Source: Candidatus Magasanikiibacteriota bacterium (GTDB lineage: Bacteria > Patescibacteriota > Patescibacteriia > Magasanikbacterales > GWA2-37-8). Taken from it: a stretch of DNA of 64,000 nucleotides. Positions 1 to 64,000 of the stretch are shown here, in pieces. The position numbers were made by a program, and so were the translations under genes. Each line of letters starts with the position of its first letter. Within the stretch, counting starts at the first letter, position 1. The stretch spans positions 2,762 to 66,761 of the forward strand of contig JAHFHX010000004.1 of the NCBI GenBank assembly GCA_023246655.1. Reading direction: 5' to 3'. The notes below the pieces were generated by a model. It did not search any database and was not told where the DNA came from. It saw only the letters and a program-made list of their open reading frames with translations.

Positions 1-839
1 AAGAAATTTTAAAAAATGGCGTCGCCACCAAAGATGATAAGGTGATTGTGAAAATGGACATGTTTATTGATAAAATCCCGGTGGAGGGTGGGCAGGCAGA
101 TAAACACCAAGTATATTTAAGCGAGCCGCACTATATTCCCGGATTTGCGGAGCAGCTTGTGGGCCTTAAAAAAGATGGTGAGAAAGAATTTACCCTTAAA
201 TTCCCAGCTGACCACTACCAAAAACATATTGCCGGCAAGCAGGTTGATTTTAAAATTAAAGTCAACGATGTATTTGAATTAGAATATCCTACGCTTGATG
301 ATGCGTTCGCCAAAAACTTGGGCCAAGAAAGCCTTGTAAAACTCAAGGAGCTATTGATGGCTAACCTGGGGCGGGAAGCAGAGAAGAAAGAAGATGAGCG
401 TGTTGAAATTGCCATTTTAGAACAAACGATCGAAAAAAGCACCTTTGACGAGATCCCGGATGTATTGATTGATGCTGAAAAACGCAAGATGTTTTATGAA
501 CTCAAGGCGAGTTTGGATCGGCAAGGAATCCCGATGGAAAAATATTTAGCTGATCTTAAAAAGACGCAAGAAGAAATTTTTAAAGATTTTACTGAACAAA
601 GCACTAAACGCGCTAAAGCGGCATTAGTCTCTCGCCAGGTAGCCACCGAACATGCTATTATGGTAGAAAAAGATGAGCTTGAAAAAGAAATTGCTGCCAT
701 TAAACAAGCTTACCCCAACGACAAAACTGTAGAGGAAAATTTGAAGCGCCCGGAAGTAATTGATACAATATCGGCGACTGTACAAAATAAGAAGGTGGTG
801 GGATTGTTAAAAGAGCTGGTATTAGGGGGTGGGGCATAA
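1..839 (+). CDS. tig: trigger factor, C-terminal two thirds (5' end lies upstream of the window; the reading frame is open back to base 3)
   Basis: An FKBP-type PPIase segment (GKQVDFKIKVNDV) is followed by a typical trigger-factor C-terminal helical domain. No in-frame stop occurs before the window edge. Confidence 0.75.
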   Translation, partial: EILKNGVATKDDKVIVKMDMFIDKIPVEGGQADKHQVYLSEPHYIPGFAEQLVGLKKDGEKEFTLKFPADHYQKHIAGKQVDFKIKVNDVFELEYPTLDDAFAKNLGQESLVKLKELLMANLGREAEKKEDERVEIAILEQTIEKSTFDEIPDVLIDAEKRKMFYELKASLDRQGIPMEKYLADLKKTQEEIFKDFTEQSTKRAKAALVSRQVATEHAIMVEKDELEKEIAAIKQAYPNDKTVEENLKRPEVIDTISATVQNKKVVGLLKELVLGGGA

Positions 840-849
840 AGAGTAAAGT

Positions 850-1692
850 ATGTTCTTCGGCGCTCATGTTTCTATTGCCGGCGGAATTTTCAACGCCCCG
901 CTCAATGCGGCGGCTCTTGGATGTGAGGTGTTCCAAATGTTCACTCGCTCACCCCAAGGCGGGCAGGTGCCGGAATTAACGCCAGAGGTGGTGGCGTTAT
1001 TTAAAACTAACTGTGAACTCACTGGGCAACGGGAATGGTATATTCACTGCCCATATTTTATTAACTTTGCTTCAGCTAACCCACGCATTAAACATGGCTC
1101 CATTTCCGTGGTGCGGCAAGAGTTGGAACGTGGAACGCTTCTTGACGCCAAATATATAATGGCACACCTGGGGAGTTATAAAGATTTGGGAGAAGACAAG
1201 GGCTTTACTCAACTCGTAGACGGTCTCGCGGAGATGTTAAAAGGATACAAAGGCTCGACTCAATTTTTAATTGAGATTTCGGCAGGGGCAGGCGCCGTGA
1301 TTGGTGATACATTTGAAGAGATTAAAAAAATTATATACCACCCCAAATTAAAAAAATATGACATTGGCGTATGCTATGACATTCAACATGGATTCGCGAG
1401 TGGCTATGATGTGCGAACGCCAAAGGCGGTGGCCGCAACATTTGACAAGTTTGACCAATTAATCGGTTTGGAAAAATTAAAAATGTTTCACTGCAACGAT
1501 TCCAAAGTGGAATTTAACTCTCATAAAGATCGCCATGAGCATATTGGCGACGGCCATATTGGTCACGCGGGGTTTGAAGCACTCCTCGCCGAACCGCGCT
1601 TGAAGGATAAAAATTTTGTGCTTGAAACGGAACCTAATCGGGTGCGGGAAGATTTATTACTTCTTAAACAGCTGCGTACTCAGCATACTTAA
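850..1692 (+). CDS. nfo: endonuclease IV (AP endonuclease family 2)
   Basis: The N-terminus is MFFGAHVSIAGG. The protein is about 280 aa and has the conserved His and Asp metal ligands of a TIM-barrel endonuclease IV (HLGSY, HCNDSK, HEHIGDGHIG). Confidence 0.85.
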   Translation: MFFGAHVSIAGGIFNAPLNAAALGCEVFQMFTRSPQGGQVPELTPEVVALFKTNCELTGQREWYIHCPYFINFASANPRIKHGSISVVRQELERGTLLDAKYIMAHLGSYKDLGEDKGFTQLVDGLAEMLKGYKGSTQFLIEISAGAGAVIGDTFEEIKKIIYHPKLKKYDIGVCYDIQHGFASGYDVRTPKAVAATFDKFDQLIGLEKLKMFHCNDSKVEFNSHKDRHEHIGDGHIGHAGFEALLAEPRLKDKNFVLETEPNRVREDLLLLKQLRTQHT

Positions 1693-1694
1693 AT

Positions 1695-2033
1695 ATGCCG
1701 TATCGTGATCTTGAGGGTGAACCTTCTGAGCTAGCACGAAAAAGTCCTGCTATTCTGGAATTAGAACAACATATCGCGGAGCTGGGTACAATTGGCATTC
1801 AAATACCGGAAAATGTTTGGGTTGGTTTTATTATTAACTTTCCTCCTGGTTCTGATAGCAACCCCATACAGTTGCGGGATGTTCGACTTTACTGCGAACA
1901 ATATGGTATTCTTGAACCCTCTACAGCCTATAATGCCACCTTAATTATGTGGTATAGTAATAAACTAAAAAAATGGGTGCTTAAAACAACCAACAAAGGA
2001 AAGGTCTTAGAGGTCAAGAATGAAGGAATTTAA
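1695..2033 (+). CDS. hypothetical protein
   Basis: A 112-aa ORF lies tightly coupled 3 nt after the nfo stop and is followed directly by a terminator hairpin. Confidence 0.4.
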   Translation: MPYRDLEGEPSELARKSPAILELEQHIAELGTIGIQIPENVWVGFIINFPPGSDSNPIQLRDVRLYCEQYGILEPSTAYNATLIMWYSNKLKKWVLKTTNKGKVLEVKNEGI

Positions 2034-2066
2034 AAACCATCCCGACTGAGTCGGGATGGTTTTTCG
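2034..2066 (+). terminator. Rho-independent terminator hairpin CCATCCCGACTGAGTCGGGATGG followed by a T-run
   Basis: A perfect 9-bp stem is followed by TTTTTCGTTT. The same hairpin recurs at about 21003 and 34582. Confidence 0.7.
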
Positions 2067-2131
2067 TTTCGGCATCCAAATTAGTATCTTAGAATTTTTG
2101 GTAGTTGGCGACGCTCGTGAAAAGCCTCGCC

Positions 2132-2713
2132 TCACAGCGAGGCAGGCGTGAGTTGCAGAGGCGGCGAGAACGGCCGGCGCGGGTCGGGGCAGGATGCGCC
2201 CTCCACCGTGTCGACCATCGCCGGGTCGGGGATGAGCCACCGCATCCAGCCGGTCACTCCTCCCATGGTGACGGGTGCGTCCCCGCTGGGGGACGAGGCC
2301 AGTGGGCGCTTGGGGGCGATGAGGAGGCGACACTTGCCCTCCGCATCGAGCGGGAGAACCCCACGGATCCGGCCGTCCTTGTACAGCCGGACCTCCTTGA
2401 AGACCGGGTTGGGCGGCGGATCAAACCGCCAGTACCCCAAGATCTCCGTACCCTCCCGGACGAGGGCCTTCTCCCCCGCGGCCCTCATGTCGATCTCTTT
2501 CTTCTCCACCTCCTGCTTGGTGAAGGAAAGAAAAGCGACTTTGGGCGCGGCCCCTTCGACAGGGAAGCCAACGATCATCACCCCGAACCAGAAGCGGGGT
2601 GCCGCGTCGGAGGCAGGCGCCGGGATAGCGGGAGGGCGTGGCAGGGCCACGCTGCGCGGTGCAATACAGCCCGCCGCGAGCGTGGTGATAAAAAGCAAAT
2701 GACGAGCGTTCAT
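2132..2713 (-). CDS. GC-rich lipoprotein (signal peptide plus lipobox LAAGC); function unknown
   Basis: The N-terminus MNARHLLFITTLAAGC is a lipoprotein signal. An AAGGAG ribosome-binding site lies 7 nt upstream of the ATG. The region is about 65% GC. The gene is a paralog of the next gene upstream, sharing a GYWRFDPPP motif. Confidence 0.55.
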   Translation of the reverse strand: MNARHLLFITTLAAGCIAPRSVALPRPPAIPAPASDAAPRFWFGVMIVGFPVEGAAPKVAFLSFTKQEVEKKEIDMRAAGEKALVREGTEILGYWRFDPPPNPVFKEVRLYKDGRIRGVLPLDAEGKCRLLIAPKRPLASSPSGDAPVTMGGVTGWMRWLIPDPAMVDTVEGASCPDPRRPFSPPLQLTPASL

Positions 2714-2858
2714 GGGGTGCTCCTTTGCGCTCTATTAAATGGCGAGCGCCAACCACCGAAAATTCTAAATTGTATTTTCAAAGAACAGAATAATTTACTT
2801 AGTGCCTCTGGCAGGCGGCGGTGCTGTGGGAACGCCACGGACAGAGCGATTGATACTA

Positions 2859-3325
2859 CTACTGCGTCGGGCAGTCAAGCCCGACAAGGCCCTCGACCGT
2901 CGGGAGAAAAACGGCGCGCATCAAGCGGCCGCTCAATCCGCCGGCCGCAATGCGCAGCGGCTTCCCGTGCCGAAGGGCGGTTTGTAGCAGAAACAGCACC
3001 TGGCAGCGGTGCCTTTTGCCCCACACGGCCAGGTAGATGTTTCCGTCCGGGTAAACCCGGAACTCCTGCTCCAGAAGCGGGGGTGGCGGAAAGAACCGCC
3101 AGTACCCATCCTTGCCCTCGCCGGCCTGGACGACGACGACTTTCTCCCCCCGGATGGGAGCCGTTCCCCCGTTGCGCCGAAGATGAAGGCGAGGCGAGGC
3201 GCCTGCCCAGGCGCCACGTCTTCCACCACCATCAGCCCATACCAGCGGCTGGGCTCCATCTTGATGGTGGGGGCGGTGGCGCAACCGCCCAAGATGAGCG
3301 CCAACAAAACGAGGATCCTGCTCAT
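2859..3325 (-). pseudogene. frameshifted tandem paralog of the lipoprotein at 2132..2713
   Basis: The same upstream GCGCAAAGGAGG ribosome-binding site precedes an N-terminus MSRILVLLALILGGC (lipobox). Homology to the paralog then continues in a second reading frame (GYWRFFPPPP...TVEGLVGLDCP). The frame switch falls near a GGCGAG GGCGAG hexamer repeat at about 3175-3195. Confidence 0.45.
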
Positions 3326-3453
3326 ATCGGCCTCCTTTGCGCTCACCACGAGCGCCGGCCACCAGAGGTTCTAAATAGTGGGGTTGTATTGTATAATTGA
3401 CTTGACCCCTACATTACCACACTACCTTACCCTTGAATTTTGTCAAATTTTCT

Positions 3454-3681
3454 ATGCACCTGGCAGTTCATGTTATCCCTCGCTCCTCTAAAAATAAAAT
3501 TATCCCAACTGAACCGGGAACAGATATTTTGAAAGTAAAATTAACTGCTCCGCCAGTGGATGGAAAAGCAAATGAAGCTTTACTTAAACTACTCAGCCAG
3601 CACTTTAGGGTGGCGAAAAATAAACTGAGGATTATACAAGGAGAAAAAGGAAGAAAAAAGATAGTAGAGATAAACATCTAA
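3454..3681 (+). CDS. DUF167/YggU-family small protein
   Basis: The sequence MHLAVHVIPRSSKNKI...GKANEALLKLLSQHFRV...IIQGEKGRKK matches the YggU-type pattern. Confidence 0.6.
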   Translation: MHLAVHVIPRSSKNKIIPTEPGTDILKVKLTAPPVDGKANEALLKLLSQHFRVAKNKLRIIQGEKGRKKIVEINI

Positions 3682-3684
3682 TGT

Positions 3685-3951
3685 ATGCGAAAACTGATCT
3701 TTTTTGTTTTATATTTGCCTAAAAACGCACTTTTGTTATTAATAAAACTATATCAAAAAACCCTTTCTCCTGATCATGGTTTTTTAAAATCCCGCTTTCC
3801 CTATGGTTATTGCCGTTTCTATCCAACTTGCAGTGAATATACTCTCCAAGTTATACAAAAAAGAGGGTTAATGATTGGCCTTATGAGCGCTGTTTGGAGG
3901 GTATTGCGATGTAATCCGTGGAGTAAAGGGGGGGTTGACTTACCAAGGTAA
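3685..3951 (+). CDS. yidD: membrane protein insertion efficiency factor YidD
   Basis: The motif YQKTLSPDHGFLKSRFPYGYCRFYPTCSEY is the conserved YidD Cys and Tyr motif. Confidence 0.8.
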   Translation: MRKLIFFVLYLPKNALLLLIKLYQKTLSPDHGFLKSRFPYGYCRFYPTCSEYTLQVIQKRGLMIGLMSAVWRVLRCNPWSKGGVDLPR

Positions 3952-4022
3952 GTATAAAACAAGGAAAGGAGTGGAAGTTGCCGAGAATGGCTTTCTAAAA
4001 TTTTCAAAGATATTAAAAAATA

Positions 4023-4418
4023 TTATCTTTGGAGGCTGCCTGATTTAAAAAGTAATAATTTCATTTCTTCTCTAATCTCAGAGTAATTTTTTTCCAAAAT
4101 GGGTTTTTTGGCAACAAAAAGCAGGTAGTAGCCGTTTTGGAGCTGGTGGTCCTTAATAAGGAGACGAACAACTTCTCGCATTTGGCGCCTGACGCGGTTG
4201 CGTTTGACAGCGCTTTTAGAAATTTTGACCCCAACTGTAAAAACTAATTTGAGCTGTTTTTTAAACTTTTCTGGATCCTCTTTTTTGGGAAAATAATTTT
4301 GAATTGTGCCTAATCTCAGCCATTTTAAATCACAAAATGAGCCATTAACCCAGCGGCCATATTTTATGATGAGGTTAAAATCACGAACTTTGGCGAGGCG
4401 ATTAATTGACTGTAACAT
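4023..4418 (-). CDS. rnpA: RNase P protein component
   Basis: A basic roughly 130-aa protein lies directly downstream of rpmH in the classic rpmH-rnpA arrangement and contains an RNR-like segment (KSAVKRNRVRRQMREV). The start is ambiguous between 4418 and 4433. Confidence 0.7.
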   Translation of the reverse strand: MLQSINRLAKVRDFNLIIKYGRWVNGSFCDLKWLRLGTIQNYFPKKEDPEKFKKQLKLVFTVGVKISKSAVKRNRVRRQMREVVRLLIKDHQLQNGYYLLFVAKKPILEKNYSEIREEMKLLLFKSGSLQR

Positions 4419-4542
4419 ATGCGAAAAATGCATAACGTGGAACGTTTTGACAGGTTGCGCACTCCACGTTATGCGAGATATCTTACACTAAACAAAAACC
4501 ACCCGCAAATTAACGAGTGGTATCTGTAAATCTAAATAACAA

Positions 4543-4719
4543 CTAACTCTTAAATCTCCGCAACTTGCCGGTAATCTCATCGGACACGGTGAGTTTTTTT
4601 CGCTGCTTGGCACGACGACGACTAAGAACCTCGCGGCCTTGTTTGGTCTTCATGCGTGCTCTGAAACCATGAGTTTTGGCACGTTTACGTTTTTTTGGTT
4701 GGTAAGTGCGCTTAGGCAT
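4543..4719 (-). CDS. rpmH: 50S ribosomal protein L34, with a short C-terminal extension
   Basis: The sequence [45 protein letters not shown] is a canonical L34. About 13 extra C-terminal residues follow. Confidence 0.85.
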
Positions 4720-4774
4720 AATGAAGTTATTGGTTATTGATAAATAATAAAGTATTGGAGAAAAAAAGTCAAGC

Positions 4775-4806
4775 TTTTCCACACCTTGTCCACACCTTGT
4801 CCACGT
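4775..4806 (+). promoter_or_regulatory. cluster of three DnaA-box-like 9-mers (TTTTCCACA, TTGTCCACA, TTGTCCACG) in the rpmH-dnaA intergenic region
   Basis: These are direct matches to the TTATCCACA consensus with one mismatch each. They sit in the expected position upstream of dnaA. Confidence 0.5.
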
Positions 4807-4894
4807 GTTCTTACTCATTGTTCATTTGTCTCTCACACGAACTGTGTTACAATGGATCAGGTTTACTTTCTTCTAACTGGGCTCATTTTAGGAT

Positions 4895-6277
4895 ATGACA
4901 AACGGCGAAATTTGGCAGGCGGTTCTGGGAGAATTAGAGCTTACTATTTCCAAAGCTAATTTTGTGACTTGGTTTAAAAACACCGGCGTTGTTTCATACC
5001 AAGACGGACATGTTTTATTGTGTGTCCCCAATACCTTCACTAAGGCCTGGCTTGAAAAAAAATACCACCACCTTATTATTAAATCACTCGAGAGAATCAC
5101 CGGAAAACCGCTGCGTCGCTTGGAATATAAAATTGATAATATTAAAAACGTTGTCGAACAACCCCCAGCCCTGGCAACAACCTCTTCTCCTACACGTTCG
5201 CTAGAAACTTCATTTGTTTCTCGCCCCCCAACTAACGATCATGGTGGTTTTTCTCTTAACCCTAAGTATACCTTTGAGAGTTTTGTAGTTGGTAAAAGTA
5301 GTGAGCTGGCTTATGCAGCGGCCCAAGCGGTGGTAACGCGCCCTGGGGTAGCTTATAATCCGCTCTTTATTTATGGTGGAGTTGGCCTTGGTAAAACGCA
5401 TCTTATTCAAGCGGTGGGAAATGAACTCCGCCGCAACAACCCACAACTGACTGTTGTGTATGTGAGTGCCGAAAAGTTTTCTAATGATTTCATTACTTCC
5501 ATTAAAGAAAAGACGACCAAGGATTTCCTCGCTCGCTATCGTACTACCGATCTGCTCCTGATTGATGATATCCAGTTCATCGCAGGCAAAGAAGGAACAC
5601 AAGAGTCGTTTTTTCACACTTTCAACGAATTGCACCAACAAAATAAACAAGTAATCTTAACTTCAGATCGTCCACCAAAAGCTATTCCGGCCTTGGAAGA
5701 TCGACTGAAATCTCGTTTTGAGTGGGGCATGATTGCTGATGTTTCGACACCTGATTTTGAAACTCGAGTAGCCATTCTAGAGCGCAAGTGTTTGGAAAAA
5801 AACTTTCCTTTACCTATTAAAACCCTTCAATTTATCGCCAGCAATTTTCAAAGCAATATTCGTGAGTTGGAGGGGGCGCTCAATAAAATTATCGTATTTC
5901 ACCAGCTCAAAAATTGTGTTCCCACCCTAGAAACAATTAAAGAGGTTTTGATTTCCGCCAGCACCGTTTCAGCTCGTCAGTCACTTACTCCGCGTCAGCT
6001 TCTAGAGGTGGTTGGTCAATTTTATTCTTTAACAACTGATGATATTTTGAGTAAAAATAGAGAAAAAAAAATCTCTCTCCCGCGACAAATTATTATGTTT
6101 TTAATGCGCGAGGAGCTTAAAATGTCCTACCCCGCGATTGGTGATGAGTTGGGGGGTCGGGATCACACCACAGCCATGCATGCTCATGAAAAAATTGTTC
6201 GTGAACTTAACCAGGATCTTAAACTAAAACAAGATGTTGATTTATTAAAACAACGCTTGTATGTTAACAATGTATAA
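4895..6277 (+). CDS. dnaA: chromosomal replication initiator protein DnaA
   Basis: The N-terminus reads MTNGEIWQAVLGELE. The protein has a Walker A motif (GGVGLGKTHL), a sensor and box VII, and the C-terminal DNA-binding helix (LSLPRQIIMFLMREE...IGDELGGRDHTT). Confidence 0.95.
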   Translation: MTNGEIWQAVLGELELTISKANFVTWFKNTGVVSYQDGHVLLCVPNTFTKAWLEKKYHHLIIKSLERITGKPLRRLEYKIDNIKNVVEQPPALATTSSPTRSLETSFVSRPPTNDHGGFSLNPKYTFESFVVGKSSELAYAAAQAVVTRPGVAYNPLFIYGGVGLGKTHLIQAVGNELRRNNPQLTVVYVSAEKFSNDFITSIKEKTTKDFLARYRTTDLLLIDDIQFIAGKEGTQESFFHTFNELHQQNKQVILTSDRPPKAIPALEDRLKSRFEWGMIADVSTPDFETRVAILERKCLEKNFPLPIKTLQFIASNFQSNIRELEGALNKIIVFHQLKNCVPTLETIKEVLISASTVSARQSLTPRQLLEVVGQFYSLTTDDILSKNREKKISLPRQIIMFLMREELKMSYPAIGDELGGRDHTTAMHAHEKIVRELNQDLKLKQDVDLLKQRLYVNNV

Positions 6278-6289
6278 ATTTAGATGGAC

Positions 6290-6539
6290 AACTAGTGGAC
6301 AATCTGTTAGTAATTCAATCTTTTCCTCCTCACCCACCCCACATATTATTCCCAAATCAATTTTCTTTTCCACTCTCAATTTTTACCCCTTTCCCATGTC
6401 CACCGTTTTTCCTCTTTTGGCCGTTTTTTCCCCCACCGTTTTTCCACAACAGTTTCCTTTGTATTTTCTTGGTCTCCTTGACTTTTCCACACTTTCCACA
6501 GGCCTTATTATCATTATTAATTATATATATACTTAAACT
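6290..6539 (+). promoter_or_regulatory. candidate oriC in the dnaA-dnaN intergenic region, with DnaA-box-like repeats and an AT-rich unwinding element
   Basis: The plus strand is pyrimidine-rich. TTTTCCACA occurs twice and CTTTCCACA once at about 6443-6510, followed by ATTATCATTATTAATTATATATATAC immediately before dnaN. Confidence 0.5.
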
Positions 6540-7664
6540 ATGAACTTTACGTGCACCAAAGAAAACGCTGTGCGCGCCCTTGCCCTCATGAGTGGGGTAA
6601 CTGGAAAAAGTGTTAACCTACCCATTTTGAGTAATGTGCTTATTCGAGCTGATGAACAGAAGGTCGATTTTATTGCTACCAACCTTGAGGTAGCCCTCAC
6701 AGTAACGATTAGAGCTAAGATTGAGGCGCCGGGGGCCTTTACTGTTCCCGCCAGAACGCTCGTAGAGTGTGTTGGTTTGGCGCCAACCGAAAAAATTGTT
6801 TTTGTAGTTCATGATAACGAGTTGGTGGTTACAGCCGGCAAAGCCGTTACCAAAATTAAAGGAACTGGTGCCGAAGATTTTCCTGTTATTCCGACCTTGG
6901 AAACCGGTTCCGGATTTGTGCTCGAGGCCGCCGCGCTTCGAGAAGGGCTTAATCAGGTTTTACCCGCTGTTGCTAAAAGTGACATTCGACCAGAGCTATC
7001 GGGGGTACTTTTAGAGTTAGATGGAGAAAAGCACTTGGCGACCTTAGCTGCCACCGATAGCTATCGGCTGGCTGAGAGAAAATTTTCGCTACAGCAGGGC
7101 AGCACCCATATACGAGTGGTCGTGCCCGGAAGAACTGCCCAAGAGATCGAACATGTGCTTTCTCCTATTTCTGATGGCACCGAGGAAAACGTACGAGTTT
7201 TGGTGGGTGATAATCAGCTAGCCTTAACTTTTCAGAACATCCAACTCGTTTCGCGTTTAGTGAGTGGAGAATATCCTGACTATACTCAAATTATTCCTAC
7301 TGCTTTTACTACCACTGTTGAAATTTCTACTGATGCACTTGTTAAAGAGCTTAAGGCGGCTGGTTTATTTACGACAAGTGGAGTTAACGCGGCGACACTT
7401 ACTGTTGAGCCAGAGTCCGGTGCGTTAAAAATTTTTTCAGCATCACTACAAACTGGTGAATATGCCTCTGAGCTCCCCGTTAAAATTACTGGTGTGCAAA
7501 CTACCACTGTATTAAATTATCGATATGTTCTTGAGGGGCTAGCACGGATGGGTGCACAGACAGTAGTAATGAAATTAATTAATAGTGACAGCCCCTGTAT
7601 ATTTACACCGGCCGGAGAAAATAAAGAAGCATTTATATATATCGTGATGCCAATTCGTCAATAA
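6540..7664 (+). CDS. dnaN: DNA polymerase III beta sliding clamp
   Basis: The protein is 374 aa, lies immediately after dnaA, and shows the three-domain clamp pattern. Its N-terminus MNFTCTKENAVRAL is typical. Confidence 0.9.
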   Translation: MNFTCTKENAVRALALMSGVTGKSVNLPILSNVLIRADEQKVDFIATNLEVALTVTIRAKIEAPGAFTVPARTLVECVGLAPTEKIVFVVHDNELVVTAGKAVTKIKGTGAEDFPVIPTLETGSGFVLEAAALREGLNQVLPAVAKSDIRPELSGVLLELDGEKHLATLAATDSYRLAERKFSLQQGSTHIRVVVPGRTAQEIEHVLSPISDGTEENVRVLVGDNQLALTFQNIQLVSRLVSGEYPDYTQIIPTAFTTTVEISTDALVKELKAAGLFTTSGVNAATLTVEPESGALKIFSASLQTGEYASELPVKITGVQTTTVLNYRYVLEGLARMGAQTVVMKLINSDSPCIFTPAGENKEAFIYIVMPIRQ

Positions 7665-7761
7665 GAGATATTTTGGCACCAGAGGAATTTTGGTGCAAAG
7701 ATAACAAGATACGCAAAATGTGTTATACTAGAGGAAGTTTGAATTCTAATTTTTTAAAGAT

Positions 7762-9360
7762 ATGAAACAACAAATTTTTTTACGGACACTTTTGGTGTTG
7801 GGAGTTGGTATTTTAATTTTCAGACCAATAGCGCCAGCTCAGGCGTTTTGGCTGGGAGTGCCAAGTCATATCCAGTCTTTGTGGCAGCAGGTGAAAGCAG
7901 AGGAGGGTGGACAGGTATCGCCTCCGCCGGCTGGTGGTGGGCAGCAAATGCCGCCTCCATCTGGAGGTGTACCGGGACAAGCACCTGGTGGCCAAATGCC
8001 ATTGCCCCCAGGTAATATGCCGGGAGGGCAGTCGCTGGGAGTTCCGAGCATGCCCCCGCCACCAGGCGGAATGCCCGGAAAGTTGCCGGGTGGTAAAATG
8101 GGGCCTCTCCCAAATGGAATGATGGGGGAACAGAGAGGGCAACTAGAGGGGATACGCCGAGGTGGTTTTGAGATGGAACGAAATCTTGGGAAGTTTGAGC
8201 GCATGATGCAAGAAGAACAACAAAACGGGAAACCACCATCAGCTGAAATGCAGAGTCGCATGAATCGTGCGCACGGTACAGTGGAACAGGTAAAAGGGGC
8301 AACATCACTTGATGATTTTAAAAATACTGAAATGAACCAGCTGGGGGATGATATGCAAGCGATGGAACAAGAACGGCGTGAACGCCAGATGCAAGAACAA
8401 CAATTGAAAATGTTGCAGCGCGGAATAAAGGGGATAGAGCAGGGTGTGACAGGGTTTGAACGCCAGCTTACTCGGCTTACCAAACAAGGGCTTACACTCC
8501 CTGGTGACGTGAGCGAAAAGTTGAGTAAAGCTAAAGAAATAATTGGCGCTGTAAAAAATGCTAAAACCTTTGAAGAGGCTCAAAATGCTGGCATGGAAGA
8601 CTTGCAGGATATAATGCAAGATTTAAATGATAGCCGTCAGCAACTCGAGATGCTCGCTCGTTGGCCACAGACACTAAAACAAATTGATCGGCAACTTGCT
8701 CAACTCCAGCGTGAACTTAAACAAAGCAAGGCGATTGTAGAAAGGTTAAAGAAAAAGGAAATTGATTTAAGCAGCACGTATAATGCCTTTGCGGAGGCGG
8801 TAGCCAAACTAAAAGGTGTCCGTGATGAAGCAGATATAAAAGCCAAGGCCGGCGACATGGAAGCTGCAATGGAGTTATTGCAGGAGGATTTTTTTGGACA
8901 GCTTGACGATATTCGTCAGAATGAACAGGTGATTATTACCATGAGCAACTTGGGTCGATTTATGAGCGATTTTAAACGCTCACTCTCCGAGGCCGAGCGT
9001 CAAGTGCGCCAGGCCGAGCGCAAGAAACTTGATACCACTGAGCTCAGGGATTTATTAAGCCAGGCACAGGCCAAAGGAGCAGAAATAAAAGCAATGCTCC
9101 AAGGCGGTGGTGAAATTGATGAGGAGGAAATAATGAGTACACTTCATGAGCTCGAAGACATTAAGCAACAGTTTCAAGAAAAAGCCCAGGATTTATTAGG
9201 TACTGGTCAAGATCAACTACAACAATTTCAGGGTGGTGGACAGCAGTTTCAAGAGCTTCGCGTATCACCCGATGTGCGCCAGTTACTTGGTAATCGACGG
9301 ACGGATCAACGTGGTAACACGGAAGAATCAGGGCCGGCCGCACTGCCGGACAGGCAATAA
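7762..9360 (+). CDS. secreted hypothetical protein with a Pro/Gly-rich low-complexity N-region and a long Gln/Glu-rich coiled-coil region
   Basis: A signal-peptide-like N-terminus is followed by PPPAGGGQQMPPPSGG repeats and then heptad-like Q/E/K/L-rich sequence. Confidence 0.5.
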   Translation: MKQQIFLRTLLVLGVGILIFRPIAPAQAFWLGVPSHIQSLWQQVKAEEGGQVSPPPAGGGQQMPPPSGGVPGQAPGGQMPLPPGNMPGGQSLGVPSMPPPPGGMPGKLPGGKMGPLPNGMMGEQRGQLEGIRRGGFEMERNLGKFERMMQEEQQNGKPPSAEMQSRMNRAHGTVEQVKGATSLDDFKNTEMNQLGDDMQAMEQERRERQMQEQQLKMLQRGIKGIEQGVTGFERQLTRLTKQGLTLPGDVSEKLSKAKEIIGAVKNAKTFEEAQNAGMEDLQDIMQDLNDSRQQLEMLARWPQTLKQIDRQLAQLQRELKQSKAIVERLKKKEIDLSSTYNAFAEAVAKLKGVRDEADIKAKAGDMEAAMELLQEDFFGQLDDIRQNEQVIITMSNLGRFMSDFKRSLSEAERQVRQAERKKLDTTELRDLLSQAQAKGAEIKAMLQGGGEIDEEEIMSTLHELEDIKQQFQEKAQDLLGTGQDQLQQFQGGGQQFQELRVSPDVRQLLGNRRTDQRGNTEESGPAALPDRQ

Positions 9361-9380
9361 GCGGATTCAACGTTACTACT

Positions 9381-9414
9381 AAAAAAAGCGTCCCATTCAC
9401 GGACGCTTTTTTAT
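9381..9414. terminator. bidirectional terminator hairpin AGCGTCCCATTCACGGACGCT flanked by A-run and T-run
   Basis: A perfect 7-bp stem with A7 upstream and T6 downstream lies between two convergent genes. Confidence 0.55.
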
Positions 9415-9441
9415 AATAATATTTTTGTTTGGTGTGGTAGA

Positions 9442-10476
9442 TTACCACTCTAGTGTTCCACCGACCTGATATTCAGTTACGCGCGTTTCGAAGAAGTTTT
9501 TTTCTTTATTAAGATCAATCGCCTCACTCATCCAGGGGAAGGGGTTGGGGGTGTTATATTGAGCGGGGAGATTAACACGCCCTAGGCGGCGATCTGCAAT
9601 GTATTCAATATATTTACGGAAACCCTCGGCGTTCATTCCAAAAATTCCTTTGGGAAAAACCTCAGCAGCAAATTTTGCTTCCAGATCTACCGCTTGTTTG
9701 ACTAGATCAATAGTATGTTCCTGAAATTCTGGGGTCCAGAGTTCGGGCTGCTCCTCTTTAATGGCATTAATAATATTGATGCCAAAATTGAGGTGCTGTG
9801 ACTCGTCGCGCATAATATATTGAATTTGCTCAGCGGAGCCGATCATTTTATTTTGGCGTTGGAATCCAAACATAACTGCAAAGGAACTATAGAAAAAGAT
9901 TCCTTCCAAGACAAGTGAGAAGACCACCATGTTTTCTAGAAATTTTTGATCCGCGTCAAATGTTCCAGTTTTGAAGTCAGGATTAAAAATGCCCTCATTA
10001 AAACTAAGGATAAATGCGTCTTTGTTATAGATTGAGTCCACTTCGCGGTACATGTTGAAAATCTCTCCTTCATCGAGACCGAGACTTTCGACAATGTATT
10101 GGTAGGCATGGGTATGAATGGCTTCCTCATAAGCTTGGCGAAGCAGGTACATGCGGCATTCCGGGGAGGTAATGTGACGGTACATGGCCAGGACTACATT
10201 ATTGGCAGCAATGGAATCGGCGGTTGTAAAAAAGCCTAGAACGGTTTTAAGGGCTTTGTGCTCATCTGGAGTGAGAAGGGTAGGAGAATTCCATTGTTCA
10301 ATGTCTTTTTGCATGCTAATTTCCGTGGGGAGCCAGTGGTTGGCATTGCCAACATTATAGGCCTCCCAAGCCCAGGTGTGTTTCATGGGGTAGAGCTGAA
10401 TAACGTCCGCATCCGCGCCGTTGATGACGCGACGGGCATTGATGTCGACCTTGTTAGAGGTTTTGGTGATAGGCAT
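9442..10476 (-). CDS. nrdB: ribonucleoside-diphosphate reductase beta subunit (ferritin-like di-iron R2)
   Basis: The gene is about 344 aa and carries the EEAIHTHAY and EGIFFYSSFAV helices with Glu and His iron ligands. It lies downstream of nrdA in the same operon. Confidence 0.85.
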   Translation of the reverse strand: MPITKTSNKVDINARRVINGADADVIQLYPMKHTWAWEAYNVGNANHWLPTEISMQKDIEQWNSPTLLTPDEHKALKTVLGFFTTADSIAANNVVLAMYRHITSPECRMYLLRQAYEEAIHTHAYQYIVESLGLDEGEIFNMYREVDSIYNKDAFILSFNEGIFNPDFKTGTFDADQKFLENMVVFSLVLEGIFFYSSFAVMFGFQRQNKMIGSAEQIQYIMRDESQHLNFGINIINAIKEEQPELWTPEFQEHTIDLVKQAVDLEAKFAAEVFPKGIFGMNAEGFRKYIEYIADRRLGRVNLPAQYNTPNPFPWMSEAIDLNKEKNFFETRVTEYQVGGTLEW

Positions 10477-10562
10477 ATTGAGAATGATTAGGAAAGTAGA
10501 AAACGGTAGGCAGTAGGCTAGTTAGGAGGAGAGGGAAAAGTAGGACTACTGTCCTTACCTAG

Positions 10563-13382
10563 TTATCCTTGGCATGATTCACAACCGGGGTCATTAATCG
10601 CGCAGGCTTTGGGTGTGGAAGTGGTAGAAGCAGTGGTGACCGTGGGCGGTGGGGGAGGCATGGAAACGGCTTGCGGTTGGCCCTTTTGCATCTGGCGCGT
10701 GTGCGTGCTACCATAGTCGGACGTATTGACGGTTGATTTTTCTACCTGTGAGGCAGCCAGGGTGCGAAGGTAGTAGGTGGTTTTAAGTCCCATTTCCCAG
10801 GCATACATATAGATATCGCTTAAATCTTTACCAGAGGTGCCCTGGAAGAAGATATTGATAGATTGCGATTGATCAATCCATTTGGCACGATAAGCTGCTG
10901 ATTTTACAATCCAGCGTGGGTCAATTTCAAAGACTTCTTTATATTTAGTTCGTAGCGATCCAGGAATTTCGTGAATTTCCGAGATATTACCATCATGGTA
11001 TTTAATTTTGCCGAGCATCTCAAAGTCCCAGAGCCCTAATTTTTTTAGATCTTCTACGAGGTAAGAATTGATGATGACAAAGTCGCCAGCTTGATTGGAT
11101 TTGACATAAATATTTTTATAAATTGGTTCCACCGTGGGAATGCAGCCAACAATATTGGCCGTGGTAGCGGTTGGAGCCACCGCCATACAATTGGAGTTGC
11201 GCATTCCGTATTGTTTAATCGCGCCACGGACAACGTCCCAATTAAGGGTGGTGGTGCGCTCTACCGGAATAGCCATGCCCCGTTCTTTTTCCAGAAGTTC
11301 AATCGTATCCAGTGGCAGAATTCCGCGATCCCACTTGGAGCCGCGATAGGTTTCATAGGCGCCGCGTTCGCGGGCTAACTCCGTTGAGGCGAGGATGGTG
11401 GAATATGATACTACCTCCATGCTGTAGTCTGAGAATTTTACACACTCTTCACTATCAAAATTAATTCCTAGTTGATAGAGTGCGTCCTGGAAGCCGCGGA
11501 GACCCAAGCCAACCGGGCGGTGACGAAGGTTTGAACGCCGGGCATCTTCGGTAGGGTAATAATTGATATCAATAACATTATCAAGCATGCGCATGGCAAT
11601 TGATACCACTTCTTGCACCAACGCGGTATCAAATTTACCGTTGGTAACAAACTTGGCAAAGTTTAAGGAACCAAGATTACAAACTGCAGTTTCATTTTCT
11701 GAGGTGTTTAAGGTGATCTCGGTGCAAAGGTTGGAGTTGTGGACAACACCGATATGATCTTGAGGGGAGCGCAGGTTTGATGGATCTTTAAAGGTAATCC
11801 ATGGATGGCCGGTCTCAAAGAGCATCGCGAGCATTTTTTTCCAAAGGTCTCGCGCCTTCAGGCGTTTAAAGAGGGTAACTTTACCATCATCCGCCATTTT
11901 TTCATATTTTGTGTATTGTTCTTCAAAACGTCGTCCATAGATATGGTGTAAATCGGGCGTTTCATCGGGGCTAAATAATGTCCAATTACCATCTTCGCGA
12001 ACTCGCTGCATGAATAAATCAGGGATCCAGTTAGCAGTATCCATGTCATGGGTTCTAATGCGGTCGTCGCCAGTATTTTTGCGTAGCTCTAAAAACCGTT
12101 CAACATCATAGTGCCACGTTTCCAGATACACACAGGCAGCACCGCGCCGACGGCCGCTTCGGTTGATGGCGACTGTTACATCATTGGCAATTTTGAGGAA
12201 GGGAATGACGCCTTGAGACTCGACACCCGTGCCCTTAATAAAGGCTCCGGTGCCGCGCAGGTTTGTCCAGTCGGTACCAATGCCCCCGGACCACTTAGAA
12301 AGCTGAGCGTTATCCGCATAGGTTTTGAAAATATTATCAAGCGAATCAGAAACGGTATTAAGGTAACAAGACGAAAGCTGCGGTTTGGGCGTGCCGGCGT
12401 GAAACAGCGTGGGGGTAGAGGGGGTGTAGAGGAGCTTCGACATGATGTCGTAGAATTTAATGGTCCATTCAGTTTTCTTTTCACGCTCCTGCAGTGCCGT
12501 GCCCATGGCGATGCGCATCCAGAACATCTGAGGTGTTTCCAAGGTTTGTTTGGTGGTGTGGTCACGAATAAAATAGCGATCGTATAAAGTTTGCAAACCA
12601 AGATATACAAATAAATCATCGCGGTCAATTACCAAGGCATTACTGAGCTGTTCAAGGTCAAAGGCCAGTAGGCGCGGGTCGAGTCGTTCAATTTCTACCC
12701 CCTGCTTAATATTTTTGATAAAAGCAGCCCGATATTGTGCCTGTAATTTTGAGAAATCAATGACCTCGGCTCCGATCGTATCTTTATAATTAGTAAAGAG
12801 CAATAAGCGCGCGGCGACTTTAGCATAGTTTGGATCTTGCTCAATCATGGCCCGGGCTGTCATTATAAGGGCCTTAGCAATATCGGCAGTTGTAATACCT
12901 TCATGGAGTTCCGACCGGCATTGATTAAGGACGGCCTCGATATCCACGCTGGTTTCTAATCCTTTTATGGCGTAGCTTAATGACCGGCGTAGTTTCTCTA
13001 GAGAAAATGCTTCTTTGTTGCCGGCACGTTTGGTTATGAGGAGCGTGTTTTTTTCAATTTTTTCAAGGATTTGTTTTTTCTTTTCGGCGCGTTCTTTGGC
13101 ATGTTCATAACGATACAGAATGTAGGCTTTGGCAACGTCATAATACCCTTGTTGCATTAATTCACGCTCCACAAAGTCCTGGACATTTTCAACGGCCGGG
13201 GGAGTATCAGCAAAGAAACGTTCAATAGTACCAAGTACAGCATCGACGACCAACTTTGCTTTGTCTACTTCGAGCGTACCACGCACTTCTTGAAAGGCCT
13301 TGCTAATAGCGAGGGAGATTTTTTCAGCATTAAAATCCACCATGCTACCGTCGCGTTTTTTTATTTTAGTAAGAGCCCCCAT
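10563..13382 (-). CDS. nrdA: ribonucleoside-diphosphate reductase alpha subunit with an N-terminal ATP-cone
   Basis: The 939-aa protein starts with an ATP-cone (VKRDGSMVDFNAEKISLAI), has catalytic NLCTEI and CNLGSLN motifs, and ends in a C-terminal Cys pair (CESC). Confidence 0.85.
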   Translation of the reverse strand: MGALTKIKKRDGSMVDFNAEKISLAISKAFQEVRGTLEVDKAKLVVDAVLGTIERFFADTPPAVENVQDFVERELMQQGYYDVAKAYILYRYEHAKERAEKKKQILEKIEKNTLLITKRAGNKEAFSLEKLRRSLSYAIKGLETSVDIEAVLNQCRSELHEGITTADIAKALIMTARAMIEQDPNYAKVAARLLLFTNYKDTIGAEVIDFSKLQAQYRAAFIKNIKQGVEIERLDPRLLAFDLEQLSNALVIDRDDLFVYLGLQTLYDRYFIRDHTTKQTLETPQMFWMRIAMGTALQEREKKTEWTIKFYDIMSKLLYTPSTPTLFHAGTPKPQLSSCYLNTVSDSLDNIFKTYADNAQLSKWSGGIGTDWTNLRGTGAFIKGTGVESQGVIPFLKIANDVTVAINRSGRRRGAACVYLETWHYDVERFLELRKNTGDDRIRTHDMDTANWIPDLFMQRVREDGNWTLFSPDETPDLHHIYGRRFEEQYTKYEKMADDGKVTLFKRLKARDLWKKMLAMLFETGHPWITFKDPSNLRSPQDHIGVVHNSNLCTEITLNTSENETAVCNLGSLNFAKFVTNGKFDTALVQEVVSIAMRMLDNVIDINYYPTEDARRSNLRHRPVGLGLRGFQDALYQLGINFDSEECVKFSDYSMEVVSYSTILASTELARERGAYETYRGSKWDRGILPLDTIELLEKERGMAIPVERTTTLNWDVVRGAIKQYGMRNSNCMAVAPTATTANIVGCIPTVEPIYKNIYVKSNQAGDFVIINSYLVEDLKKLGLWDFEMLGKIKYHDGNISEIHEIPGSLRTKYKEVFEIDPRWIVKSAAYRAKWIDQSQSINIFFQGTSGKDLSDIYMYAWEMGLKTTYYLRTLAASQVEKSTVNTSDYGSTHTRQMQKGQPQAVSMPPPPPTVTTASTTSTPKACAINDPGCESCQG

Positions 13383-13490
13383 ATGATTGGAGTTATTAGT
13401 AATTAATTATTAGCAGCGATATCGTTACCAATAATTAGGAACCAATAATAGTTTAATTGACCACAGGGTGCCAAACATTTCGCAGTTGAT

Positions 13491-13606
13491 GGGTCCCGGC
13501 TTGTCGTCGGAACCGATCCTCTCGAGATGTCTAGCGCGCTATGGTCAAAGAGATTAAAAATCTCATACTAATATTAGTATGAGATGGTCCCGATTCAGCC
13601 GGGACG
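13491..13606 (-). promoter_or_regulatory. structured leader upstream of nrdA, with a long-range stem enclosing a perfect 24-bp palindrome
   Basis: GGGTCCCGGC at 13491 pairs with GCCGGGAC at 13598. Inside lies the perfect palindrome TCTCATACTAATATTAGTATGAGA (13561-13584). This may be an NrdR-box-like operator or a leader RNA. Confidence 0.35.
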
Positions 13607-13758
13607 CTTGTGAAAGGTCTAGGACGTAGTATACCACACCTTAAATACTACATGTAGTGGTCAAACCTGTGGATAACTACTATATGTGGTATTATTGGTT
13701 ACTAATGGTTGGTTATTGGTAGTAATAGTTACTTGTAATTCGCTCCTAACCGAAGGCG

Positions 13759-14469
13759 CTACTTTCCTAGCCGGCGCTCAGTTTGTTCGTATGTTTTAAG
13801 TGCTTGGTGAAAATCCTCAACCGAAAATTCCGGTAACATCTTGTCCGTAAAGTACAACTGGGCATCGGCCACATCCCACATCATAAAACCGGTGGAGAGG
13901 TGTGGGTCGCCGCCGGTTCTGATAACGAGATCAACGGGAGGCAGGTCTTTGGTGTAGAGATGTTGTTTGATAGCGGCCGCGGTGATTGGTTGACTCCCTG
14001 GTAGGGGTGAAGCACCATTCGTTACGGCGCCCGTGACAATATTTTGGATCGCTGACGTCATTTCCTCGGTACCGTTGTACGCTAACAGAAAGGTTAGATG
14101 GCGTTCTGAGTAGGTTTTAGTGGCTTCAAGCATACCATTAATTGCTTTTTGGCACTCCTGGGAAAAATAATCTGGCCATCGGCCGATGGCCCGGATGCGG
14201 ACACGACGCTGGTGGATAGCTTTGGCTTTGGTCAATTTTTTAAAATAGCGAGTAAATAATTTGTACAGAAATTGTATTTCAGTGTCCGTTCGTTTGGTAA
14301 TATTATTAATGGAAGCCCCCCAGAGCGACAAGTGACTCACGTTTAATTTTAAGGCTGCTTCAAGGATTTTTTGTATTGCTTCGGCTCCTTTTTTATGCCC
14401 TGCAAAGGCAGGGAGCCCACGTTGTTTTGCCCACCGGCGATTGCCATCAGGAATTATAGCAATATGCAT
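13759..14469 (-). CDS. uppS: undecaprenyl-diphosphate synthase (cis-isoprenyl transferase)
   Basis: MHIAIIPDGNRRWA and LTFLLAYNG are UppS hallmark motifs. Confidence 0.85.
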   Translation of the reverse strand: MHIAIIPDGNRRWAKQRGLPAFAGHKKGAEAIQKILEAALKLNVSHLSLWGASINNITKRTDTEIQFLYKLFTRYFKKLTKAKAIHQRRVRIRAIGRWPDYFSQECQKAINGMLEATKTYSERHLTFLLAYNGTEEMTSAIQNIVTGAVTNGASPLPGSQPITAAAIKQHLYTKDLPPVDLVIRTGGDPHLSTGFMMWDVADAQLYFTDKMLPEFSVEDFHQALKTYEQTERRLGK

Positions 14470-14497
14470 ATATCAATTTACTATCACGTTGAATAAT

Positions 14498-16165
14498 CTA
14501 GATCTCATCAAACAACCCACCCTTACCAAGTAGTCCAACATTATGGCTATAATCTACCGGTACGTCGATGATGACCGGTCCTTTGATTTTGAAAGCTTGG
14601 GCGAGGGTAGGGGCAATGTCAGTAGGTTTTTCAGCACGTAGGCCGGTTGCGCCAAAGGCCTCGGCATATTTAACAATATCAGGATTCCCAAATTTGGTAC
14701 CGGAGATGCGACCATGAGAGACCATTTGCTGAATTTCTACAAGGTTGTAGCCGCCGTCACGCCAGACAATGTGGACCAGATTGAGTTTGCGTCGAACCGC
14801 TGTTTCAAGCTCCATCGCGCTCATGAGGAATGACCCGTCACCAGAACATGAGACAATTCGACGAGTCGGCTCAGCGAGACGCGCGGCAATAGCCCAGGGC
14901 AAGGCGACGCCCATGGTTTGAAAGCCCATGCTAAAGAGGAGTGTTTTTGGCTCAAAGGTAAAGTATTCCCGGGCGAGCCACACCTGGTGGGAGCCGACGT
15001 CAGAGATAACAATGTCGGTATCTTTGAGGGCACGGCGAATTTCCGCGACGAGACGGGCGGGATGAGTTTTTTGGCCGTCGTGGGCCAGGCCACGAGCCTG
15101 CTCTTTGAGGAGAATTTGTTGGGAAGCTCGCTCGCTTTTTGTTAAACTCCAGTGACTATTTTTAAGGTGAAATTGTAGGCGTTTTAAAATTGCAGCAATA
15201 TCGCCAATTAATTCGGCGGCCGGAGTATAGTTGCTGTCAACATCAGCTGGGAGACGGTCGATATGAATAATTTTGGCTTTAGTTGGCCACATGGTGGGAG
15301 CATATTCCACAACGTCGTAGCCAATGGTGAGCACAACATCCGCTTCGCGGAGGGCTACATCGCCGGGCTCTTCTACTGCTAAGCCAACGCGACCAAGGAA
15401 TTGCCCTACTAGCTCGCGGCCTACCACGCCGGCTGCCTCAAAGGTGCCTACGGCAGGGATGCCAGTTTTTTTGAGGAAGACTCGTACGGCGGTAGTTGAT
15501 CGATGATCAGCGGACCCGACGCCGAGGAAGACAACCGGACGCTTAGAATGTTCAAGGCATTTTGCAATCTCGGCCAATTTTTCATCATACACTTCCTCGT
15601 TTTCTTTAGTGTCAGGGAGTCGTACAAGTGGTTTTCCAGCATGTGTTCCGGTGAGAATGTCGGTTGGAAACGCTAGATGCGTGGCGCCAGCGCGTGGAGA
15701 AGCGGCTGTACGAAAGGCTTGGGCTACTGCTTCCGGAATTGCGGCGGTGTCTTCCAGTTCAACGCTCCACTTAGTAATAGGGGCAAATAGTGCGGCGGCG
15801 TCAATATTTTGGTGGCGATTTTGGAATCGATGGGCACGTGGAGTTTGCCCAGTGAGGGCTACCACCGGATCACGGTCAGCTGTGGCCGTCGCTACGCCAG
15901 TAACAAGATTGGTGGCACCCGGACCAACGGTGGCTATACAAACACCCGGTTTTCCGGTAAGCCGGCCCCAGGCCTGGGCCATAAATGCGGCATTTTGTTC
16001 GTGGCGACAGACCACAAATTCTGGCCCACGGTCATGGAGCACATCTAAAATTGGCATTAGTGACGCTCCGGGGACACCAAAAATATATTTAACATCGTGC
16101 GCTTCCAGGCAATCTACCAAGAGTGCGGCGCCCGATTTAGCGATGATTTTTTTGTTTTTTGGCAT
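14498..16165 (-). CDS. thiamine-pyrophosphate enzyme of the acetolactate synthase large-subunit family
   Basis: The protein is about 555 aa with a Pyr domain (GVPGASLMPILD), a central domain and a TPP-binding GDGSF motif. The start is chosen at MPKNKK, the ORF's second Met. Confidence 0.7.
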   Translation of the reverse strand: MPKNKKIIAKSGAALLVDCLEAHDVKYIFGVPGASLMPILDVLHDRGPEFVVCRHEQNAAFMAQAWGRLTGKPGVCIATVGPGATNLVTGVATATADRDPVVALTGQTPRAHRFQNRHQNIDAAALFAPITKWSVELEDTAAIPEAVAQAFRTAASPRAGATHLAFPTDILTGTHAGKPLVRLPDTKENEEVYDEKLAEIAKCLEHSKRPVVFLGVGSADHRSTTAVRVFLKKTGIPAVGTFEAAGVVGRELVGQFLGRVGLAVEEPGDVALREADVVLTIGYDVVEYAPTMWPTKAKIIHIDRLPADVDSNYTPAAELIGDIAAILKRLQFHLKNSHWSLTKSERASQQILLKEQARGLAHDGQKTHPARLVAEIRRALKDTDIVISDVGSHQVWLAREYFTFEPKTLLFSMGFQTMGVALPWAIAARLAEPTRRIVSCSGDGSFLMSAMELETAVRRKLNLVHIVWRDGGYNLVEIQQMVSHGRISGTKFGNPDIVKYAEAFGATGLRAEKPTDIAPTLAQAFKIKGPVIIDVPVDYSHNVGLLGKGGLFDEI

Positions 16166-16469
16166 AGGGAAGCGTGCTTGGCACATAGGTGCCTGCGCGA
16201 ATTACCAGGAGGGTACAGCCCAGCGGAGAGCGCGAGGTGTGCACTGAGTTTTTTGAGTTAATTTTAAAGGCACCTTTTTTGTAGCGACCAAATTCATCTT
16301 GGAGTTCGCCATCAAGTACATAGACCCATTCAAAGTTGGTATGACGATGGGTGGGAAGCACAGTTCCCGCCTTAATACGGACGAGTTCGGTGCGGAGTTT
16401 AGTGGTAAAATCTTCGGCAAGAATTTTGATGGTGACGCCAGTGGGGCGAATGGATTGAGCGGTTGGCAT
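16137..16469 (-). CDS. cupin-domain protein
   Basis: The two-His cupin motif is present (GTVLPTHRHTNFEWVYVLDGEL). The gene overlaps the start of the downstream TPP enzyme. Confidence 0.5.
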   Translation of the reverse strand: MPTAQSIRPTGVTIKILAEDFTTKLRTELVRIKAGTVLPTHRHTNFEWVYVLDGELQDEFGRYKKGAFKINSKNSVHTSRSPLGCTLLVIRAGTYVPSTLPYAKKQKNHR

Positions 16470-16570
16470 AGAGCAATAAGAGCGCCTGTTTTGGCGGCAG
16501 TATTTTATCACGCCTGTTTTTTTTTCACAAACCAAAAAGCCGCTCTTGTGGAGCGACATATTTTTTGGTG

Positions 16571-16643
16571 TGGACCGATGGGGATTCGAACCCCAGACCC
16601 TCGCGTTGCAAACGCGATGCTCTACCAGCTGAGCTATCGGCCC
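16571..16643 (-). tRNA. tRNA-Ala (anticodon UGC); 3' CCA not encoded
   Basis: The reverse complement reads GGGCCGATAGCTCAGCTGGTAGAGCATCGCGTTTGCAACGCGAGGGTCTGGGGTTCGAATCCCCATCGGTCCA. It folds as a cloverleaf with the G3:U70 alanine identity pair and anticodon loop TTTGCAA. Confidence 0.9.
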
Positions 16644-16775
16644 GTGATTAGTTTAGAATCTGTAAAGTCATAAAGCCCGATTTAACTTTGCAGACTTTAA
16701 AAATATATCAGTAGTTCGTGTGAAAGTCAATTGTATGGTATTATATTCCTTGTATTTTTAATGTTTTGATGAAAT

Positions 16776-17216
16776 ATGCAGGAATTTTATTTTCTTGGTC
16801 AAATTATTATCGCGGTTATTTTGGGCGGCGTGCTTGGTTTGCAACGTGAACGATGGGGCAAGCCAGCGGGGCCGCGCACCTATGCGTTGGTAACAGCTGG
16901 ATCAACCTTGTTTACCGTTTTGTCTCTATATGGGTTTGGTGGCGGCCAAAACGTAACCCATGTGGCGGCGCAAATTGTTACGGGGATTGGATTTTTGGGT
17001 GCCGGAATGATTCTCCACAAAGAGAACCGGCTGGAAGGCCTGACGACCGCAGCCGGTCTTTGGATTACGGCCGCAATTGGGATGGCCGTGGGACTGAGAT
17101 ATTTTATTCTTTCGGTCGGCACAACAGCCATTATGCTACTACTCTTAATGTTTGATGATCAACCGTTTAAGAAAATGGTGACGGACAAAATGAATAGTCC
17201 TAAGGTTCAAAAATAA
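16776..17216 (+). CDS. mgtC: MgtC/SapB family membrane protein
   Basis: The N-terminus reads GGVLGLQRERWGKPAGPRTYALV and the protein has four hydrophobic helices. Confidence 0.7.
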   Translation: MQEFYFLGQIIIAVILGGVLGLQRERWGKPAGPRTYALVTAGSTLFTVLSLYGFGGGQNVTHVAAQIVTGIGFLGAGMILHKENRLEGLTTAAGLWITAAIGMAVGLRYFILSVGTTAIMLLLLMFDDQPFKKMVTDKMNSPKVQK

Positions 17217-17279
17217 TACGATAACCTTTTAGGTGGTTTGTGTTTGGGTCTAAAAAGGGTACTGGTGTACTCTTTTTAT

Positions 17280-17783
17280 TTATCCTTTAAGATAGAAGCG
17301 GCCAAGCCAGAATAAGATGATGACATAGAAAAAATCAAAATGGATGCGCTTGAGAAAATTGAGGGTATACAGCACGCCCACAAAAGGTAGGCCAATAATT
17401 TTGAGCGGGTTACGCCAGAGATGGCTAGTGGATGTTCGAAAGAGCGACTCGGCATCACCGGTGGAAGGAATGGCATGGAGGCCAATAGCAACGGCGAGCC
17501 AGGTATAGAGGATTTTGTGCCAGTCTATATATGGCGCCGTGAGTTTTGCGCACAAAAAAAGAGTGAGGAGTGAATTAGCTATGAGTGGCCCAAAAGAAAT
17601 AAAAATTGCTTGGTAAAAGTTGTGTGGTTCATCGTGGGTAACAAAGCCGGCCGTGGTTTTATCAAACTGAAATAGTTTTATTTTATGAATTTTTATTCCT
17701 GCTACCCAGCAAAAAAAAGCGTGGCCGAGTTCATGGACGACGACTCCGGGGGCAGTTAATAGACTGAAAATATAATACCACAT
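17280..17783 (-). CDS. putative membrane zinc metalloprotease (HExxH)
   Basis: The sequence VVHELGHAFFCWVAG lies within a polytopic hydrophobic protein. Confidence 0.5.
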   Translation of the reverse strand: MWYYIFSLLTAPGVVVHELGHAFFCWVAGIKIHKIKLFQFDKTTAGFVTHDEPHNFYQAIFISFGPLIANSLLTLFLCAKLTAPYIDWHKILYTWLAVAIGLHAIPSTGDAESLFRTSTSHLWRNPLKIIGLPFVGVLYTLNFLKRIHFDFFYVIILFWLGRFYLKG

Positions 17784-17854
17784 ACCTTTTGTTTATTCAG
17801 TTTGTTGCTTCATTGTTCGATTGTCTAACAATAGAGTAATGGAGCCATGATAAT

Positions 17855-19285
17855 TTAAGTAATTGAGTCTGTTGTTACATAATATTGATGTGAGGATATG
17901 ACGATGGCTGCCAGTATCCAGAATAACATCGCGAGATCATTTTTAAAATAGGGCACATCGATGAGGCCGTGCAGTATGATGATAGTAAGAGCTGTAATGA
18001 GACTGGCACTGAGAAGCTTGTCGGAGTGTTGATATATTTTATAACAAATAACAAATAACAAATAACAAATAACAACGAACGAGCACATTCCGACGAGACC
18101 GATTTCTGTCCAAAAGTTGAGGAAGATGTTGTGTGGGTAGATGAGGCGTTCCATTTTTTTAACATCATAGTGTGGTTTTTGAATTTTGCGAAAGAATTGG
18201 CGAATGCCGGTGCCAAAGAGGAAGTTTTTGGGTGATTGTGTTAAGTAATTCCACGAATAGGACCAGAGAGTTAAACGATTGGTGAGTGATTGAGATTTTT
18301 GTTGCGGGAAGTAGGAAGTAGGAAGTAGGAAGTAGGCGGCGATGAAAGCGATAGTTATGAGAGTCGCGATAAGCGCGATTTTTTTGTGACCAATGAGATA
18401 GGTAAAGAGAACTGTTCCGAGCACGAGGGCGGTGAAGGTGCCGAGGGATTTGGTAAGGAGGATGACGAGTGTGGAAATGAGAGATAAGGAGATAAGGAGA
18501 TAAGGAGATATTGTTTTGGGTGGAGAGGTGTGATTGTTTTTTCGGTAGTGCAAAATTAAAAATAAAATGAGAGGAACAATCGGCCCGAGATATAATCCAA
18601 CTGCGTTGGGAGAGAGGAAAAATGAGGTGATACGGTGGGTTTGGAGGGCAATCCAGTCCACATTGCCAATGTGCCAGCCGGTAAAGCGTTGGAGGATGCC
18701 GAAGATACTAATGCTGAGGGTGGAGAGGGCGAGGAACCAGATGAGGTTGGTTGGTGTTAGGGTGGTAGGTTGTAGGGCGGTAGCGCAGTAGGCTAGCATT
18801 CCCCGCTGGGGCGGGGTAGGGGTGGGTGAGGACGCCGGCGTGGCCGTTGGCGGAACCGCGAAGTGCCCCCCCCGCCCAAGCGGGGATTTGTCGTCGTCGA
18901 CTCGACCAACGAGCATCACAAATACCAGCATCGGTTCCAAAAAGTAGGCCCGCCATTGGCCAAGTGAGTAATACCACATGTCGGAAACGAAGATGCCGGC
19001 GATTGAAGCAAGAAAGAACAAAGAACAAAGAACAAAGAACAACTTGTTAATTGTTAATTGTTCTTTTATGTGTGACCAGTCCGCGCGGGCATGCTTGACG
19101 AGCCAGACTAAAAATAAAACTCCGAACATGAGTTCGAGCAACGTTGATGGGAGGGGGCCGACTTTGAATCGAATGAGGTATGTGGGGAGACCAATAATAA
19201 ACAGGCCAATGGCGAGGCGGAAATTTTTCCAGGCAAGGAGAGTAAAAGCAAGGCCGTAGAGAGTGAGGAGCAATAATGGTAACAC
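17855..19285 (-). CDS. O-antigen ligase / Wzy_C-family polytopic membrane protein, containing four microsatellite tracts and one GC-hairpin insertion
   Basis: The protein has about 11 TM helices and the Wzy_C/WaaL signature IYPHNIFLNFWTEIGLVG. Several repetitive peptide stretches (ICYLLFVICY, YFLLPTSYF, LLISLSLIS, LFFVLCSLFFLAS) are encoded by the heptamer and octamer repeats. Confidence 0.75.
   Translation of the reverse strand: MLPLLLLTLYGLAFTLLAWKNFRLAIGLFIIGLPTYLIRFKVGPLPSTLLELMFGVLFLVWLVKHARADWSHIKEQLTINKLFFVLCSLFFLASIAGIFVSDMWYYSLGQWRAYFLEPMLVFVMLVGRVDDDKSPLGRGGHFAVPPTATPASSPTPTPPQRGMLAYCATALQPTTLTPTNLIWFLALSTLSISIFGILQRFTGWHIGNVDWIALQTHRITSFFLSPNAVGLYLGPIVPLILFLILHYRKNNHTSPPKTISPYLLISLSLISTLVILLTKSLGTFTALVLGTVLFTYLIGHKKIALIATLITIAFIAAYFLLPTSYFPQQKSQSLTNRLTLWSYSWNYLTQSPKNFLFGTGIRQFFRKIQKPHYDVKKMERLIYPHNIFLNFWTEIGLVGMCSFVVICYLLFVICYKIYQHSDKLLSASLITALTIIILHGLIDVPYFKNDLAMLFWILAAIVISSHQYYVTTDSIT
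18043..18075. repeat. (AACAAAT)x4.7 microsatellite inside the CDS
   Basis: Four perfect heptamers plus a partial copy. Confidence 0.95.
18308..18335. repeat. (GAAGTAG)x4 microsatellite inside the CDS
   Basis: Four perfect heptamers. Confidence 0.95.
18481..18510. repeat. (GAGATAAG)x3.75 microsatellite inside the CDS
   Basis: Three perfect octamers plus 6 nt. Confidence 0.95.
18795..18900. repeat. GC-rich hairpin element (family B) read in-frame inside the O-antigen ligase gene
   Basis: The DNA CCCCGCTGGGGCGGGG...CCCCCCCGCCCAAGCGGGG encodes HFAVPPTATPASSPTPTPPQRG, in an otherwise AT-rich gene. Confidence 0.6.
19012..19062. repeat. (CAAAGAA)x3-4 followed by (TTGTTAA)x2.5, inside the CDS
   Basis: Adjacent perfect heptamer runs. 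Confidence 0.9.
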
Positions 19286-19290
19286 AGGGA

Positions 19291-20064
19291 CTAGGCTGTT
19301 AACATGGGGCGGCTAATACTCCAAAGTAGTTCAAAAAGTTGACGCATCGCGGTGGTTAGTACGGGGCTCTCAATGACAACGGCGGTGCCTTCGCCTTTGG
19401 TGGTGAAGATGGCGATAGTGGTATCCCACCACATAAAAGAGGCGGAAAAAGTTAGCTCGCGTGGTAAAAATTTAGTTTCTCGCAATTCGCGTGTATTGGT
19501 TTCGGGTGAATATTTTTTTATTTCGCGACTTTCTACGCGCAGGCTTTTAAGGCGGGTGCCTCGCTCTTTGCGTCGTCTGGAGAAATGCAGCTTCTCGCCG
19601 ATTATTTCTTGTAGATCGTACGCTGCTACCATTTCATAAATAAGTTTGCTCTTGCAGTGTATTGCTTCCATAAAAATATCAGCCACCCGTTCACGGTGAT
19701 AGATGCGCACCTTGGCTTCTGTAGTATAGCCGGATTTAAGTTTTTGGAAAAGAGGAGCCGCTTCTATAATTTCATACAGATGCCGCTCCAAAATTTTTTT
19801 TAATCCCGCCAAATCGGTAGCTTCGTATACATGACGAGATTTGCGTTTAGTTGCCGTGGCATATCCTTCCCGAAACAATCTTGTGGCTACCGATTCCACC
19901 GTGGTGGGGCGTAAGCCACAGTAGCGCGCTAGTGGGGTAATGGTTAAGGGGCCAGTTTCAAGAAGCGCCAAATACACTATTTGCTCTTTGTCTTTAAGGC
20001 CAAGTGAACTTAAGATTTCCTTTATTTCTTTTTGTTCCCCAGCTTTGAGGTGGTTGAATTTCAT
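19291..20064 (-). CDS. TrmB-family HTH transcriptional regulator
   Basis: An N-terminal winged helix (IVYLALLETGPLTITPLARYCGLRPTTVESVATRL) precedes a TrmB-like C-domain. Confidence 0.55.
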   Translation of the reverse strand: MKFNHLKAGEQKEIKEILSSLGLKDKEQIVYLALLETGPLTITPLARYCGLRPTTVESVATRLFREGYATATKRKSRHVYEATDLAGLKKILERHLYEIIEAAPLFQKLKSGYTTEAKVRIYHRERVADIFMEAIHCKSKLIYEMVAAYDLQEIIGEKLHFSRRRKERGTRLKSLRVESREIKKYSPETNTRELRETKFLPRELTFSASFMWWDTTIAIFTTKGEGTAVVIESPVLTTAMRQLFELLWSISRPMLTA

Positions 20065-20230
20065 ATTTACGAAAAAAATCGTAGTTATTTTTAATATTAT
20101 TTGCTTTTATTTTAGCTATTTATTTAAGTCGTGTCAAGTTTTCCACAGAAAATTATGGAGATACTTTGTCAGATTACGTTATAGTACGCACGTAATCGAT
20201 TGCAGGCTCTTTACAACCAAGGAGGAAATC

Positions 20231-20512
20231 ATGCAGGTGATCAAGAAGGGTCGTAAGCAGATGGGCTGGGCGAAAGAATTTACTTGTACGGGTAGTGGTA
20301 ACGGCGGTGGTGGTTGTGGGGCCACGCTTCTGGTGGAGAAGACCGACGTGTACCAGACGTCGCGTGGTTACTATGATGGTAGCACCGACTACTTTATCAC
20401 CTTTTGTTGTGCTGAGTGTGGGGTGGAGACGGATATTAAGGCGCCGTTTTCCCCGCACGATCTCCCCAACAAACAGGCGTGGCACCGGGCTCACGGTAAG
20501 GAGACGTTCTAA
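20231..20512 (+). CDS. small Cys-rich protein (Cys clusters [12 protein letters not shown] and CCAECG), GC-rich
   Basis: A GGAGG ribosome-binding site lies 6 nt upstream. The ORF is 93 aa and its stop overlaps the start of the following NUDIX gene. Confidence 0.5.
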
Positions 20513-20928
20513 TGCTCCTTACAGTTGATCTGGCATTGACGGTGAACGGCGTTTACCTTGTGCTCATCAAGCGAGCTAAGCCGCCGTTTATGGACAAGCT
20601 GGTGCTGCCGGGCGGGCATGTGGAGGATGGGGAAACCCTGGCCGCAGCGTGCGCTCGGGAGGCCTTTGAGGAAATTGGATTCTGTGTGAACCCGAGCACC
20701 TTGCGGCTTCTTATGGTTCTCGACGACCCCAAGCGCGACCCCCGGCCTGGCAGACGCGTGTCGGCGGTGTTCACGATTGATGTGGCGTTGCATGCGCTGA
20801 GCGCGCTCGCGGCCGGCAGCGATGCTGCTTCGTTGGAACTGCGCAAAATCGCCACGCTCAAATCGGAAGAAGTCGGATTCGACCACTTCGAAGCAGTCAA
20901 ACTCCTTGCCAGGAGGCGATTAAAATAG
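20512..20928 (+). CDS. NUDIX hydrolase
   Basis: The Nudix box is present ([24 protein letters not shown]). The gene is about 60% GC. Confidence 0.7.
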
Positions 20929-21002
20929 TCGCCTCTTAGACATAAAAGCCTTCCGAGCGGCTTACAATAGCTCGGAATCCACAAAGTGCATTTTGTTCGA
21001 AT

Positions 21003-21038
21003 AAAAAACCATCCCGACTGAGTCCGGATGGTTTTTTG
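21003..21038. terminator. bidirectional terminator CCATCCCGACTGAGTCCGGATGG between convergent genes
   Basis: The same hairpin family as at 2034 and 34582, flanked by A-run and T-run. Confidence 0.65.
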
Positions 21039-21058
21039 TTATAAATAATTACGCTTTG

Positions 21059-21373
21059 TTAATCTCGAGCTGGCTTCTTGGCGGCGTCTTTTTCTGCCTT
21101 TTCTTTTTGCAATTGGCTGCCTATTTCCCTTAAGAAATCCATGGCCTCGGCATACCGATTGCCGAGAACAAAAGTTTGTCGAGGATAATTTCGTAGAATA
21201 TCAATGATGTGAGCAATGCTACTATCGTTCAGCAGCAATTTGCATTGCCGGTAAATTTCGGTTCGAATACGTTTTGCTACTGATTCATCAGCAGGCTGTA
21301 TTTCTAATCGTTCTCGACTCTTTTTTATAGATAAGCGAGGGGCTGGCCATGATTGTTCGTTAGCTTCTGACAT
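21059..21373 (-). CDS. hypothetical protein
   Basis: A 104-aa ORF. Confidence 0.4.
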   Translation of the reverse strand: MSEANEQSWPAPRLSIKKSRERLEIQPADESVAKRIRTEIYRQCKLLLNDSSIAHIIDILRNYPRQTFVLGNRYAEAMDFLREIGSQLQKEKAEKDAAKKPARD

Positions 21374-21492
21374 AATGTAGTATAGAAAAAATGTGCGTTT
21401 TTATTATAGCCTATCCTTGACAAAAAGCCAATTTTGTGCTATTCTATAAGGTTTTTATTGATGTAAATACGATTAAATCCCAGCCTTTTGTT

Positions 21493-23469
21493 ATGAGTTA
21501 TAGTCATAATAGTACGTTGACGACAACTAAAATTAATGGCTATCGCATAAGCCAATTTTTTTGGCTAGTTTTATTGCTATTTGCAGCAGGAGCTCCGGTT
21601 GATGTAAGCGCTAAAACTGTTACCTGGATAGGTGGGGGTGCCGATACTAACTGGGCCACGCCAGAGAATTGGGACCAAACACTGGTGAGCGGGGATGCGG
21701 TGATAATTCCGGCTGGTGTGGCCACAACCACTATAATTTCCGATCCAGCAGTGGTAATTAGTTCGCTGGTGCTTGAAAATACCTCAGTAATGGTTTTATC
21801 GGGGGCACTCTTAACTGTTGAAGGCCCTATTACCCTTACTGGCAGTACGATTGTTGGTGATGGGGCGTTGGCTCTTCACGGCGACGTCACCACCCTTATT
21901 TCTCCAAACCCCTCGGCCTTGAGCATAGCTGAGGTTTTGCTTGGTGGGGCTGATCGCAGTTTTACCGTAGGAAATGGCCCTGCTTATACTGATTTCACGT
22001 TGGCTTCACGTGTTAAGGATGGCGGCGCACCGGCCGGCATTATTGTTAATAGTTTGGCAGTTTATCAGGGACGATTTGATATCACAGGTAGTAATACCTT
22101 TACTGGTACCACGAGAGTTAAATCCAATTCAATTGTGTGGGTTGGCAACCCTTTGGGGCTAGGTGCTGCCAGTGGCGGCACTGTGGTGGAAAGCGGTGGA
22201 TCGCTTGCAATTACTACCGCCGACCCTATTGCTGAGCCACTGGAGCTTCACGGCGCTGGATATTTGGGGTGGGGAGCCCTGATTGGTGTGTATGTAGATG
22301 CAACCTGGAGTGGTTCGGTTGTTATCCCTGACGCCAGTGCGATTGATGTGTCGGCTAATAATAATTTGCAGTTGACCGGTACGCTGAGTGGTTCTGGTGC
22401 ATTAACCGCTGGCATCTTCCGTACCCACACCGGCACTATAGTGCTCACACAGAATGAGACGTTACCGGCGTTGACGGTGGCTTATAGCCCTGTTGCGGTA
22501 GCCACGGGGGCAACGTTGACCGTGGCTGGAGATGTAACACTGCAGGGGGGAATTATTACCGGAGGCGGTGCTTTAGCGCTGCAGCGAGATGTGGTAGTTG
22601 CCACTTCATCAGCCTCTGCTGTGTTGAATGTCGCTCAGGTATTTTTGAGTTCTGGTAGGCATGATTTTATTATTGGCAATGGAATGGCGGAACAAGATTT
22701 AATTATTAATTCAAACTTAACAACCACTGGTGGAAATGCTACCGTTGTTAGTCTTGGTGGCGGCGTTTTGTCGTCGCCCGCGGTTAGCAGCAACGTTGTG
22801 TTTCAAACGGCCGAGGCATTAGCACTCGCTCTTGCTACTACCGCGGCTAGTACCATACCCCCTGCGGGTGGTAGTGGCGGCTGGCTAACCGCTACTCTAG
22901 CTGATTCAGGGTTGTCTTCGAATACTATGGTTACGACCACCGCTATAGTTGTACCGCTGGTTTCAGATACCATAGTAGCTTTACCTACTACTACCTTCCG
23001 TGAGCCAATATCGGTGGGTGGCGGTGTAACTCAAGACGATGCTGCGGTTACGAGTTCGTCAGTAGGATTGCTTGTACCGATACCATTAAATAAAATAGAG
23101 GTTGTTGTTACCTCTACTTTAGATGTGTTGCTTAGTGTAACTCGCTTTGGAGAACGCCATGAGTTCGTTCGTATGCTTCAAGTTCAACTTCAGGAGGCAG
23201 GATATTTTTCTGCGGAGCAGCGCCCGACGAATTTTTATGGACCGATTACGGCGCAGGCAGTGCGACGTTATTTTATGAGTAAACCAGGTTTAATAATTCG
23301 CGAACTCCCGTTTGTGCTTCAGTCGGGTGATCGCGGTCCACTGGTACACCAACTGCAAATGTTTCTTAAACAACAGGGGTATTTTCCTTCCGCAGTACCG
23401 GCTACTGGCTGGTATGGCCCTATCACTGCTTGGGCAGCACTAAGGTATCAAGCTCAACTTGGTTTATAG
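21493..23469 (+). CDS. large secreted Gly/Thr/Ala-rich repeat protein with two C-terminal putative peptidoglycan-binding (PG_binding_1-like) domains
   Basis: The signal peptide reads MSYSHNS...WLVLLLFAAGAPVDVSA. Two C-terminal repeats are present: QVQLQEAGYF...FYGPITAQAVRRYF and QMFLKQQGYF...WYGPITAWAALRYQ. Confidence 0.6.
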   Translation: MSYSHNSTLTTTKINGYRISQFFWLVLLLFAAGAPVDVSAKTVTWIGGGADTNWATPENWDQTLVSGDAVIIPAGVATTTIISDPAVVISSLVLENTSVMVLSGALLTVEGPITLTGSTIVGDGALALHGDVTTLISPNPSALSIAEVLLGGADRSFTVGNGPAYTDFTLASRVKDGGAPAGIIVNSLAVYQGRFDITGSNTFTGTTRVKSNSIVWVGNPLGLGAASGGTVVESGGSLAITTADPIAEPLELHGAGYLGWGALIGVYVDATWSGSVVIPDASAIDVSANNNLQLTGTLSGSGALTAGIFRTHTGTIVLTQNETLPALTVAYSPVAVATGATLTVAGDVTLQGGIITGGGALALQRDVVVATSSASAVLNVAQVFLSSGRHDFIIGNGMAEQDLIINSNLTTTGGNATVVSLGGGVLSSPAVSSNVVFQTAEALALALATTAASTIPPAGGSGGWLTATLADSGLSSNTMVTTTAIVVPLVSDTIVALPTTTFREPISVGGGVTQDDAAVTSSSVGLLVPIPLNKIEVVVTSTLDVLLSVTRFGERHEFVRMLQVQLQEAGYFSAEQRPTNFYGPITAQAVRRYFMSKPGLIIRELPFVLQSGDRGPLVHQLQMFLKQQGYFPSAVPATGWYGPITAWAALRYQAQLGL

Positions 23470-23750
23470 AAAGTAAATACTTGGTCGAATAGTTCTTGGT
23501 AAGCTGAATATAATTTTCCTAGTCGTATTTGTAGATTTAAGCGCAATGAGGCAGGGATATCCGGATCGGTAGCCAGGAGCAATTGCTGAAATAGCAGCGC
23601 TCTTTGACCCTCATTAATTTGTAGCGTCTTACCACTTTTAGTGGCGAGTTTTTTGATGTAACTTGTTAATAGATCATCAATACGATTTTCACGCTCATTG
23701 CGAATCTGTTCTGGAGTTTTAAAATTTTTAGGTCGTCCGGTCTCAGCCAT
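23454..23750 (-). CDS. hypothetical protein
   Basis: A 98-aa ORF that ends just upstream of ahcY. Confidence 0.4.
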   Translation of the reverse strand: MAETGRPKNFKTPEQIRNERENRIDDLLTSYIKKLATKSGKTLQINEGQRALLFQQLLLATDPDIPASLRLNLQIRLGKLYSAYQELFDQVFTFYKPS

Positions 23751-23753
23751 ATT

Positions 23754-25055
23754 TTAATATCGATAATGCCCTGGTTTAAATGGTCCGTTTGCTGAGACCC
23801 CAAGGTAATCTGCCTGTTTCTTGGTTAGTTTTGTAAGCTTAACACCAAGTTTGGGGAGATGTAATCGTGCCACCTCTTCGTCTAATTCTTTTGGCAAGGT
23901 GTAGACTTTGCCACTCTCATATTTTTTACCTTCTTGCCACAACGAAAGTTGCGCAAGCACTTGGTTGGTGAATGATGTACTCATTACAAAACTGGGGTGG
24001 CCGTGGGCGTTGCCGAGGTTGACGAGGCGGCCACGGGAGAGAAGCACTAAACATTTTCCCGAATCCCACACGAATTTGTCGACCTGCGGTTGGATGTTTT
24101 CTTCTCTAATATTTTTTTGACTGGTGAGCCAAGCCACGTCGATTTCGGAATCAAAGTGGCCGATGTTGCAGACGATGGCGCCATCTTTCATTTTTGTCAT
24201 GTGTTCGCCCGTGATAACGTCGCAGCAGCCGGTGGCGGTTACAAAGATGTCGCCGATGGGGGCTGCTTCGTCCATGGTGACGACTTCGTAGCCTTCCATG
24301 GCGGCTTGGAGGGCGTTGATAGGGTCAATTTCAGTGACGAGAACACGGGCGCCAAACCCGTCCATGCTTTGCGCACAACCTTTGCCAACGTCACCAAAGC
24401 CAGCCACCACCACTACTTTGCCGGCGATCATAATATCGGTGGCCCGTTTAATACCGTCGGCGAGACTTTCACGGCAGCCATATTTGTTGTCGAATTTGGA
24501 TTTGGTCACCGAATCGTTGACATTAATTGCGACCGTGCCAAGCGTGCTACGCTCCATCATTTGGTACAGACGATGAACGCCGGTCGTTGTCTCTTCGGAA
24601 ACACCTTTAAGTTCTTTAAGCATTTCTGGGTGTTTTTCGTGAACAACAATAGTAAGGTCGCCACCATCATCGAGGAGAAGGTTGGGACCTCGTCCATTGG
24701 AAAATTTTAGACTTTCTTCCACACACCACCAGTATTCCTCTTCTGTCTCACCTTTCCACGCAAATACGGGGATGCCAGCAGCAGCGATCGCGGCGGCGGC
24801 GTGATCTTGCGTGGAGAAAATATTACAGCTACTCCACCGCACCTCGGCACCGAGTTCCACAAGGGTTTCGATGAGGACAGCGGTTTGGATAGTCATATGG
24901 AGGCACCCGGCGATGCGGGCGTCTTTGAGTGGTTTTTTGCCTTTAAATTTTTTACGTAATGCCATAAGACCTGGCATTTCTTTTTCTGCCAGAATAATTT
25001 CCTTGCGGCCCCAAGCAGCAAGAGAGATGTCTTTAACTTTGTAATCATTTTTCAT
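23754..25055 (-). CDS. ahcY: adenosylhomocysteinase
   Basis: The protein is 433 aa with an NAD-binding [10 protein letters not shown] motif and an N-terminus [13 protein letters not shown] typical of SAHH. Confidence 0.9.
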
Positions 25056-25184
25056 AACACGGATTTAGTAAATGATTTAGACAAATTGTGAGGCGTGTTG
25101 TTCTGGGTGTTACAAATTTTTTTATATAGACCGGTACACACCCCAAGTTTTTTGCGATGTTCTCTCTTATAACTTGTGCCATAT

Positions 25185-26207
25185 TTAGAGATTAATTATT
25201 TCACCATATGTTTTTTGGTACCGTACGCAAAACGCTTCTTTTGTAAACGCATGTTCCTGTGTTCCATACGTCTCAATAGCATAACTCGCCGCGACGGAAC
25301 CGATTTGGGCGCAGGTTTTGAGAGGGAGGTTGTTTTCAAAACCCACCAGAAAGCCTGCGCGGAAAGCGTCGCCGGCGCCGGTGGGGTCGTCCACGGATTG
25401 GGGTGGGCAGGGGGCGACGTTGATTTCCTCGCCGTCTTGCGTAGTAATGATGGAACCTTTTTCACCAAGGGTCGTGATGAGAATGTTGGTTTCTTTTAAA
25501 ATATCCGCAGCGCTCCAACTGGTACGGTCTTGGAGGAGTTTCATTTCGTAGTCATTGCCAATAACAAAATGGCTTTTGCTTATCATACTCCGGAGTTCGA
25601 TGTCGGTGAAAGCAGTTATTTGTTGACCCGGGTCGAACATGGCCGGGATGCCGCGTTCATGGCATTCATGGAGATGCTTCATCATGACGGTTTTGTCGGT
25701 GGGGGAGATGATGGCGAGGTTTACTTTTTTGTCATCCCGAGTGAGGTTCGCACCGACGAGGGATCCCTGTCCGTCGATTGGTGATTGAGCCAGAGATTCC
25801 TCCTTCGTCGTCGGAATGACAGTTGGGAGGTGAGGCGTTTCTTCGAGCGGCCCATTGTAAAAGGCGGTTACCTGGTTGTCATCCATGTCGGTGGTGATGT
25901 AGGCGGAGGCGGAGAGTTTGGTTTTGTCTTGATAGATGTGGTCAGTTGCGATGTCGAATCTTTTAAAGTGATCGAGGTAGTCTTTCGCGTCTTTTCCAAC
26001 AGCAGAAACAATCATGGGGTTAGCGCCCAACATTTTTATCGTAAAGGCAATGTTGCCGGCGGTGCCGCCCCAACTGCGTTCTAATTTATCCACCACAAAA
26101 CAGACGTTAAGAATATGAATCTGTTCTGGCATGATGTGATTCTTAAAGCTGTCCGGAAAATTCATGATGTAATCGTAGGCGAGGGAGCCGGAGATGAGGA
26201 TGGACAT
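25185..26207 (-). CDS. PfkB-family carbohydrate/nucleoside kinase carrying an in-frame family-A repeat insertion
   Basis: The PfkB signature DPTGAGDAFRAGFL is present. The extra segment TVIPTTKEESLAQSPIDGQGSLVGANLTRDDKK is encoded by the repeat. Confidence 0.75.
   Translation of the reverse strand: MSILISGSLAYDYIMNFPDSFKNHIMPEQIHILNVCFVVDKLERSWGGTAGNIAFTIKMLGANPMIVSAVGKDAKDYLDHFKRFDIATDHIYQDKTKLSASAYITTDMDDNQVTAFYNGPLEETPHLPTVIPTTKEESLAQSPIDGQGSLVGANLTRDDKKVNLAIISPTDKTVMMKHLHECHERGIPAMFDPGQQITAFTDIELRSMISKSHFVIGNDYEMKLLQDRTSWSAADILKETNILITTLGEKGSIITTQDGEEINVAPCPPQSVDDPTGAGDAFRAGFLVGFENNLPLKTCAQIGSVAASYAIETYGTQEHAFTKEAFCVRYQKTYGEIINL
25731..25822. repeat. family-A nested-palindrome element (GTCATCCCGAG...GGAATGACAG)
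   Basis: It shares both termini and the inner GGGATCCCTGTC / GCCAGAGATTCC inverted repeat with the copies at 37842, 43470/43810, 54131 and 54502. Confidence 0.85.
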
Positions 26208-26364
26208 AGTGTTAGGATTGTAGGAGAGTAGGAAGGTAGGCGGTAGGAAAATTATTTTTCTACTATCCTACCATCTTACCACCCTGCTGCCTTAAAGTCG
26301 CCTTTACTTTACCAAAATCAGTTACTCTTGTCTACCGCCACCTTTTCTATTAGACTGAACATAT

Positions 26365-26736
26365 ATGAAACAAAAAATAACAACTATTCGAGGAGTTGTG
26401 CGGCCAGGGCAAGGACGGGGCGCGGAGGTGGGGGCGCGGACAGCGAATCTTGATGTAGCGCTCGCTGACGGGCTTGTGAAGGGGCTGTATAGTTGTGAAG
26501 TCAAGATCGCTGGGATTCGATTTCGAGGTTTGTTATATTATGGCATCAATTCCCTCACCGGCGATGATTGTCTAGAGGTGCACGTGTTAGCATTTGAGGG
26601 TGAATTGGTAGGCAAGGAGGTCGTTGTTAAAACTCAGCAATACTTACGTCCGGAGAAGAAGTTTGCTACGGTAGCGGAGTTGCAGGCGCAAGTGAGAAAA
26701 GATATTAGCATGGTTATGAGTTGTTCTTCAAAATAG
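26365..26736 (+). CDS. riboflavin kinase domain protein
   Basis: The sequence RGQGRGAEVGARTANLDV...LEVHVLAFEGELVGKEV matches the riboflavin kinase fold pattern. Confidence 0.55.
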   Translation: MKQKITTIRGVVRPGQGRGAEVGARTANLDVALADGLVKGLYSCEVKIAGIRFRGLLYYGINSLTGDDCLEVHVLAFEGELVGKEVVVKTQQYLRPEKKFATVAELQAQVRKDISMVMSCSSK

Positions 26737-26774
26737 CCCAATCAATTAGTTTTGGTGGTTTGGTTCCAATTACA

Positions 26775-27749
26775 TTAAACATTCTCTTTGAGACCACTGC
26801 CTGTTAAAATTAAAACAATCTTTGCGCATTGATTCGGTTGAGGTATTTTTGGCAAGGCAGCAACAGTGGCAGCCGCCGCTGATTCTACAAAGATTCCTTC
26901 AATCCGAGCTAAAAATTGTTGGGCAGCGGTAATTTCTTTATCCGTCACTGATACCAGCGCTCCGTCTGAAGCGCGCACTAAATCAAGCGTCAGTTTTCCA
27001 TCAAGTGGACAACCAACATTCATGGCAGAAGCGATGGTTTTTGGTTTGCGAATCGCGCAGATGGGTTTATTATTTTTCCATGCAGCGGTAAGTGGATCGG
27101 CGCCGAAACCCTGGACGCCGATAAATTGGGGGCGTTGATTTTTTTTTGCAAAACCTTCGGCGGTAGCGCAACCAACGGTGCCATTGCCAATTGGGCATAT
27201 AAATGCCGAAAAATTTATTCCGGAACAGGCCAACTCAATTCCAATGCTGCGTTGTCCTTCACGTCGTACTTCATAATCCCCGCAGAGGAGAAGATTTTTT
27301 TTCGCTGCCAGTGCTATTGCTTCCCCAACACATTCATCATAGTTGCCGTTTATTTTTACTAATTCTGCTCCGGCAATAGTTGCTTGGCGTAATTTGGTTT
27401 CTGGAGTAATGGTCGGTACAACCACGTAACATTTGAGACCAGCTCTGGCGGCGTATGCTGAGAGGCTTGCTGCCATGTTACCGGTCGAAGCACATACTAC
27501 GCCTTGTTTGTTGTGCGACAAGGCAATTTGGATCTCACTAACACTGCCGCGGTCTTTGAATGACCCGGTGGGGTTTTGAAATTCACATTTTGCCCAGATT
27601 TCACCAGCCCACTCTAATTTTTTCTCCAGCTGTAATAACCGAATCAGCGGTGTGCTTCCTTCCCCCATGACACTTTTGTTGGCCGTCGACCATTGGCGGT
27701 ACTCAAGCGATTGGCGGTACATATTTTTTTGGTTGTTTAAGTGGGCCAA
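26775..27749 (-). CDS. PLP-dependent enzyme of the threonine synthase / Trp-synthase-beta fold family
   Basis: The NPTGSFKDRG lysine motif is present. The protein is 324 aa. Confidence 0.6.
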   Translation of the reverse strand: MAHLNNQKNMYRQSLEYRQWSTANKSVMGEGSTPLIRLLQLEKKLEWAGEIWAKCEFQNPTGSFKDRGSVSEIQIALSHNKQGVVCASTGNMAASLSAYAARAGLKCYVVVPTITPETKLRQATIAGAELVKINGNYDECVGEAIALAAKKNLLLCGDYEVRREGQRSIGIELACSGINFSAFICPIGNGTVGCATAEGFAKKNQRPQFIGVQGFGADPLTAAWKNNKPICAIRKPKTIASAMNVGCPLDGKLTLDLVRASDGALVSVTDKEITAAQQFLARIEGIFVESAAAATVAALPKIPQPNQCAKIVLILTGSGLKENV

Positions 27750-29274
27750 TTGCTTTTTCCACCGCCGACACCAATTCTTCCGATTGAATCATGGTTTTTA
27801 TCATCTCTACGTATGGATACAGAATGGTATCCTCTTTTATATAAGGTACTTTACTTCGAACCAATTCATATGCTGCCCGAACGCCAGTGCCTGGCTTCTT
27901 TCCTTTTTTGAATTCGAGAGCTTGGCAACCAAGCATGAGCTCAATGGCGAGGACATATTGAGTGTTTCGTAAAATTCGTTGAATTTTGAGTGCGGCATTG
28001 GTGCCCATGGAGCAATCATCTTCTTGGCCGGCCGAGACCGGGATGGAATCAACAATACCGGGATAACATAAAATTTTATTTTCATTCACAAGCGCGGCCG
28101 AGGCATATTGCGGCATCATGAATCCAGAATTTAACCCGCCGGATTCGATGAGAAACGCTGGCAATATTTTGCTGTAATAGGGGTTATTCATTCGTTCCTG
28201 ACGAATTTCAGATGCACTGGCATATTCTTGAAGAGCTTGGGCCATCGTTTCCAGTGGCATGCAAATAGGCTGTCCATGAAAATTTCCTCCTGATAGCACC
28301 TCATTGGTTTCAATAAATACCAACGGGTTATCTTGAGCGGCATTCATTTCAATTTCAAATTGTCGTTGTATCCATAACAAAGCCTCGCGACTCGCCCCTA
28401 AAATAACGGGGGCACATCGGATTGAATAACAATCCTGCACACGCGTTGGCGGTCCGGCCAAAATTTCACTATTTTTCATCAAAGCGCGGAGATTCCTCGC
28501 TGCCGTTACTTGTCCGGGGAAGCGACGGGCTCGCGCGATTTTATCAGCCAAGGCTTCTTGGACAACTTCGATAGATTCCATAGTAGCGGCGCACGCAATT
28601 TCTGACACCGCCGCAATCTGTATAGCGTCATATAATTCAAGCGCTCCAAGACCGATCATAAAAGTATCTCCATTTATAAGAGCCAACCCTTCCTTGGCTT
28701 CTAGTTGTAGGGGTGTAATTTTGGCACGGTCCAGAGCCTCTTTTGCCGGCAATCGCTGCCCTTCATAAAAAGCTTCACTTTCACCAAGCATTGGCAATGC
28801 CATCATGGCAAGTGGAGCTAAATCACCACTTGAGCCAACTGAACCCTGTTCGAGTACCAGTGGCGTGACGCGCTTATTTAACATGGCGACGAGTGTCTCT
28901 AACACAATTGGTCTGGCTCCAGACATGCCCGATGCTAAATAGTTAGCTCGGCAGAGCATGGTGGCGCGGACAACCTCTTCTTTTGCTGGGTCGCCTACCC
29001 CGGTACTGTGGCTGCGTACTAAATTGAGTTGTAACTGCGCTGCCTGTTCCTCATTAATAAATACTTGAGAAAATTCTCCGAATCCGGTGGTGACTCCATA
29101 TATTTTTTCTTTGGCCTGAATTTTGCTTCGCAAAATTGCGCACCCTTCTTTACAACGTTTGTTGGCTTCTGGGTCAATGCGTACGGTTGCATAATTACGT
29201 GCCACCAGCTTAATTTGCTCGATAGTCAATGACCGTCCGTCGATGGTTACAGTTGTATTTTGCAGATTAGACAT
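27703..29274 (-). CDS. hutH: histidine ammonia-lyase family (aromatic amino acid lyase) protein
   Basis: The protein is 523 aa. The MIO-forming loop reads GSVGSSGDLAPLA, i.e. Ser-Ser-Gly in place of the canonical Ala-Ser-Gly. Confidence 0.8.
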   Translation of the reverse strand: MSNLQNTTVTIDGRSLTIEQIKLVARNYATVRIDPEANKRCKEGCAILRSKIQAKEKIYGVTTGFGEFSQVFINEEQAAQLQLNLVRSHSTGVGDPAKEEVVRATMLCRANYLASGMSGARPIVLETLVAMLNKRVTPLVLEQGSVGSSGDLAPLAMMALPMLGESEAFYEGQRLPAKEALDRAKITPLQLEAKEGLALINGDTFMIGLGALELYDAIQIAAVSEIACAATMESIEVVQEALADKIARARRFPGQVTAARNLRALMKNSEILAGPPTRVQDCYSIRCAPVILGASREALLWIQRQFEIEMNAAQDNPLVFIETNEVLSGGNFHGQPICMPLETMAQALQEYASASEIRQERMNNPYYSKILPAFLIESGGLNSGFMMPQYASAALVNENKILCYPGIVDSIPVSAGQEDDCSMGTNAALKIQRILRNTQYVLAIELMLGCQALEFKKGKKPGTGVRAAYELVRSKVPYIKEDTILYPYVEMIKTMIQSEELVSAVEKAIGPLKQPKKYVPPIA

Positions 29275-29279
29275 ACATT

Positions 29280-30347
29280 TTAAGAATAAGAATTAATGAA
29301 CTGGTTGAGTATAGAGTAATAACTTTCTAAGCTTTTGAGATCGGCCCACTCATTTTTAGCATGGTAGTTACGGCCAATTGGGCCAAATACTACGACAGGC
29401 AGTCCTGCCTCCGAAAAATATTTGGCATCAGAACCAGTGGCCGATTTTTCGAAAGCAGTGGTTTGGCACGTAAATACGTCCAGTAATTTTTTTAATCGTT
29501 GTAGATTACAATTATTTTTTGGCACGGTCATCAGTGGTTTTACCACGCAACCTATCTTTAGCCGCGGCTCTTTAATTTTTTTAATGCCATTTAGCAGTTG
29601 GCGTTTGTCTTCTCCGTTAGTGTAGCGGATGTTTAGAGTTGCCGTGGCAGTAGCAGGGATGCTATTTTTAGCTTCACCGCCGGCCAGGGTAGTTAAAGAA
29701 ATAGTGGGGCGGAATTTTTTTTTGGTTTTCCACAAGGGCAAGTTTTGCAGTTGGGTAATTTTGGCTATTAATTTATCGAGCGCGTTAACCCCGTTTTGCG
29801 GTTCAGCGCTGTGCGCGGCCCGGCCGCGGTAGGTTAGGGTTACATTAACAGTGCCTTTTTGTTGTGTTACCAAATTAAAATCAGTCTGCTCGGCAACAAT
29901 CGTAAAATGGGGCCGTAGGTTTAGTTGTTGTATAGCGACGCGCGCGGCCGTGCCAGTGCTTTTTTCTTCGTCATCAACTAAGAGCAGGCTAAGCGGCGCC
30001 GTTCCAGCAGGGGCATTTTTTATTACCTCAATTAGCACTGCTACCGACCCCTTCATGTCTATGGCACCGCGGCCAAATAATTTATTACCAATTATTTTTG
30101 GAATATAATCGGCGTAATTGCCGGGGACGACATCAATATGCCCGACTAAACATATAATAGGTTTAGTGGTGGTGTTAGTAATGTAGAGAGCGGAGCCAAT
30201 TGGTGTTATGATTTTTTTTATTTTTAGTCGCGAATTTTTTAAATAATTAATAATAAAATTAAAACATTGTTTTTTTGCTTTTTGGTTGTCTTCAGTCGTA
30301 GGGAAACGGATGAGCTGTTTGGCGAGCTTAGTAATATTCTTTGTCAT
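29280..30347 (-). CDS. M20-family metallopeptidase (ArgE/DapE-like)
   Basis: The motifs GHIDVV, AIDMKG and EE are present. The protein is 355 aa. Confidence 0.7.
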   Translation of the reverse strand: MTKNITKLAKQLIRFPTTEDNQKAKKQCFNFIINYLKNSRLKIKKIITPIGSALYITNTTTKPIICLVGHIDVVPGNYADYIPKIIGNKLFGRGAIDMKGSVAVLIEVIKNAPAGTAPLSLLLVDDEEKSTGTAARVAIQQLNLRPHFTIVAEQTDFNLVTQQKGTVNVTLTYRGRAAHSAEPQNGVNALDKLIAKITQLQNLPLWKTKKKFRPTISLTTLAGGEAKNSIPATATATLNIRYTNGEDKRQLLNGIKKIKEPRLKIGCVVKPLMTVPKNNCNLQRLKKLLDVFTCQTTAFEKSATGSDAKYFSEAGLPVVVFGPIGRNYHAKNEWADLKSLESYYSILNQFINSYS

Positions 30348-30404
30348 ATTTTGTACTAAAGATATGGAGAGGAAGCGTGGAGAGGAGTCTCTCCACGCTT
30401 CCTG

Positions 30405-31352
30405 TTAGGTTTGTTCGAGCGACCGGGCAGTGCCGAGACGCAGGAGCCCCACGGCGAAGCCGATCGCCTGCCAGCCCTGGGGCATCCCGAAGCGGCGGGC
30501 GAGAGGACTGAAGTTGCCACCGCCGGCTACCTCGGTGAACTGCCGACCAGTCGTCGTGGTGTAGTCGGTTTCGAAAACCAGCCCTTCGTAGGTAAGCGGT
30601 CCACCTACCAACGTCCGCGACCAGCTGGCTTCTGGGTAGGTCGGGTTCAGGTCGAAGGGGGTGGAAGTCCACTGGCGGATGGTAGCGTGAAGGGGCGGCG
30701 GCACTATGCCCAGGATCTCGGCCAGAATCGGCTCCGTATTTTCCGACTCAGCGCGGGCGGTTTCGAGTTTGTCCATGAGCTTTCGTACCTTCCGCTGTAC
30801 TAGGTACGGAAGTTTGCTAATAAGCTTCACGAACGCGTTATGGTTGTTCAGTCGTACCCGCGGCTGATTTTTCAATCCAATCAGCCGGAACGTCTCATGT
30901 TGGATCTGGAGCAGAAGTTTTAGCAACTCATCCGCAGTGTAGATACTCGGCGCCAGGATTTCCGCCTCGAGTTGGGGGAAAACCGGCTCACGTACCCCCG
31001 GTAGGATTTCGGTTTCCACCCGGGCATAGGCCCCCACCGAAAGGTACAGGAGCGGCTGCGGCGGCAGGTGCCGCAGGTTGGCTACGAAGCTGAGGAGACA
31101 GCTCCGCGACACCACCTGGCCGGTTGCTTCGTCCTGGTAGTGATCTTCGAATTCGCTGGCCTCATCCAGCGTGCAGGCGCGGTAGGTTTCGTAGTCGGCC
31201 ACGCTCACCAGGAAGGCGGGGCAACCCTCCACCACCCTGAGCCCGCTTGCGAGTACAGCCGGGAGGTGGGCAATGAGCTGAAGCGCTGCCTTTCCTTCCG
31301 CAAACAGGGGGGAGGTCTCGACCGCCTTTTTCATCTGCACAAGGTCGTCCAT
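30405..31352 (-). CDS. GC-rich protein resembling the class-II aaRS catalytic core of HisRS/HisZ
   Basis: A motif-3-like segment (AGGGNFSPLARRFG) is present. The gene is about 60% GC, assignment is weak. Confidence 0.35.
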   Translation of the reverse strand: MDDLVQMKKAVETSPLFAEGKAALQLIAHLPAVLASGLRVVEGCPAFLVSVADYETYRACTLDEASEFEDHYQDEATGQVVSRSCLLSFVANLRHLPPQPLLYLSVGAYARVETEILPGVREPVFPQLEAEILAPSIYTADELLKLLLQIQHETFRLIGLKNQPRVRLNNHNAFVKLISKLPYLVQRKVRKLMDKLETARAESENTEPILAEILGIVPPPLHATIRQWTSTPFDLNPTYPEASWSRTLVGGPLTYEGLVFETDYTTTTGRQFTEVAGGGNFSPLARRFGMPQGWQAIGFAVGLLRLGTARSLEQT

Positions 31353-31777
31353 TGTTCTCCTTTGTTGCCGGCTTGGTTGTGCCGGTCCGTGGTACTTGCC
31401 GGTTCTGCCCCGGCAACCCTCGTTTCACGTACGAGTGTGATTAGCTAATTTCACTAAAGTACCTTTTGAAAAATAAAAAATCCCGTTTGTACGGGATATG
31501 ACCTCGGAAATGCGAAACTCTACCTAGAGTTTGCTACCCGAGGTCGAGAAGATGATGTGAAAATTGTACGAACGCTTGTTTCATATGTATTAACGTAGTA
31601 CTACAGTAACACAGAGGGGGAATGGTGTCAAGAGAAAGGTGTGGATAAATGCCTCAATATCTAATTTCTAATATCTAACAAAATGTCCAAACTATAATTT
31701 CCAAACATTAATCATAATTGGGTATTGATTATTGGGAATTTTATTAGGAATTAGATATTGGGTTAATTAGGAATTTT

Positions 31778-32074
31778 TTAGGTTAGTTTTTTGGCTATTT
31801 TTTTCAGAGCAGTCCGATATCCTCCTTCCCCATGTTCCAGCCACCAGGCAATGCGGGTAACGGTAGTGGTGGACACGCCCGTTTTTTTGGCAACGGCGCG
31901 ATAGGATTCGCCGTGGGCCAGGAGTTGAGCAATTTCCCAGCGCGTCCCCAGTTCTTTAAGCTCATCTAGGCTACAGAGGTCACGTAAAAATTTAAGTAAA
32001 TCGTCCTCATTTTTGAATGACAACAAAGCCCGGGCGAGACGTTTGAGAGCAAGGGTTTTCCAGTTTGATGACAT
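31778..32074 (-). CDS. TrpR-like (YerC/YecD family) DNA-binding protein
   Basis: The sequence GTRWEIAQLLAHGESYRAVAKKTGVSTTTVTRIA is an HTH. Confidence 0.6.
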   Translation of the reverse strand: MSSNWKTLALKRLARALLSFKNEDDLLKFLRDLCSLDELKELGTRWEIAQLLAHGESYRAVAKKTGVSTTTVTRIAWWLEHGEGGYRTALKKIAKKLT

Positions 32075-32086
32075 AATGTAGGGATT

Positions 32087-32686
32087 TTATTTGAACAATT
32101 TTTTGTGGAGTAGATACCCCACCGCGATGGCAGCACCAGCAATTATAATGGCCACCTTAATATGCTCAATCCAAGGGCCTACCCGCCCCCACAGCCCACC
32201 AAAGTAATAGCCAATAAGTAGAAAGACCGCACTCGCTGCAAATGTCCCTACCACATTAAAGATAATAAATTTTCTAACCCGCAGGTGGCAGACGCCAGCC
32301 ACAAATGGTACCACCGGGCGCAAGGGCCCAATGAAGCGCGCCAGAATAATACTCATATCACCAAAGCGACGAAAAAATTCTTCCCCCTTTTTATGGTGGG
32401 CGGCACGGAACAGGCGACTGTGCTTAAGACGTTCAGCGTTATGTTGCCCGAGGTAAAAACTTATGCCGTCTCCCAGAATACCGCCCAGCGCCACAAACCA
32501 AATGAGATCCCCAAAATCAAAAACACCTTGGGCTGCTAAAAAACCAACAAAGATGGTGATGGTGGTACCAGGAATAAACAGGCCAACAAAAGCCAGCGAT
32601 TCTAAAAAGGCTGCCAGAAGCACTACCCAGTAACCCCAGAGGCCAAGGTGCTGTAGTTTGGGGAGGAGAAGATGAAGATAATCCAT
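32087..32686 (-). CDS. DedA/VTT-domain membrane protein
   Basis: The Gly-Arg DedA motif (FIGPLRPVVPFVAGV) is present and the protein has four TM helices. Confidence 0.7.
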   Translation of the reverse strand: MDYLHLLLPKLQHLGLWGYWVVLLAAFLESLAFVGLFIPGTTITIFVGFLAAQGVFDFGDLIWFVALGGILGDGISFYLGQHNAERLKHSRLFRAAHHKKGEEFFRRFGDMSIILARFIGPLRPVVPFVAGVCHLRVRKFIIFNVVGTFAASAVFLLIGYYFGGLWGRVGPWIEHIKVAIIIAGAAIAVGYLLHKKLFK

Positions 32687-32868
32687 AGGAGTCTGTGTAT
32701 CATAACAAATTAGGGTAGCGATTTCAATTTTTATTATTAGGACTTAAAACTTATCAACAAAAGCTACTCTTGATTTTTTTCTTAAAAGAGCCTATAGTAA
32801 TGCGTTGGCAATCTTGCCACATTGACCAATCCGCGGCCGAGCCGCGGTAAAGATAGGAGGTTCTACTA

Positions 32869-33528
32869 ATGAGCACTCTCACTCCGCGTCTCCGGGCGCA
32901 GGTCGAGTTGGCCATCCTCGCCGGTATCCTCAAGCCGGTTGATAAGGCCAAGCCTCACTTTGGCGAAGGCGTCGTGGCCGTGATGTGCCCTGACGGCGAT
33001 CAGGCGGGGAAGAAGCAATTTCTCGCTCAGCTCGTCACGGCGCAGCATGGGCAGGAGCGGGTCCACGACGTGGGCAAGTTCCACGGCGGCGCACTCGTGT
33101 TGTCGCCTACCTCGCCCTTGAGCAGCATGGCACCGTTCCTCGCTACGGCGCTTGCGATCCTCGCGCCGGACCGGGCAGCGCAGTGGGCCATCAAGCTCGC
33201 GCAGCCGCTTCTCGGTTTCGCGGGGCGAGCCATCCGGCTCGATCTGCTGCTCTTGTCCTTCCTCGCCATCGCGATCGACATGAAGAAGATTCGGACCGTG
33301 GTCCTCTACGTGCATGCGCCCTGCGGCGCAGCGCAGCATGCCGGCCTGGATTTCTTCGATGAGCTCAGGCACCTCGTGGCGGCCAAGCGTTTTCTCAAGC
33401 GCCGGCTTGGCCACCTTGGACTCAAGGTCCCCTGTTTCGTCCATGTCAACTTCGGTGGCGGACAGGAAGAGACCTACTTCGTGAAAACCCACGAAGTCGA
33501 AGCCTGGCTTGCGCAGGTCGCCCCTTAG
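32869..33528 (+). CDS. GC-rich hypothetical protein with a C-x-D...H-x-x-C-G motif pair
   Basis: A GGAGG ribosome-binding site lies 8 nt upstream of the ATG. The motifs are MCPDGD and HAPCGAAQ. The antisense ORF here was rejected. Confidence 0.45.
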   Translation: MSTLTPRLRAQVELAILAGILKPVDKAKPHFGEGVVAVMCPDGDQAGKKQFLAQLVTAQHGQERVHDVGKFHGGALVLSPTSPLSSMAPFLATALAILAPDRAAQWAIKLAQPLLGFAGRAIRLDLLLLSFLAIAIDMKKIRTVVLYVHAPCGAAQHAGLDFFDELRHLVAAKRFLKRRLGHLGLKVPCFVHVNFGGGQEETYFVKTHEVEAWLAQVAP

Positions 33529-33609
33529 CGCGGGGTGCAAGCTCCCGCCTCCGCTAGGCCCCCCGCCGGACCTAGCGTGAGGCACCCACACTGTGTTAAT
33601 GTATAAAAT

Positions 33610-34563
33610 ATGAGATTTGAAACATTTGGTCGCATGCTCGGTTTAGTTGCTACCCTTAGAGGCAGCGCTGAAGCCAAACCACCTAAACCTATGGAACATA
33701 TGCAAGCAGCAAATTTGGGTACTGAGCAACACCGTGAAGAGCAAGAGCGCGCTTTGTTTGCCAAGCTTGAGGAACGTAAAATGAATGCTCTGCGTAAGCA
33801 GGGCATGGGAAAATATGTGGAGAGTATTCCTCACCTTGAGCACGCGTTTCAGGAGGGTAAGACGGAAAGTTGTACCTGTATTGATGAACGGATTCCCGGC
33901 GGCAAGGTGCGGTTGGCCGGATCGGGGATACTTCTTTCCGGCGGAGCGGAGCAGGCGGCTGAATTACTTATTGCGGCTGGCGTTAAGGAGGTAACGAGCC
34001 ATGAGGGTTGTGGTGCCGCTGCCTTGGCTGCCAAGCAAGCCCACGCCCCCGATGCCAATGTCTATGGGCAGGAATTTGCTAAGCGCGTGGCTGCACTTAT
34101 GTCGCAAAAAATCGGCTACCCTGTTCGTCATCGCCATATTGCTGCCGCCGAGATGCGTCCGCCTAAAGATTTTTATAGTCATACAGAAATATCTAAATCT
34201 CCCGGGCACCACCCGGCACAAGCCGTGTATTATGATTTTACGGGTGGGTTTAATCCTACCAAGGTGCCAGAGTTGCCGCTTGGGTTTGTATCAAGTAGGC
34301 GATATGTTGGGCCAGAGACTGCTACCCACGATGCTCAATTGGCTGTTAAAATTGCCTTGGGGGCACATGGTTTAGGAAAAGATTATTTTCAAAATGGTCG
34401 TCAGGTCCGCGTTATTATTGTGGCGCGTAGCGCACAGGAATTGCAGCAGGCAAAGGCCGTTGAACTAGCCCCGGTGATGCAGGAGTTTGGAGAGACAGTA
34501 GCGATAGATGGTTTTGTAGTACCGAGGAAATTATTACCGCCTGCCGAGAATGCACTTAATTAG
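33610..34563 (+). CDS. hypothetical protein with CIDER...HEGCGAA motifs (possible distant beta-carbonic-anhydrase-like metal site)
   Basis: The protein is 317 aa. It resembles the upstream gene only in the C-x-D...H-x-x-C-G motif pair, so it may be a distant paralog. A terminator follows it. Confidence 0.5.
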   Translation: MRFETFGRMLGLVATLRGSAEAKPPKPMEHMQAANLGTEQHREEQERALFAKLEERKMNALRKQGMGKYVESIPHLEHAFQEGKTESCTCIDERIPGGKVRLAGSGILLSGGAEQAAELLIAAGVKEVTSHEGCGAAALAAKQAHAPDANVYGQEFAKRVAALMSQKIGYPVRHRHIAAAEMRPPKDFYSHTEISKSPGHHPAQAVYYDFTGGFNPTKVPELPLGFVSSRRYVGPETATHDAQLAVKIALGAHGLGKDYFQNGRQVRVIIVARSAQELQQAKAVELAPVMQEFGETVAIDGFVVPRKLLPPAENALN

Positions 34564-34581
34564 AAACGATTTTTAAAATAA

Positions 34582-34612
34582 AACATCCCGACTGAGTCGG
34601 GATGTTTTTATT
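34582..34612 (+). terminator. terminator hairpin ACATCCCGACTGAGTCGGGATGT followed by a T-run
   Basis: Third copy of the CATCCCGACTGAGTCGGGATG hairpin. Confidence 0.7.
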
Positions 34613-34839
34613 CTAGAAGATGCAAGTATTTTGTATGCTCTAGATGCAGGGTTTCATTGCGAGGAAACCCGACTCTTGGCCGGCGATAGTGTTATCGCCT
34701 GTTTCTTTTCAGCCGTCGTTTGGCCTGGCGACGGATATATTCCCGCGTGGCGGGACTATGGGAGGTGCCGAGATTCTCGGGAAGTACGGGCGGAATGGGT
34801 ACCGCCGTCGATTCCGAGCTCTCAGACTCGCGGTGGCGC

Positions 34840-35094
34840 CTAGGGCGCCACGTCGCTACCACCCGCGGGGAGTGGGCAGTAGGACTCGTTGCACGCCGGC
34901 TTGTGGGCCGGCGCGGCGGGCGCCGTCGGACGGTAGCCGGACGTGTCGATCACGTCGGCTCCGCCGGCCGGCAGGGGCGACCAGGGTCCGTGCGCCACGA
35001 AGGCGTGGACCATGATGGTCACCACGATCGCCACCAGGAGCGCGAACAGCGTCCCGGTGGAGATTTCCCGCCTTCTTCTCTTCTGAATGGCCAT
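34840..35094 (-). CDS. small GC-rich membrane-anchored protein
   Basis: A GGAGGAGG ribosome-binding site precedes the ATG. One TM helix (LFALLVAIVVTIMVHAFV) is followed by a Pro/Ala-rich tail. Confidence 0.45.
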   Translation of the reverse strand: MAIQKRRRREISTGTLFALLVAIVVTIMVHAFVAHGPWSPLPAGGADVIDTSGYRPTAPAAPAHKPACNESYCPLPAGGSDVAP

Positions 35095-35220
35095 GTTTCA
35101 CCTCCTCCTAAACTCCATAGTAATAAAGTTTAAAAGGAAATGAAAAACAAGCTAGCATACACCAAAAATACCCTTTTGTCAAGGATACTTGTATTATTTT
35201 GGCTCAGTTAAGCTAAGAAT

Positions 35221-35952
35221 TTATCGCACTACATCATACCCAACCCGAACTGTATTTGCCCCGTTTTGTTTGATTTTACGGATCGTCATTTTGTTAATTT
35301 CTGATAGATTGTTAACGTGCGTGCCGCCACAGGGTATACCAAAATTCCCAAACAGTACCACGCGGGCGGGTTTGCCTTCAGGAATATAATCCGGGACAAA
35401 GGTGCATACGGTGTTCAGTTGTTCTTTTGGCAGGAAGAGCAATGTTGTTGGCCGGGCTTCGGCGATAAATTTATTACAGAGTATTTCTAAATCAACTTTT
35501 ATTTTTTCTTTATCAACCCCTTCTAAATTGCCGGCATATTCTACGTATGGTCCGTCTGGAAAGTGGTAGCCTTTGCCCGGAATCCACGGGAGCTCATAGG
35601 TACTTACCGCCAGATCAACTATGTGGCCAGCAGAATGCAGGCGGCTGTAGAGCAAACGACGATCGCGGTTAACGTAGCAGGTAACCATTTCACCGCTCAT
35701 GAATAGTCCATTTTGAAATTTGCCAATATGCCGCACCAGCCCCGCTTCAAAACGCACTTCTTCTACCAAAAACTCAGCATTTTTTGATACAATCATTCCT
35801 TGATCATAGGGCTGCCCGCCACCTTGCGGGTAAAAAATAGTTTGGTCCAGGATAACAATATCCCGCCCCTCTTCTTTTAGGGCGGCAACAACTTTGGCTT
35901 CGTCGGTTAGTAAATTAAAATTTTCAAGATAGCGCAGTGTTGTTGGGTTCAT
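35221..35952 (-). CDS. alaX: AlaX-type alanyl-tRNA editing (tRNA synthetase second additional domain, SAD) protein
   Basis: The zinc motifs HSAGH and CGGTHV are present. Confidence 0.75.
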   Translation of the reverse strand: MNPTTLRYLENFNLLTDEAKVVAALKEEGRDIVILDQTIFYPQGGGQPYDQGMIVSKNAEFLVEEVRFEAGLVRHIGKFQNGLFMSGEMVTCYVNRDRRLLYSRLHSAGHIVDLAVSTYELPWIPGKGYHFPDGPYVEYAGNLEGVDKEKIKVDLEILCNKFIAEARPTTLLFLPKEQLNTVCTFVPDYIPEGKPARVVLFGNFGIPCGGTHVNNLSEINKMTIRKIKQNGANTVRVGYDVVR

Positions 35953-35987
35953 AGGGGATTTATCTTTATAATTTTATACCATAAAAG

Positions 35988-36881
35988 TTAGTTTTGTTGA
36001 ATGCAACTATTAAATTTTTGTATGCTCGTATTATAGGTAGCGACCAGGGTTTTAAATTCGCCGACAGCGGTATTGTAGTGCGCAACTAATTCGTTGTATT
36101 GGTCTACTTTCATTTTATACTTTTCATATTCCTCTTCAGTTTTTGGTTTATCGGTCTCTAATTCTGCTCGTAATTTTTCGATAGTTATTTGTTCGGTGGT
36201 CAGGTTGGTTTCCTGGGTTTTAATTTCAGCCAGCAGTGTTTCATTAACTAGGGGGCAGCTGGCCAGGGGGTGGCCAAAATGTTGCACGCCAATCCACGTT
36301 TTGTGACCTTCAAAAATACCTTGGCCAACGGCCACACCAATTTCGGTGAAACGTTGATTGAGGATATTGGCCCGATGGCCTGGACTATTCATCCAGGCTG
36401 TTACGATATCGGCGTCGCTATCAAAATTTCCCAAGGCAAGATTCTCGCCAATGATAATAAAACGATAATTAGTTTGCGTCGTTAGGTCTTTAACTGCTAC
36501 CCCACTGGGGGAGACATGTTCAAAATATTGTTGAGCAAACATATCCTTTAGTTTGAGTTCGGCAGAGGCATTAAGTTTAGTATTTTCTTTGAGGAGAGGA
36601 AGGCCAAGTTTTTGTCGTTCGCGATTGGTAGCAGTAATAACACCACTTCGAGTTAAGGTGGTTCCGGGTCGCTTGGTTGACCGGCGAAGCGGTGGAGGTG
36701 CAATAATTTCTGGTCGTAATTCCTGGGTAATTTTTTCAACCAAATTCGTTGTTGGTCGAATAAAGTTTTCCAACGGTGGTAGTTCCAACGTAAATTTTTG
36801 ATACCATTGACGGATGTCACCGCGAAATAACCAAAGACCAGCCACCATTATAAGTAAGATGAGGAGTTTCCAGGTTTTCAT
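35988..36881 (-). CDS. secreted CAP/SCP/PR-1 domain protein with a C-terminal coiled coil
   Basis: The sequence GENLALGNF...WMNSPGHRANILNQRFTEIGV matches the CAP domain and an N-terminal signal anchor is present. Confidence 0.7.
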   Translation of the reverse strand: MKTWKLLILLIMVAGLWLFRGDIRQWYQKFTLELPPLENFIRPTTNLVEKITQELRPEIIAPPPLRRSTKRPGTTLTRSGVITATNRERQKLGLPLLKENTKLNASAELKLKDMFAQQYFEHVSPSGVAVKDLTTQTNYRFIIIGENLALGNFDSDADIVTAWMNSPGHRANILNQRFTEIGVAVGQGIFEGHKTWIGVQHFGHPLASCPLVNETLLAEIKTQETNLTTEQITIEKLRAELETDKPKTEEEYEKYKMKVDQYNELVAHYNTAVGEFKTLVATYNTSIQKFNSCIQQN

Positions 36882-37771
36882 AGCATGAATTGAAATTGTT
36901 GTAATACTTTTTCACACGTTGCCGAACACACAGCCCGCCCGGTTTGTTGATAGCATTTTTCACAACAAATAAAATGGGCATTGCAACTTTTGAGATCGCA
37001 GTTAACATAATTCTCGCTGGGGTTTGCACATTTATCACAGCGGCCCACAATTTGGTGTGGGGTGGTAGGAGAATTGAAGCCAATAGTGACGCGGCCGTCG
37101 AAGACGTACAGTTTGCCTTTGAAATCTTCTTCCGGATATTTTTCCATATAGGAAACAATGCCATTTTCCAACTGATACACATCGGTAAAGCCATTTTTGA
37201 GAAGGAAGCCGGAGGCTTTTTCACAGCGCACGCCGCCGGTGCAGACGGTTACCACGGTTTTATTTTTAAGTTGTTCTAGGGCGGGCAAGATTTGGGAGAG
37301 ATTGCGGAAATTTTTAAGCGGCGGGAGAATGGAGTTTCGAAAAAAGCCAATTTTATGTTCGTAATCGTTGCGCATGTCGACGATGTAAAATTCTTTGTCG
37401 CTATGAATCCATTCGTGGAGCGTCTCTGCGGGTAAATGTTTCCCCGTCACTTGAGTAGGGTTTACATCAGCATCGCCCAAGTGTCCGCTAACTATTTCTG
37501 GCCGCACTTTAACGGAAAGGCGCGGGAAGGCGTTGCCCGTGCCCAGGCTTCGTTTAAAATTCATATCGGCGAAACGAGGATCGAGCTGCATTGCTTGGAT
37601 ATATTTTTCAGTATTCTCAGGCAGCCCTTCCACCGTGCCGTTGATACCTTCTTCGGCAATAATAATACGGCCTTTGAGGTTTAGGCGTTCGCAAAGTTCA
37701 CGTTGCTCGCGCATCAGCGCGGCGGGGTTTTCTATTAAAGTGTATTTGTAGTAGAGGAGGATTTGGTGCAT
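36878..37771 (-). CDS. trhO: rhodanese-domain tRNA uridine(34) hydroxylase TrhO/YceA family
   Basis: UPF0176 N-domain, the rhodanese active site CTGGVRCE, and a C-terminal Cys cluster are all present. Confidence 0.8.
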   Translation of the reverse strand: MHQILLYYKYTLIENPAALMREQRELCERLNLKGRIIIAEEGINGTVEGLPENTEKYIQAMQLDPRFADMNFKRSLGTGNAFPRLSVKVRPEIVSGHLGDADVNPTQVTGKHLPAETLHEWIHSDKEFYIVDMRNDYEHKIGFFRNSILPPLKNFRNLSQILPALEQLKNKTVVTVCTGGVRCEKASGFLLKNGFTDVYQLENGIVSYMEKYPEEDFKGKLYVFDGRVTIGFNSPTTPHQIVGRCDKCANPSENYVNCDLKSCNAHFICCEKCYQQTGRAVCSATCEKVLQQFQFML

Positions 37772-37841
37772 AACGGCGAGAATTTCTAATTCACCTAATA
37801 TACGAATTGTTGCTAATTAATTTTCCCTAAATTTGGCTCAA

Positions 37842-37990
37842 ATACCGTTTTGTCATCCCGAGCAAGCCTTCCGCCAAAGGCGGACACAGCGCGAGGCCTG
37901 CCCGCCTCTGGCGGGAGGGATCTCTCTGTCCGTCGTTGGTTGATTGAGACAGAGATTCCTCACCCCTGCGACGGGGATTCGGAATGACAA
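37842..37990. repeat. family-A element, long intergenic variant (149 bp)
   Basis: It starts GTCATCCCGAGC, contains GGGATCTCTCTGTCCGTC...GAGACAGAGATTCCTC...CGACGGGGATTCGGAATGACAAG, and has an extra internal hairpin. Confidence 0.85.
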
Positions 37991-38055
37991 GTGTTTTTTG
38001 GCTAAAATGAAAGAGGTTAATTAGCATAACTTGTGAATTAGAACTTTGAAATTTT

Positions 38056-38508
38056 TTAACTTTGTTTCTTCAGTGGATGCAATTGTGCGGCGATGCTAAA
38101 AGCCAGGGCAATAATGACCAGATTTTTAATAATATATTGACCTTCCAGTGTTGGTACCAGAAATTTTTGCCAGGTGATAGCAGGAAGCAGAATGAGCGGT
38201 AGGATGGTGGTGATCATGTGCGGAACTAACAGCGCAATAGCAGCGCGTTCGGCTCGCGGAATAATAAAGAGTACGCCAATGATCATTTCATAAATACCAA
38301 AACCAATGATAAAAGAGTGGAATGTAAGAAAAGGCATTGTTTTGTCCAGCAACTCCGAGACGAGTGGATTGGCTGGACTGGCGCTGATAATTTTAAGTGC
38401 GCCAAACCAGAAGAAAACAATAAATAACGCCGCCCGAGCCAGCGCAGGGCTTATTTTTTTAAAAAACTCAATGAGGGTGCGGTCGGTGGTGGGGAGGGAC
38501 TCAATCAT
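38056..38508 (-). CDS. DoxX-family membrane protein
   Basis: A 150-aa protein with four TM helices in a DoxX-like pattern. Confidence 0.55.
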   Translation of the reverse strand: MIESLPTTDRTLIEFFKKISPALARAALFIVFFWFGALKIISASPANPLVSELLDKTMPFLTFHSFIIGFGIYEMIIGVLFIIPRAERAAIALLVPHMITTILPLILLPAITWQKFLVPTLEGQYIIKNLVIIALAFSIAAQLHPLKKQS

Positions 38509-38654
38509 ATTAATGGTTTAAGAAGCGGAATAACTTAGTATGAGTTAAGTTATTAAAGAATTATAATCTTTTTTTGGTTACCTGCCAAGCAATTGACGGA
38601 AGCTATTAGCTATGGTACATTGTAGCCTCACAAACCCGAAGGAGGAAGAAAAAG

Positions 38655-38978
38655 ATGGGCGAAATCACCATCGCTTTTTTTCAGACCAAGCAGGGAATCA
38701 AAGAGTCGGCTATGTTTTTTGGCCGGCTCAACCGGATGCAGGTGCAGAGGCGCCTGGAGGAAGTTGGCCGCGAGATTGCGCGGTTCGAGGCCTTCAACCT
38801 CGATCTCCTCAACGGCGGCAGCCTGCCGCAGGCCCTGCGGTTCATCCTGAACCCCATCATCGGCATGGACACGCAGCGGCGGCGGTCCCTGGAGCACAGG
38901 CTCTCCTTTGCCCTGCAGGCGGTGCTGCGCGCTACCCCGGAATGGTGGTGGCAGTACGCCGGGCCCCGGCGGCGCTAG
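38655..38978 (+). CDS. GC-rich hypothetical protein
   Basis: A GGAGG ribosome-binding site lies 8 nt upstream. The ORF is 107 aa and is followed by the inverted repeat CGCTGCGCGACT...AGTCGCGCAGCG. Confidence 0.45.
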   Translation: MGEITIAFFQTKQGIKESAMFFGRLNRMQVQRRLEEVGREIARFEAFNLDLLNGGSLPQALRFILNPIIGMDTQRRRSLEHRLSFALQAVLRATPEWWWQYAGPRRR

Positions 38979-39052
38979 CGGGGCAACCGGGGCAACGGCA
39001 ACCGCTGCGCGACTAGCAGACGTCAAGTCGCGCAGCGGCCCTTCATACTTAA

Positions 39053-39577
39053 TTATTTGGAGTTAAGATAGGCATGGATGATATTGTGAAAGGCAGGAGT
39101 AAATTGCGTGGGATTATTTTTGATATTTTCAAGGAGCTCAGCCCAAGTTATCCATATAGGTGGTTCTGCAACTTCTTTAGGGTCATGAAAGAATGGTCCA
39201 GGGTAAATTGCTTCATAGAGCGTTAACAGTTCACGGTTATTAGGGAAATCATTTTGAAAGAAGGTAATAATTTTTTTAATTTTGAATTTGGGCAAGTTAT
39301 GATTATAAAAAAGTTCTTCCTGTAGTTCTTTGCGAATACCCTCGTCAGCAGTTTCTCCAGCTAGAATGTGGCCTCCGGCAGCATGTTGCCAGATTCCAGG
39401 ATGTTTGGCCATACGTAAACTACGTCGCTGGATTAACGTTTCATTTCGTGATTTATCCCTAAAAATGAGGATGCTGGCACACTGGTGCAAAAGGCCTTTA
39501 GTATGTACTTCTGTCCAGGTGGCCGTGCCAATTTTAGTACCATTCTTGGCAACGATATCGTAAATTTCATCGGGCAT
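39053..39577 (-). CDS. NUDIX hydrolase
   Basis: Nudix box GGHILAGETADEGIRKELQEELF. Confidence 0.7.
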   Translation of the reverse strand: MPDEIYDIVAKNGTKIGTATWTEVHTKGLLHQCASILIFRDKSRNETLIQRRSLRMAKHPGIWQHAAGGHILAGETADEGIRKELQEELFYNHNLPKFKIKKIITFFQNDFPNNRELLTLYEAIYPGPFFHDPKEVAEPPIWITWAELLENIKNNPTQFTPAFHNIIHAYLNSK

Positions 39578-39733
39578 AATATTAGGGAAATTGGTTCATG
39601 AATCCTCGTTTGTGAGAGACACCCTAACTGATTTTTTCTATCTCAGCAAGTTTATAATTATACCTTCTGAGCCTTTGACTTATACAATTCTATATGTTAT
39701 TTTGGTTACATTATTCACCTAATTTTTAGGAAT

Positions 39734-40357
39734 ATGTTAAAGAGAGAAGGCACAGCGCCTCCACTAGTAGGCGCGGAGGGAGGCCAGGATGGCAAGAAAA
39801 GTTTGGCCCAGTTGGTACATGAATTGCACAGCCTTGTACCAGTTGAGCTGCTTGCTTCCAGTGAGGCCGCTGGGCCGACAGATCGGCTTGACGCTTTGGT
39901 AGAGAAGAACGCAGAGATAGAAACTTTATTAGCAGAGATACTACTGGCAGTACGAAACGAAGCCGCGGTGGCAGCTGATACTAGTAGTTCGGAGCGCACT
40001 TTATTAGATGACAAAATGAGATATATTGGGTTTCTAGAACGATTAGCTGATCTGTATGTTAAAGAACTTGATCGTTTTGGTAGAGCTGGAGAAAAAGATT
40101 TTGAAATGCATCAGTTAAAAACTGATGAGTCCTATGAACTTTTTAAAAATTTATGGGAAGTGCCACTTATTATTAGCCGGATTATTGACAGAATTTATCC
40201 TTCTAAGGAGGTAGGCACGGCTCGCCAGTCTTTAGATTCTCAAACTACCACTAATACTTCTCAGGCTGACTCGACGTTAGATGCTGACATTGGAAAAAGC
40301 ATTTGGATGGTTAGCATCTTAGCACGTAATACGTACGGTACGGTATTGTTAAACTAA
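39734..40357 (+). CDS. hypothetical protein
   Basis: A 207-aa ORF, acidic and helical. Confidence 0.45.
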   Translation: MLKREGTAPPLVGAEGGQDGKKSLAQLVHELHSLVPVELLASSEAAGPTDRLDALVEKNAEIETLLAEILLAVRNEAAVAADTSSSERTLLDDKMRYIGFLERLADLYVKELDRFGRAGEKDFEMHQLKTDESYELFKNLWEVPLIISRIIDRIYPSKEVGTARQSLDSQTTTNTSQADSTLDADIGKSIWMVSILARNTYGTVLLN

Positions 40358-41311
40358 GACAATTGGTTTTCCGTGGTTATTTTCTTCTCGAGCAACTTCA
40401 ATTTTTTTGCGAAACTCTTCATCCACGTCGCTGAGGTGTAGTAATTTTTCTTTTTCAACAAATTCAGGATCCACAAAACGAAATTTTTTATATCTTACTT
40501 CGTTGCTCAGCGGAAAATGACGAAGGGATTTATTTTTGAGAATTTGGAGAACTCGTTCGAGGGTCGGGTTTTTCGATCGGTATATTTTAGTCATAACCCA
40601 GTCATCGTCCTTCCAAAAATCATCAAAAGTGATTATTTTTTCATCCAGGGCTTGGCGTAAAACTTTAGCAAAGAGATACCATCGAGAGATCGACTCAAAT
40701 CCTCCCCAGTGACTTGTTTGTCGCTCGAGAAAATGTTCTGCAAATAGGAGCGCCGTTGTCTTATCATGAAATACTATTTTTCCTCTCCGGGTTGTTATGC
40801 CTATAAGGCAGCGTTCCACAATGGGAGCGGGGAATTCGCGTAGCGCATAATCAACGCGATCGGCGCAGAGCCCAGGAAGTGGTTGTTCGAGCAAGGTAAA
40901 ATTATGATAGTCGCTCATTTGGGTGGCAGTATAACCATATTGTTCAAGAATTTCGGGCAACTCTGAATTGGCAATAATTCGTTCGTGCTGTTCATCCTGG
41001 AAATTTTCCGTCCGACCATCACTTACCACCCAATCCACCGTATGGGAAAAGGCAGTATGGGAAACATCATGGAGTAAGCCGGCAATTTGTTCCGCTTCAC
41101 TCGCTCCGAGTTTCAGTAAAAGGAGCATAACGCCCACCGAGTGCTCAAAGCGGCTAAAACCAGGGAGATGGTAGAATTCATCCGGCATTCCATATTGTCC
41201 AATTCCTTTTAATCGTTGTAGCGTCGGTGTTCCGAGGAGTGCAATAATAGTTGGTGAGGCAAGGGTGAACGTACCATAGATTCTATCTGTAATGGTGAGT
41301 GGAGGAGACAT
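40349..41311 (-). CDS. HD-domain phosphohydrolase
   Basis: The motifs HSVGV and LLHDVSHTAFSH are present. Confidence 0.7.
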   Translation of the reverse strand: MSPPLTITDRIYGTFTLASPTIIALLGTPTLQRLKGIGQYGMPDEFYHLPGFSRFEHSVGVMLLLLKLGASEAEQIAGLLHDVSHTAFSHTVDWVVSDGRTENFQDEQHERIIANSELPEILEQYGYTATQMSDYHNFTLLEQPLPGLCADRVDYALREFPAPIVERCLIGITTRRGKIVFHDKTTALLFAEHFLERQTSHWGGFESISRWYLFAKVLRQALDEKIITFDDFWKDDDWVMTKIYRSKNPTLERVLQILKNKSLRHFPLSNEVRYKKFRFVDPEFVEKEKLLHLSDVDEEFRKKIEVAREENNHGKPIVLV

Positions 41312-41337
41312 AGTATAATCTTCTCTCTAAAATTAGA

Positions 41338-41757
41338 TTATGATAATAAATATAATCCAGTTGCCTCATCCGGTTTTCGCTCGATAGATTTTTTAAATAT
41401 CTGCACGGTTATTTCGCAGGTGGCAGAAACAATTAATTTTTTTACGTGTCCACCACGCACTGCCAGAGTGCTAGTACCAAAGCTGCCATGCAGATGAATC
41501 ATTGGTTTATTATTAAGAATAGCGATATTACCCAGGAGGCTCACGATTTCTAAGTCTTCCTTAAACTGATGATCTTCATAGGTTTTTGTTTCCAGATTAT
41601 AATACGCCAGTATTACTTCAGCCGCCGCGCCAATTCCAAAAATGCTGCCCGCGCCAATATTGTTGGTAACGCACCAAGTAGTAAGGGTTTCCAATACTTC
41701 TTCACCGCGGTCGCAGCGGAGGAGGCAGACGTTTTCTTCATGCGTAATTATTTTCAT
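41338..41757 (-). CDS. PPC/DUF296-domain protein
   Basis: The sequence GSIFGIGAAAEVILAYY...IHLHGSFG matches the PPC fold pattern. Confidence 0.5.
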   Translation of the reverse strand: MKIITHEENVCLLRCDRGEEVLETLTTWCVTNNIGAGSIFGIGAAAEVILAYYNLETKTYEDHQFKEDLEIVSLLGNIAILNNKPMIHLHGSFGTSTLAVRGGHVKKLIVSATCEITVQIFKKSIERKPDEATGLYLLS

Positions 41758-41759
41758 AG

Positions 41760-42239
41760 CTAGAGGGTAATAAAAGTTATTGTATTTTCACAATACGCTA
41801 AAAATTTTTTTACTCCCGCTCGCGGAATCACGAGTGTCGCCGTGTTGGTAAGCGGGTGGGTTTGGATCGCCTCATGTTTCATAATATCCTCGTCTACAAT
41901 AACATTAACTGCATGATGTACGTCGTTGATAAGCGCGAGGAACGTAACTGATCCAGGTGTGATGCCGAGATATTTCATGAGGCGCTCGGGCGAGGCAAAA
42001 CTGAGTTTGGTTTCTCCAACGAGTGCAGCGAGCTTTTTAAGGTCAGCGCGTTTTTCGGCAGCAATGACGACGAGCCAATGTTTGTCGCCGGCACGATTCC
42101 GGAGAAACAAATTTTTGGTTTTGGCACCGGGGATATCTTTACAGATTTTTTCTGATTCGTCTACGGTAAATACTGCTGGGTGATTATAGCGGGTGAAGGG
42201 AATGGAGAGACTTTCTAGAAGGGAGTAGATATTGGGCAT
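41760..42239 (-). CDS. YbaK/ProX-type aminoacyl-tRNA deacylase
   Basis: The motifs KTKNLFLRN and GITPGSVTFLAL are present. Confidence 0.7.
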   Translation of the reverse strand: MPNIYSLLESLSIPFTRYNHPAVFTVDESEKICKDIPGAKTKNLFLRNRAGDKHWLVVIAAEKRADLKKLAALVGETKLSFASPERLMKYLGITPGSVTFLALINDVHHAVNVIVDEDIMKHEAIQTHPLTNTATLVIPRAGVKKFLAYCENTITFITL

Positions 42240-42240
42240 G

Positions 42241-42609
42241 CTATTTCAATTTAATGAGCGCCGATTTTTTAGCACCATATTTATATTTCATCCATTTGGC
42301 GCTTTCCTCAAGCATCCACTCACCATATTTATTATCCGGGACTAACTGAAAATCAACCGACCATTTTTCGTTTTTTTTAGTTGGTTTAGTTTTGAGGAAT
42401 ATCACAACGTCAATATCTTGCGGTCGTATTTTTGCGGTGGTAAAACTACCGAGCATGTGTACCGAAGCAATGGGGAGAATTTTTTCTAGTTTTTTCATTA
42501 CCCGCTCAAAGTGTTTCCACATTTCTTTACGATATTTTGAGTTTAACAATTCTTTAGGAATGGTTGGCTTCATAATTTTAATTATTTTATTCATTCCCCT
42601 CCCCAACAA
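42241..42609 (-). CDS. minimal nucleotidyltransferase (Pol-beta superfamily)
   Basis: The GS...D.D signature is present (LGSFTTAKIRPQDIDVVIFL). Confidence 0.55.
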   Translation of the reverse strand: MLGRGMNKIIKIMKPTIPKELLNSKYRKEMWKHFERVMKKLEKILPIASVHMLGSFTTAKIRPQDIDVVIFLKTKPTKKNEKWSVDFQLVPDNKYGEWMLEESAKWMKYKYGAKKSALIKLK

Positions 42610-42646
42610 GGGGAGGGGCGCAGGGTGGGGTTATCGGGGAATTAAT

Positions 42647-43453
42647 TTACTCCAACGACAACAACCCCCGCTCCAATCGTTTTTTAAAATTCATTTTGAG
42701 AAATAATGTTGCGAAGACGAGATAGACAAAACTAATACTAACGCTCGTTGCTAGTTTCGTCCAGTCGAGTTGTCCAGTTTGGATGACGCCACGCATACCT
42801 TCAAATATGTAGGAAGTGGGGAGGAGGCGGGAGATGGCTTGTGCCCAATGGGGAAGAATTGAGACCGGGTAATAAATTGCGGAGAATGGCGCGAGGATGA
42901 CGCCGAGGGTCCAGGCAAAGGCTTGGAAGCTGGTGCCGTAGCGCAGAATGAGTCCGGCCACAAAAAAGCCAAGCCACCAGCCACACAGGAGGAGCGATAG
43001 GAGAAACGGAATGAGGTAGAATCCGTAGACAAAAATTTTTACCTGGTAGAGGAGAAAGGCAAAAGAGCTGGCGACAGCGGCCGTGATAGTTATTTTAATG
43101 AGGCCAAGGCACAGAAACCCGGCGATCCATTCGGAGAATCTAAGGGGCGAGCAGAAAAAGTTGAGCAGGCTTTTGTTCCAGAGCTCCTCGAGAGTGTCCA
43201 TAGGAATTTCCATTTGGACGCGGTAGAGAATTTCCCAAAAGATAATGCCGGTGACGGTAGCAAGCACAAATACCGGCGAGCCAAACACAGCGTGTGATTG
43301 TGCTGGGGCGATGGAGGTAAAAAACGTGCTGGTCATGCCCCAGAGCATGAGGTTAACCAGCGGAAATACAAACACCTCAGCCCAACGGTCCAGGTTTTTG
43401 CGCAGAAGATAGAGGAAGCGGAGGATGATAGCGTAGATTCTGGTAGGGTTCAT
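42647..43453 (-). CDS. ABC-2 type transporter permease
   Basis: A 268-aa protein with six TM helices, lying downstream of the ABC ATPase gene. Confidence 0.65.
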   Translation of the reverse strand: MNPTRIYAIILRFLYLLRKNLDRWAEVFVFPLVNLMLWGMTSTFFTSIAPAQSHAVFGSPVFVLATVTGIIFWEILYRVQMEIPMDTLEELWNKSLLNFFCSPLRFSEWIAGFLCLGLIKITITAAVASSFAFLLYQVKIFVYGFYLIPFLLSLLLCGWWLGFFVAGLILRYGTSFQAFAWTLGVILAPFSAIYYPVSILPHWAQAISRLLPTSYIFEGMRGVIQTGQLDWTKLATSVSISFVYLVFATLFLKMNFKKRLERGLLSLE

Positions 43454-43456
43454 ATT

Positions 43457-43804
43457 TTATTTTAGATTTGTCATCCCGAGCGAGCCTCGCGGCGACGAGG
43501 GATCCCTGTCCGTTATGTCCCAATACAAATCTTTCCATTTTGGGTTCATACTTTGAATTAATTTAATTTTTTTCTCTCGTCGCCAGGCTTTTATTTCTTT
43601 CTCACGATAGATGGCCTGTTTAATACCATTGTAATGTTCATAATAAACAGGTTTTTTGGTTTTATATTTTTTACTGAAACCACCACCTACCTCATCTTTG
43701 TGTTGTTCGACGCGTTCAATTAAATCATTGGTTACACCAACGTAGATCACATAACTAATACTCGCCATAATGTACGTGTAGAAATTGTAGTGTAATCGCG
43801 GCAT
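43457..43804 (-). CDS. GIY-YIG nuclease-domain protein (115 aa) nested in a family-A repeat
   Basis: The N-terminus YVIYVGVTNDLIERVEQH...YYEHY is the GIY-YIG fold. The last 15 codons (DRDPSSPRGSLGMTN) are encoded by the left arm of the repeat. Confidence 0.8.
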   Translation of the reverse strand: MPRLHYNFYTYIMASISYVIYVGVTNDLIERVEQHKDEVGGGFSKKYKTKKPVYYEHYNGIKQAIYREKEIKAWRREKKIKLIQSMNPKWKDLYWDITDRDPSSPRGSLGMTNLK

Positions 43805-43919
43805 AGCGGTTGATTGGACAGAGATTCCTCAGTCGCGCGAGTTTCTTCGGAATGACAGTTGGGTGGTCTTGATTGAGACAGAGATCCCTCACCCCTGCGA
43901 CGGGGATTCGGGATGACAA
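43457..43919 (-). mobile_element. candidate mobile cassette: family-A left arm, GIY-YIG gene, and two tandem family-A right arms
   Basis: The left arm GTCATCCCGAGCGAGCCTCGCGGCGACGAGGGATCCCTGTCCGTT lies at 43470-43514. Two right arms (TTGATTGGACAGAGATTCCTC...GGAATGACAG at 43810-43858 and TTGATTGAGACAGAGATCCCTC...GGGATGACAA at 43869-43919) flank the gene. The cassette sits between the ABC ATPase and permease genes. Confidence 0.6.
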
Positions 43920-44831
43920 TTACGGTTTAGTTTGTACTGTCTGCAAGAAATAATCTTCCAAACTCGGTTTCGCAATGCTAATTTCGGAATAGGCGATTCC
44001 AGTTTCGGCGAGGGATTGGAGAAATTGGGCAATAGATTTTTCGGAAACATCAACGGTGATGTATTTGCCGTCAGCGTGATGCGGGAGGTTACTTTGAGCG
44101 CAGTAGGAAAGTAGGCCGGTAGGATTGTAGGCGAGTAGGGTGATGTGGGCCACTTCGATTGAGCGCGCGAGGTTTTGGGGTGTGTCGTCGGCGATGAGCT
44201 TGCCGTGGTTGATGAAGATGACGCGATCGCAGATTTCTTCTACCTCACTCATATTATGGGAAGTGATAATGATGGAAACATTAAATTCTTGGCGTTGGGT
44301 TTCTAGAAATTCGCGGATATATTGAGCAACATCGGGGTCGAGTGAGGCGGTGGGTTCGTCGAGCAGTAAGACACGGGGGAAATTAAGCATGGCCTTGGCC
44401 AGGCCGACGCGGGTTTTTTGCCCGGCCGAGAGACGACCGAATTTTACGTTTAGTAATTCGGTGAGATTAAAAATATCGATAATTTTTTCCAAGCGTTTTT
44501 TGCGATCGGAAATTTTGTAGAGATAAGAAATGAACGTGAGATTTTCTTTGACCGTGAGAAGCTCCGGGAGACCAACGTAAGTGGAAGAAAAATTTACCTG
44601 CTCGAGAATTTCTTCGCGAGAGTTAAAAAAATTTTTACCAAAATAATTAATTTCACCACTGGTCGGTGTCAGCACTCCTAAAAGCATTTGGAGTGTTGTC
44701 GTCTTTCCGGCTCCGTTGGGTCCAAGCAAACCTAAAATTTCTCCTTCATTTAAACAGAAGGAGATGTTGTCGACGGCAACAAATCGGGCGGGAAATTTTT
44801 TTGTTAGGTTGGAGATGGAGAGGATAGGCAT
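43920..44831 (-). CDS. ABC transporter ATP-binding protein
   Basis: Walker A (GPNGAGKTT), the LSGGQK ABC signature, and Walker B (LLLDEP) are present. The start is set at MPILSISNLTKKF. Confidence 0.85.
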   Translation of the reverse strand: MPILSISNLTKKFPARFVAVDNISFCLNEGEILGLLGPNGAGKTTTLQMLLGVLTPTSGEINYFGKNFFNSREEILEQVNFSSTYVGLPELLTVKENLTFISYLYKISDRKKRLEKIIDIFNLTELLNVKFGRLSAGQKTRVGLAKAMLNFPRVLLLDEPTASLDPDVAQYIREFLETQRQEFNVSIIITSHNMSEVEEICDRVIFINHGKLIADDTPQNLARSIEVAHITLLAYNPTGLLSYCAQSNLPHHADGKYITVDVSEKSIAQFLQSLAETGIAYSEISIAKPSLEDYFLQTVQTKP

Positions 44832-44835
44832 GATT

Positions 44836-45420
44836 TTATCCAAATAGTTTTTTGTAAAGAGCCTGTTTCTTCTTGGCATCAAAATAGGCATAGAGCAAGT
44901 CGGTGCGCAGGCGGCCTTCGCGGAAGTTTTCGTTATGGCAGAGATTGATAAAGTCATCAAAAGGGATAAGGTTAGTAGTAATTTTTTCGCCAGCATCCAG
45001 CTGGGGTGGCTGCACATAGACGCAGTGGCGGGCAATATAGGTATGGACAGTCCACACTATTTTCATGTGGGGGTTAGTTTGTTTCCACAAAAACCAATCG
45101 GCCGTGCGGTAACCAGTCTCTTCTAAAAGCTCTCGCTCTGCTGCTGCCCGAGGCTCTTCACCTTTATCTACGCGGCCGCCTGGCAGTGATAAAAAGGGCG
45201 CTTCACCAGGTTGCTCTTGCTCTTGTAGCATAATTTTATCTCCTACCAATGCAATAATTTGTATCGTGTCGGGGCGTTTGAGCTTTTCAAAAGTTTCGGT
45301 AGTGCCATCGAACATTTTTTGTTGCCATTGATACACATCAAAAATGGTACCCGTGAAGACACATTGAGCTTGGGGAGGAAGTTTCGGTGGTTTGTTTGCC
45401 GTTAGCTCTTTTTTATTCAT
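44836..45420 (-). CDS. NUDIX hydrolase
   Basis: Nudix box GGRVDKGEEPRAAAERELLEETGY. Confidence 0.7.
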   Translation of the reverse strand: MNKKELTANKPPKLPPQAQCVFTGTIFDVYQWQQKMFDGTTETFEKLKRPDTIQIIALVGDKIMLQEQEQPGEAPFLSLPGGRVDKGEEPRAAAERELLEETGYRTADWFLWKQTNPHMKIVWTVHTYIARHCVYVQPPQLDAGEKITTNLIPFDDFINLCHNENFREGRLRTDLLYAYFDAKKKQALYKKLFG

Positions 45421-45430
45421 ACAGCCTAGT

Positions 45431-46732
45431 TTAATTTAACAATTGTTGTTGTACAATTTGTTCGTTTGCTGGAAGCAACAGAACATGTTTCTTCTTTTTA
45501 AGAACCTGTTTGAGTGCTGAGGGCAGAGAAATTTTTTGGTGGAGGATAGGTTCGAGCGTGTCTTTAAATTTTGCCGGGTGAGCCGTACTCAAAACCACGA
45601 TAGGATGACTAGTGCCACGCTGTTTTTGATAATGCCAGGCGGCCGCAATACCAACAGCCGTGTGTGGATCAATAGTATAGTTGTAATGCTGGTATATTTT
45701 TTTAATGGTCTGCTTTGTTAAAGCCTCGGAAATGCTCGTGCCGATGATATCGCGGCGTATAGCCAGCAGACTGTGTTTATAGAGTTCTACTAGGCGCGCA
45801 AAATTACTTGGATTCCCCACGTCCATGGCATTGGAGATAGTTTGGTGTGAAGGCCTTGGTTTAAATTTTCCGGTTTTGAGAAATTGTGGCACTACATTGT
45901 TACGATTAGTGGCAGCAATAAATTGTTTAATTGGTAAGCCCATTTTTTTAGCCATCAGGCCAGCTACGAGATTACCAAAATTGCCGCTGGGCACTACAAC
46001 CACTGGTGACTCAAAAATTCCAAGGCGGTGCAGTTCAGCAATGGCATGAAAATAATAAAATGACTGGGGCAGCAGGCGCCCAAAGTTAATAGAATTAGCA
46101 GACGAAAGATTTTTTTTAGTTTGTAACTTTGGGTTATTGAGCAGTGCTTTGGCCAGTCGCTGACAATCATCAAATGATCCTTTAATGGCGAACGCGTGAA
46201 TGTTGTTGCCATAAGTAGTAAGTTGTTGTTCTTGGAGGCGACTGACGCGTTTGTGAGGGTAGAGAATATATACGTGCACTCCGGGGACTTTATAAAAACC
46301 ACTGGCTACAGCGCTGCCGGTGTCGCCGGAAGTGGCTACAATAATATTGATGGTTTGGTTAGTCTGTTGTAAATAATAGCTGAGGAGTCGTGCGAGGAAG
46401 CGGGCGCCAACATCTTTGAAGGCGAGGGTGGGGCCGTGAAATAATTCAAGTACGAACAGATTTTTGTCGAGTTGACGGAGAGGGATGGGGAAGTTGAGGG
46501 AATCCTGAAGAATGGACTTAAGTTTGACTGTGGGAATTCCTGCTAAAAATTCTCGGGCGATTGTATGTCCGATGTCTATCAGCGATTGTTTATCAAGCGC
46601 TTTTAAAAATTTTTTAGAGAGTGTTGGAATTTTTGCGGGTATGAACAAACCTCCATCTGGCGCCAAGCCGCGGGTGAGTACGGTGAGAAGATCAGTTGGT
46701 GATATTGTATGATTGGTGCTGTAAAATTTCAT
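45431..46732 (-). CDS. thrC: threonine synthase
   Basis: The PLP lysine motif HGPTLAFKDVG is present. The protein is 433 aa. Confidence 0.85.
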   Translation of the reverse strand: MKFYSTNHTISPTDLLTVLTRGLAPDGGLFIPAKIPTLSKKFLKALDKQSLIDIGHTIAREFLAGIPTVKLKSILQDSLNFPIPLRQLDKNLFVLELFHGPTLAFKDVGARFLARLLSYYLQQTNQTINIIVATSGDTGSAVASGFYKVPGVHVYILYPHKRVSRLQEQQLTTYGNNIHAFAIKGSFDDCQRLAKALLNNPKLQTKKNLSSANSINFGRLLPQSFYYFHAIAELHRLGIFESPVVVVPSGNFGNLVAGLMAKKMGLPIKQFIAATNRNNVVPQFLKTGKFKPRPSHQTISNAMDVGNPSNFARLVELYKHSLLAIRRDIIGTSISEALTKQTIKKIYQHYNYTIDPHTAVGIAAAWHYQKQRGTSHPIVVLSTAHPAKFKDTLEPILHQKISLPSALKQVLKKKKHVLLLPANEQIVQQQLLN

Positions 46733-47226
46733 ACGTGACGTAGTACTCTTTCAACAATAGTAGTAATGTCTAAATCGAGGCAGGGAATAATGTGGTGCGC
46801 GTAGCGCTCGTACACTGGCGTGCGCTCAGTGTAGAGACCAACATATCCTTTCTCTTTAAAGTCCACAATGCCGCGGCTGTTGTCGGCGTTATTGCCTAAG
46901 CGTCGTTGTATTTCGGTAAGGGGGAGTTCCAAGTATATAATTTTCGATTCGTGTTTTATTTTTTCCATCGCCTCTTGCGAATATATAATACTCCCGCCTG
47001 GCGAGAAGACCAAATTAGTAAAGGGTAGCTCTACGGTGAGATCATTTTCTAGTTTAAGGAGCGCTTCTTGGCCTTGTTCGTCAAGAATTTTATCATGACT
47101 GACGCTGGTTTTTTCTAAAATTAAAATATCAAGATCGACAAAGTTCCAGCCGAGTTGATGAGCAATCAATTTTCCGATTGTTGATTTGCCGGAACCCGGC
47201 ATGCCGATGAGGGTGAGGGCGGACAT
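46729..47226 (-). CDS. P-loop kinase of the shikimate-kinase fold, embedded in the threonine operon
   Basis: Walker A (GMPGSGKST), a DLD substrate motif and a LID-like region are present. The protein is 166 aa and its stop overlaps the thrC start. Confidence 0.6.
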   Translation of the reverse strand: MSALTLIGMPGSGKSTIGKLIAHQLGWNFVDLDILILEKTSVSHDKILDEQGQEALLKLENDLTVELPFTNLVFSPGGSIIYSQEAMEKIKHESKIIYLELPLTEIQRRLGNNADNSRGIVDFKEKGYVGLYTERTPVYERYAHHIIPCLDLDITTIVERVLRHV

Positions 47227-47227
47227 A

Positions 47228-47400
47228 GAGTTAGGATGGTAGGACAAGAGTCGTATTCCCCGCTTGAGCGGGGTGGTCGCCTCAAGGCGACCGAGGTGTG
47301 TGAGGCCGGTGAGCGGGCGATTCGTCAATGGATGCGATTTTATTGCCCCCGGCGGCTCACACCCCCCTACCCCCCCCCTCACAGGGGGGAGTTGAATATC
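47228..47400. repeat. family-B GC-rich hairpin cluster (CCCCGCTTGAGCGGGG, GCTCACACCCCCC, CCCCCCTCACAGGGGGG)
   Basis: The same motifs recur at 48517-48550, 48947-48990 and 59764-59815. Confidence 0.8.
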
Positions 47401-48491
47401 TATTTTACAAATCCTTGTGCAACTAACAGCTCCCCGTTCAAAATGCCGCCGCCGGCAGCGCCGCGGATGGTGTTATGGCTGAGGCCAACAAATTTGTAAT
47501 CGAATACCGGGCAGGGGCGCAGGCGCCCAACGGTGACCGCCATGCCTTTATCGGCATCACGATCTTTGCGGGGCTGGGGGCGGTTATCTTCCGTACGGTA
47601 GATAATTGGTTGTACTGGAGCGGAAGGCAAATTCAGTTGCTGTGGTAGAGAACGAAACAATTGCCAGCTATTTTTAATTTCGTCGGGAGTTGGTTTTTTA
47701 TCTTTGAATCTGATACTCACGCATGCTAAGTGCCCGTCAATCACTGGTACCCGGTTGCAGTGTGCAGAGATGGTGAGGCCGGTTCGAGGAAGAATTTTAT
47801 TTTCAGCCATTGTACCCAGAATTTTGAGTGGCTCCTGTTCGGTTTTTTCTTCTTCACCGCCAATATAGGGCACGACGTTATCAAGAATATCTAGGCTCGC
47901 TACTCCTGGGTAACCAGCACCTGAGATCGCTTGGAGGGTCGTTACCACAACATCACTGAGCGTGTAGCCAGCTTGTTCCAGTGCATAGAGCGGTGTGAGA
48001 TAACTTTGCAAACTGCAATTGGGTTTAACAATAATGCAGCCACTCCAGCCGCGTTGCTTCTGTTGTGCGGTAATGAGATTAAGATGAGAGGCATTAATTT
48101 CTGGGATGAGCATGGGGATATCCTCAGTCCAGCGGTGAGCGGAAGCGTTGGAAACTACGGCGAGGCCAGCAACTGCATAGGTGTTTTCGGTTTCTTGCAG
48201 TGCAGTTTTATTCGGAAGTTCAATGGCCGAAAAAACTAGGCGGCAATTTTTCGCGGCATTCGTTATATCTTCAACAGCGTGGACGGGAAGTTCTAAAATG
48301 GCTGTTGGTATATTATCGGCCAGGTGAGAACGGCCGGCGATGGCTTCGCGATATGGTTTACCAGCGGAGTTGGCCGAGGCGGCGAGGTGTGTTAGAGTAA
48401 ACCACGGGTGGTTGGCTAAGAGTTGCACATAACGTTGCCCAACCATGCCCGTTGCACCCAGAATACCAACGGGGATTTTATGAGAGATCAT
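47400..48491 (-). CDS. asd: aspartate-semialdehyde dehydrogenase
   Basis: The N-terminus is VGILGATGMVGQ, and the active-site Cys (CSLQS) and His regions are present. Confidence 0.9.
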   Translation of the reverse strand: MISHKIPVGILGATGMVGQRYVQLLANHPWFTLTHLAASANSAGKPYREAIAGRSHLADNIPTAILELPVHAVEDITNAAKNCRLVFSAIELPNKTALQETENTYAVAGLAVVSNASAHRWTEDIPMLIPEINASHLNLITAQQKQRGWSGCIIVKPNCSLQSYLTPLYALEQAGYTLSDVVVTTLQAISGAGYPGVASLDILDNVVPYIGGEEEKTEQEPLKILGTMAENKILPRTGLTISAHCNRVPVIDGHLACVSIRFKDKKPTPDEIKNSWQLFRSLPQQLNLPSAPVQPIIYRTEDNRPQPRKDRDADKGMAVTVGRLRPCPVFDYKFVGLSHNTIRGAAGGGILNGELLVAQGFVK

Positions 48492-48512
48492 ATTTTGTTG
48501 AGTTATAAAATT

Positions 48513-48926
48513 TTAATCCCCCCTCGAGGGGGGTAGTGGGGGTGTGAGCCCTTTGCGTGGCTCAATCCAATCGACAATTCGTTGGGTTACATTGTCAATA
48601 TCGCGACGCACCTCGTGTTCTTGAAATCGTAATACAATAAATCCTTGTTGTTCTAATTGTTGCTGTCGTTTTTTATCATATTCCATTTGAGCATCATGGC
48701 CAAAGCCATCGAGTTCAATTATAAGTTTTAATTCACGACAGTACAAGTCAACAATATAATTCAGTATTGTTGTTTGACGAATGAACTTGTAACCAAGTAA
48801 TTGGCGGCCTTTTAGTTTTTTCCACAATAATACTTCGCCGAGCGTAGAATTTTTACGTAAGTCTCGAGCTCGATTTTTAAGATTTGTTTTATATAAAGAG
48901 AACGTTCGGTTTGTTTTGATAACCAT
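48513..48926 (-). CDS. DUF559 (Vsr-like very-short-patch-repair endonuclease fold) protein
   Basis: The C-terminal sequence GFIVLRFQEHEV and the motifs LLGYKFIRQ and VDLYC match DUF559. Confidence 0.7.
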   Translation of the reverse strand: MVIKTNRTFSLYKTNLKNRARDLRKNSTLGEVLLWKKLKGRQLLGYKFIRQTTILNYIVDLYCRELKLIIELDGFGHDAQMEYDKKRQQQLEQQGFIVLRFQEHEVRRDIDNVTQRIVDWIEPRKGLTPPLPPSRGD

Positions 48927-48990
48927 ATTAGTGACGACTCTCGGAAGCTCACACCCCCCGTGAACCCCCCTCAAGGGGGGATTTGAGCTC
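48517..48990. mobile_element. DUF559 gene bracketed by roughly 35-bp inverted family-B repeats
   Basis: The left repeat is TCCCCCCTCGAGGGGGGTAGTGGGGGTGTGAGCC (48517-48550). The right repeat, GCTCACACCCCCCGTGAACCCCCCTCAAGGGGGGATTTGAGCTC (48947-48990), is its inverted counterpart. Confidence 0.55.
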
Positions 48991-51405
48991 TTTAATACTT
49001 TGTAAAATTCCAGAGAGGACACCGGCTGCGGTAACCTCGGGGCCAGCACCAGGGCCGCGAATGACCAGCGGAGAGTGGTGATAGTGCGTAGAGGTAATAG
49101 CAACAATATTGTCGCTGCCGGTGAGATTATAGAAGGGATGATCTGGGCCAACGAGGCGAAGTTTTACTAAAGCGCGATTACGTTCTATGGTAGCAATATA
49201 GCGGAGCACTTTTTTATTGCGGGCGGCCTGTTTTTTTTGTTGTTCGAATTCAGCATCGTATTTTGGCAAGAGACGGAAAAATTCGGAAATTGAGGCGGCG
49301 TGCGCACAAGCTTTGGGGAGTAGATTATCGATTTTGACTTCCGATGTTTCCAGTTGCCAACCGCATTCGCGTGCGAGGATGACGACTTTGCGCACCACAT
49401 CAACCCCGCCCAGATCAACGCGCGGATCAGATTCCGTGAAACCTTTATCTCGTGCTTCCTTTACTAGAGCACTCCAGTGCTTGGCGCCAACAAAGCTATT
49501 GAAGAGAAAACTTAATGTTCCTGAAAGAATTCCTTCAATTTTAATTATTCTGTCGCCACTCTCAATGAGGCGTTGTAGAGTGGTGATAATTGGTAGTCCA
49601 GCTCCCACATTGGTTTCATAATGCCACGGTGTTTTTTGAGCCAATGTTTTTAGGAGTTGATAGTTTTTGTTTGGCCCAGCAGCCGCCTGTTTGTTGGGGG
49701 TTACTATCGCAATTCCGGCCTCGAGCAATTCTGGATAGTAAGGAACGATATCTGCTCCGGCTGTGCAATCTACGAGGACGCGACGTGGGAGTAGTGATTT
49801 TTTTAGAGTTTCTAGAAATATCTTTAGATCGGGCGCTCTTCCTACCGTGGTTAACGTTTTTTTCCAGGCGGAACTCTGTATGCCTTGTTCATCAATGAGC
49901 ATCGCGTGGTTATTTGTTAATCCGACGAGCTTGATTGACGGTTGATTTTTTATCATGTTTAACAATGTTCCGCCGACCACACCGGTTCCAACCACAAAGA
50001 CAGCTGTAGTATTGGCAGTATTTTTAAAAAATGCCTCGTGAATAGCTTGGAGCGCTCTAATTTCATCCCGGCCTTGGATTACCACAGAAATATTGAGCTC
50101 AGATGACCCCTGGGCGATAGCCACCACGTTTATTCCGGCGTGCCCAAGCGCATTAAAAACAGTGCCACTCACCCCAGGCGTGTGGCGCATATTTTCTCCT
50201 ACCACGGCGATGATGGAAAGGTTCTCGGTAATTGTGAGAGGTTCTAAGTAATGCCCAGAGAGCTCCAGGGCATATTCATTTTCAACCACGCGGCGCGCTA
50301 AAATAACATCGGCCGCTGCCACCGCAAAGGAAATAGAATATTCAGAGGAGGCCTGGGTAATGAGAATAATATTAATACCAGCTCTTGCAATAGCGCCAAA
50401 GAGGCGTTCGGCCATGCCAGCAACACCGACGAGCCCACTGCCGGCTACGGTGATCATCGCAATTTTTTGAATTGAAGAAATACCTTTTATCGCATAGGAG
50501 AACGGCTTATCTTCGAAATTAATAAGCGTGCCCGGGTGCCGGGGGTTAAAGGTATTTTTAATTAGAAGTGGGATGTTTGCCTCTAGCGCCGGGAGCATGG
50601 TGGGCGGATGGATAACTTTGGCCCCAAAATAAGACATTTCCATAGCTTCACGGTAGGTAAGTGAGGGCAGGGAGAAAGCGGTAGGAACTTGTTTGGGGTT
50701 GGCAGTCATCACACCATTTACATCGGTCCAAATTTCGATGACGTCGGCTGTGAGGGCGGCCCCAAAGAGGGCAGCAGTATAATCTGATCCACCGCGGCCA
50801 AGTGTTGTGGTTTGCCCAGCAGCGGTTTTACCAATAAAGCCCGTAGCGATGGGAAGGGAGGTTGGGTGATTTTTACACCAGGTTTGAATATTGCGATAGC
50901 TATGGGCGCGGTCAACGTGGGCATTGCCAAAGTGGTCGTCGGTCAGAATAACTTCCCGGGTATCTAAGTATACCGCTTTAAGATCTTGACTTATGAAAGC
51001 GGCCGTAATGATGGTAGCTGAGAGGCGTTCACCAAAGCTCATAATAAAATCCAGCATTGACGGTGTTAATTCTTTCACCAGTGAGACACCATGGATGATT
51101 TGTTTTAATTCTTTGAACATCAACTCAATCTGAGCCATGGCAGCAGGCTGCTGTTTTTCCCCGACGAGTTCTTGGATCGCATCCTGGTGTCGAGTATGGA
51201 GCGCTAAGAGAGGTGGTTGAAAATCTTCACTCCCCGTGCTGGCTCGTTTCCCGAGAGCGATAAGCTGATCGGTGATGCCGCTAAAAGCCGAAACTACTAC
51301 CACCAGCTGCCGATGTTTTCTGCGGGTTTCCTTAATAATTTTGATGATTTGTTTAATAGCAGCCGGCGAGCCAACTGATGTTCCTCCAAATTTAAGTATT
51401 TTCAT
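48949..51405 (-). CDS. bifunctional aspartokinase / homoserine dehydrogenase
   Basis: The 818-aa protein starts MKILKFGGTSVGS (aspartokinase), has ACT domains, and has a C-terminal HSDH domain with an NAD GxGxxG motif. Its last 11 codons are encoded by the family-B repeat. Confidence 0.85.
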   Translation of the reverse strand: MKILKFGGTSVGSPAAIKQIIKIIKETRRKHRQLVVVVSAFSGITDQLIALGKRASTGSEDFQPPLLALHTRHQDAIQELVGEKQQPAAMAQIELMFKELKQIIHGVSLVKELTPSMLDFIMSFGERLSATIITAAFISQDLKAVYLDTREVILTDDHFGNAHVDRAHSYRNIQTWCKNHPTSLPIATGFIGKTAAGQTTTLGRGGSDYTAALFGAALTADVIEIWTDVNGVMTANPKQVPTAFSLPSLTYREAMEMSYFGAKVIHPPTMLPALEANIPLLIKNTFNPRHPGTLINFEDKPFSYAIKGISSIQKIAMITVAGSGLVGVAGMAERLFGAIARAGINIILITQASSEYSISFAVAAADVILARRVVENEYALELSGHYLEPLTITENLSIIAVVGENMRHTPGVSGTVFNALGHAGINVVAIAQGSSELNISVVIQGRDEIRALQAIHEAFFKNTANTTAVFVVGTGVVGGTLLNMIKNQPSIKLVGLTNNHAMLIDEQGIQSSAWKKTLTTVGRAPDLKIFLETLKKSLLPRRVLVDCTAGADIVPYYPELLEAGIAIVTPNKQAAAGPNKNYQLLKTLAQKTPWHYETNVGAGLPIITTLQRLIESGDRIIKIEGILSGTLSFLFNSFVGAKHWSALVKEARDKGFTESDPRVDLGGVDVVRKVVILARECGWQLETSEVKIDNLLPKACAHAASISEFFRLLPKYDAEFEQQKKQAARNKKVLRYIATIERNRALVKLRLVGPDHPFYNLTGSDNIVAITSTHYHHSPLVIRGPGAGPEVTAAGVLSGILQSIKELKSPLEGGSRGV

Positions 51406-51652
51406 ATCCTGTATATCAATTTATGTTTTTTAAATAAAACCGACTCCTTAAGGTTGAAGTCGGCTGTTTGATAGGTATGTATCAGACAAACTTCAACCAC
51501 CCTACATGGTGGTAGTGGTGGTTGCAGTATTCGTATTGAGGTGATGCATAGACATGAAAATACTGTAACCCTGGCTTAGGTGTTTGTCAAATTAAGCTGT
51601 GAACAAAAATTGCCGTAGCTCAAACAACGCTTTGTCGTTTCTTCCCTTTCAA

Positions 51653-53374
51653 TTATTTCGCTATTCTGTCATTTACAATTTCCAGCTTATAAATTTTTTC
51701 ATCATCAAACCAATTTTCGTTGGTGCGCTGAGAGGCCCAGAGGTAGCCACCGTATTTGTTATCAGCGTTCTCCCAGGCTAAATCCCAGGTGCCTTCGCTC
51801 GCGATGTAGATGGCGCCTAGCAATTTTCCGGTTTTATCAAATTTGCCAATGCGATTGTCCACCGGAATCCAGAAGTAGTGTCCATCCCAGGTGAGCCCGC
51901 CACCGCCGTCAATGTCTTTGAGTTTGAATTGGCTCATTAATTTGCCCTGGCGATCCATTTTGTAGACGATACTGGTGGTCCAGCCCATGATGTAGAGATA
52001 CTGGCCGTCCCAGGTGAGGCCTTTGGCGCCGCGGGTTTGGTCAGGGTTAGGGAATGAAAATAATTCTTTACCGGTTTCAGGATCAACGGAGTAGGTGCGC
52101 TTTTCGGCAAAGTCGGTGAGCCAGAGATTCGTTCCGTCGAAGGCCATGCCCCAGGGCTGGGCGCTATTCACTTTGAATTGTTTAAGAATTTTGCCGGTGT
52201 CGCCATCGAGTTTGTAGACGTCACCCGAGAGCGTGGCCGCCCAGACATTTTTGCCATCCATGGCAAGCGACCACGTGAGACCCAGACCGGTGCCAATTTT
52301 TTTCACAATGCGCCGAGTTTCGTCATCGGGGTAGACATATTGATATTTGTCCTTGACGCGATCGCCGGGCGTGTAGCCGAGGTCGAAGACTTTGGTGTCG
52401 GGGTAGTCGAAGGCAATTTCGCTGGCGCCGTCCCCGGGTTCATTCTTGGTGATCACCGAATCAGGGCAACGCAGCGGATTATCTTTGGCGACGATTTTAT
52501 AATTGATCAGGGTGAGTTTGTTGTTTCCCTCGCCACACATAATGCCGTTGATAGTGTTATTGAGCATTGAGTTGTTGGTTGCCGTGACGGTGGACGCGTC
52601 GTCGAGCGACAGGCCGGCCGCGCCGTTTTCCTTTAGAATATTATTTTCCACCGTGGCTTCAGAGGCATCAACGTGGAGGCCGTGTGTGCCATTTTTTTCA
52701 AAGAGATTGTTACGCACGACTGCCTTGTTAAATTGTTCCATGGCCATGCCGTTGTAGCCATTTTGGTAGACGCGGTTGAATTCAATGAGCGGCGTGGAGT
52801 AGGATTCGGCGTAGAGCCCTTCCCAGTTGTTCCAGCGGATAATGGAGTGGGAGATGACGGCGTCCGATTGCCACAGGTTAATGCCCTGCTGGCCGAATTC
52901 CACAATGACGTATTTAAAGATACTCCCGGTTTTGCCCGCCAAGTGAATCATACTCCAGTCGCCGTTTTGGGGATTCCGATCGGCGGATGGGAAGGTGATT
53001 TGTTTGTCCGGCGTGCCCACGGCTTTGATGGTTCCAAATATATTCATCCCGAGTTTGTCCGGCCGCTTGTAGTCGCGGCTGGGTTTGAAGGCGATGGTGG
53101 TGCCAGGCTCAATTGTGAGCGTGACGCCTTTGGGAACACTGATTGCCCCAGTGATGAAAATTTTTCCGCCCCAGGTTTCGTTTTTGGAAATTTCTCCAGC
53201 GCGGGTGGTGTCCATAATAATTTTTGGAGTTGGTGCCGGCGCAACCACCACAATTTTTGCTTTGCGTTTGATGATTTTCTTTTTAACTTTTTTTGTCGCG
53301 GTAAAGGCGCTGGAGGTGATGAAGGTGGTGGCGAGGAGGGTGATGAGAATGAGAGCGGGGAGTTTTTTCATCAT
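51653..53374 (-). CDS. secreted protein with parallel beta-helix repeats and a C-terminal beta-propeller-like region
   Basis: A signal peptide is followed by PbH1-like repeats (NNILKENGAAGLSLDDASTVTATNN) and then WG/NHL-like blades. Confidence 0.55.
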   Translation of the reverse strand: MMKKLPALILITLLATTFITSSAFTATKKVKKKIIKRKAKIVVVAPAPTPKIIMDTTRAGEISKNETWGGKIFITGAISVPKGVTLTIEPGTTIAFKPSRDYKRPDKLGMNIFGTIKAVGTPDKQITFPSADRNPQNGDWSMIHLAGKTGSIFKYVIVEFGQQGINLWQSDAVISHSIIRWNNWEGLYAESYSTPLIEFNRVYQNGYNGMAMEQFNKAVVRNNLFEKNGTHGLHVDASEATVENNILKENGAAGLSLDDASTVTATNNSMLNNTINGIMCGEGNNKLTLINYKIVAKDNPLRCPDSVITKNEPGDGASEIAFDYPDTKVFDLGYTPGDRVKDKYQYVYPDDETRRIVKKIGTGLGLTWSLAMDGKNVWAATLSGDVYKLDGDTGKILKQFKVNSAQPWGMAFDGTNLWLTDFAEKRTYSVDPETGKELFSFPNPDQTRGAKGLTWDGQYLYIMGWTTSIVYKMDRQGKLMSQFKLKDIDGGGGLTWDGHYFWIPVDNRIGKFDKTGKLLGAIYIASEGTWDLAWENADNKYGGYLWASQRTNENWFDDEKIYKLEIVNDRIAK

Positions 53375-53389
53375 AATTATTTTGAGATA

Positions 53390-53779
53390 TTAATTTATGG
53401 ACAGAATAAGAAAGGCGCTGGTCGCGAGCGCGATGCCAATGTAGGTTGTGATGGATATTGATTCCCGTAACAATAAGAGCCCGATAATATTAGCAAACAC
53501 AATCGATACTATTGCGAAGAGTGTTATGGTTTTGCCGAGTTGAATAGTTGTAAAGACGTAGAGCTGACCAAGCGTGGCTAAAGAGTGTAATAATACATAT
53601 ATAATAAACCAACCATGCAAAAAACTATTTATCGTAAAGCCATATTTGTGCATGAAGTGGCGACCGAGCACGTCACTGGCAGTGAAAACAAGCTGGGTTA
53701 AAATGAGGATTATGAGGGGCGATGTCATAGCATTGCTTAAGCTAGATAATTTTGTTAAGATGAACGCAAAGTTGTACAT
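53390..53779 (-). CDS. small four-helix membrane protein (SMR/EamA-like, ArnE/ArnF-like)
   Basis: The protein is 129 aa with four TM helices and lies adjacent to a glycosyltransferase. Confidence 0.45.
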   Translation of the reverse strand: MYNFAFILTKLSSLSNAMTSPLIILILTQLVFTASDVLGRHFMHKYGFTINSFLHGWFIIYVLLHSLATLGQLYVFTTIQLGKTITLFAIVSIVFANIIGLLLLRESISITTYIGIALATSAFLILSIN

Positions 53780-53807
53780 ATCATATCAAGAATTTGATAG
53801 GTTGACT

Positions 53808-55139
53808 ATGATGGAAAATGTCCTAAAAATTCTCATCCTCCACGACTATTTTCTCTACAAAGGCGGCGGGGAGCGGTTGGTGATTAGTCTTGCCAAAAAT
53901 TTGGGGGCGGATGTGGCGACGGCGTTTATTGCCAAGGATGCTTTTGATCCGCGTGAGCACGGGATTAGGACGATTGAATTATATAAAGAGAAGGCGTGGT
54001 CGCGTGTGCCCGGGTTTCGATATTTGCAGGTGCAGTCGTCGTTTTTGTTTAAGACGGGGTTTGTAAAGAATTATGATGTAGTGATTTATAGTGGCGATTG
54101 TTTGACGGCAGCACTTCGAACTGGCGTATTGTCATCCCGAGCGAGGCTCGCGCCGACGAGGGATCTCTGTCCGTCGGTGAGTGAGCCAGAGATTCTTCGC
54201 TCTGCTCAGAATGACAGTAAAAAATCAGAAAGACGGCCAGTGAACATCGCTTACATGCACACGCCGCCTCGGCATTTGTATGATTTGTATGACGAGAGAT
54301 TGCGCTCATATCCCTGGTGGAAGAAAATTATTTTTGTGCCGTTTGTCTTGTTTAACCGGTGGAGATTTTTAGCCTTGGCACGAATGATGGATAGGATTGT
54401 GACGAATTCGAAAAATACTCAAGCGCGGATAAAAAAGTATCTGGGACTCGATTCGATAGTAGTGTATCCGCCGTGTGACACTCTTCCGTTCAAAAATCTC
54501 CGTCATTCCGAGCGAGGCCTCGCGGCCGACGAGGAATCTCTGTCCGTTTCGTCAACGAGTGAGACAGAGATTCCTCCTGCGGTCGGGATGACAAGTGTTG
54601 GCGATTATTTTTTCTCCTGGGCGCGATTGTATGATGTGAAACGGGTTCACCTCATCGCGGAGGCATTTGCCAAGATGCCAGACAAAAAAGTAGTCATTGC
54701 ATCGCAGGGCCCAGAGTTTGAGCGGATAAAAAAAATTGTTGAGGGGCACAGCAATATTACGCTTCTAGGTTGGATTGATGACCAACAATTGCTGGAGTAT
54801 TTGGGCAAATCTTTAGCCACGATTTACATTCCCATGGCTGAGGATTTTGGGATGACGGCGGTGGAATCCATGCAAGCGGGGAAGCCGGTGATTGGGGTGG
54901 CGGAGGGAGGACTTTTAGAAATCATTGAAGATAATAAAAATGGGTTGATGTTGAAACCGGATTTTACGGTTGACGATTTACGATTGAAGATTTTAGAAAT
55001 GACACCAGAGCGGGTGCGGGTGATGGAAGCAGCGTGTTATGAAACGGCGAAGAAGTTTAGTGAAGCGGCATTTGTGGAGGGGATGAGGGAGGTGATTGAG
55101 AAATACCAAATACCAAATACCAAATACCAAAGCTGTTGA
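53808..55139 (+). CDS. GT4-family glycosyltransferase with two in-frame family-A repeat insertions
   Basis: The C-terminal GT4 EX7E region (GMTAVESMQAGKPVIGVAEGGLLEII) is present. The inserted segments read VLSSRARLAPTRDLCPSVSEPEILRSAQNDS and RHSERGLAADEESLSVSSTSETEIPPAVGMTS. Confidence 0.75.
   Translation: MMENVLKILILHDYFLYKGGGERLVISLAKNLGADVATAFIAKDAFDPREHGIRTIELYKEKAWSRVPGFRYLQVQSSFLFKTGFVKNYDVVIYSGDCLTAALRTGVLSSRARLAPTRDLCPSVSEPEILRSAQNDSKKSERRPVNIAYMHTPPRHLYDLYDERLRSYPWWKKIIFVPFVLFNRWRFLALARMMDRIVTNSKNTQARIKKYLGLDSIVVYPPCDTLPFKNLRHSERGLAADEESLSVSSTSETEIPPAVGMTSVGDYFFSWARLYDVKRVHLIAEAFAKMPDKKVVIASQGPEFERIKKIVEGHSNITLLGWIDDQQLLEYLGKSLATIYIPMAEDFGMTAVESMQAGKPVIGVAEGGLLEIIEDNKNGLMLKPDFTVDDLRLKILEMTPERVRVMEAACYETAKKFSEAAFVEGMREVIEKYQIPNTKYQSC
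54131..54217. repeat. family-A element (87 bp) translated in-frame within the glycosyltransferase gene
   Basis: GTCATCCCGAGCGAGGCTCGCGCCGACGAGGGATCTCTGTCCGTC...GCCAGAGATTCTTCGCTCTGCTCAGAATGACAG. Confidence 0.85.
54502..54594. repeat. family-A element (93 bp) translated in-frame within the same gene, in a different frame relative to the repeat
   Basis: GTCATTCCGAGCGAGGCCTCGCGGCCGACGAGGAATCTCTGTCCGTT...GAGACAGAGATTCCTCCTGCGGTCGGGATGACAAG. Confidence 0.85.
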
Positions 55140-55145
55140 TTCTTT

Positions 55146-55415
55146 TTATTTCAATAACGCCGTCAACTTCTCCCGCACTTTTTTTAATTTTGGATTAATC
55201 ACGGCCATGCAATACGCCTGGTCTGGGTTCTTGGCGAAATAGTCGTGGTGGTATTCTTCGGCTTCGTAGAATGTGGTGAGGGGCTCTAAAGTGGTGACGA
55301 CGTTAAGGCCATCTTTTTTTAAATCCGCGATGTATTTTTCCGCGGCGGTTTTTTGTTCGTCGTTTGAGTACATAATGGTGGAGCGGTATTGGGTGCCGGT
55401 GTCGCCGCCGCGTCC
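55146..55415 (-). pseudogene. msrA: 3' fragment of peptide methionine sulfoxide reductase A
   Basis: The sequence GGDTGTQYRSTIMYSNDEQ...LEPLTTFYEAEEYHHDYF matches the MsrA C-terminal half. The N-terminal GCFWG/TGHAE half is absent, and a terminator-like hairpin lies in its place. Confidence 0.45.
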
Positions 55416-55504
55416 CCCGTTCTCTTGGCAACAAAGTTTGTTGTTAGAAGAATAAAAATATCCCGCGACGTAACGTCGTGGGATATTCTTTTTAAGAGGA
55501 GTCG

Positions 55505-55657
55505 CAGGGTAAGACCTCCTCGCTTGGTGCGCAATCCCGATTTCGGGATGCCCGCTTCCGTTTGCCAACCGTAAGGCCGGCGGGATAGGAAGCGTTGTGG
55601 CACTGAGCACATTACACGAGAAGACCAGCTGTCTTACCCTGCGTGAGATGTTTTAGC
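55505..55657. other. roughly 150-bp element bounded by a 13-bp perfect inverted repeat (CGCAGGGTAAGAC...GTCTTACCCTGCG), with an internal hairpin
   Basis: The terminal inverted repeats extend into an imperfect stem. The internal hairpin is AATCCCGATTTCGGGAT. The element sits exactly where the 5' half of msrA should be. Confidence 0.4.
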
Positions 55658-55734
55658 ATTTTTTAAATTATATGTCTAATTAACGATGTTTTGAGAAAGG
55701 GGGCACGAGAACCGTGCCCCCCTGTGGCTGCAAT

Positions 55735-56442
55735 TCAGGGAGGGAGGTGGCCAGCGCGGATGGCCTCAAGGAGGAGGCTGTCGTAGAACGCGACGTTCCA
55801 GGTGAGATCTTCGGCCTGGGAAGCTCGGGCTCGTTCGCGGAGCGCACGATCATTCTTGCAGAGCATGTGGAGCTCACGCAGAAGATCGATTGAGTGGCCG
55901 ACGTCGGCTTCGCAGTGGACGGTGAAGTACGGGCTCCAAGTTGCTGGTTCGCCAGAGCGTACGCGCTTGAGTGCAGTCATGAGGCGGGGGAATTCCCGCG
56001 GACAGATGAACTCCTCGGAAGCCATTGTAGCGAGTGCTCGTACGGGGTCGCCAGCAACGGCGTTTTGTAGCCCTTGGAGAATCACTCTAGTTCCGGTGAG
56101 TGCTGGCGCGTGGCGATAGGTTCGCAGGGACACTCCGACGGTTGCGAGCACTCCCTGAAAAAGCTGGAAGTGTTCGGCCTTGGGGTTGCCATTCCCCAAT
56201 TCATCCACGATGTTCCTTTGGATGATGCCGTGAGCGCGGTTGGGAACCAACGGGTTATTCCGAAGTGTCGTGAGAATCCTGCCGAAGATCTCGTCGATCA
56301 TGCCGGCTTGGATGGCCCAGACGCGCAGGAGCGCGAGTGTTGGTTGCGTCTCTATGAGCTTGAACCACGGGTGTTTCCAGAGTGGGTGCTGGAGAGCGCG
56401 GCGAGTAAACTGTTCCTCAAAAACGCGGTAGCGCATGTCCAT
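55735..56442 (-). CDS. GC-rich protein of a heme-oxygenase-like / TenA-PqqC-like fold family (weak assignment)
   Basis: An AGGAGG ribosome-binding site precedes MDMRYRV. The gene is about 58% GC and is flanked on both sides by GC hairpins. Confidence 0.4.
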   Translation of the reverse strand: MDMRYRVFEEQFTRRALQHPLWKHPWFKLIETQPTLALLRVWAIQAGMIDEIFGRILTTLRNNPLVPNRAHGIIQRNIVDELGNGNPKAEHFQLFQGVLATVGVSLRTYRHAPALTGTRVILQGLQNAVAGDPVRALATMASEEFICPREFPRLMTALKRVRSGEPATWSPYFTVHCEADVGHSIDLLRELHMLCKNDRALRERARASQAEDLTWNVAFYDSLLLEAIRAGHLPP

Positions 56443-56646
56443 TGCCTCCTGTTTTTGCAGCATTAAAAAACCGCCCAAGAGGGGCGGCGGTGATTTCTTT
56501 AAAAAAATTTATCTACAGAAATCAAAGCTGCCACTCTTGGGTGAGAGGGGCCTTCTTTGATTTGGTTGTGTTCGCAAATAGCGAGTAGTTCGTTTGCATA
56601 TGTATATAGTTATCTTATCAACTGTAATTGGTATTGTCAAATTATT

Positions 56647-57006
56647 TTAACGACGACGTGTAGAAGACCCTCGGTAATGGGCAAAATCTTCGGGACGAAG
56701 ATAGGCGTCGTCATCTCCTAAGAGATGATCACGCCGGTCATCAATGGCTGCACTCATCGCAGCAGATTGATCTCTTCGCAAACGTTTTTTTGCTTCAAGC
56801 CCCTCTTGTTCTAAACGTTTTTTCCTAAGTCTGCTTGTAGCAGCGCCAAAATAATTCCTCCTCAGGTGTTCCATCTTTCCTAGTGGAACTCCATCCAGCA
56901 CTCGGCCAACCGCTGCACTGTCAATGAGCTTAAGTTTGTCTTGGAGCCGTTTAGCTTCCGCAACAATTTTATCAATAATGGTTGGATCAAGTGTCGGCAT
57001 ATACAA
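56647..57006 (-). CDS. hypothetical protein
   Basis: A 119-aa ORF. Confidence 0.35.
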   Translation of the reverse strand: MYMPTLDPTIIDKIVAEAKRLQDKLKLIDSAAVGRVLDGVPLGKMEHLRRNYFGAATSRLRKKRLEQEGLEAKKRLRRDQSAAMSAAIDDRRDHLLGDDDAYLRPEDFAHYRGSSTRRR

Positions 57007-57022
57007 TCACTATAGGGAATTT

Positions 57023-57832
57023 TTACCGTGAGGTCAAATAGTAATTCTGTTCTTTTTTAGAAAATTTTTCAATGGCATATCGTAGCATGGTGCGGGGCAT
57101 TGTTTGATGATGGTGGTTAAGGAATTTTTTTAGCGTCGGCGGCGATTTTTTTCCCACTTCGCGTAGCATCCAGCCGCAGGCTTTCTGAATCAGATCGTGT
57201 TTGTCAGTGAGGAGGAGTTTGGAAATTTTGAGCGTTTCGTCAAAATGATTCGCGCGGATGAAAGCAAAGGTAGCAACGATGGCAATGCGACGTTCCCAGA
57301 GGTTGGTGGAGCGGGCGAGGGTGACGAGGACAGCCAACCGCGGCCGAACCCCCCTCTCTATCTCCCCCCTATAAGGGGGGAGAGGGCCATCAATGCCCTC
57401 CCCTACAAGGGGAGGGACGGAGGGCGGGGTTTTCGTCTCGCGCATTTGGTTGAGTAAGTACTCGCCGACAATCTGCGGGGCGGAGGTGTCGACTAAATCC
57501 CAATTGTTAATTCGTTTGGTGTTTTTGAGGTAGAAGTTGTAAATTTTTTTCTTCTGTTTATTATCCCCGATTTGAAATTGACGTACCAGGATGATAAGGC
57601 CAGTGAAACGCTCCTCATGAACTTTTGATTTGAGTAGTTTTTGTATGTCGGCGAGTGAAAGATCGTAAAATTTTTTGGCGATGGTTCGTTGCTTCGGTAC
57701 GGTGAGCCCAAGAAATAGGTCGCCATGGCCGTATTCACCCGGTGCGGTTTTAAAAAAGCCAGCATAGATTTTGGCTTTGGTGGGGTTGGCATGGGAGCGA
57801 AGAATTTTTTTGAGTTCGGTGAGATAATACAT
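57023..57832 (-). CDS. AlkD-like HEAT-repeat DNA alkylation repair glycosylase carrying a family-B insertion
   Basis: The sequence MYYLTELKKILRSHANPTKAKIYAGFFKT...NNWDLVD matches AlkD. The segment RETKTPPSVPPLVGEGIDGPLPPYRGEIERGVRPRL is encoded by tandem GC hairpins. Confidence 0.7.
   Translation of the reverse strand: MYYLTELKKILRSHANPTKAKIYAGFFKTAPGEYGHGDLFLGLTVPKQRTIAKKFYDLSLADIQKLLKSKVHEERFTGLIILVRQFQIGDNKQKKKIYNFYLKNTKRINNWDLVDTSAPQIVGEYLLNQMRETKTPPSVPPLVGEGIDGPLPPYRGEIERGVRPRLAVLVTLARSTNLWERRIAIVATFAFIRANHFDETLKISKLLLTDKHDLIQKACGWMLREVGKKSPPTLKKFLNHHHQTMPRTMLRYAIEKFSKKEQNYYLTSR
57345..57435. repeat. family-B tandem GC hairpins (CCCCCCTCTCTATCTCCCCCCTATAAGGGGGGAGAGGG...CCCTCCCCTACAAGGGGAGGG)
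   Basis: A GC island inside an AT-rich gene. Confidence 0.8.
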
Positions 57833-57844
57833 GACAAGGACCCC

Positions 57845-58708
57845 TTATTCTTGGCTCGGATAAATTAATTTTCCATTATATGTCCCTCCAGCAGTATCTG
57901 GTTTGCGATCAATTTCGGTGTTGTTGGTGTTCGGTCCACAATCAGGACTCACCGGGGCAAATTCGAGACGGTTGTTTTCGATGGTCGGCTTAGCACCCTC
58001 CTCACAGTTTACGCCGAGCTGAGAATCGTGGAGAAAATTATTTTTAATGATGGTTCCCTGCGCTTTTTTTATTCCAATCGCCTGGTGCCAGCAGTGGTAG
58101 ACTTCGTTATTTTCAATCCGAACATTGGAAGAGTAAGTATCAATACAACTCCAGAGATTATCGTGCACGCGGCTATTGGTGATGCTGACGTTTGTACCTT
58201 CAATGTTGATGCCGTTGTGAGAATAGCTGAGTTCGACATGGTCGAGTTTGCTTCCACTCGCGAGCACCAATTCATCCCAGTCAGCATATTCGGCCTTAGT
58301 TTGGGCGGAAGTAAAAATAATTGGTTGCTCCTTGGTACCAAGGGCAATGACTTTACCATAGATTTCAAAATGCGATTCATTATATCCCTCGTGGCCAGTG
58401 GGATCATTATGTTTAGTAATAAAATCATCGGCCCATTTAGTCCACGGAGTATTGGGGATATCGGAATTTTTTTCAAACAAAATCTTAGTCCCTGGTTCAA
58501 TTGTTAATGTTGTCCAAGGGGCGAAGTGGACATCTCCAATAATATGAATAGTACCACTCCAGATTTCGGAGCGATGATGTAGACCGGAGCGGGTGGTATT
58601 GTGGACGCGAGCAGGGAAGAGTATTAACCCAGCTATGATAATTACAATCGCGAGCGGGAGTAAGATGAGAGCAGTAATTATTTTGTGATGTGAGAAAAAT
58701 TGGGGCAT
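57845..58708 (-). CDS. secreted parallel beta-helix repeat protein
   Basis: A signal anchor is followed by PbH1-like repeats. Confidence 0.5.
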   Translation of the reverse strand: MPQFFSHHKIITALILLPLAIVIIIAGLILFPARVHNTTRSGLHHRSEIWSGTIHIIGDVHFAPWTTLTIEPGTKILFEKNSDIPNTPWTKWADDFITKHNDPTGHEGYNESHFEIYGKVIALGTKEQPIIFTSAQTKAEYADWDELVLASGSKLDHVELSYSHNGINIEGTNVSITNSRVHDNLWSCIDTYSSNVRIENNEVYHCWHQAIGIKKAQGTIIKNNFLHDSQLGVNCEEGAKPTIENNRLEFAPVSPDCGPNTNNTEIDRKPDTAGGTYNGKLIYPSQE

Positions 58709-58711
58709 AAG

Positions 58712-59323
58712 TTACTTTCTAAAAAAGACAACGCTTGTATAGACCATACTAATTGCGAAGTAGACAAATATGAGAGCAAAAATTTTAAAGATAACTGGAA
58801 TGGCTTTGGGGTGAGATAATATTTTTCTAAAGCGTGAAAAAATAAAGGCAACGCCAGCAGTGGAAATAAACCAGCCAATTTCCACAAGAAGCAGAAAAAT
58901 TAAATTGCCGAGCGGTAGTTGTTGGTTCAACAGTATTGCTTTGGGGATGCACACTGTAATCCAATAGGTCCAGAGTACACCATTAGCAAGAATCATGCCG
59001 GCGATTTTCCAAAAACTAAAATACACTTTTTCTTCGGTATCCAGTTTTTTTATTTTCCAAATGGAAGTGGCAATCCAAACAAGGATACCGGCGCCAAAAA
59101 AAGAGAGACCACGAAAAACGGACTCTGGCAGGCTGAGCGCTGATAAGGCAATGAGGCTCGCGAGTGCCACGGCAGTCTCCGTAGCCATGGCGAGGGTGAT
59201 TATGCGAAAACTTTTCCAAAATCCATTCTGCAGTATCTCAGTAAAGGTGGCGGTGAGGACGGGCCCAGGGATTAAGCCGCCAATGAGACCTAAGACCAGA
59301 GCGCTGAGAAGCTCGTTGAGCAT
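58712..59323 (-). CDS. LysE/RhtB-family amino-acid exporter
   Basis: The N-terminus reads LGLIGGLIPGPV and the protein has six TM helices. Confidence 0.6.
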   Translation of the reverse strand: MLNELLSALVLGLIGGLIPGPVLTATFTEILQNGFWKSFRIITLAMATETAVALASLIALSALSLPESVFRGLSFFGAGILVWIATSIWKIKKLDTEEKVYFSFWKIAGMILANGVLWTYWITVCIPKAILLNQQLPLGNLIFLLLVEIGWFISTAGVAFIFSRFRKILSHPKAIPVIFKIFALIFVYFAISMVYTSVVFFRK

Positions 59324-59348
59324 AGGTATTTAATCGTTTTTAGTTGAT

Positions 59349-59732
59349 TTATTTTTTAATTTCACACCTCCCTCTGTGTCCAAACAGCTGTGATAAAAAA
59401 ATGCGGTGGTGCGCAATGAAACGGTAACAGGCTTCGCATAGCATGGCAAAACCGGGGAGATGGTGGTACATAGAGAGGAAGGATTGGTAATGTCCGGCCA
59501 GCGCGAAGGCGTGGAGAACGGCGGCGGCACCGCTCACAGTTTCTCCATTGATGGAAATTAGTTGTACTGCTTTCTGGCACGCGGCCTTGGAAATTTGGGG
59601 GAAATCGGCGTGGCGTTCTTGGTAGGGCGCATAGTCAATCGCGGTGCTAGTTTTTGCACGCCAATGGTTAGTCCAGTGCTGGCAAAAGGCGCAGTCGCCG
59701 TCGTAGAGCATGAGAGGTTTTGTGAGGAACAT
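59349..59732 (-). CDS. DCC-type thiol-disulfide oxidoreductase (DUF393)
   Basis: The sequence LYDGDCAFCQHW is present. The start is set at the internal Met downstream of the GC-hairpin repeat. Confidence 0.6.
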   Translation of the reverse strand: MFLTKPLMLYDGDCAFCQHWTNHWRAKTSTAIDYAPYQERHADFPQISKAACQKAVQLISINGETVSGAAAVLHAFALAGHYQSFLSMYHHLPGFAMLCEACYRFIAHHRIFLSQLFGHRGRCEIKK

Positions 59733-59763
59733 ATTATTTTTGAGAGGGGGCGGTGGTGAAAAT

Positions 59764-59815
59764 CCCCGCTTGAGCGGGGTGGCCCGCGTCGCAGCGGGAC
59801 CGGGGGTGTGTGAGC
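59764..59815. repeat. family-B element (CCCCGCTTGAGCGGGG...GGGGGTGTGTGAGCG)
   Basis: The same two sub-motifs as at 47228-47400, in opposite orientation. Confidence 0.75.
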
Positions 59816-59912
59816 GTTCCATCCGTAGGCTCAAAGGATGTAATTTTTTTGTCCGCGGATGTTTTTTGATCTTTGTTTTGCTACAATCTAAGGTGGCGTT
59901 CAAGATTGGTTA

Positions 59913-61754
59913 TTATGTTCGCCCTCCACACTTTGCTTCGGCCGCATCTAAGGGTTTGAGTCGTGCATTCATATTATTTTCATCATCCTTCATAATTTTG
60001 TCGGTGGTATCTCGCAAAGCATCGGTGGTGATGGTAGCTTGGGCACCGCAATCGCTTTTAGCATCGTCTGTGGTGGCGTTCGCGATACACTGGTCGCGTT
60101 GTTTTACAGCGTAGTCGACCGCGTTGAAGTGGAGGAGATCGATAACGTGAAGATTGTATCGGCGAATGTCTTCCAGTTTCGTCCGAGCCCGGTCAAGGAC
60201 GCTGCACTGGGCACTAGTGAGTTTGGGGTAGGGCAAGAGTTTCCCGTTGACATCATCCGGGAAATTAGTGTCGGTGTAGGTTGGGATTTGAGAGGGCACC
60301 CCGGAGCTTACCGGGACAGGCGTGTCGGCATTTTTTTCTGGCGGGTTATTTTTTGGAGTAGTTGGTTTTGGTTCTGGCGTGTTAGGGGTGCTTAATTTTT
60401 CGGTGGGTGGAAGTTCGGCAACACTGCCGCATTTTTTTTGCAGTTCATCTAGATAGTGTAAATCTTTTTCCTCTTTTGCAAGCGCCTTGGCTATCGCATC
60501 GGTGAGAATGGTTTCGAGTTGTTTGAGGTTAGCGCGGTAATTCGTTTGGCATTCTTCTTTATCTGAATATCGATCAGAGATACATTCTTGGTAGGCTTTG
60601 CTCGCCACCTTGAGCGCGGCTTTGTGCGCTTTTTCGGCGGCGTCGGTTCGGTCAATAAATTCATCTTTTACATAGAGGCGGAAATCACGGATGGTGGCGC
60701 AGGTGGCTTTGGTTACGTCCACTTCGCCAATTGGGTCATTCTCGCCGTCGCCGCCAGGAAAACTCATGCCGGTTTTTTTCTTACAGAATTCCGCCAATTT
60801 ATCTAAGTAATCCAAATTTTTATTGCGGACGTTGTTTTCTGTTTCCATGTCATCCACGTATTGTGAAAGTAATTTGCTGGTATACTCATCGTACTTTGCC
60901 GTGCAGGTTTTTTTATCGTCGGCATTTTTGGCGTTTGCCAAGCAGCTCTTGAGAGCGTCTTTATAAACTTTTGTTCCTTCGGTGTAGAGTTCCTCGAGGA
61001 TTTTACTGTTGTGTTTAAAAACACTTTCCACCAGCCGCTGGGTGGCGCGGATTTCTGGGCAGGTAGTTTTGGAGACGTCTACGTGTGGGAGTGAGTGGTG
61101 CGGATCCCAGACAGGCGTGCCCGGGTCGTTGGGCGGCGGATTCTTTTTGGGAGCGGCACATTTTTTTTGCAGCTCATCTAAATATTTTGTGTCGGCATCA
61201 TGCTTTTTGGCGAGCCAATCTAATTCCTTGGCCATTTCTTGTTTGGCTTGGGAGAGCATGCGTTCGTGGGCTTCATAACATTCCCACTCTTTGGGAATAA
61301 ATTCTTGCCCTTTGCCTCTATCCTGGCTTTGCTTGTAGCAGGCATCCCATTTGTCTTTGGCGGCTTTATAATCCGCGTTGGCTTGTTTGTCCGATAAATT
61401 TTTGGCGGCTTTGTCGTAGGCTTGTTGTACGTTGTTCCATTCATCGTCGCAACTCTTGGCGTCGGAGCGGAGTTGACTCACCAATAAACATTGTTGCAGT
61501 TGTCTTTCGGAATATTTTTTGGTTTCGTCGTAAGCTTGTTGCACTAATTTTTTGTTGTAGGCATAAGCACCCTCCACTTGTTTGCGGAAGGACTTGATGG
61601 TGAGGCATTTAGCTTGCGTTACGTCCACGAGACGATAATCCAGGCGTGGCCCCTCGTCGGCTTTGGTGGTGTGGGGGAGGAGAAAGACGAGGGTGAGAAT
61701 TAATAAGAGGCTCGCAGGGGTGAACCAACGAGGGAGAGTAGAGAGGTGGGGCAT
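59913..61754 (-). CDS. secreted protein with repeated Cys-containing helical modules (LprI/DUF1311-like)
   Basis: A signal peptide is present. Modules with paired Cys recur, e.g. CDDEWNNVQQAYDKAAK, CTAKYDEYTSK and ECQTNYRANLKQ. Confidence 0.5.
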   Translation of the reverse strand: MPHLSTLPRWFTPASLLLILTLVFLLPHTTKADEGPRLDYRLVDVTQAKCLTIKSFRKQVEGAYAYNKKLVQQAYDETKKYSERQLQQCLLVSQLRSDAKSCDDEWNNVQQAYDKAAKNLSDKQANADYKAAKDKWDACYKQSQDRGKGQEFIPKEWECYEAHERMLSQAKQEMAKELDWLAKKHDADTKYLDELQKKCAAPKKNPPPNDPGTPVWDPHHSLPHVDVSKTTCPEIRATQRLVESVFKHNSKILEELYTEGTKVYKDALKSCLANAKNADDKKTCTAKYDEYTSKLLSQYVDDMETENNVRNKNLDYLDKLAEFCKKKTGMSFPGGDGENDPIGEVDVTKATCATIRDFRLYVKDEFIDRTDAAEKAHKAALKVASKAYQECISDRYSDKEECQTNYRANLKQLETILTDAIAKALAKEEKDLHYLDELQKKCGSVAELPPTEKLSTPNTPEPKPTTPKNNPPEKNADTPVPVSSGVPSQIPTYTDTNFPDDVNGKLLPYPKLTSAQCSVLDRARTKLEDIRRYNLHVIDLLHFNAVDYAVKQRDQCIANATTDDAKSDCGAQATITTDALRDTTDKIMKDDENNMNARLKPLDAAEAKCGGRT

Positions 61755-61939
61755 ATTTTAAAAAGATTAAATGTGATGCGGATATTATATCATAAAGATG
61801 AGAAAATGATTATTGGGGAAACAAAAAACACCGTCCACCTACTGTATCGCCATATTATATAGAAATACAGTAGGCAGTGCGAACGGTGTTCTGTTGCGCT
61901 CTGCCGTTTTCATGTCTCCCTCGAAGGAAACGATTTTTC

Positions 61940-63817
61940 TTATTTTACTTTTCGTTCGCGTTTGGGGATTTTGAGGGAGATTTTGGTTTGGAGATTGTGA
62001 TTATTACAGTAAGTGATGATGGCGGAAACGAAAGGTTGGCCGTATTTTGATGTTTTTAAATCACCGAAGCCGGAGATTTTGCGGATGTCGGTGAGGGTCA
62101 TTGGTAGATACGTCGCGAGTTCGAGAATGGTGGCGTCGGAAAAAATTAAATACGGGGGAACATTTTCGGCGCGGGCGAGATTCGTACGGATGAGTTTGAG
62201 GTTGGTGAATAATTCTGGTTCGTGGGGGATGTGTTCTCCCTCCCCCCGATGGCCCCCCTCGGGCAGGGGGGCAGACGAAGCTCGTACAGCCGTTTTTATC
62301 AACATCACGGTTTCTTTCCCTTGTAGCACTGGGACACTTTTTTCCGTGAGCTTCAAAACTGGATACTCAACGCCACCGACACGGAGGCAGCCGAGACCCA
62401 CGAGGTCTTTGAGATAGCGGAGCCAGAGTTCTTTGGGAATATCGGCGCCGGCGCCGTAGGTTTTGAGGGCGCGATGCTCTTCTTTCATTTTCTCTGATTT
62501 GGAACCGCGGAGAAAATCGGCAACATAGTGGAGGCCGTATTGACCTTCGAGGCGTGCGACGGCGGAGAGGGCTTTTTGGGCAATGAGGGTGCCATCGAAG
62601 CGTTCCACTTCGGTGAGACAACTATCGCAGCTGGCGCAGGCGTTGGGAGCGGTTTCGCCAAAATAATTTAAGAGTAGTTTTCTCCGGCACTCACGACTTT
62701 CGCCGTAGGCCATCATTTGGTTGAGTTTTTTGAGGAGGACGGTGTTTTGTTCTGGATTATTTTCAATTTGTATAAATTTTTTTAATTTCATCACGTCTCC
62801 GGCGCCGTAGAAAAGCAGAGCGTCGCTTTTGAGCCCATCGCGTCCAGCCCGCCCGGTTTCTTGGTAGTAGCTTTCAATATTTTTGGGAAGGTCGACGTGA
62901 ATTACGAATCGTACGTTGGATTTGTTGATGCCCATGCCGAAAGCGATCGTGGCCACAATTATTTTTATTTCGTCTTTAATAAAGAGCTCTTGGTTGGCGC
63001 GCCGTGTTTCGGGGCTCAGACCCGCGTGGTACGGGCGGACGGAGAAACCTTGGAGATCAAGATTGTTAGCCAGATTCTCGGCCGAGGCACGCGAGAGTGT
63101 GTAGATGATACCGGAATCGTCCTTGTGATTGTCTAGATAGTTTGCTAGGCGCGCAGTGAGGTTGCGTTTGGGTTCTACAAAATAGTGAATGTTAGGGCGG
63201 TTGAAGCTAGCGACAAAAATTTCCGGATTTTTGAGGTGCAATTTTTCAATAATATCACGCCGTGTTATGTCGTCCGCTGTGGCAGTGAGGGCAATGGTGG
63301 GGGCGGTTGGAAAAAAATTTTTGAGTTCAGAAAGCAGGCGATACTCAGGACGGAAATCGTGACCCCAGTGCGAGATGCAGTGCGCTTCATCAATTGCAAA
63401 AAGTGAGATGTTGAGGGTTTGTAAAAAATCTAAAAATTCTCCGTTTGCCCCAAGGAGGCGTTCCGGCGCGACGTAAAGAAGTTTCAGTTCGTTGTTGCGG
63501 AGTTGGTCAAACACCCGTCTGCGTTCGTCGGTGGAGAGCGTGGAATTTAAAAACGCCGCTGGGATACCCATAAGGCGTAAGGCGTCTACCTGGTCTTTCA
63601 TGAGGGCGATGAGAGGCGAGATAACCACGGTAAGGCCAGGGAAGATAAGCGCCGGGAGCTGGTAACAGAGGGATTTACCGCCGCCGGTTGGCATCACGGC
63701 CACAACGTCTTTTTGATTGAGAACAGTATTGACAATGGTTTCTTGATCGTGACGGAAGGAATCGTAGCCGAATTTGGTTTGGAGCAATTGGAGAACTGGA
63801 GACATAGTGTTTGTCAT
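61940..63817 (-). CDS. recQ: ATP-dependent DNA helicase RecQ carrying a family-B insertion
   Basis: Helicase motifs I (MPTGGGKS) and II (DEAH), the RQC zinc Cys cluster, and the HRDC domain are present. The extra segment SSAPLPEGGHRGEGEHIPHE is encoded by a GC hairpin. Confidence 0.85.
   Translation of the reverse strand: MTNTMSPVLQLLQTKFGYDSFRHDQETIVNTVLNQKDVVAVMPTGGGKSLCYQLPALIFPGLTVVISPLIALMKDQVDALRLMGIPAAFLNSTLSTDERRRVFDQLRNNELKLLYVAPERLLGANGEFLDFLQTLNISLFAIDEAHCISHWGHDFRPEYRLLSELKNFFPTAPTIALTATADDITRRDIIEKLHLKNPEIFVASFNRPNIHYFVEPKRNLTARLANYLDNHKDDSGIIYTLSRASAENLANNLDLQGFSVRPYHAGLSPETRRANQELFIKDEIKIIVATIAFGMGINKSNVRFVIHVDLPKNIESYYQETGRAGRDGLKSDALLFYGAGDVMKLKKFIQIENNPEQNTVLLKKLNQMMAYGESRECRRKLLLNYFGETAPNACASCDSCLTEVERFDGTLIAQKALSAVARLEGQYGLHYVADFLRGSKSEKMKEEHRALKTYGAGADIPKELWLRYLKDLVGLGCLRVGGVEYPVLKLTEKSVPVLQGKETVMLIKTAVRASSAPLPEGGHRGEGEHIPHEPELFTNLKLIRTNLARAENVPPYLIFSDATILELATYLPMTLTDIRKISGFGDLKTSKYGQPFVSAIITYCNNHNLQTKISLKIPKRERKVK
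62237..62277. repeat. family-B GC hairpin inside recQ
   Basis: CTCCCTCCCCCCGATGGCCCCCCTCGGGCAGGGGGG. Confidence 0.8.
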
Positions 63818-64000
63818 AATAACAGATTTTGGAGGAAAAAACTACGCCTTGAAATATTATGATAAAGGAGTATTATAGGGTCGGGCTATTTACGTATTAA
63901 TTTTACCAATTATGGTTCACCCATTACAAAAAACTGCTCAAAAAATTTTAGATCTCGCCGATATCAAAATTAACGGCGACCGCCCGTGGGACATTGCTGT

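Follow-up and report, generated by a model that had tools for sequence, protein, structure and literature searches.

A shikimate-kinase-fold protein as candidate homoserine kinase in the threonine operon of a Patescibacteria bacterium

Introduction

Predictions of amino-acid biosynthesis from genomes report few steps as missing more often than homoserine kinase. Among 148 prototrophs, 20% had a low-confidence assignment for it (PMC7311316), and neither ThrB nor ThrB2 is present in 50 gut genomes (PMC9026213). Besides the canonical ThrB, a GHMP kinase, the step has non-orthologous occupants, ThrB2 (TIGR02535, phosphoglycerate-mutase-like) and ThrH, often found in clusters with asd, hom, and thrC (PMC9026213, PMC7311316).

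The described system closest to the one considered here is DvMF_0971 of Desulfovibrio vulgaris Miyazaki F, a shikimate-kinase-like homoserine kinase whose mutants are rescued by threonine and which complements an E. coli thrB mutant (Price et al. 2018, PMC5764234). Within the shikimate-kinase-fold type, this protein is the only one for which activity as a homoserine kinase or thrB complementation has been shown (PMC5764234). NCBIfam encodes the type as NF040667 ("hom_kin_desulfo", homoserine kinase), with DvMF_0971 as founding member. The literature we searched contains nothing on homoserine kinase in Patescibacteria (CPR), and DvMF_0971 is cited in no paper in it but Price et al. 2018.

Results

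A threonine operon containing a shikimate-kinase-fold protein

The window, that is, the whole 64-kb stretch of DNA analysed, carries on one strand a cluster in the order thrA – (DUF559 insert) – asd – X – thrC, where X is the shikimate-kinase-fold kinase encoded at 46729..47226 on the minus strand. The features are:

45431..46732, minus strand: thrC, threonine synthase, 433 aa (TIGR00260, 295.8 bits, cutoff 167.1)
46729..47226, minus strand: X, shikimate-kinase-fold kinase, candidate ATP-dependent homoserine kinase (ORF, Pfam SKI, NF040667, signature, tree, fold)
47227..47399, no strand: spacer between asd and X, 173 nt, with a GC-rich repeat copy at 47350-47388 (families D7, I23)
47400..48491, minus strand: asd, aspartate-semialdehyde dehydrogenase, archaeal/EA type, 363 aa (TIGR00978, 391.8 bits, cutoff 301.2)
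48513..48926, minus strand: DUF559 (Vsr-like endonuclease) gene, inserted between thrA and asd (PF04480, 121 bits)
48949..51405, minus strand: thrA, bifunctional aspartate kinase/homoserine dehydrogenase I, 818 aa (NF006959, 970.5 bits, cutoff 726)
51432..51590, minus strand: operon leader region (promoter-like site, leader ORF, antiterminator, terminator)

The thrC product has the domains Thr_synth_N, PALP, and THR4_C. The NF006959 match covers residues 1-805 of the thrA product, and the final 13 thrA codons (to 48949) extend into a GC-rich repeat element. GC-rich repeat copies also flank the DUF559 gene (48942-48980 and 48528-48550), which is absent from certain relatives and is not part of the threonine pathway. 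The asd and X genes overlap in compact relatives (e.g., the Harrisonbacteria operon), as against the 173-nt spacer here.

The original prediction placed a P-loop protein of the shikimate-kinase fold in a threonine cluster with aspartokinase/homoserine dehydrogenase, asd, and thrC, and matches to Pfam SKI, NF006959, TIGR00978, and TIGR00260 bear this out. It also held that the cluster has no GHMP-type ThrB, and indeed none was found among the ORFs of the window that were scanned (53 out of 57 that begin with ATG and have 70 aa or more, including all those of at least 140 aa). The same ORFs of the 64-kb window yielded no ThrB2-type (phosphoglycerate-mutase-like) protein, no HAD ThrH, and no aro gene, and X itself gave no GHMP hit in the domain scan.

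X begins with MSALTLIGMPGSGKST and has its Walker A motif, GMPGSGKST, at residues 8-16 (G8-T16). Its stop codon, TGA (46731-46729), overlaps the ATG of thrC (46732-46730) in the four nucleotides ATGA (...CACGTATGAAAT). The motif and the coupling to thrC had been foreseen correctly, as had the ORF, but the 166 aa given for it included the stop codon; the protein has 165 aa. A 217-aa version starting from the GTG at 47382 was rejected: its extension consists of repeat sequence to which nothing corresponds in homologues, and translation therefore probably starts at the ATG at 47226. A sequence search found the exact protein on two short contigs only.

Pfam SKI (PF01202) matches X with 96.4 bits (cutoff 22.1). 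The AlphaFold2 model of X has a pLDDT of 95, and its top PDB matches by Foldseek are shikimate kinases, those of M. tuberculosis (MtSK) and A. baumannii, with TM-scores of 0.81-0.85. Domain and fold would suit a genuine shikimate kinase (AroK/AroL type) lying in the threonine cluster by chance, with homoserine kinase encoded elsewhere or absent, and every public annotation of the close relatives of X does read "shikimate kinase". We nevertheless consider a genuine shikimate kinase very improbable, in view of the acceptor site, the model scores, and the gene context described below.

Acceptor-site signature

Shikimate is bound by Arg58, Gly79-81, Ile45, Phe49, Arg117, and Arg136 (in MtSK numbering, which is used for the signature; contact list from PMC2593004), its carboxylate being held by Arg58 together with Arg136 (PMC3646032). 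R58, G79-G80-G81, and R117-P118-L119 are present in all aro-linked kinases as well as in E. coli AroK, AroL, and MtSK. The corresponding residues of X, in its own numbering, are L57, P76-G77-G78-S79 (with Y82 following), R118-G119-I120, and R135. Compared with MtSK, X has Leu for R58, Ser for G81, His for I45, Leu for F49, and Gly for P118, substitutions that speak against shikimate as the substrate. In the clade of X, Arg occurs at position 58 in 0/97 relatives, the Tyr after GGS is invariant (97/97), and the RPL position reads R-G-[ILV]. The CPR subclade has invariants of its own, Pro76 and, mostly, His44.

On the side of a genuine shikimate kinase stand four shikimate-contact positions that X keeps, D33, G77-G78, R118, and R135 in its own numbering; of the MtSK contacts listed above, G79, G80, R117, and R136 are preserved. 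X also retains the ATP/Mg machinery (K14, S15, D31, and R109) along with the acceptor-hydroxyl-binding Asp, D33, and one carboxylate-binding Arg, R135. At the sequence level, a simple signature separates the two activities, non-Arg58/GGSxxY/R-G-[ILV] on the one hand and Arg58/GGG/RPL on the other.

Might X accept both shikimate and homoserine? In either reaction an alcohol is phosphorylated, fold and several acceptor-site residues are common to the two, and a subset of the wider clade, in Planctomycetota and Porticoccaceae, keeps Arg58. Against such a bifunctional enzyme, Arg58 is wholly absent from the CPR subclade, no aro gene lies among the window ORFs scanned or in the related loci listed, and an essential Phaeobacter shikimate kinase, when tested, gave no complementation of thrB (PMC5764234). 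We regard bifunctionality as extremely unlikely.

Model scores and phylogeny

NF040667 is the best NCBIfam match of X, with 133.1 bits, below the curated cutoff of 197. On the shikimate-kinase equivalog models, X scores at most 65 bits against cutoffs of 142-217 (the best being AroL NF002988, 65 against 161), which again weighs against a genuine shikimate kinase. CPR relatives and one Elusimicrobia relative score 109-137 bits on NF040667. The absolute NF040667 score was rejected as proof of function, and only the ranking of models is informative, because genuine shikimate kinases score about 100-120 bits there too (E. coli AroK 119, against 359 on its own model; MtSK 99, against 123 on a shikimate-kinase model). 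For X, NF040667 ranks first, ahead of all shikimate-kinase models; for genuine shikimate kinases the ranking is reversed. Only this ranking and the signature were relied upon. Pairwise identity was discarded as a discriminator, X being 33% identical to the Desulfovibrio enzyme and 34% to MtSK.

A protein of Desulfovibrio sp. (locus L030) passes NF040667 with 235 bits (cutoff 197) and has in common with X the GGS, the Tyr at MtSK position 84, R-G-[ILV], and Leu at position 58. In a tree of 82 sequences, built by neighbour joining only and with 200 bootstraps, X and this protein fall into one clade, apart from the aro-linked shikimate kinases (87% bootstrap). X and this Desulfovibrio member of the curated homoserine-kinase model have a common ancestor.

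Gene context of relatives

The scan of GTDB genomes gave, among the matches listed, 80 loci, the best match being 52% identical. In 9 of 11 CPR loci (GTDB species genomes, among the matches listed; proteins 44-55% identical), asd lies directly upstream; of those nine, again among the matches listed, thrC lies at most 500 nt downstream in five and thrA lies upstream in seven, and several of the 11 contigs end near the X-type gene. None of the 11 has an aro gene or a GHMP thrB within 8 kb, none of 28 loci of the X clade has an aro gene within 8 kb, and E. coli ThrB found no match by tblastn in the 80 loci, all among the matches listed. In contrast, 36 of the 52 proteins with Arg58/GGG/RPL from the same scan adjoin aroE, aroC, aroA, or aroB (among the matches listed). 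A genuine shikimate kinase is hard to reconcile with this contrast: among the matches listed, X-type genes never adjoin aro genes, and the Arg58/GGG proteins usually do.

The order in Harrisonbacteria is thrA-asd-X-thrC with every gene overlapping, in Uhrbacteria it is hom-ask-X-thrC, and in Elusimicrobia there is the X-thrC pair alone. The pair of X and thrC therefore persists across phyla while the remaining cluster varies. Two proteins with the family signature are even fusions of an N-terminal ThrC with a C-terminal X, P0226 (607 aa) and P0268 (613 aa), the former being one uninterrupted ORF on two independent contigs. The partner in these fusions is ThrC and not AroB, a further point against a genuine shikimate kinase.

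Other family members, however, have unrelated enzymes as fusion partners, namely a MiaB-like radical SAM protein, GrpB, and riboflavin kinase, and four members (L009, L011, L099, and L100) have no thr gene nearby. As we infer the identity of the substrate, X may instead be the kinase of a different small hydroxylated metabolite linked to threonine metabolism (threonine, serine, or 4-hydroxythreonine, for instance) or a regulatory or ancillary ThrC kinase. This seems unlikely: the cluster has every step from aspartate to threonine but homoserine kinase, ThrC of the operon's type uses O-phosphohomoserine, and X stands where thrB would be expected, with the genes for homoserine formation on one side and thrC on the other. 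Moreover, the sole relative that has been tested is a homoserine kinase (PMC5764234).

A threonine-codon leader upstream of thrA

The leader region has a promoter-like site at 51590-51562 and, upstream of thrA, a 17-codon ORF, MSMHHLNTNTATTTTTM, at 51555-51502 that includes a Thr-codon run. The segment 51498-51490 is an antiterminator; it complements 51460-51452 over 9 bp and so overlaps an arm of the terminator hairpin, which with its U-tract occupies 51464-51432. The fold z-score of the leader is -4.2. Four related CPR loci (L004, L007, L090, and L091) have leader ORFs with Thr runs in the corresponding position. The Rfam model Thr_leader (RF00506) matches 51433-51542 over its full length with 19.9 bits (E 0.23), below its gathering score of 55; at gathering thresholds, the sole Rfam match is a tRNA, with no Thr_leader.

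Folding with the Thr codons masked still favours the terminator (-13.2 against -11.5 kcal/mol for the 9-bp antiterminator), so the attenuator model rests on architecture and conservation and not on minimum free energy. According to that model, a shortage of threonyl-tRNA would switch on the whole operon. The Thr-rich leader with its terminator and antiterminator, together with the Thr-run leaders in the four CPR loci, ties the operon to threonine supply, and a Thr attenuator is not what one would expect over a genuine shikimate kinase.

Discussion

X very probably uses ATP to phosphorylate L-homoserine, with the shikimate-kinase fold, an NMP-kinase-like P-loop fold, as its scaffold. The original prediction put it at the homoserine-kinase step, and that placement is strongly supported because of the conserved gene order, the ThrC fusions, the predicted Thr-specific attenuator, and the lost shikimate-binding residues. 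With homoserine as the substrate we infer, R135 would hold the alpha-carboxylate, and Ser79, Tyr82, and His44 would remodel the pocket to suit a small amino acid. X would then make O-phospho-L-homoserine for the threonine synthase encoded by the overlapping downstream gene, and ThrA, Asd, X, and ThrC would complete the pathway from aspartate to threonine in a Patescibacteria bacterium.

A shikimate-kinase-like homoserine kinase is not new as a concept, having been known since 2018. The suggestion that X would be "a further case" of non-orthologous replacement accordingly finds no support, as DvMF_0971 was already published (PMC5764234) and its type is encoded in NF040667. What appears to be new is the CPR subclade embedded in an operon, the breadth of the clade, and the systematic annotation as "shikimate kinase". 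The CPR operon branch and its relatives still carry that name because the curated model of the shikimate-kinase-fold type is narrow.

The GGSxxY clade comprises about 665 clusters at 50% identity. Its members come from Patescibacteria, Elusimicrobia, Clostridia, Planctomycetota, Porticoccaceae, Methanosarcinaceae, Asgard, and DPANN archaea, and they are annotated as shikimate kinase almost everywhere. Whether this branch of the shikimate-kinase family is as a whole a large, cross-domain family of homoserine kinases is a proposition for which we hold the chances to be evenly balanced. If it is, the family would account for many "missing thrB" gaps that remain in auxotrophy predictions made from genomes, and some CPR bacteria, usually seen as amino-acid auxotrophs, would have retained the entire threonine pathway under leader-peptide control. 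The signature could serve to re-annotate hundreds of protein clusters and to avert false calls of threonine auxotrophy, as well as false calls of a "partial shikimate pathway" in reduced genomes.

Comparison with known systems

The leader resembles that of the E. coli thr operon (thrL, RF00506) in having, ahead of thrA, a short ORF with a Thr run and then antiterminator and terminator hairpins that exclude each other. It differs in that its regulatory codons are for Thr only, with no Ile, in its Patescibacteria host, and in its score (19.9 bits against 55).

Of the enzymes, the DvMF_0971 type shares with X the shikimate-kinase fold, a length of about 165-185 aa, the clade, and presumably the reaction; GGSxxY, R-G-[ILV], and the non-Arg residue at position 58 are common as well, as seen in the L030 protein. 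X differs from the type in being only about 33% identical and in scoring 133 bits against the 197-bit cutoff. Also, the L030 Desulfovibrio gene has no thr genes within 8 kb, while the CPR gene is embedded and translationally coupled in thrA-asd-X-thrC.

AroK and AroL (EC 2.7.1.71, PF01202) are like X in fold (structural TM-score 0.81-0.85), in Walker A, in the Mg-binding Asp and the lid Arg, and in the equivalents of Asp34 and Arg136. Unlike them, X is without Arg58, has GGS in place of GGG and RGI in place of RPL, has no linkage to aro, and falls far under the shikimate-kinase equivalog cutoffs.

X has the place in the operon that canonical ThrB of the GHMP family takes, after the genes for homoserine formation and before thrC, and would catalyze the reaction of ThrB, but the fold of X is unrelated and has no GHMP domain. 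Since most archaea use a shikimate kinase of the GHMP family, the GHMP and shikimate-kinase folds would have swapped substrates in both directions. ThrB2 and ThrH, like X, are non-orthologous occupants of the thrB step, unlike it in their folds and phosphoryl donors. The activity of ThrB2 is still unproven, whereas the shikimate-kinase-fold type has one member proven by complementation.

Gene X and its operon neighbors

X is a P-loop protein (Walker A GMPGSGKST) encoded between asd and thrC:

46729-47226, minus strand: X, 165 aa, N-terminus MSALTLIGMPGSGKST
same strand as X: thrC (TIGR00260, 296 bits)
same strand as X: archaeal-type asd (TIGR00978, 392 bits)
same strand as X: ThrA-type aspartokinase/homoserine dehydrogenase (NF006959, 970 bits)
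51432-51590, minus strand: leader region upstream of thrA

X matches Pfam SKI (PF01202) with 96 bits, and the best PDB matches of its structure, predicted from a 97-homologue alignment (pLDDT 95), are without exception shikimate kinases (SKs; TM 0.81-0.85). Its stop codon (TGA) and the start codon of thrC (ATG) share the sequence ATGA, while 173 nt containing a repeat separate it from asd. The original prediction described the open reading frame, the fold, the overlap and the ThrA, asd and thrC neighbors correctly but omitted that spacer and a DUF559 gene between thrA and asd. It also held that the cluster has no GHMP-type ThrB, and this is borne out: no GHMP kinase, ThrB2-type mutase-like protein, HAD ThrH or aro enzyme was found in the 53 scanned of the window's 57 retained ORFs, including all of at least 140 aa.

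The DUF559 gene (48513-48980 region) encodes a Vsr-like nuclease; in relatives, the genes at this point overlap. A GC-rich repeat (CGGCGGCTCACACCCCCC...CCCCTCACAGGGGG) has copies on both sides of this gene, in the asd-kinase spacer (47350-47388) and at 57341-57379; it also supplies the final 13 codons of thrA, ELKSPLEGGSRGV.

Similarity to a known homoserine kinase

The best NCBIfam match of X is NF040667 (hom_kin_desulfo, homoserine kinase); its score of 133 bits lies below the 197-bit cutoff but is twice the score on any SK model. NF040667 derives from Price et al. 2018 (PMC5764234). There, threonine rescued mutants in DvMF_0971, a Desulfovibrio vulgaris Miyazaki F gene annotated as shikimate kinase; the genome encodes a separate, essential shikimate kinase, and an E. 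coli thrB mutant was rescued by cloned DvMF_0971. On the basis of this finding, others re-annotated a second "shikimate kinase" of Desulfovibrio symbionts (PMC7608387).

The absolute score was ruled out as proof of function, since in control searches true SKs reached 119 bits (E. coli AroK) and 99 bits (M. tuberculosis SK, MtSK) on the same model. What differs is the ranking of the models: NF040667 gives 109-137 bits for X and seven relatives, against 42-92 bits from SK models, whereas true SKs score higher on the latter (123-359 bits).

Gene context and fusions

The nearest relatives of X (44-78% identity) come from Patescibacteria (CPR), including Paceibacteria, Harrisonbacteria, Uhrbacteria and Saccharibacteria-labelled MAGs, with one from Elusimicrobia; where they have public names, these are "shikimate kinase", "AAA family ATPase" or hypothetical. 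Gene order is thrA-asd-X-thrC in a Harrisonbacteria genome, with every junction overlapping, hom-ask-X-thrC in Uhrbacteria, and X-thrC without other thr genes in Elusimicrobia. Two further metagenomic relatives show thrA-asd-X-(glycosyltransferase)-thrC and thrA-asd-X-thrC; two others lack thr linkage.

Context was surveyed with one genome per GTDB species, and the 80 loci among the matches listed, each searched with threonine- and aromatic-pathway proteins of E. coli and the window, fell into three groups. In the CPR group (11 loci, 44-55% identity), asd lies directly upstream in nine, seven of which also have thrA upstream and five thrC within 500 nt downstream; contigs end near the gene in several of the 11, and none has aro genes. 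The intermediate group (33-43%) has neither thr nor aro neighbors. Its hosts are Asgard archaea and Micrarchaeota, Methanosarcinaceae, Planctomycetota, Porticoccaceae, several Clostridia and one Desulfovibrio. In the other 52 loci the protein has Arg58, GGG and RPL as true SKs do (50 aligned, two fragments inspected separately), and 36 of these loci adjoin aroE, aroC, aroA and/or aroB. That X is itself a true SK, as some public names of its relatives would have it, is unlikely in view of this contrast in context.

At one of the two loci without thr linkage (L099, GCA_030700025.1), a 48%-identical member has the neighborhood of the Harrisonbacteria thr operon (L090), H+-PPase–trigger factor–ClpP–TyrRS, but thrA, asd and thrC are absent from the site. 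This gene may be what is left of a lost operon; alternatively, the thr genes may have been relocated.

When 1.84 billion representatives were searched with a profile, 665 proteins reached E<=1e-30. Two of the best 150 are fusions of ThrC to X, P0226 with 607 aa and P0268 with 613 aa; they show the family signature and read Thr_synth_N, PALP, THR4_C, then kinase. Since this order reverses that of the operon, they are not read-through artefacts; P0226 is a single ORF seen on two independently assembled contigs. The fusions (loci L101 and L102), with the kinase at the threonine synthase C-terminus, come from AT-rich marine metagenome organisms. The fusions, like the context, count against X being a kinase of some other substrate, which is unlikely. 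Other GGS-type kinases (P0210, P0188 and P0255) are fused to a MiaB-like radical-SAM/TRAM protein, GrpB or riboflavin kinase.

Active-site signature

All locus proteins were aligned with E. coli AroK and AroL and with MtSK, using MtSK numbering. SKs contact shikimate through Asp34, Ile45, Phe49, Arg58, Gly79-81, Arg117 and Arg136 (PMC2593004; PMC3646032). Arg58, G-G-G and R-P-L occur in all aro-linked proteins and all three references. Members of the CPR and intermediate groups among the listed loci all have G-G-S instead, with Tyr three residues later (except L032) and R-G-[ILV] (except L015 and L018, R-A-I). Arg58 is substituted in them save for the Planctomycetota and Porticoccaceae members, whose substrate is less clear because they retain Arg. 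The wider GGS clade (L013-L028, L030, L032) lacks thr and aro neighbors.

Among 97 close relatives of X, the Arg58 position holds Leu in 70, Ile in 11, Met in 5, Ser in 5, Val in 4, Lys in 2 and Arg in none; Pro76, Ser79 and Tyr82 (X numbering) are invariant and Gly119 is present in 92. The phosphoryl-transfer residues of X are all retained (K14, S15, D31, D33, R109, R118, R135). A bifunctional enzyme acting on shikimate as well is also unlikely, given these residue changes, context and fusions; the same three lines count against the two other alternatives. In a neighbor-joining tree, X and the Desulfovibrio protein of L030 belong to the GGS group, which forms a single clade in 87% of bootstraps; the figure for the CPR subclade is 90%.

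A probable threonine leader upstream of thrA

The leader region contains a promoter-like site (TTGACA-17-TACAGT) and a 17-codon leader ORF, MSMHHLNTNTATTTTTM. A segment, GGUUGAAGU, is perfectly complementary to ACUUCAACC, which lies within the 5' arm of a terminator whose hairpin precedes a U-tract. Four related CPR loci (L004, L007, L090, L091) have an ORF with a Thr run 126-147 nt upstream of thrA, encoding MNKVVFTTTTTTTSP, MFRIISTTTTTTLSPLLRS or, in two loci, MKIIATTTTAAVSSIFAGVF. To judge from sequence, this Patescibacteria genome has an attenuator like that of threonine operons, working through a leader peptide: antiterminator and terminator hairpins follow the leader ORF. The alignment to Rfam Thr_leader covers the full model, and its 19.9 bits are under the threshold of 55. 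Such Thr-run leaders and alternative hairpins would tie expression of the operon, X included, to threonyl-tRNA charging.

Other features of the window

A second, short PLP enzyme (26775-27722, minus strand, 315 aa) best matches threonine synthase (TIGR00260, 163.4 bits; cutoff 167.1). Its gene overlaps histidine ammonia-lyase gene hutH (27703-29274, minus strand, 566 bits), and a DapE/ArgE-family deacylase gene (29280-30347, minus strand) lies 5 nt upstream of hutH. Replication and amino-acid-related genes occupy 4895-7664, 14498-16186, 23754-26207 and 58712-59323. The window holds dnaA-dnaN (likely the replication-origin region), an AlsS-type acetolactate synthase (683 bits), an adenosylhomocysteinase gene adjoining a PfkB-family kinase gene, and a LysE-family amino-acid exporter gene. 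This amount of amino-acid-related metabolism exceeds the usual expectation for CPR genomes.

A small GIY-YIG nuclease gene (43457-43804, within 43457-43919) is flanked by 43-nt inverted repeats (43468-43510 and 43877-43919), with related copies at 25729, 37846 and 54129. By appearance, these form a family of small elements, mobile or repetitive. A perfect palindrome, AAAAACCATCCCGACTGAGTCGGGATGGTTTTT, flanked by A and T runs, has three intergenic copies (2032-2068, 21004-21040, 34578-34614) that look like shared bidirectional intrinsic terminators.

Proposed function and comparison with the Desulfovibrio enzyme

Context, fusions and signature make it very probable that X is the homoserine kinase of the threonine operon, as originally predicted. 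Homoserine as substrate and the following residue roles are what we infer. X would bind MgATP through its unchanged P-loop and lid. Asp33 would orient the homoserine gamma-hydroxyl for in-line transfer, as Asp34 does the shikimate 3-OH, and Arg135 would hold the alpha-carboxylate. Loss of Arg58 and the new Ser79, Tyr82 and His44 may refit the acceptor pocket to a small zwitterionic substrate. The product would pass to ThrC, translationally coupled and in some organisms fused.

X was also proposed as a possible further case of non-orthologous replacement, but replacement of this kind had already been established with DvMF_0971 (PMC5764234). Very probably X is instead a distant member of the SK-fold homoserine kinases, of a widely mis-annotated sort, set within an operon and from a phylum new to the family. 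X shares signature and clade with the Desulfovibrio protein of L030, which passes NF040667 (235 bits) where X misses the cutoff. Identity between the two is 33%, no better than between X and MtSK, so homology alone is weak and the argument is carried by context, fusions and signature.

Follow-up and report, generated by a model that had tools for sequence, protein, structure and literature searches.

A DUF559 nuclease gene between inverted hairpin repeats in a Patescibacteria threonine operon, a candidate compact mobile element

The threonine operon of this Patescibacteria genome holds a unit of ~467 bp in which a matching pair of inverted hairpin repeats encloses one small Vsr-like (DUF559) nuclease gene. 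In the window, by which we mean the whole 64-kb stretch of DNA analysed, the gene order is thrA, DUF559 gene, asd, all on the minus strand (Table 1). The initial annotation had placed a DUF559 gene between asd and the aspartokinase/homoserine dehydrogenase gene, and both the order and a strong match to PF04480 (DUF559; E=6.3e-36, 123 bits vs. a cutoff of 20.6, residues 15-120) bore this out. The identical locus was present in two independent metagenome assemblies, so the cassette is not an assembly artefact. It was the only complete cassette copy within the window.

The repeat unit at both cassette ends is a CCCCCCTNGAGGGGGG hairpin with a GGGGGTGTGAGC tail, and the two copies are inverted, as had been described from the sequence, with their tails facing inward. 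The 5' repeat has the hairpin CCCCCCTTGAGGGGGG at 48965-48980 and the G-rich tail GGGGGGTGTGAGC at 48947-48958. Its reverse complement reads AATCCCCCCTTGAGGGGGGTTCACGGGGGGTGTGAGC, and the 48517-48550 stretch of the 3' repeat reads ATCCCCCCTCGAGGGGGGTAGTGGGGGTGTGAGC. Both parts of the unit were strongly overrepresented in the window, with 9 occurrences of the hairpin pattern vs. 0.08 expected and 4 of the tail vs. 0.21 expected, and none of the shuffles reached either count. A scan for promoters and intrinsic terminators found nothing specific at the cassette ends.

The repeats also supply coding sequence at both cassette ends. The last 11 codons of ThrA (KSPLEGGSRGV), which the initial annotation had traced to one of the repeats, lie in the 48947-48983 copy, and the same repeat supplies the TGA stop at 48949-48951. 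The Homoserine_dh Pfam match stops at residue 801 of 818 in ThrA and the homology to relatives stops at residues 803-805; the native stop of thrA is lost and its C-terminus is lengthened by the repeat. The nuclease's own last 12 codons (GLTPPLPPSRGD) are encoded by the 3' repeat, a point absent from the earlier account. The short leader that separates the ATG from the 5' repeat may be a ribosome-binding region.

Table 1 Positions of the cassette, its neighbours, and other repeat units in the window
Feature	Position	Strand	Details
Gene-less doublet, 87 nt	18800-18886		In frame in O-antigen-ligase-like (Wzy_C) gene 17855-19285
GIY-YIG cassette	43457-43919	-	Gene 43457-43804; family-A inverted repeats 43468-43510 and 43877-43919
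Gene-less doublet between asd and SKI-family kinase gene	47257-47389		Tails inward, as in the cassette
asd (aspartate-semialdehyde dehydrogenase), downstream host gene	47400-48491	-	ATG 23 nt past cassette end
DUF559 (Vsr-like PD-(D/E)XK) nuclease gene	48513-48926	-	137 aa, intact; stop at 48513-48515
Whole cassette	48515-48983	- (gene)	Ends are terminal inverted repeats of ~35 bp
3' terminal inverted repeat	48515-48550	-	Tail complement GCTCACACCCCC at 48538-48549; hairpin at 48518-48533
Leader, 5' repeat to ATG	48927-48946	-	CCGAGAG motif conserved in CPR cassettes (alignment)
5' terminal inverted repeat (5' relative to DUF559 gene)	48947-48983	-	Repeat and pattern searches, cross-site alignment
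thrA (aspartokinase / homoserine dehydrogenase), upstream host gene	48949-51405	-	AA_kinase + ACT + Homoserine_dh
Composite of two family-related hairpin units	57341-57435		In frame in DNA_alkylation repair gene 57023-57832
Solo unit (hairpin, second hairpin, GGGGGTGTGTGAGC)	59763-59815	+	Leader region of DCC1-like gene

The fold of the window's DUF559 protein is settled by its sequence match to the solved structure of a Neisseria DUF559 protein (PDB 3HRL, E=4.8e-17). Across 23 homologues, the catalytic-type residues E31, D60, E71, D73, and H77 were invariant and D84 was conserved in at least 90%. From residue spacing and the published account of I-Bth0305I (PMC3239194), we infer a correspondence to E25/D51/H69 of Vsr and E170/D196/H213 of I-Bth0305I. 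The protein thus has the E, D, H, and D residues of the Vsr-like EDxHD catalytic domain, and its direct match to the I-Bth0305I catalytic domain (3R3P) was weak (E=0.08 over residues 66-119). Pfam matches were limited to DUF559 and MTES_1575 (PD-(D/E)XK), with no HUH/Y1 (IS200/IS605-like) transposase, no second domain, and no N-terminal NUMOD/HTH DNA-binding region found in the search. NCBIfam PRK09767 scored 81 bits, under its equivalog cutoff of 218 bits. The window's protein is a predicted Vsr-like/EDxHD-type hydrolytic PD-(D/E)XK nuclease. A single-sequence search matched 20,568 cluster representatives (50% identity clusters) with E<=1e-3, a number that falls to 8,229 with E<=1e-10. Phage carriage of this DUF559 subfamily was considered and found no support, since viral contigs gave distant relatives only (best 44% identity).

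The gene had been proposed to be an insertion in the threonine operon, with a comparison of related operons suggested as the check. Among seven CPR (Patescibacteria) relatives with a bifunctional thrA, none had a DUF559 gene between thrA and asd, and the distance between the two genes was 0-30 bp except in one genome (L010, 147 bp). The cassette interior had a GC content of 33-35% vs. 45-53% in the flanks. Because the gene is absent at this site in all seven relatives and the GC content is deviant, we regard the cassette as an insertion. The identical protein was found on two contigs only, both of the same strain (99.99-100% identical). A close pair of filled and empty genomes was sought and none was found; the nearest other genomes were only ~65% identical in Asd, and consequently no insertion junction or target sequence could be reconstructed.

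CPR homologues with 64-67% identity occurred at two other sites, one flanked by Lactonase and fn3 genes (L083) and one by BNR and frr (L085 and L088). Alignment of the cassettes at these sites with the window extends from AATCCCCCC to GGGGGGATT and no further. The cross-site similarity starts sharply at the 5' repeat, and the most conserved columns of the alignment are the repeats. On these alignments the repeats are the ends of the unit, and they move with the gene to unrelated sites.

We compared the two ends of DUF559 units in a wider set of metagenomic loci, 68 of which were usable. The 5' end scored a mean of 16.8 against the reverse complement of the 3' end of the same locus, and 9.9 in the same comparison across different loci, with the own-locus ends scoring higher in 55/68 loci (p=2.5e-9). 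A hairpin-plus-tail inverted bracket (score >=14) was present in 39 of the 68. The bracket sequence varies between lineages, yet the two ends agree within each locus, and at least six tail variants were matched at both locus ends (GGGGTGGGT, GGGGTGTGT, GGGGGTTGT, GGGGGATGT, GGGGGAGG, and GGGGGGTGGA). The bracket is therefore a family-wide feature with co-varying ends and not a chance neighbour of the gene. Such co-variation would also result from pairing of RNA or single strands, or from gene conversion of one end by the other. The earlier proposal that a palindromic repeat family delimits the nuclease gene held at the other insertion sites and in these 68 further loci, and the flanking repeats proved related in the many copies aligned.

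Units had a median length of 467 bp (range 427-581), and the terminal inverted repeats measured 25-45 bp in 29 well-defined loci. The initial annotation had suggested looking for target-site duplications; neither these nor direct repeats at the ends were found in the 29 loci, where boundaries came from local alignments and duplications of 1-2 bp could escape detection. The upstream neighbour was co-oriented in 50/55 loci, and in half of the units the start was no more than 40 nt from the upstream gene's stop codon. The bracket also occurred in Picosynechococcus PCC 7002 pAQ6 and in a Deinococcus plasmid, and E. coli ycjD was flanked by vestiges of it. Copies at one metagenomic locus (L095) were tried as a means of delimiting the element and rejected, since the top pair (92% over 568 nt) shares sequence into the downstream genes; these two most similar copies look like a segmental duplication.

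Copies of the repeat unit also occurred without the gene. The window contained one DUF559 gene vs. at least six other units, with four further gene-less sites, two of them in frame within genes. The doublet in the Wzy_C gene translates as KSPLGRGGHFAVPPTATPASSPTPTPPQRG, and the composite in the DNA_alkylation gene breaks the Pfam match of that gene into two stretches. The doublet downstream of asd comprises a unit (hairpin, second hairpin, tail) at 47257-47300 and an inverted unit (tail complement, hairpin) at 47355-47389. Its plus-strand ORF, AIRQWMRF..PRRLTPPYPPPHRGE, resembles the DUF559 C-terminus (tblastn E=0.59), and we considered whether it was a DUF559 cassette with the interior deleted. 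DNA comparison without the repeat-encoded part did not support this, giving a score of 9 vs. 8.0 +/- 1.2 for shuffles, 115/500 of which were as good. Doublets with inward tails were also found at two other loci, one of which held two near-identical ones. C/G-run hairpins were denser in the flanking DNA of DUF559 loci (1.82 per 10 kb) than in 80 DUF559-less loci (0.20 per 10 kb), a control drawn from different taxa.

A similar arrangement lies elsewhere in the window, as the initial annotation had pointed out. A GIY-YIG gene is likewise bracketed by inverted repeats, of family A, and this cassette sits between ABC ATPase and ABC permease genes, co-oriented with both. It may be a third nuclease-repeat partnership, after REP/RAYT and DUF559.

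We consider it probable that 48515-48983 is a copy of a compact selfish nuclease element whose ends are the terminal inverted repeats, its mobility being deduced from the comparisons above. The element would have inserted into the short thrA-asd spacer, removing the thrA stop codon, and would probably be transcribed through read-through of the thr operon. The protein lacks a separate domain for DNA binding, and its homing relative I-Bth0305I works as a dimer on a pseudopalindromic site; a dimer of the nuclease would therefore be expected to bind the hairpin-plus-tail palindrome, either in duplex form or extruded as a cruciform, and to cut there. Recombination with a gene-bearing copy, for which the 35-45 bp repeats offer homology, would then repair breaks at gene-less units or doublets and copy the nuclease gene in by a homing-like process. 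A hydrolytic nuclease is unable to rejoin DNA, which fits the lack of target-site duplications. Several points count against this model, including the single full copy in the window, the failure to find a closely related filled/empty pair, the other possible sources of end co-variation, and the negative test for a deleted-gene remnant in the doublet next to asd. The palindromes are intact at both ends, so a palindrome-cutting nuclease would cut its own flanks, and homing leaves the arrival of gene-less units at new sites, including inside genes, unexplained.

A partnership of the REP/RAYT kind would shift the replicating entity from the gene to the repeats, with a single-copy, largely vertically inherited DUF559 gene that mobilises or maintains the hairpin-plus-tail units and is flanked by its own substrates. 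The layout is that of a RAYT locus, where the gene has an inverted pair of the genome's palindromic repeats around it, and the gene-less singlets, the inward-facing (REPIN-like) doublets, and the excess of units over DUF559 genes in the window fit as well. L085 and L088 are diverged genomes that hold the cassette at the same locus, and E. coli ycjD resembles an old resident copy. However, strand transfer would be impossible for a protein predicted to be a hydrolytic PD-(D/E)XK nuclease and not an HUH/Y1 enzyme. The gene and its ends also occur together at unrelated loci in related genomes and are missing from the thr operon of relatives, and on some contigs a few kb hold several DUF559 genes, as is typical of a gene that proliferates and not of a domesticated single copy. 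We judge this reading unlikely, with enough in its favour to keep it in view.

An RNA-level role, which could coexist with mobility, draws on the predicted fold of the cassette RNA, in which the repeats are paired end to end (-149 kcal/mol vs. -108 +/- 6 in shuffles, z = -6.8). The resulting panhandle of ~34 bp would serve RNase III-type processing or limit translation of the nuclease, buffering the operon; the cassette ends have no prominent promoter or terminator signal, and the strong co-orientation with the upstream gene fits read-through expression. Any inverted repeat trivially yields such a fold, however, and mismatches between the ends showed no clear excess of sense G-U-compatible (41) over antisense-compatible (27) changes. 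With the patchy distribution, the gene-less copies inside genes, and the sharp shared ends at different loci also left unexplained, we give this role little credence. Least credible is an ordinary host nuclease, for Vsr-type mismatch repair or restriction/defence, that lies by chance between accumulating REP-like hairpins, which we consider very improbable. Homologues are annotated at source as 'very-short-patch-repair endonuclease', PADLOC gave a weak match (E=1.2e-5) to the type II methyl-directed nuclease domain, and a DUF559 protein in Caulobacter works in a Vsr-like way (PMC12907096). Against this, the Vsr model TIGR00632 scored 17.2 bits vs. a cutoff of 97.85, which leaves the protein outside that family, and the gene is missing from the thr operon of relatives and deviant in GC content. 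Independent DUF559 genes share the bracket, and its two ends co-vary locus by locus, so chance neighbourhood cannot be the source.

The mobile-element reading shares features with several known systems. Like REP/RAYT, it involves a gene between inverted palindromic repeats that are also scattered as singlets and inverted doublets, each repeat being a hairpin with a short conserved tag; copies favour positions directly downstream of genes, and target-site duplications are absent. How short palindromic repeats arise and spread is understood only in part, and the mechanism of REP dissemination is termed poorly understood in a passage of PMC8266576. The differences lie in the enzyme, a Vsr-like PD-(D/E)XK nuclease where RAYT (TnpA-REP) is an HUH/Y1 transposase, and in the tag, a G-rich tail of ~9-13 nt (GGGGGTGTGAGC or lineage variants) where that of REP is GTAG or CGTC. 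In addition, related genomes carry the DUF559 gene and its ends at different loci, and the reading frame of the gene runs on through the 3' repeat.

Free-standing EDxHD homing endonucleases such as I-Bth0305I provide a second comparison. Here too a small selfish gene lies between conserved host genes with a patchy distribution among relatives, the DUF559 gene being free-standing and absent from the thrA-asd site of its relatives, and the two share a Vsr-like type of catalytic domain with conserved E, D, H, and D residues. I-Bth0305I is dimeric with a 14-bp pseudopalindromic target (PMC3239194), which fits the palindromic repeat as a putative DUF559 substrate. The DUF559 cassette differs in having no NUMOD/HTH region, intron, or intein. 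Its terminal inverted repeats stay intact after insertion, whereas classical homing insertion destroys the target, and the cassettes occur at many unrelated loci instead of one allelic site, with close relatives rare in viral contigs.

The gene-less units resemble MITEs and Rickettsia palindromic elements (RPEs) in being short palindromic units found in intergenic DNA and in frame in genes (Wzy_C, DNA_alkylation, and the ThrA C-terminus), where, as with RPEs, they are tolerated as peptide insertions. Terminal inverted repeats are shared with MITEs and IS elements, but the DUF559 cassette lacks a DDE transposase partner and shows no target-site duplication. It also differs from RPEs in that a candidate partner gene, the DUF559 nuclease, is flanked by the same units; a review of MITEs (PMC10969869) mentions neither a nuclease nor a partner gene for RPEs. 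E. coli YcjD and the Neisseria 3HRL protein belong to the same DUF559 family as the window's nuclease. The ycjD gene directly follows the co-oriented operon sapABCDF; its end encodes a Pro-rich tail that overlies a degenerate hairpin, and a tail-like GGGTTAGGGGCTGTATGAGC is close by. In contrast to the near-perfect ends of the window's copy, the ycjD bracket is degenerate.

The recurrence of gene plus bracket around DUF559 genes in many bacteria suggests a widespread mini mobile element. A broader proposal, which we hold as a serious possibility short of probable, is that standalone DUF559 genes with their repeats form a new class of ~470-bp autonomous mini elements in several phyla, each with one Vsr-like nuclease and without a transposase or recombinase. 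Their gene-less derivatives would give rise to REP-/RPE-like repeats, in-frame insertions in proteins included, and the GIY-YIG cassette would represent a convergent second class on a similar plan. No earlier description of a hairpin-bracketed DUF559 unit was found in a literature search whose incomplete coverage keeps this from being proof of novelty.

Since the repeats contain no stop codons, neighbouring ORFs are extended or fused, which has consequences for annotation: ThrA gains its tail, and databases list 'proteins' that have large N-terminal partners or contain two or three DUF559 domains. Picosynechococcus PCC 7002 is genetically tractable, and the presence of the bracket in this cultured cyanobacterium should make experiments feasible. 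DUF559, a very large family of unknown function that includes E. coli YcjD, gains a concrete and testable context, as many of its members form a fixed unit with matching ends, placed directly behind co-oriented genes and joined by gene-less copies of those ends. A second, unrelated nuclease-repeat partnership, if true, would show that the arrangement evolved more than once, and the broader proposal, if true, would provide a defined enzyme-substrate pair with which to address the long-standing problem of the spread of short palindromic repeats in bacterial genomes.

The 137-aa DUF559 gene separates thrA from asd, all surrounding genes lie on the minus strand, and its flanks carry two inverted copies of a repeat, each consisting of a perfect GC hairpin and then a G-rich tail that faces the gene. 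The hairpin pattern occurs nine times in the window compared with 0.08 expected, and the tail four times compared with 0.21. The last 11 codons and the stop of ThrA come from the repeat upstream of the nuclease gene, and the last 12 codons of the nuclease from the downstream repeat. Both repeats were located and the thrA-asd locus with its cassette was identical in two independent metagenome assemblies; every particular of the initial annotation, which described a DUF559 gene between inverted hairpin repeats and a ThrA C-terminus encoded by one of them, was correct. The protein matched the solved structure of a Neisseria DUF559 protein (3HRL, E=4.8e-17) and, weakly, the catalytic domain of I-Bth0305I, a homing endonuclease (3R3P, E=0.08). 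By sequence similarity it is assigned to DUF559, in the Vsr-like branch of the PD-(D/E)XK superfamily. Elsewhere in the cluster, an SKI (shikimate-kinase family) gene occupies the slot in which one might expect a homoserine kinase, and no thrB-type gene was seen in the examined stretch. The long ORF call of the SKI gene (to 47382) runs into a repeat doublet, so a shorter start is more likely.

Coordinates of the thr cluster, the two nuclease cassettes and gene-less repeat copies in the window
Feature	Position	Strand	Remarks
thrA	48949-51405	minus	AA_kinase, ACT and Homoserine_dh domains
DUF559 unit, limits	48515-48983		
Repeat upstream of nuclease gene	48947-48983		reverse complement AATCCCCCCTTGAGGGGGG-TTCAC-GGGGGGTGTGAGC
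DUF559 ORF	48513-48926	minus	Pfam DUF559 E=6.3e-36
Repeat downstream of nuclease gene	48517-48550		ATCCCCCCTCGAGGGGGG-TAGT-GGGGGTGTGAGC
asd	47400-48491	minus	
Gene-less inward-tail doublet	47257-47389		between asd and SKI-family kinase gene
SKI-family kinase gene	46729-47238	minus	between asd and thrC
thrC		minus	beyond SKI-family kinase gene
Gene-less doublet	18800-18886		87 nt; in frame inside O-antigen-ligase-like gene
Two-hairpin composite	57341-57435		in frame inside DNA_alkylation gene; Pfam match split by insert
Solo unit	59763-59815		
Solo unit	42591-42636		
GIY-YIG cassette	43457-43919		
GIY-YIG gene	43457-43804		115 aa; GIY-YIG domain E=6.9e-10
Family-A inverted repeats	43468-43510 and 43877-43919		43 nt, 74% complementary

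Searching species-representative genomes with Asd returned Patescibacteria as the nearest relatives (58–67% identity), and seven of the closest of these carried a bifunctional thrA. In all seven, thrA stopped a few residues past a conserved ...ADIL(K/R)T motif and DUF559 was absent from the thrA-asd locus; asd started 0–30 bp after thrA except in one (L010, 147 bp). Homology of the window ThrA to the relatives' proteins ended at residues 803–805 of 818 and the Pfam Homoserine_dh match at residue 801, which marks the KSPLEGGSRGV tail as foreign. The cassette interior had 33–35% GC vs 45–53% for thrA and asd. These comparisons identify the cassette as an insertion into the thrA-asd spacer. The L010 spacer, in another CPR genome, holds an unrelated 147-bp element (5855-6000) with inverted ends of ~22 bp (CCCAGCAGTACAATTTGGCAT ... 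ATGCCAAATTGTACTAGCTGGG), a different small element that hit the same junction independently.

The closest DUF559 homologues (64–67% identity) were found in other CPR genomes in unrelated contexts, between a lactonase-repeat gene and an fn3-type gene in one (L083) and between a BNR-repeat gene and frr, at orthologous sites, in two (L085 and L088). They shared a 5' end, AATCCCCCCTTGAGGGGGGT(A)GGGGGGTGTAA..CCGAGAG..ATG, and a 3' end, CTCACACCCCC..CCCCTCAAGGGGGGA. In a four-way alignment, similarity across insertion sites started and stopped sharply at the outer hairpin edges, and the repeats were the best-conserved columns. The repeats, already proposed to delimit the nuclease gene, are thus shown by alignment to be the ends of a unit moving with it.

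Using an alignment of 23 homologues, a scan of metagenomes recovered 80 further DUF559 loci at 41–58% identity. In their printed flanks, a GC-rich hairpin with a G-rich tail repeatedly preceded the start codon, and the last codons contained the complementary tail and a hairpin. For the 68 loci with a standalone-sized ORF and sufficient flank, we scored the local alignment of the 5' flank to the reverse complement of the 3' end. The mean score was 16.8 against a locus's own 3' end vs 9.9 against those of other loci; own ends outscored others in 55/68 loci (Wilcoxon p=2.5e-9), with scores of ≥14 in 39 and ≥18 in 29. The tail differed between lineages (GGGGTGGGT, GGGGTGTGT, GGGGGTTGT, GGGGGATGT, GGGGGAGG, GGGGGGTGGA), yet both ends matched within each locus, and the ends therefore co-vary. 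The hairpin-plus-tail bracket is thus a property of the DUF559 family, which is very large, with 20,568 cluster representatives at E≤1e-3 (8,229 at E≤1e-10).

Units had a median length of 467 bp (range 427–581), and the proposed search for target-site duplications revealed no direct repeats flanking them. Upstream neighbours were co-oriented in 50/55 loci and downstream neighbours in 34/49; half of the units began ≤40 nt from the upstream stop codon and ended no more than ~30 nt from the next start. The bracket also surrounded DUF559 genes on Picosynechococcus PCC 7002 plasmid pAQ6 and a Deinococcus plasmid. Close relatives of the window protein were rare on viral contigs (best match 44% identical). 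E. coli K-12 ycjD, directly downstream of and co-oriented with the sap operon (sapF), kept a degenerate 3' hairpin beneath its Pro-rich C-terminus, with a tail-like GGGTTAGGGGCTGTATGAGC nearby that resembles the window's tail motif. At that locus (L177, 5250-5900) a second, diverged copy of the ycjD 3' end follows the gene and ends in GGGTTAGGGGCTGTATGAGC, and a hairpin with a 16-bp stem precedes the start.

Several loci showed further arrangements. Three co-oriented DUF559 genes occurred within 4.4 kb (L094-L096, 1-4387), each after a successive host gene (TolB-like, RND adaptor); two copies were 92% identical over 568 nt, with similarity entering the starts of the downstream genes. On a Synechocystis sp. 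B12 plasmid (L179, 828-3352), a DUF559 gene lay inside a DUF1156 (methylase-like) gene whose homology to PCC 7002 DUF1156 resumed in frame across the ~530-nt insert; its repeat units pointed outward, not inward. Four proteins from the family search (P0121, P0122, P0125 and P0181) contained DUF559 two or three times over, or had it at the end of a 700–1200-aa chain, and are probably read-through fusions across stop-free repeats, whether annotation artefacts or real. An extra variable hairpin separated the first hairpin of the 5' unit from its G-rich tail in L097, L123, L162, L163 and L095, and likewise in window units 47257-47300 and 59763-59815; the hairpin-tail junction may be a preferred site for additions.

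Copies of the repeat without a nuclease gene occurred in the window as doublets, a composite and solo units. L107 also contained gene-less inward doublets with cognate tails, and L147 two near-identical ones of ~105 nt. C/G-run hairpins numbered 13 in the 64-kb window vs one in fifteen CPR asd loci (~160 kb), and across all fetched loci their density was 1.82/10 kb flanking DUF559 genes vs 0.20/10 kb in 80 DUF559-less loci, a control that sets different taxa against each other and is supportive only. The doublet at 47257-47389 was considered as a remnant of a deleted DUF559 gene, a reading rejected when it failed a shuffle test. A third short repeat, AAAAACCATCCCGACTGAGTCGGGATGGTTTTT, present at 2032-2068, 21004-21040 and 34578-34614, resembles a bidirectional intrinsic terminator in form.

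The suggested parallel with the GIY-YIG locus was sound. This gene is placed between the genes for an ABC ATPase and its permease, co-oriented with both, within repeats of the window's other palindromic family (family A; TTGTCATCCCGA...GAGGGATCTCTGTC, two tandem units upstream), and its C-terminus is encoded by read-through of the 3' repeat. At ~460 bp, the cassette matched that of DUF559 in plan and size. Family-A units at 54125-54203 and 54525-54586, lie inside a long glycosyltransferase-like ORF (53574-55139) and are read as peptides such as ...ILRSAQNDSKKSERR... and ...HSERGLAADEESLSVS..., which suggests either in-frame insertion of the repeat or an ORF called too long.

The DUF559 unit is thus discrete and inserted, with conserved, co-varying ends, a patchy distribution over many loci, and gene-less end copies alongside. 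A hydrolytic PD-(D/E)XK enzyme cannot rejoin DNA, so host repair would have to carry the spread, consistent with the lack of target-site duplications. Because the window protein is little beyond a nuclease domain and I-Bth0305I dimerises on a 14-bp pseudopalindrome (PMC3239194), the palindromic hairpin and tail are the obvious candidate substrate. In the homing-like route that we favour, the nuclease would cut gene-less units or doublets, and a gene-bearing copy would serve as the repair template through homology of the 35–45 bp repeats. Read-through expression of the nuclease is suggested by its strong co-orientation with the upstream gene and by the lack of promoter or terminator signals at the cassette ends. 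Weaknesses of the homing-like route are that palindromes remain intact at the cassette's own ends, that it does not account for how units first reach new sites, and that no available relative offers an empty site close enough to define the target.

A REP/RAYT-like partnership is the chief alternative: the repeats would be what replicates, with the nuclease as a resident helper. Its layout is the same as that of the cassette, REP/RAYT being the nearest likeness in this respect, and the present results do not tell it apart from the homing-like route. The window protein has no HUH domain and is not a RAYT. The paired ends could act at the RNA level, given the cassette RNA fold (z = −6.8), but such a fold is expected of any inverted repeat, and a wobble-bias test of the end mismatches was indecisive and lent no specific support. 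The protein is unlikely to be an ordinary repair enzyme of the Vsr type: it scored 17 bits against the Vsr model (cutoff 97.85), which places it outside Vsr proper, and chance neighbourhood cannot account for brackets that co-vary in dozens of independent loci.

In lifestyle, the nearest likeness to the cassette is free-standing homing-endonuclease genes, but the window protein lacks the NUMOD/HTH region and the intron or intein residence of characterised EDxHD homing endonucleases and is not one of them. With neither a transposase nor a target-site duplication, the cassette also falls outside DDE-type IS elements and MITEs. The behaviour of the gene-less units resembles that of in-frame palindromic insertions of the RPE type (PMC10969869). 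The full-text literature, incompletely covered, yielded no description of a DUF559-repeat association, and novelty is provisional. The cassette is real, the interpretation in the initial annotation is supported, and its reach extends well beyond the window: provisionally, it is a variant, not seen described, of known kinds of selfish nuclease and repeat systems.

Follow-up and report, generated by a model that had tools for sequence, protein, structure and literature searches.

Two copies of a palindromic repeat lie in frame inside an intact glycosyltransferase gene of a tiny, groundwater-type, Magasanikbacteria-like bacterium (Patescibacteria), and the ribosome most likely translates through both of them. 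The observation itself is real; similar cases are known in Rickettsia and in a few other bacteria, and the phylum lies outside earlier surveys. As a whole, we consider it likely that the gene has received copies of a repeat which has an Ssn-type nuclease as its partner, and that these copies are read through into tolerated, disordered loops of the enzyme.

Results

The two inserts in the glycosyltransferase

The host gene, of the GT4 family (GT-B fold), occupies positions 53808-55139 (+) of the window, by which we mean the whole stretch of 64,000 nucleotides that was analysed. The ORF is open over 443 codons (the NCBI gene call, P0001, starts at 53811 and gives 442 aa) and matches Glycos_transf_1 in Pfam (2.4e-23). 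The protein is 58-79% identical to its orthologues, which are mostly 360-370 aa long, and it keeps all 98 columns that are invariant across 23 orthologues, including the E345-x7-E353 region. At 69% protein identity to the nearest orthologue, saturation of the synonymous sites is to be expected. The C-terminal tail is not shared with the orthologues and is built from a 7-nt tandem repeat (pLDDT <50 at 437-443).

Copy 1 lies at 54131-54217 (+; 54131-54215/7) and comprises 87 bp, that is 29 codons (residues ~109-137), which are translated as SSRARLAPTRDLCPSVSEPEILRSAQND in repeat frame +1. Copy 2, translated as HSERGLAADEESLSVSSTSETEIPPAVGMT in repeat frame +2, lies at 54501-54593 (+; GTCAT...ATGAC at 54502-54592) and measures 93 bp, or 31 codons, by comparison with empty sites. 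The initial annotation had described an unbroken ORF with two in-frame copies that add 29 and 31 residues and are read in different repeat frames, and each of these points agrees with the present data. Alignment with insert-free orthologues, which it had proposed, delimited 36 extra residues at site 1 (106-141), of which ~29 are coded by the repeat and 7 are not, and exactly 31 extra codons at site 2. The insertion at site 2 is clean, with conserved ...FKNL before it and G-x-G-D-YFFSW after it, and the host DNA flanks read ...AATCTC before the insert and AGTGTTGGC after it. Inserts are absent at both sites in ~45 of 63 orthologues, where the short form has 11-15 residues at site 1 and 10 at site 2; most orthologues are thus without the extra residues rather than sharing them in a repeat-free form. 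In other lineages, palindromic inserts of unrelated sequence occupy these two loops.

Structure prediction, also proposed earlier, placed both inserts in low-confidence loops. The AF2 model of the enzyme has a pTM of 0.81 and a core with pLDDT >90, and its fold agrees with GT4 enzymes, the best structure matches in the PDB being BshA, HepE and MshA. Values of pLDDT <50, which mark segments without a confident prediction and say nothing on harmlessness, are confined to residues 113-137, 233-262 and the C-terminal tail. Copy 1 falls in a loop of the N-domain between helix 99-113 and strand 145-149, and copy 2 (residues 232-262) in the linker joining the N- and C-terminal Rossmann domains; at this inter-domain hinge it could affect domain closure.

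The repeat family in the window and in other genomes

The copies share the termini GTCATYCCGAGCGAGG...TCRGRATGAC. The window has six occurrences of this pattern where 0.55 would be expected, and none of 100 shuffles reached six. All full copies are GTCAT...ATGAC inverted pairs of (T/C)GTCAT-tagged hairpins. The arm stem, ATYCY/RGRAT, has 5 bp and opens with AT, and the loop of 11-25 nt contains a small hairpin of its own. The flanks of 16 copies show yT immediately before GTCAT...ATGAC and Ar immediately after it, with CGTCAT in copy 2 and TGTCAT in the others, and no target-site duplication or direct repeat was seen beside any of the 16. Self-BLAST between copies gave E values of 1e-10 to 1e-20 and the DNA identity among them is 78-93%; no near-identical, demonstrably recent copies were found among those compared, so that current mobility would be hypothetical.

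A further intragenic copy (25731-25822, +; 25731-25820 as translated) lies in a PfkB-family kinase ORF (25185-26207, -; Pfam PfkB, 2.6e-37). Its translation runs on the minus strand and reads VIPTTKEESLAQSPIDGQGSLVGANLTRDD, in line with the initial annotation, and the PfkB orthologue of another genome (L025) is without the insert, which leaves a 26-residue gap. A long intergenic copy of 137 bp with extra internal hairpins (37852-37988, +) is located between TrhO-like and membrane-protein genes, and the orthologous spacer in L001 holds a long copy too. An Rfam search of the entire window with gathering thresholds gave one tRNA and no match at the repeats.

Four frame and orientation combinations are in use by four window copies, and with at least four reading frames for a single family there is no conserved peptide. 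The earlier proposal that the element is stop-free in at least four combinations therefore holds for the combinations used, but not as a property of each copy: in a check of all six frames, the three copies that lie inside genes of the window were each fully open in only 2, close to the chance expectation for 30 codons of that composition. The openness of the family in many frames is accordingly explained by survivorship and is not intrinsic to the element.

The same terminus family was found in frame in TrhO (L001), MiaA (L011, L010, L014), RlmN (L018) and three other GT4 paralogues, in addition to the PfkB kinase of the window, and insert-free orthologues exist for each host gene where orthologues were available. 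In five gene families from several genomes, all of at least 12 intragenic copies (12/12) are 3n long and stop-free in the host frame. No gene-splitting copy occurred among the copies found, and every copy outside an ORF sits in genuine intergenic spacer. With about 2 of 6 frames open per copy, chance insertion into a gene would be tolerated in about 1 of 9 cases, and full compliance against this chance level indicates that frame matters. A search with the three insert peptides concatenated against a set of 5.8 billion proteins gave no match and also missed the source protein, and is uninformative.

The GIY-YIG nuclease gene and its arms

A gene for a single-domain GIY-YIG nuclease (43457-43804, -; 115 aa for the ORF, against 103 aa in the database annotation) is located ~10 kb upstream of the glycosyltransferase gene, between two arms that share 80-93% identity with the glycosyltransferase copies. 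The left arm (43470-43513, +) matches that of copy 1 at 93% identity, and together with the right arm (43808-43858, +) it brackets the gene; joined, the two arms give 93 nt with 80-81% identity to the intragenic copies. The last ~14 codons of the gene are translated left arm, in another minus frame, and read ...DRDPSSPRGSLGMT. The initial annotation had rightly assigned this tail to yet another frame; it had not seen the place of the gene inside an element. Beside the element there is a solo right half-copy (43869-43919, +), which matches the long copy at 37852-37988 in its right end with 96% identity.

Pfam finds GIY-YIG as the sole domain of the 115-aa protein (6.9e-10), no NCBIfam model matched it, and a PDB sequence search returned a weak UPF0213 match alone (1zg2, E 0.069). 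The protein is 42-43% identical (tblastn E 4e-17) to an NTS-flanked gene of Neisseria gonorrhoeae, presumably ssnA, which is surrounded by nine NTS copies set as inverted pairs of ~105-109 nt. All close homologues terminate in a translated arm, and distant homologues terminate in ...RSGRDD, ...SVGMT or ...LARND. Among 80 metagenomic homologue loci, GTCATYYB was present upstream in 43, RRRATGAC downstream in 45 and both in 35, where the background for the arm motifs is ~0.06 per search window. The arm-gene-arm architecture recurs across phyla. From these sequence comparisons, the protein of the window is a candidate cognate nuclease of the repeat, of Ssn-like type.

Discussion

Relation to known repeat systems

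In layout the repeat comes close to the CGTC-tagged REP superfamily, which has been equated with RPE-4/-6 and with dRS3 of Neisseria (Di Nocera et al. 2013, PMC3733652). The initial annotation had drawn an analogy to Rickettsia palindromic elements; it is upheld, and is more than an analogy, as the copies have the same (T/C)GTC-AT...AT-C hairpin-dimer layout. Common to both are the (C/T)GTC terminal tag, with the described end tag CGTC (often TGTC or CCTC) recovered here, a stem starting with AT, units that occur mainly as inverted dimers forming palindromes of ~90-110 bp, and many copies per genome with some in-frame dimers inside genes. Intragenic CGTC-REP dimers code for 20-30 aa and at times occur twice in one ORF (PMC3733652). 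The described stems of 8-9 bp with loops of 4-5 nt are, however, not found here, where a stem of ~5 bp closes a partly structured loop of 11-25 nt and only the AT start is kept. The superfamily, of which four described families were compared by layout, has been described in five phyla, and Patescibacteria is not among them.

The nuclease gene resembles the NTS-ssnA-NTS system of Neisseria (Chenal et al. 2025, PMC11893778). Both have a small (~95-115 aa) single-domain GIY-YIG protein with GTCAT-tagged hairpin repeats on both sides of its gene, here as in 35 of the 80 homologue loci, and in both the flanking-type repeats occur dispersed over the genome as well. The gonococcal inverted NTS pairs of ~105-109 nt mirror the 85-93-nt copies described here. 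With one GIY-YIG domain, fewer than 150 aa and E < 1e-10, the protein has the attributes expected of an SsnA relative, the comparison having been made with the gonococcal orthologue and not with Nm SsnA itself. The published SRM expression HGTCWYN(0-2)YYVSBRHN(0-5)WNVSBRGN(0-2)RNCYNB had no matches on either strand of the window. Neither Patescibacteria nor translated copies within genes are treated in PMC11893778. A trait of the Ssn system is sequence-specific cleavage of the repeat, restricted to ssDNA. What has been demonstrated for SsnA is the cutting of ssDNA and the modulation of transformation, not the movement of repeats.

Small size, absence of coding capacity and terminal inverted repeats are shared with the classical MITEs (such as Correia/NEMIS, RUP and Nezha), and so is the appearance of an internal-deletion derivative of a longer, gene-bearing element, which is represented here by the GIY-YIG element. 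In contrast to the classical MITEs, which have target-site duplications and derive from a transposase-bearing IS, no target-site duplication is seen and the gene is a GIY-YIG nuclease, not a DDE/Y1 transposase. To our knowledge no transposition mechanism is known, even for SsnA of Neisseria.

RPE-1 of Rickettsia is ~150 bp long. Ogata et al. reportedly described it in 2000 and 2002, with palindromic repeats in frame in unrelated housekeeping genes. In-frame palindromes in unrelated housekeeping genes of a reduced-genome host are common to RPE-1, the Wolbachia protein-coding palindromes and the present family. Insertion at fold-compatible positions was proposed for RPEs, and the orthologues and the AF2 model point to such positions here. 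Each RPE codes for one conserved peptide (2024 MITE review, PMC10969869), with one preferred frame per family, whereas four copies here use four combinations; the link to RPEs rests on the equation of RPE-4/-6 with CGTC REPs in PMC3733652.

Origin and fate of the inserts

Our preferred explanation is that the two segments of the glycosyltransferase are copies of a small non-coding palindromic repeat of the CGTC-REP / dRS3-NTS / RPE-4/6 kind, whose likely partner enzyme is the single-domain Ssn-type GIY-YIG nuclease inside the full-length arm-gene-arm element. The ~90-bp copies look like this element minus its gene, and the nuclease may well spread the repeats. Both copies would have landed at, or survived only at, two permissive loops. 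As both are 3n long and stop-free in the host frame, read-through by the ribosome is most likely; the GT-B fold of the mature enzyme would then be intact apart from two disordered loops at its surface, one of 29 and one of 31 residues, probably with neutral or nearly neutral effect.

The initial annotation had left a choice between tolerated peptides and post-transcriptional removal. Removal, by hairpin excision and religation or by ribosomal bypass, would give a mature enzyme without the repeats, and the very stable hairpins speak for it: the RNA folds of the two inserts with short flanks are -45.6 and -53.7 kcal/mol, and copy 2, with a perfect inner stem of 14 bp, has a DNA fold of -29.9 kcal/mol (z = -5.4). 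Introns are also reported to be unusually common in Patescibacteria. Removal would, however, lift the constraint on frame that all intragenic copies obey without splitting a gene, no Rfam match exists in the region, and we know of no self-splicing RNA of ~90 nt. The frame constraint thus speaks for peptides that are translated and tolerated, and against removal at the mRNA level, and we find removal scarcely credible, the more so as RPE-decorated Rickettsia proteins have been reported as expressed (cited in PMC3733652). A glycosyltransferase gene in decay or already inactive, with inserts as damage that has so far brought no stop codon, might be read from the two inserts, the seven further extra residues at site 1, the unshared low-confidence tail and the hinge position of site 2. 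Against this stand the intact codons, the identity to orthologues, the full set of invariant columns and the confidently predicted fold, none of which fits the pseudogene that had been considered earlier. Moreover, inserts of this kind are present in the housekeeping genes MiaA, RlmN and TrhO of related genomes and therefore do not mark dying genes; decay is very unlikely.

The extra residues might also represent an old, lineage-specific variable loop, with a likeness to the repeat by coincidence or gene conversion. Several glycosyltransferase orthologues have short lineage-specific extensions at site 1 (LGWKFFSKK-type), and the protein of the window has seven extra residues there that are not repeat-coded. 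Both inserts are, however, palindromic and 78-93% identical at the DNA level to the copies in the kinase, in the intergenic spacer and around the GIY-YIG gene, and this identity to unlinked copies effectively refutes the old-loop reading. Retention for usefulness, as new surface loops or as nuclease sites that promote recombination and diversification of cell-envelope genes, has more to recommend it. The same two loops are filled in many lineages, GT4 paralogues are hit repeatedly at the linker, and one insert type (LNDKPALGSSHPPTPLKGGF...) has a peptide well conserved in four orthologues. In Neisseria, NTS repeats cluster near particular genes, and NTS/SsnA modulates transformation (PMC11893778). 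On the other hand, the palindromic inserts found at one site in different lineages are unrelated in sequence and most orthologues have none, the inserts are predicted to be disordered, and unrelated housekeeping enzymes are hit as well. Tolerance fits these data better than function, and we regard usefulness as unlikely.

Tolerated read-through of repeat copies remains our preferred reading, and in this light it is tempting to speculate further. The enzymes that mobilise CGTC-tagged REPs and RPE-like elements have long been missing, and Ssn-type GIY-YIG nucleases might fill this place. In Patescibacteria, the same small set of permissive loops might gain dimers again and again, lose them precisely and regain them, with a preference for sites beside older remnants. 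This is possible but doubtful; if true, such dimers would generally, and to this day, supply the essential enzymes of reduced genomes with new loops at their surface.

At first described as 'unique to Rickettsia', protein-coding palindromic repeats have since turned up in a few more phyla. If our explanation holds, they extend to the candidate phyla radiation, where the targets in these small genomes are tRNA-modification enzymes, a kinase and several glycosyltransferases. The translated copies would also be tied to an Ssn-type GIY-YIG gene inside a full-length element, which joins two separate threads. Literature searches found nothing on GIY-YIG and Rickettsia palindromic elements together, and nothing relevant on palindromic in-frame inserts in Patescibacteria/CPR. 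In practice, the inserts would inflate and fragment protein-family alignments and give rise to spurious opposite-strand 'hypothetical' ORFs in metagenome-assembled genomes.

Two apparent large elements, one at 5466-6179 of L037 and one suggested by a 1.9-kb glycosyltransferase match in L011, were rejected, since each is explained by GT4 paralogues in tandem.

The glycosyltransferase and its two inserts

The uninterrupted ORF 53808-55139 (+) encodes 443 residues of a GT4/GT-B glycosyltransferase (GT), with Pfam matches to Glycos_transf_1 (2.4e-23) and Glyco_trans_1_4. It contains two copies of a palindromic repeat of the GTCAT...ATGAC type, copy 1 at 54131-54217 (87 bp) and copy 2 at 54502-54594 (93 bp), which share the termini GTCATYCCGAGCGAGG...TCRGRATGAC and the inner inverted repeat GAGGRATCTCTGTC / GACAGAGATTCYTC and are 78-80% identical overall. 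The window has six matches to the terminus pattern where 0.55 would be expected, and none of 100 shuffles gave six. The nearest database proteins, from Candidatus Magasanikbacteria and other Patescibacteria, mostly have 360-370 aa. When 63 orthologues were compared, 23 from the database and 40 at loci fetched from species-representative genomes, the extra residues mapped to two positions and no others: site 1, which separates SGDCLxA..R from NIAYMHTPPRH, and site 2, which separates PPCDTLPFKNL from G-x-G-D-YFFSWARLY. The short form is found at both sites in 45 of the 63 orthologues, and the two segments are thus inserts and not ancestral loops. Site 2 is, at the nucleotide level, a clean 93-nt insertion (54501-54593) between a Leu codon and the next codon, while site 1 has 36 extra residues, about 29 of them coded by the repeat; the other seven may be older debris. 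GT retains all 98 columns that are invariant among the 23 sequences.

The initial annotation had the two copies read in different repeat frames, and this is confirmed: copy 1 uses +1, copy 2 uses +2. Two more frames, both on the minus strand, are used by the PfkB kinase gene (25185-26207, -) and the tail of a GIY-YIG ORF. The factual statements of the initial annotation all hold, with one proviso: the repeat is stop-free in four frame and orientation combinations across four different copies, not in any single copy, since in any one of the window's three intragenic copies just two of six frames are fully open.

An AlphaFold2 model built on the orthologue alignment (pTM 0.81; pLDDT of at least 90 at 281 residues) has as its best solved-structure matches the GT4/GT-B enzymes BshA, HepE and MshA. 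The pLDDT falls below 50 at three places only, residues 113-137 and 233-262, which are the two inserts, and the last seven residues. Insert 1 lies in the N-terminal Rossmann domain between helix 99-113 and strand 145-149, and insert 2 in the connection from the N- to the C-terminal domain, ahead of strand 267-271. The model suggests that both may be harmless surface loops, with the reservation that low confidence is no proof of disorder and that site 2 is a hinge.

The C-terminal codons of GT (55101-55128) consist of four successive copies of the 7-nt sequence AAATACC and encode a tail ...KYQIPNTKYQSC that is missing from orthologues, has pLDDT <50 and could be slippage-prone. Antisense ORFs run across both inserts (54049-54309 (-), 86 aa; 54552-54749 (-), 65 aa; e.g. 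...CHSEQSEESLAHSPTDRDPSSARASLGM...), from which gene callers can make spurious hypothetical proteins.

Other copies and the GIY-YIG gene

The third intragenic copy in the window (25731-25820) lies in the PfkB gene. A long form with extra hairpins (37852-37988) is intergenic, and a right half-copy stands alone at 43869-43919. Two further arms, 43470-43513 and 43808-43858, bracket a 115-aa ORF (43457-43804, -) for a single-domain GIY-YIG nuclease (Pfam 6.9e-10), whose final 14 codons are the translated left arm. Joined, the left and right arms make 93 nt with 80-81% identity to the intragenic copies, and on this basis the short copies look like the gene-bearing element minus its gene.

The pairing of gene and arms is also seen outside the window. 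In all five of the nearest GIY-YIG homologues (69-81% identity) the C-terminus is a translated arm, either ...ITDRDPSS...RSG or ...SLGMT. Those that are more distant mostly lack annotation, with some assigned to Korobacteraceae or Falkowbacteria; they end in ...RSGRDD, ...SVGMT or ...LARND, translations of ...CGGRATGAC. Among 80 metagenomic loci with homologues, 43 have GTCATYYB at most 150 nt upstream, 45 have RRRATGAC on the downstream side and 35 have both. The background for either motif is 0.63 per kb, or about 0.06 for one search window in one orientation.

A long-form copy occupies the spacer between a TrhO-like gene and a downstream 150-aa membrane-protein gene both in the window and in the homologous locus L001 (5773-5891), the two copies being 67% identical and the proteins of the two genomes just ~69%; either the insertion is old and common to both genomes, or the spacer is one more site that was used repeatedly.

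Translation or removal from the mRNA

The inserted sequence might be translated or be removed from the mRNA. GTCAT-type copies were found in the genes for TrhO (L001; empty in the window and L024 orthologues), MiaA (L011, L010 and L014; seven orthologues empty) and RlmN (L018), in GT orthologues (L001, L002) and in three other GT4 paralogues, there apparently at the equivalent inter-domain linker, as judged by flanking sequence. Together the fetched Patescibacteria loci and the three window cases provide at least 12 intragenic copies, all frame-preserving and all without stops. Each of the seven copies that no ORF spans is located in a genuine spacer with a complete gene on either side, and no gene split by a copy was found in the window or the fetched loci. 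Since about two of six frames are open per copy and one third of lengths are multiples of three, we estimate that an unconstrained intragenic insertion would comply about once in nine. As far as sequence can tell, selection on a translated product would predict such an all-in-frame pattern and mRNA excision would not. Frame compliance is survivorship and no design feature of the element.

GTCAT-type inserts in other GT4 paralogues of related genomes (L006 9351-9427, L046 12102-12174, L037 about 6150-6220, L005 within 4427-5674) code for CHSERSEES...-type peptides directly past the last N-domain strand, the structural position of site 2.

Reuse of insertion sites

Both GT loops are filled by different sequences in other lineages. 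In L001 site 1 holds a G/C-rich double-hairpin element and site 2 a GTCAT-type copy; in L003 a single kind of G-rich element (~96 nt) fills both sites (10298-10417 and 10700-10795) and is read in the same frame at each, SETSPQPSPLRWGGGPITPPPPQGRRQEEDS. Site 2 holds a half-copy in L002, an unrelated palindrome in L005 and a LNDKPALGSSHPPTPLKGGF-type insert in several other orthologues. In an approximate neighbour-joining tree of GT the insert bearers are scattered, and the insert-free orthologue P0005 is nested within the window's own clade. The window copy at site 2 shares 79-81% identity with unlinked copies and 73% with its positional counterpart in L001. Repeated gain, precise loss and gene-conversion replacement could each produce this hot-spot pattern, some of which can be put down to selection for permissive loops. 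Adjacent remnants, such as 43869-43919 and the AATGACAA debris of L002, give a hint that insertion also takes place beside older copies.

In the TrhO orthologues of L001 (gene at 4745-5767) and L003 (gene at 2707-3750) one and the same site is occupied, by a GTCAT-type copy in L001 and by a G-rich element in L003. In both, the insert lies within a common additional stretch, KxVCxNC...CLxSREP, which is missing from the orthologues of the window and L024; this suggests layered insertions.

Relation to known repeat systems

Chenal et al. 2025 (PMC11893778) established that the 'Ssn' family (cd10448) of single-domain GIY-YIG proteins consists of site-specific ssDNA nucleases, with binding and cleavage of the Neisseria NTS repeat (CGTCATTCCCGCGMAVGCGGGAATCYRG). 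Across phyla, ssnA genes are flanked by such motifs, an architecture termed 'identical to' an insertion sequence (PMC11893778). The window GIY-YIG protein matches an N. gonorrhoeae chromosome, filed as a plasmid in PLSDB, with E 4e-17 and 42-43% identity. At that locus nine NTS copies lie within 1.46 kb on both sides of the gene as inverted pairs of 105-109 nt, the same layout as the window copies (85-93 nt). The record is without annotation, and the identification of the gene as ssnA therefore rests on this architecture. The PLSDB 'plasmid' records NZ_CP119142.1 and NZ_CP119140.1 are 2.17-Mb Neisseria gonorrhoeae chromosomes. In the former (locus L161, 1881122-1882585) the longest ORF has 71 aa, from 655, and the upstream ATG frame meets a stop; the presumed ssnA homologue of this strain seems disrupted.

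CGTC-tagged REPs, defined by Di Nocera et al. 2013 (PMC3733652), have a tag that is frequently TGTC, stems starting with AT and mostly the form of inverted dimers. They were equated with Neisseria dRS3 and Rickettsia conorii RPE-4 and RPE-6, and their intragenic dimers code for 20-30 residues, at times two per ORF (PMC3733652). The window family agrees in tag, AT start and inverted dimer but deviates in its 5-bp stems around a large structured loop, and the published expression for SRM hairpin repeats has no match in the window; judged by these features, it is a divergent member of the CGTC-REP kind, of no named family.

The likening to Rickettsia palindromic elements in the initial annotation was essentially right, and the finding is real. 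It is of no new kind, as translated intragenic CGTC-REP/RPE dimers and the partnership of GIY-YIG nucleases with hairpin repeats are both already in the literature. New are the host phylum, outside those earlier surveys, the occurrence of translated copies and a gene-bearing element side by side within one 64-kb window, and the reuse of two GT loops among orthologues. A limited literature search found no paper that connects GIY-YIG nucleases with coding repeats of the RPE type, and none on in-frame palindromic inserts of this sort in Patescibacteria; such an absence is weak evidence.

Other palindromes in the window

Another palindromic family, CCCTCCCC-AACAA-GGGGAGGG..., is unrelated to the GTCAT type. 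One copy, at about 57390-57435, lies in frame in a 269-aa ORF (57023-57832, -) and adds ...TPPSVPPLVGEGIDGPLPPYRGE...; a sibling copy (42591-42636) overlaps ORF 42241-42609 (-) at its annotated start. The G-rich hairpin type of this family also occurs at GT site 1 in L001, at both GT sites in L003 and at a third GT position in L046. A terminator-like hairpin, AAAACCATCCCGACTGAGTCGGGATGGTTTTT, is present in three copies (2032-2068, 21004-21040 and 34577-34609), that near 21004 within a bigger 103-nt imperfect palindrome (20969-21071).
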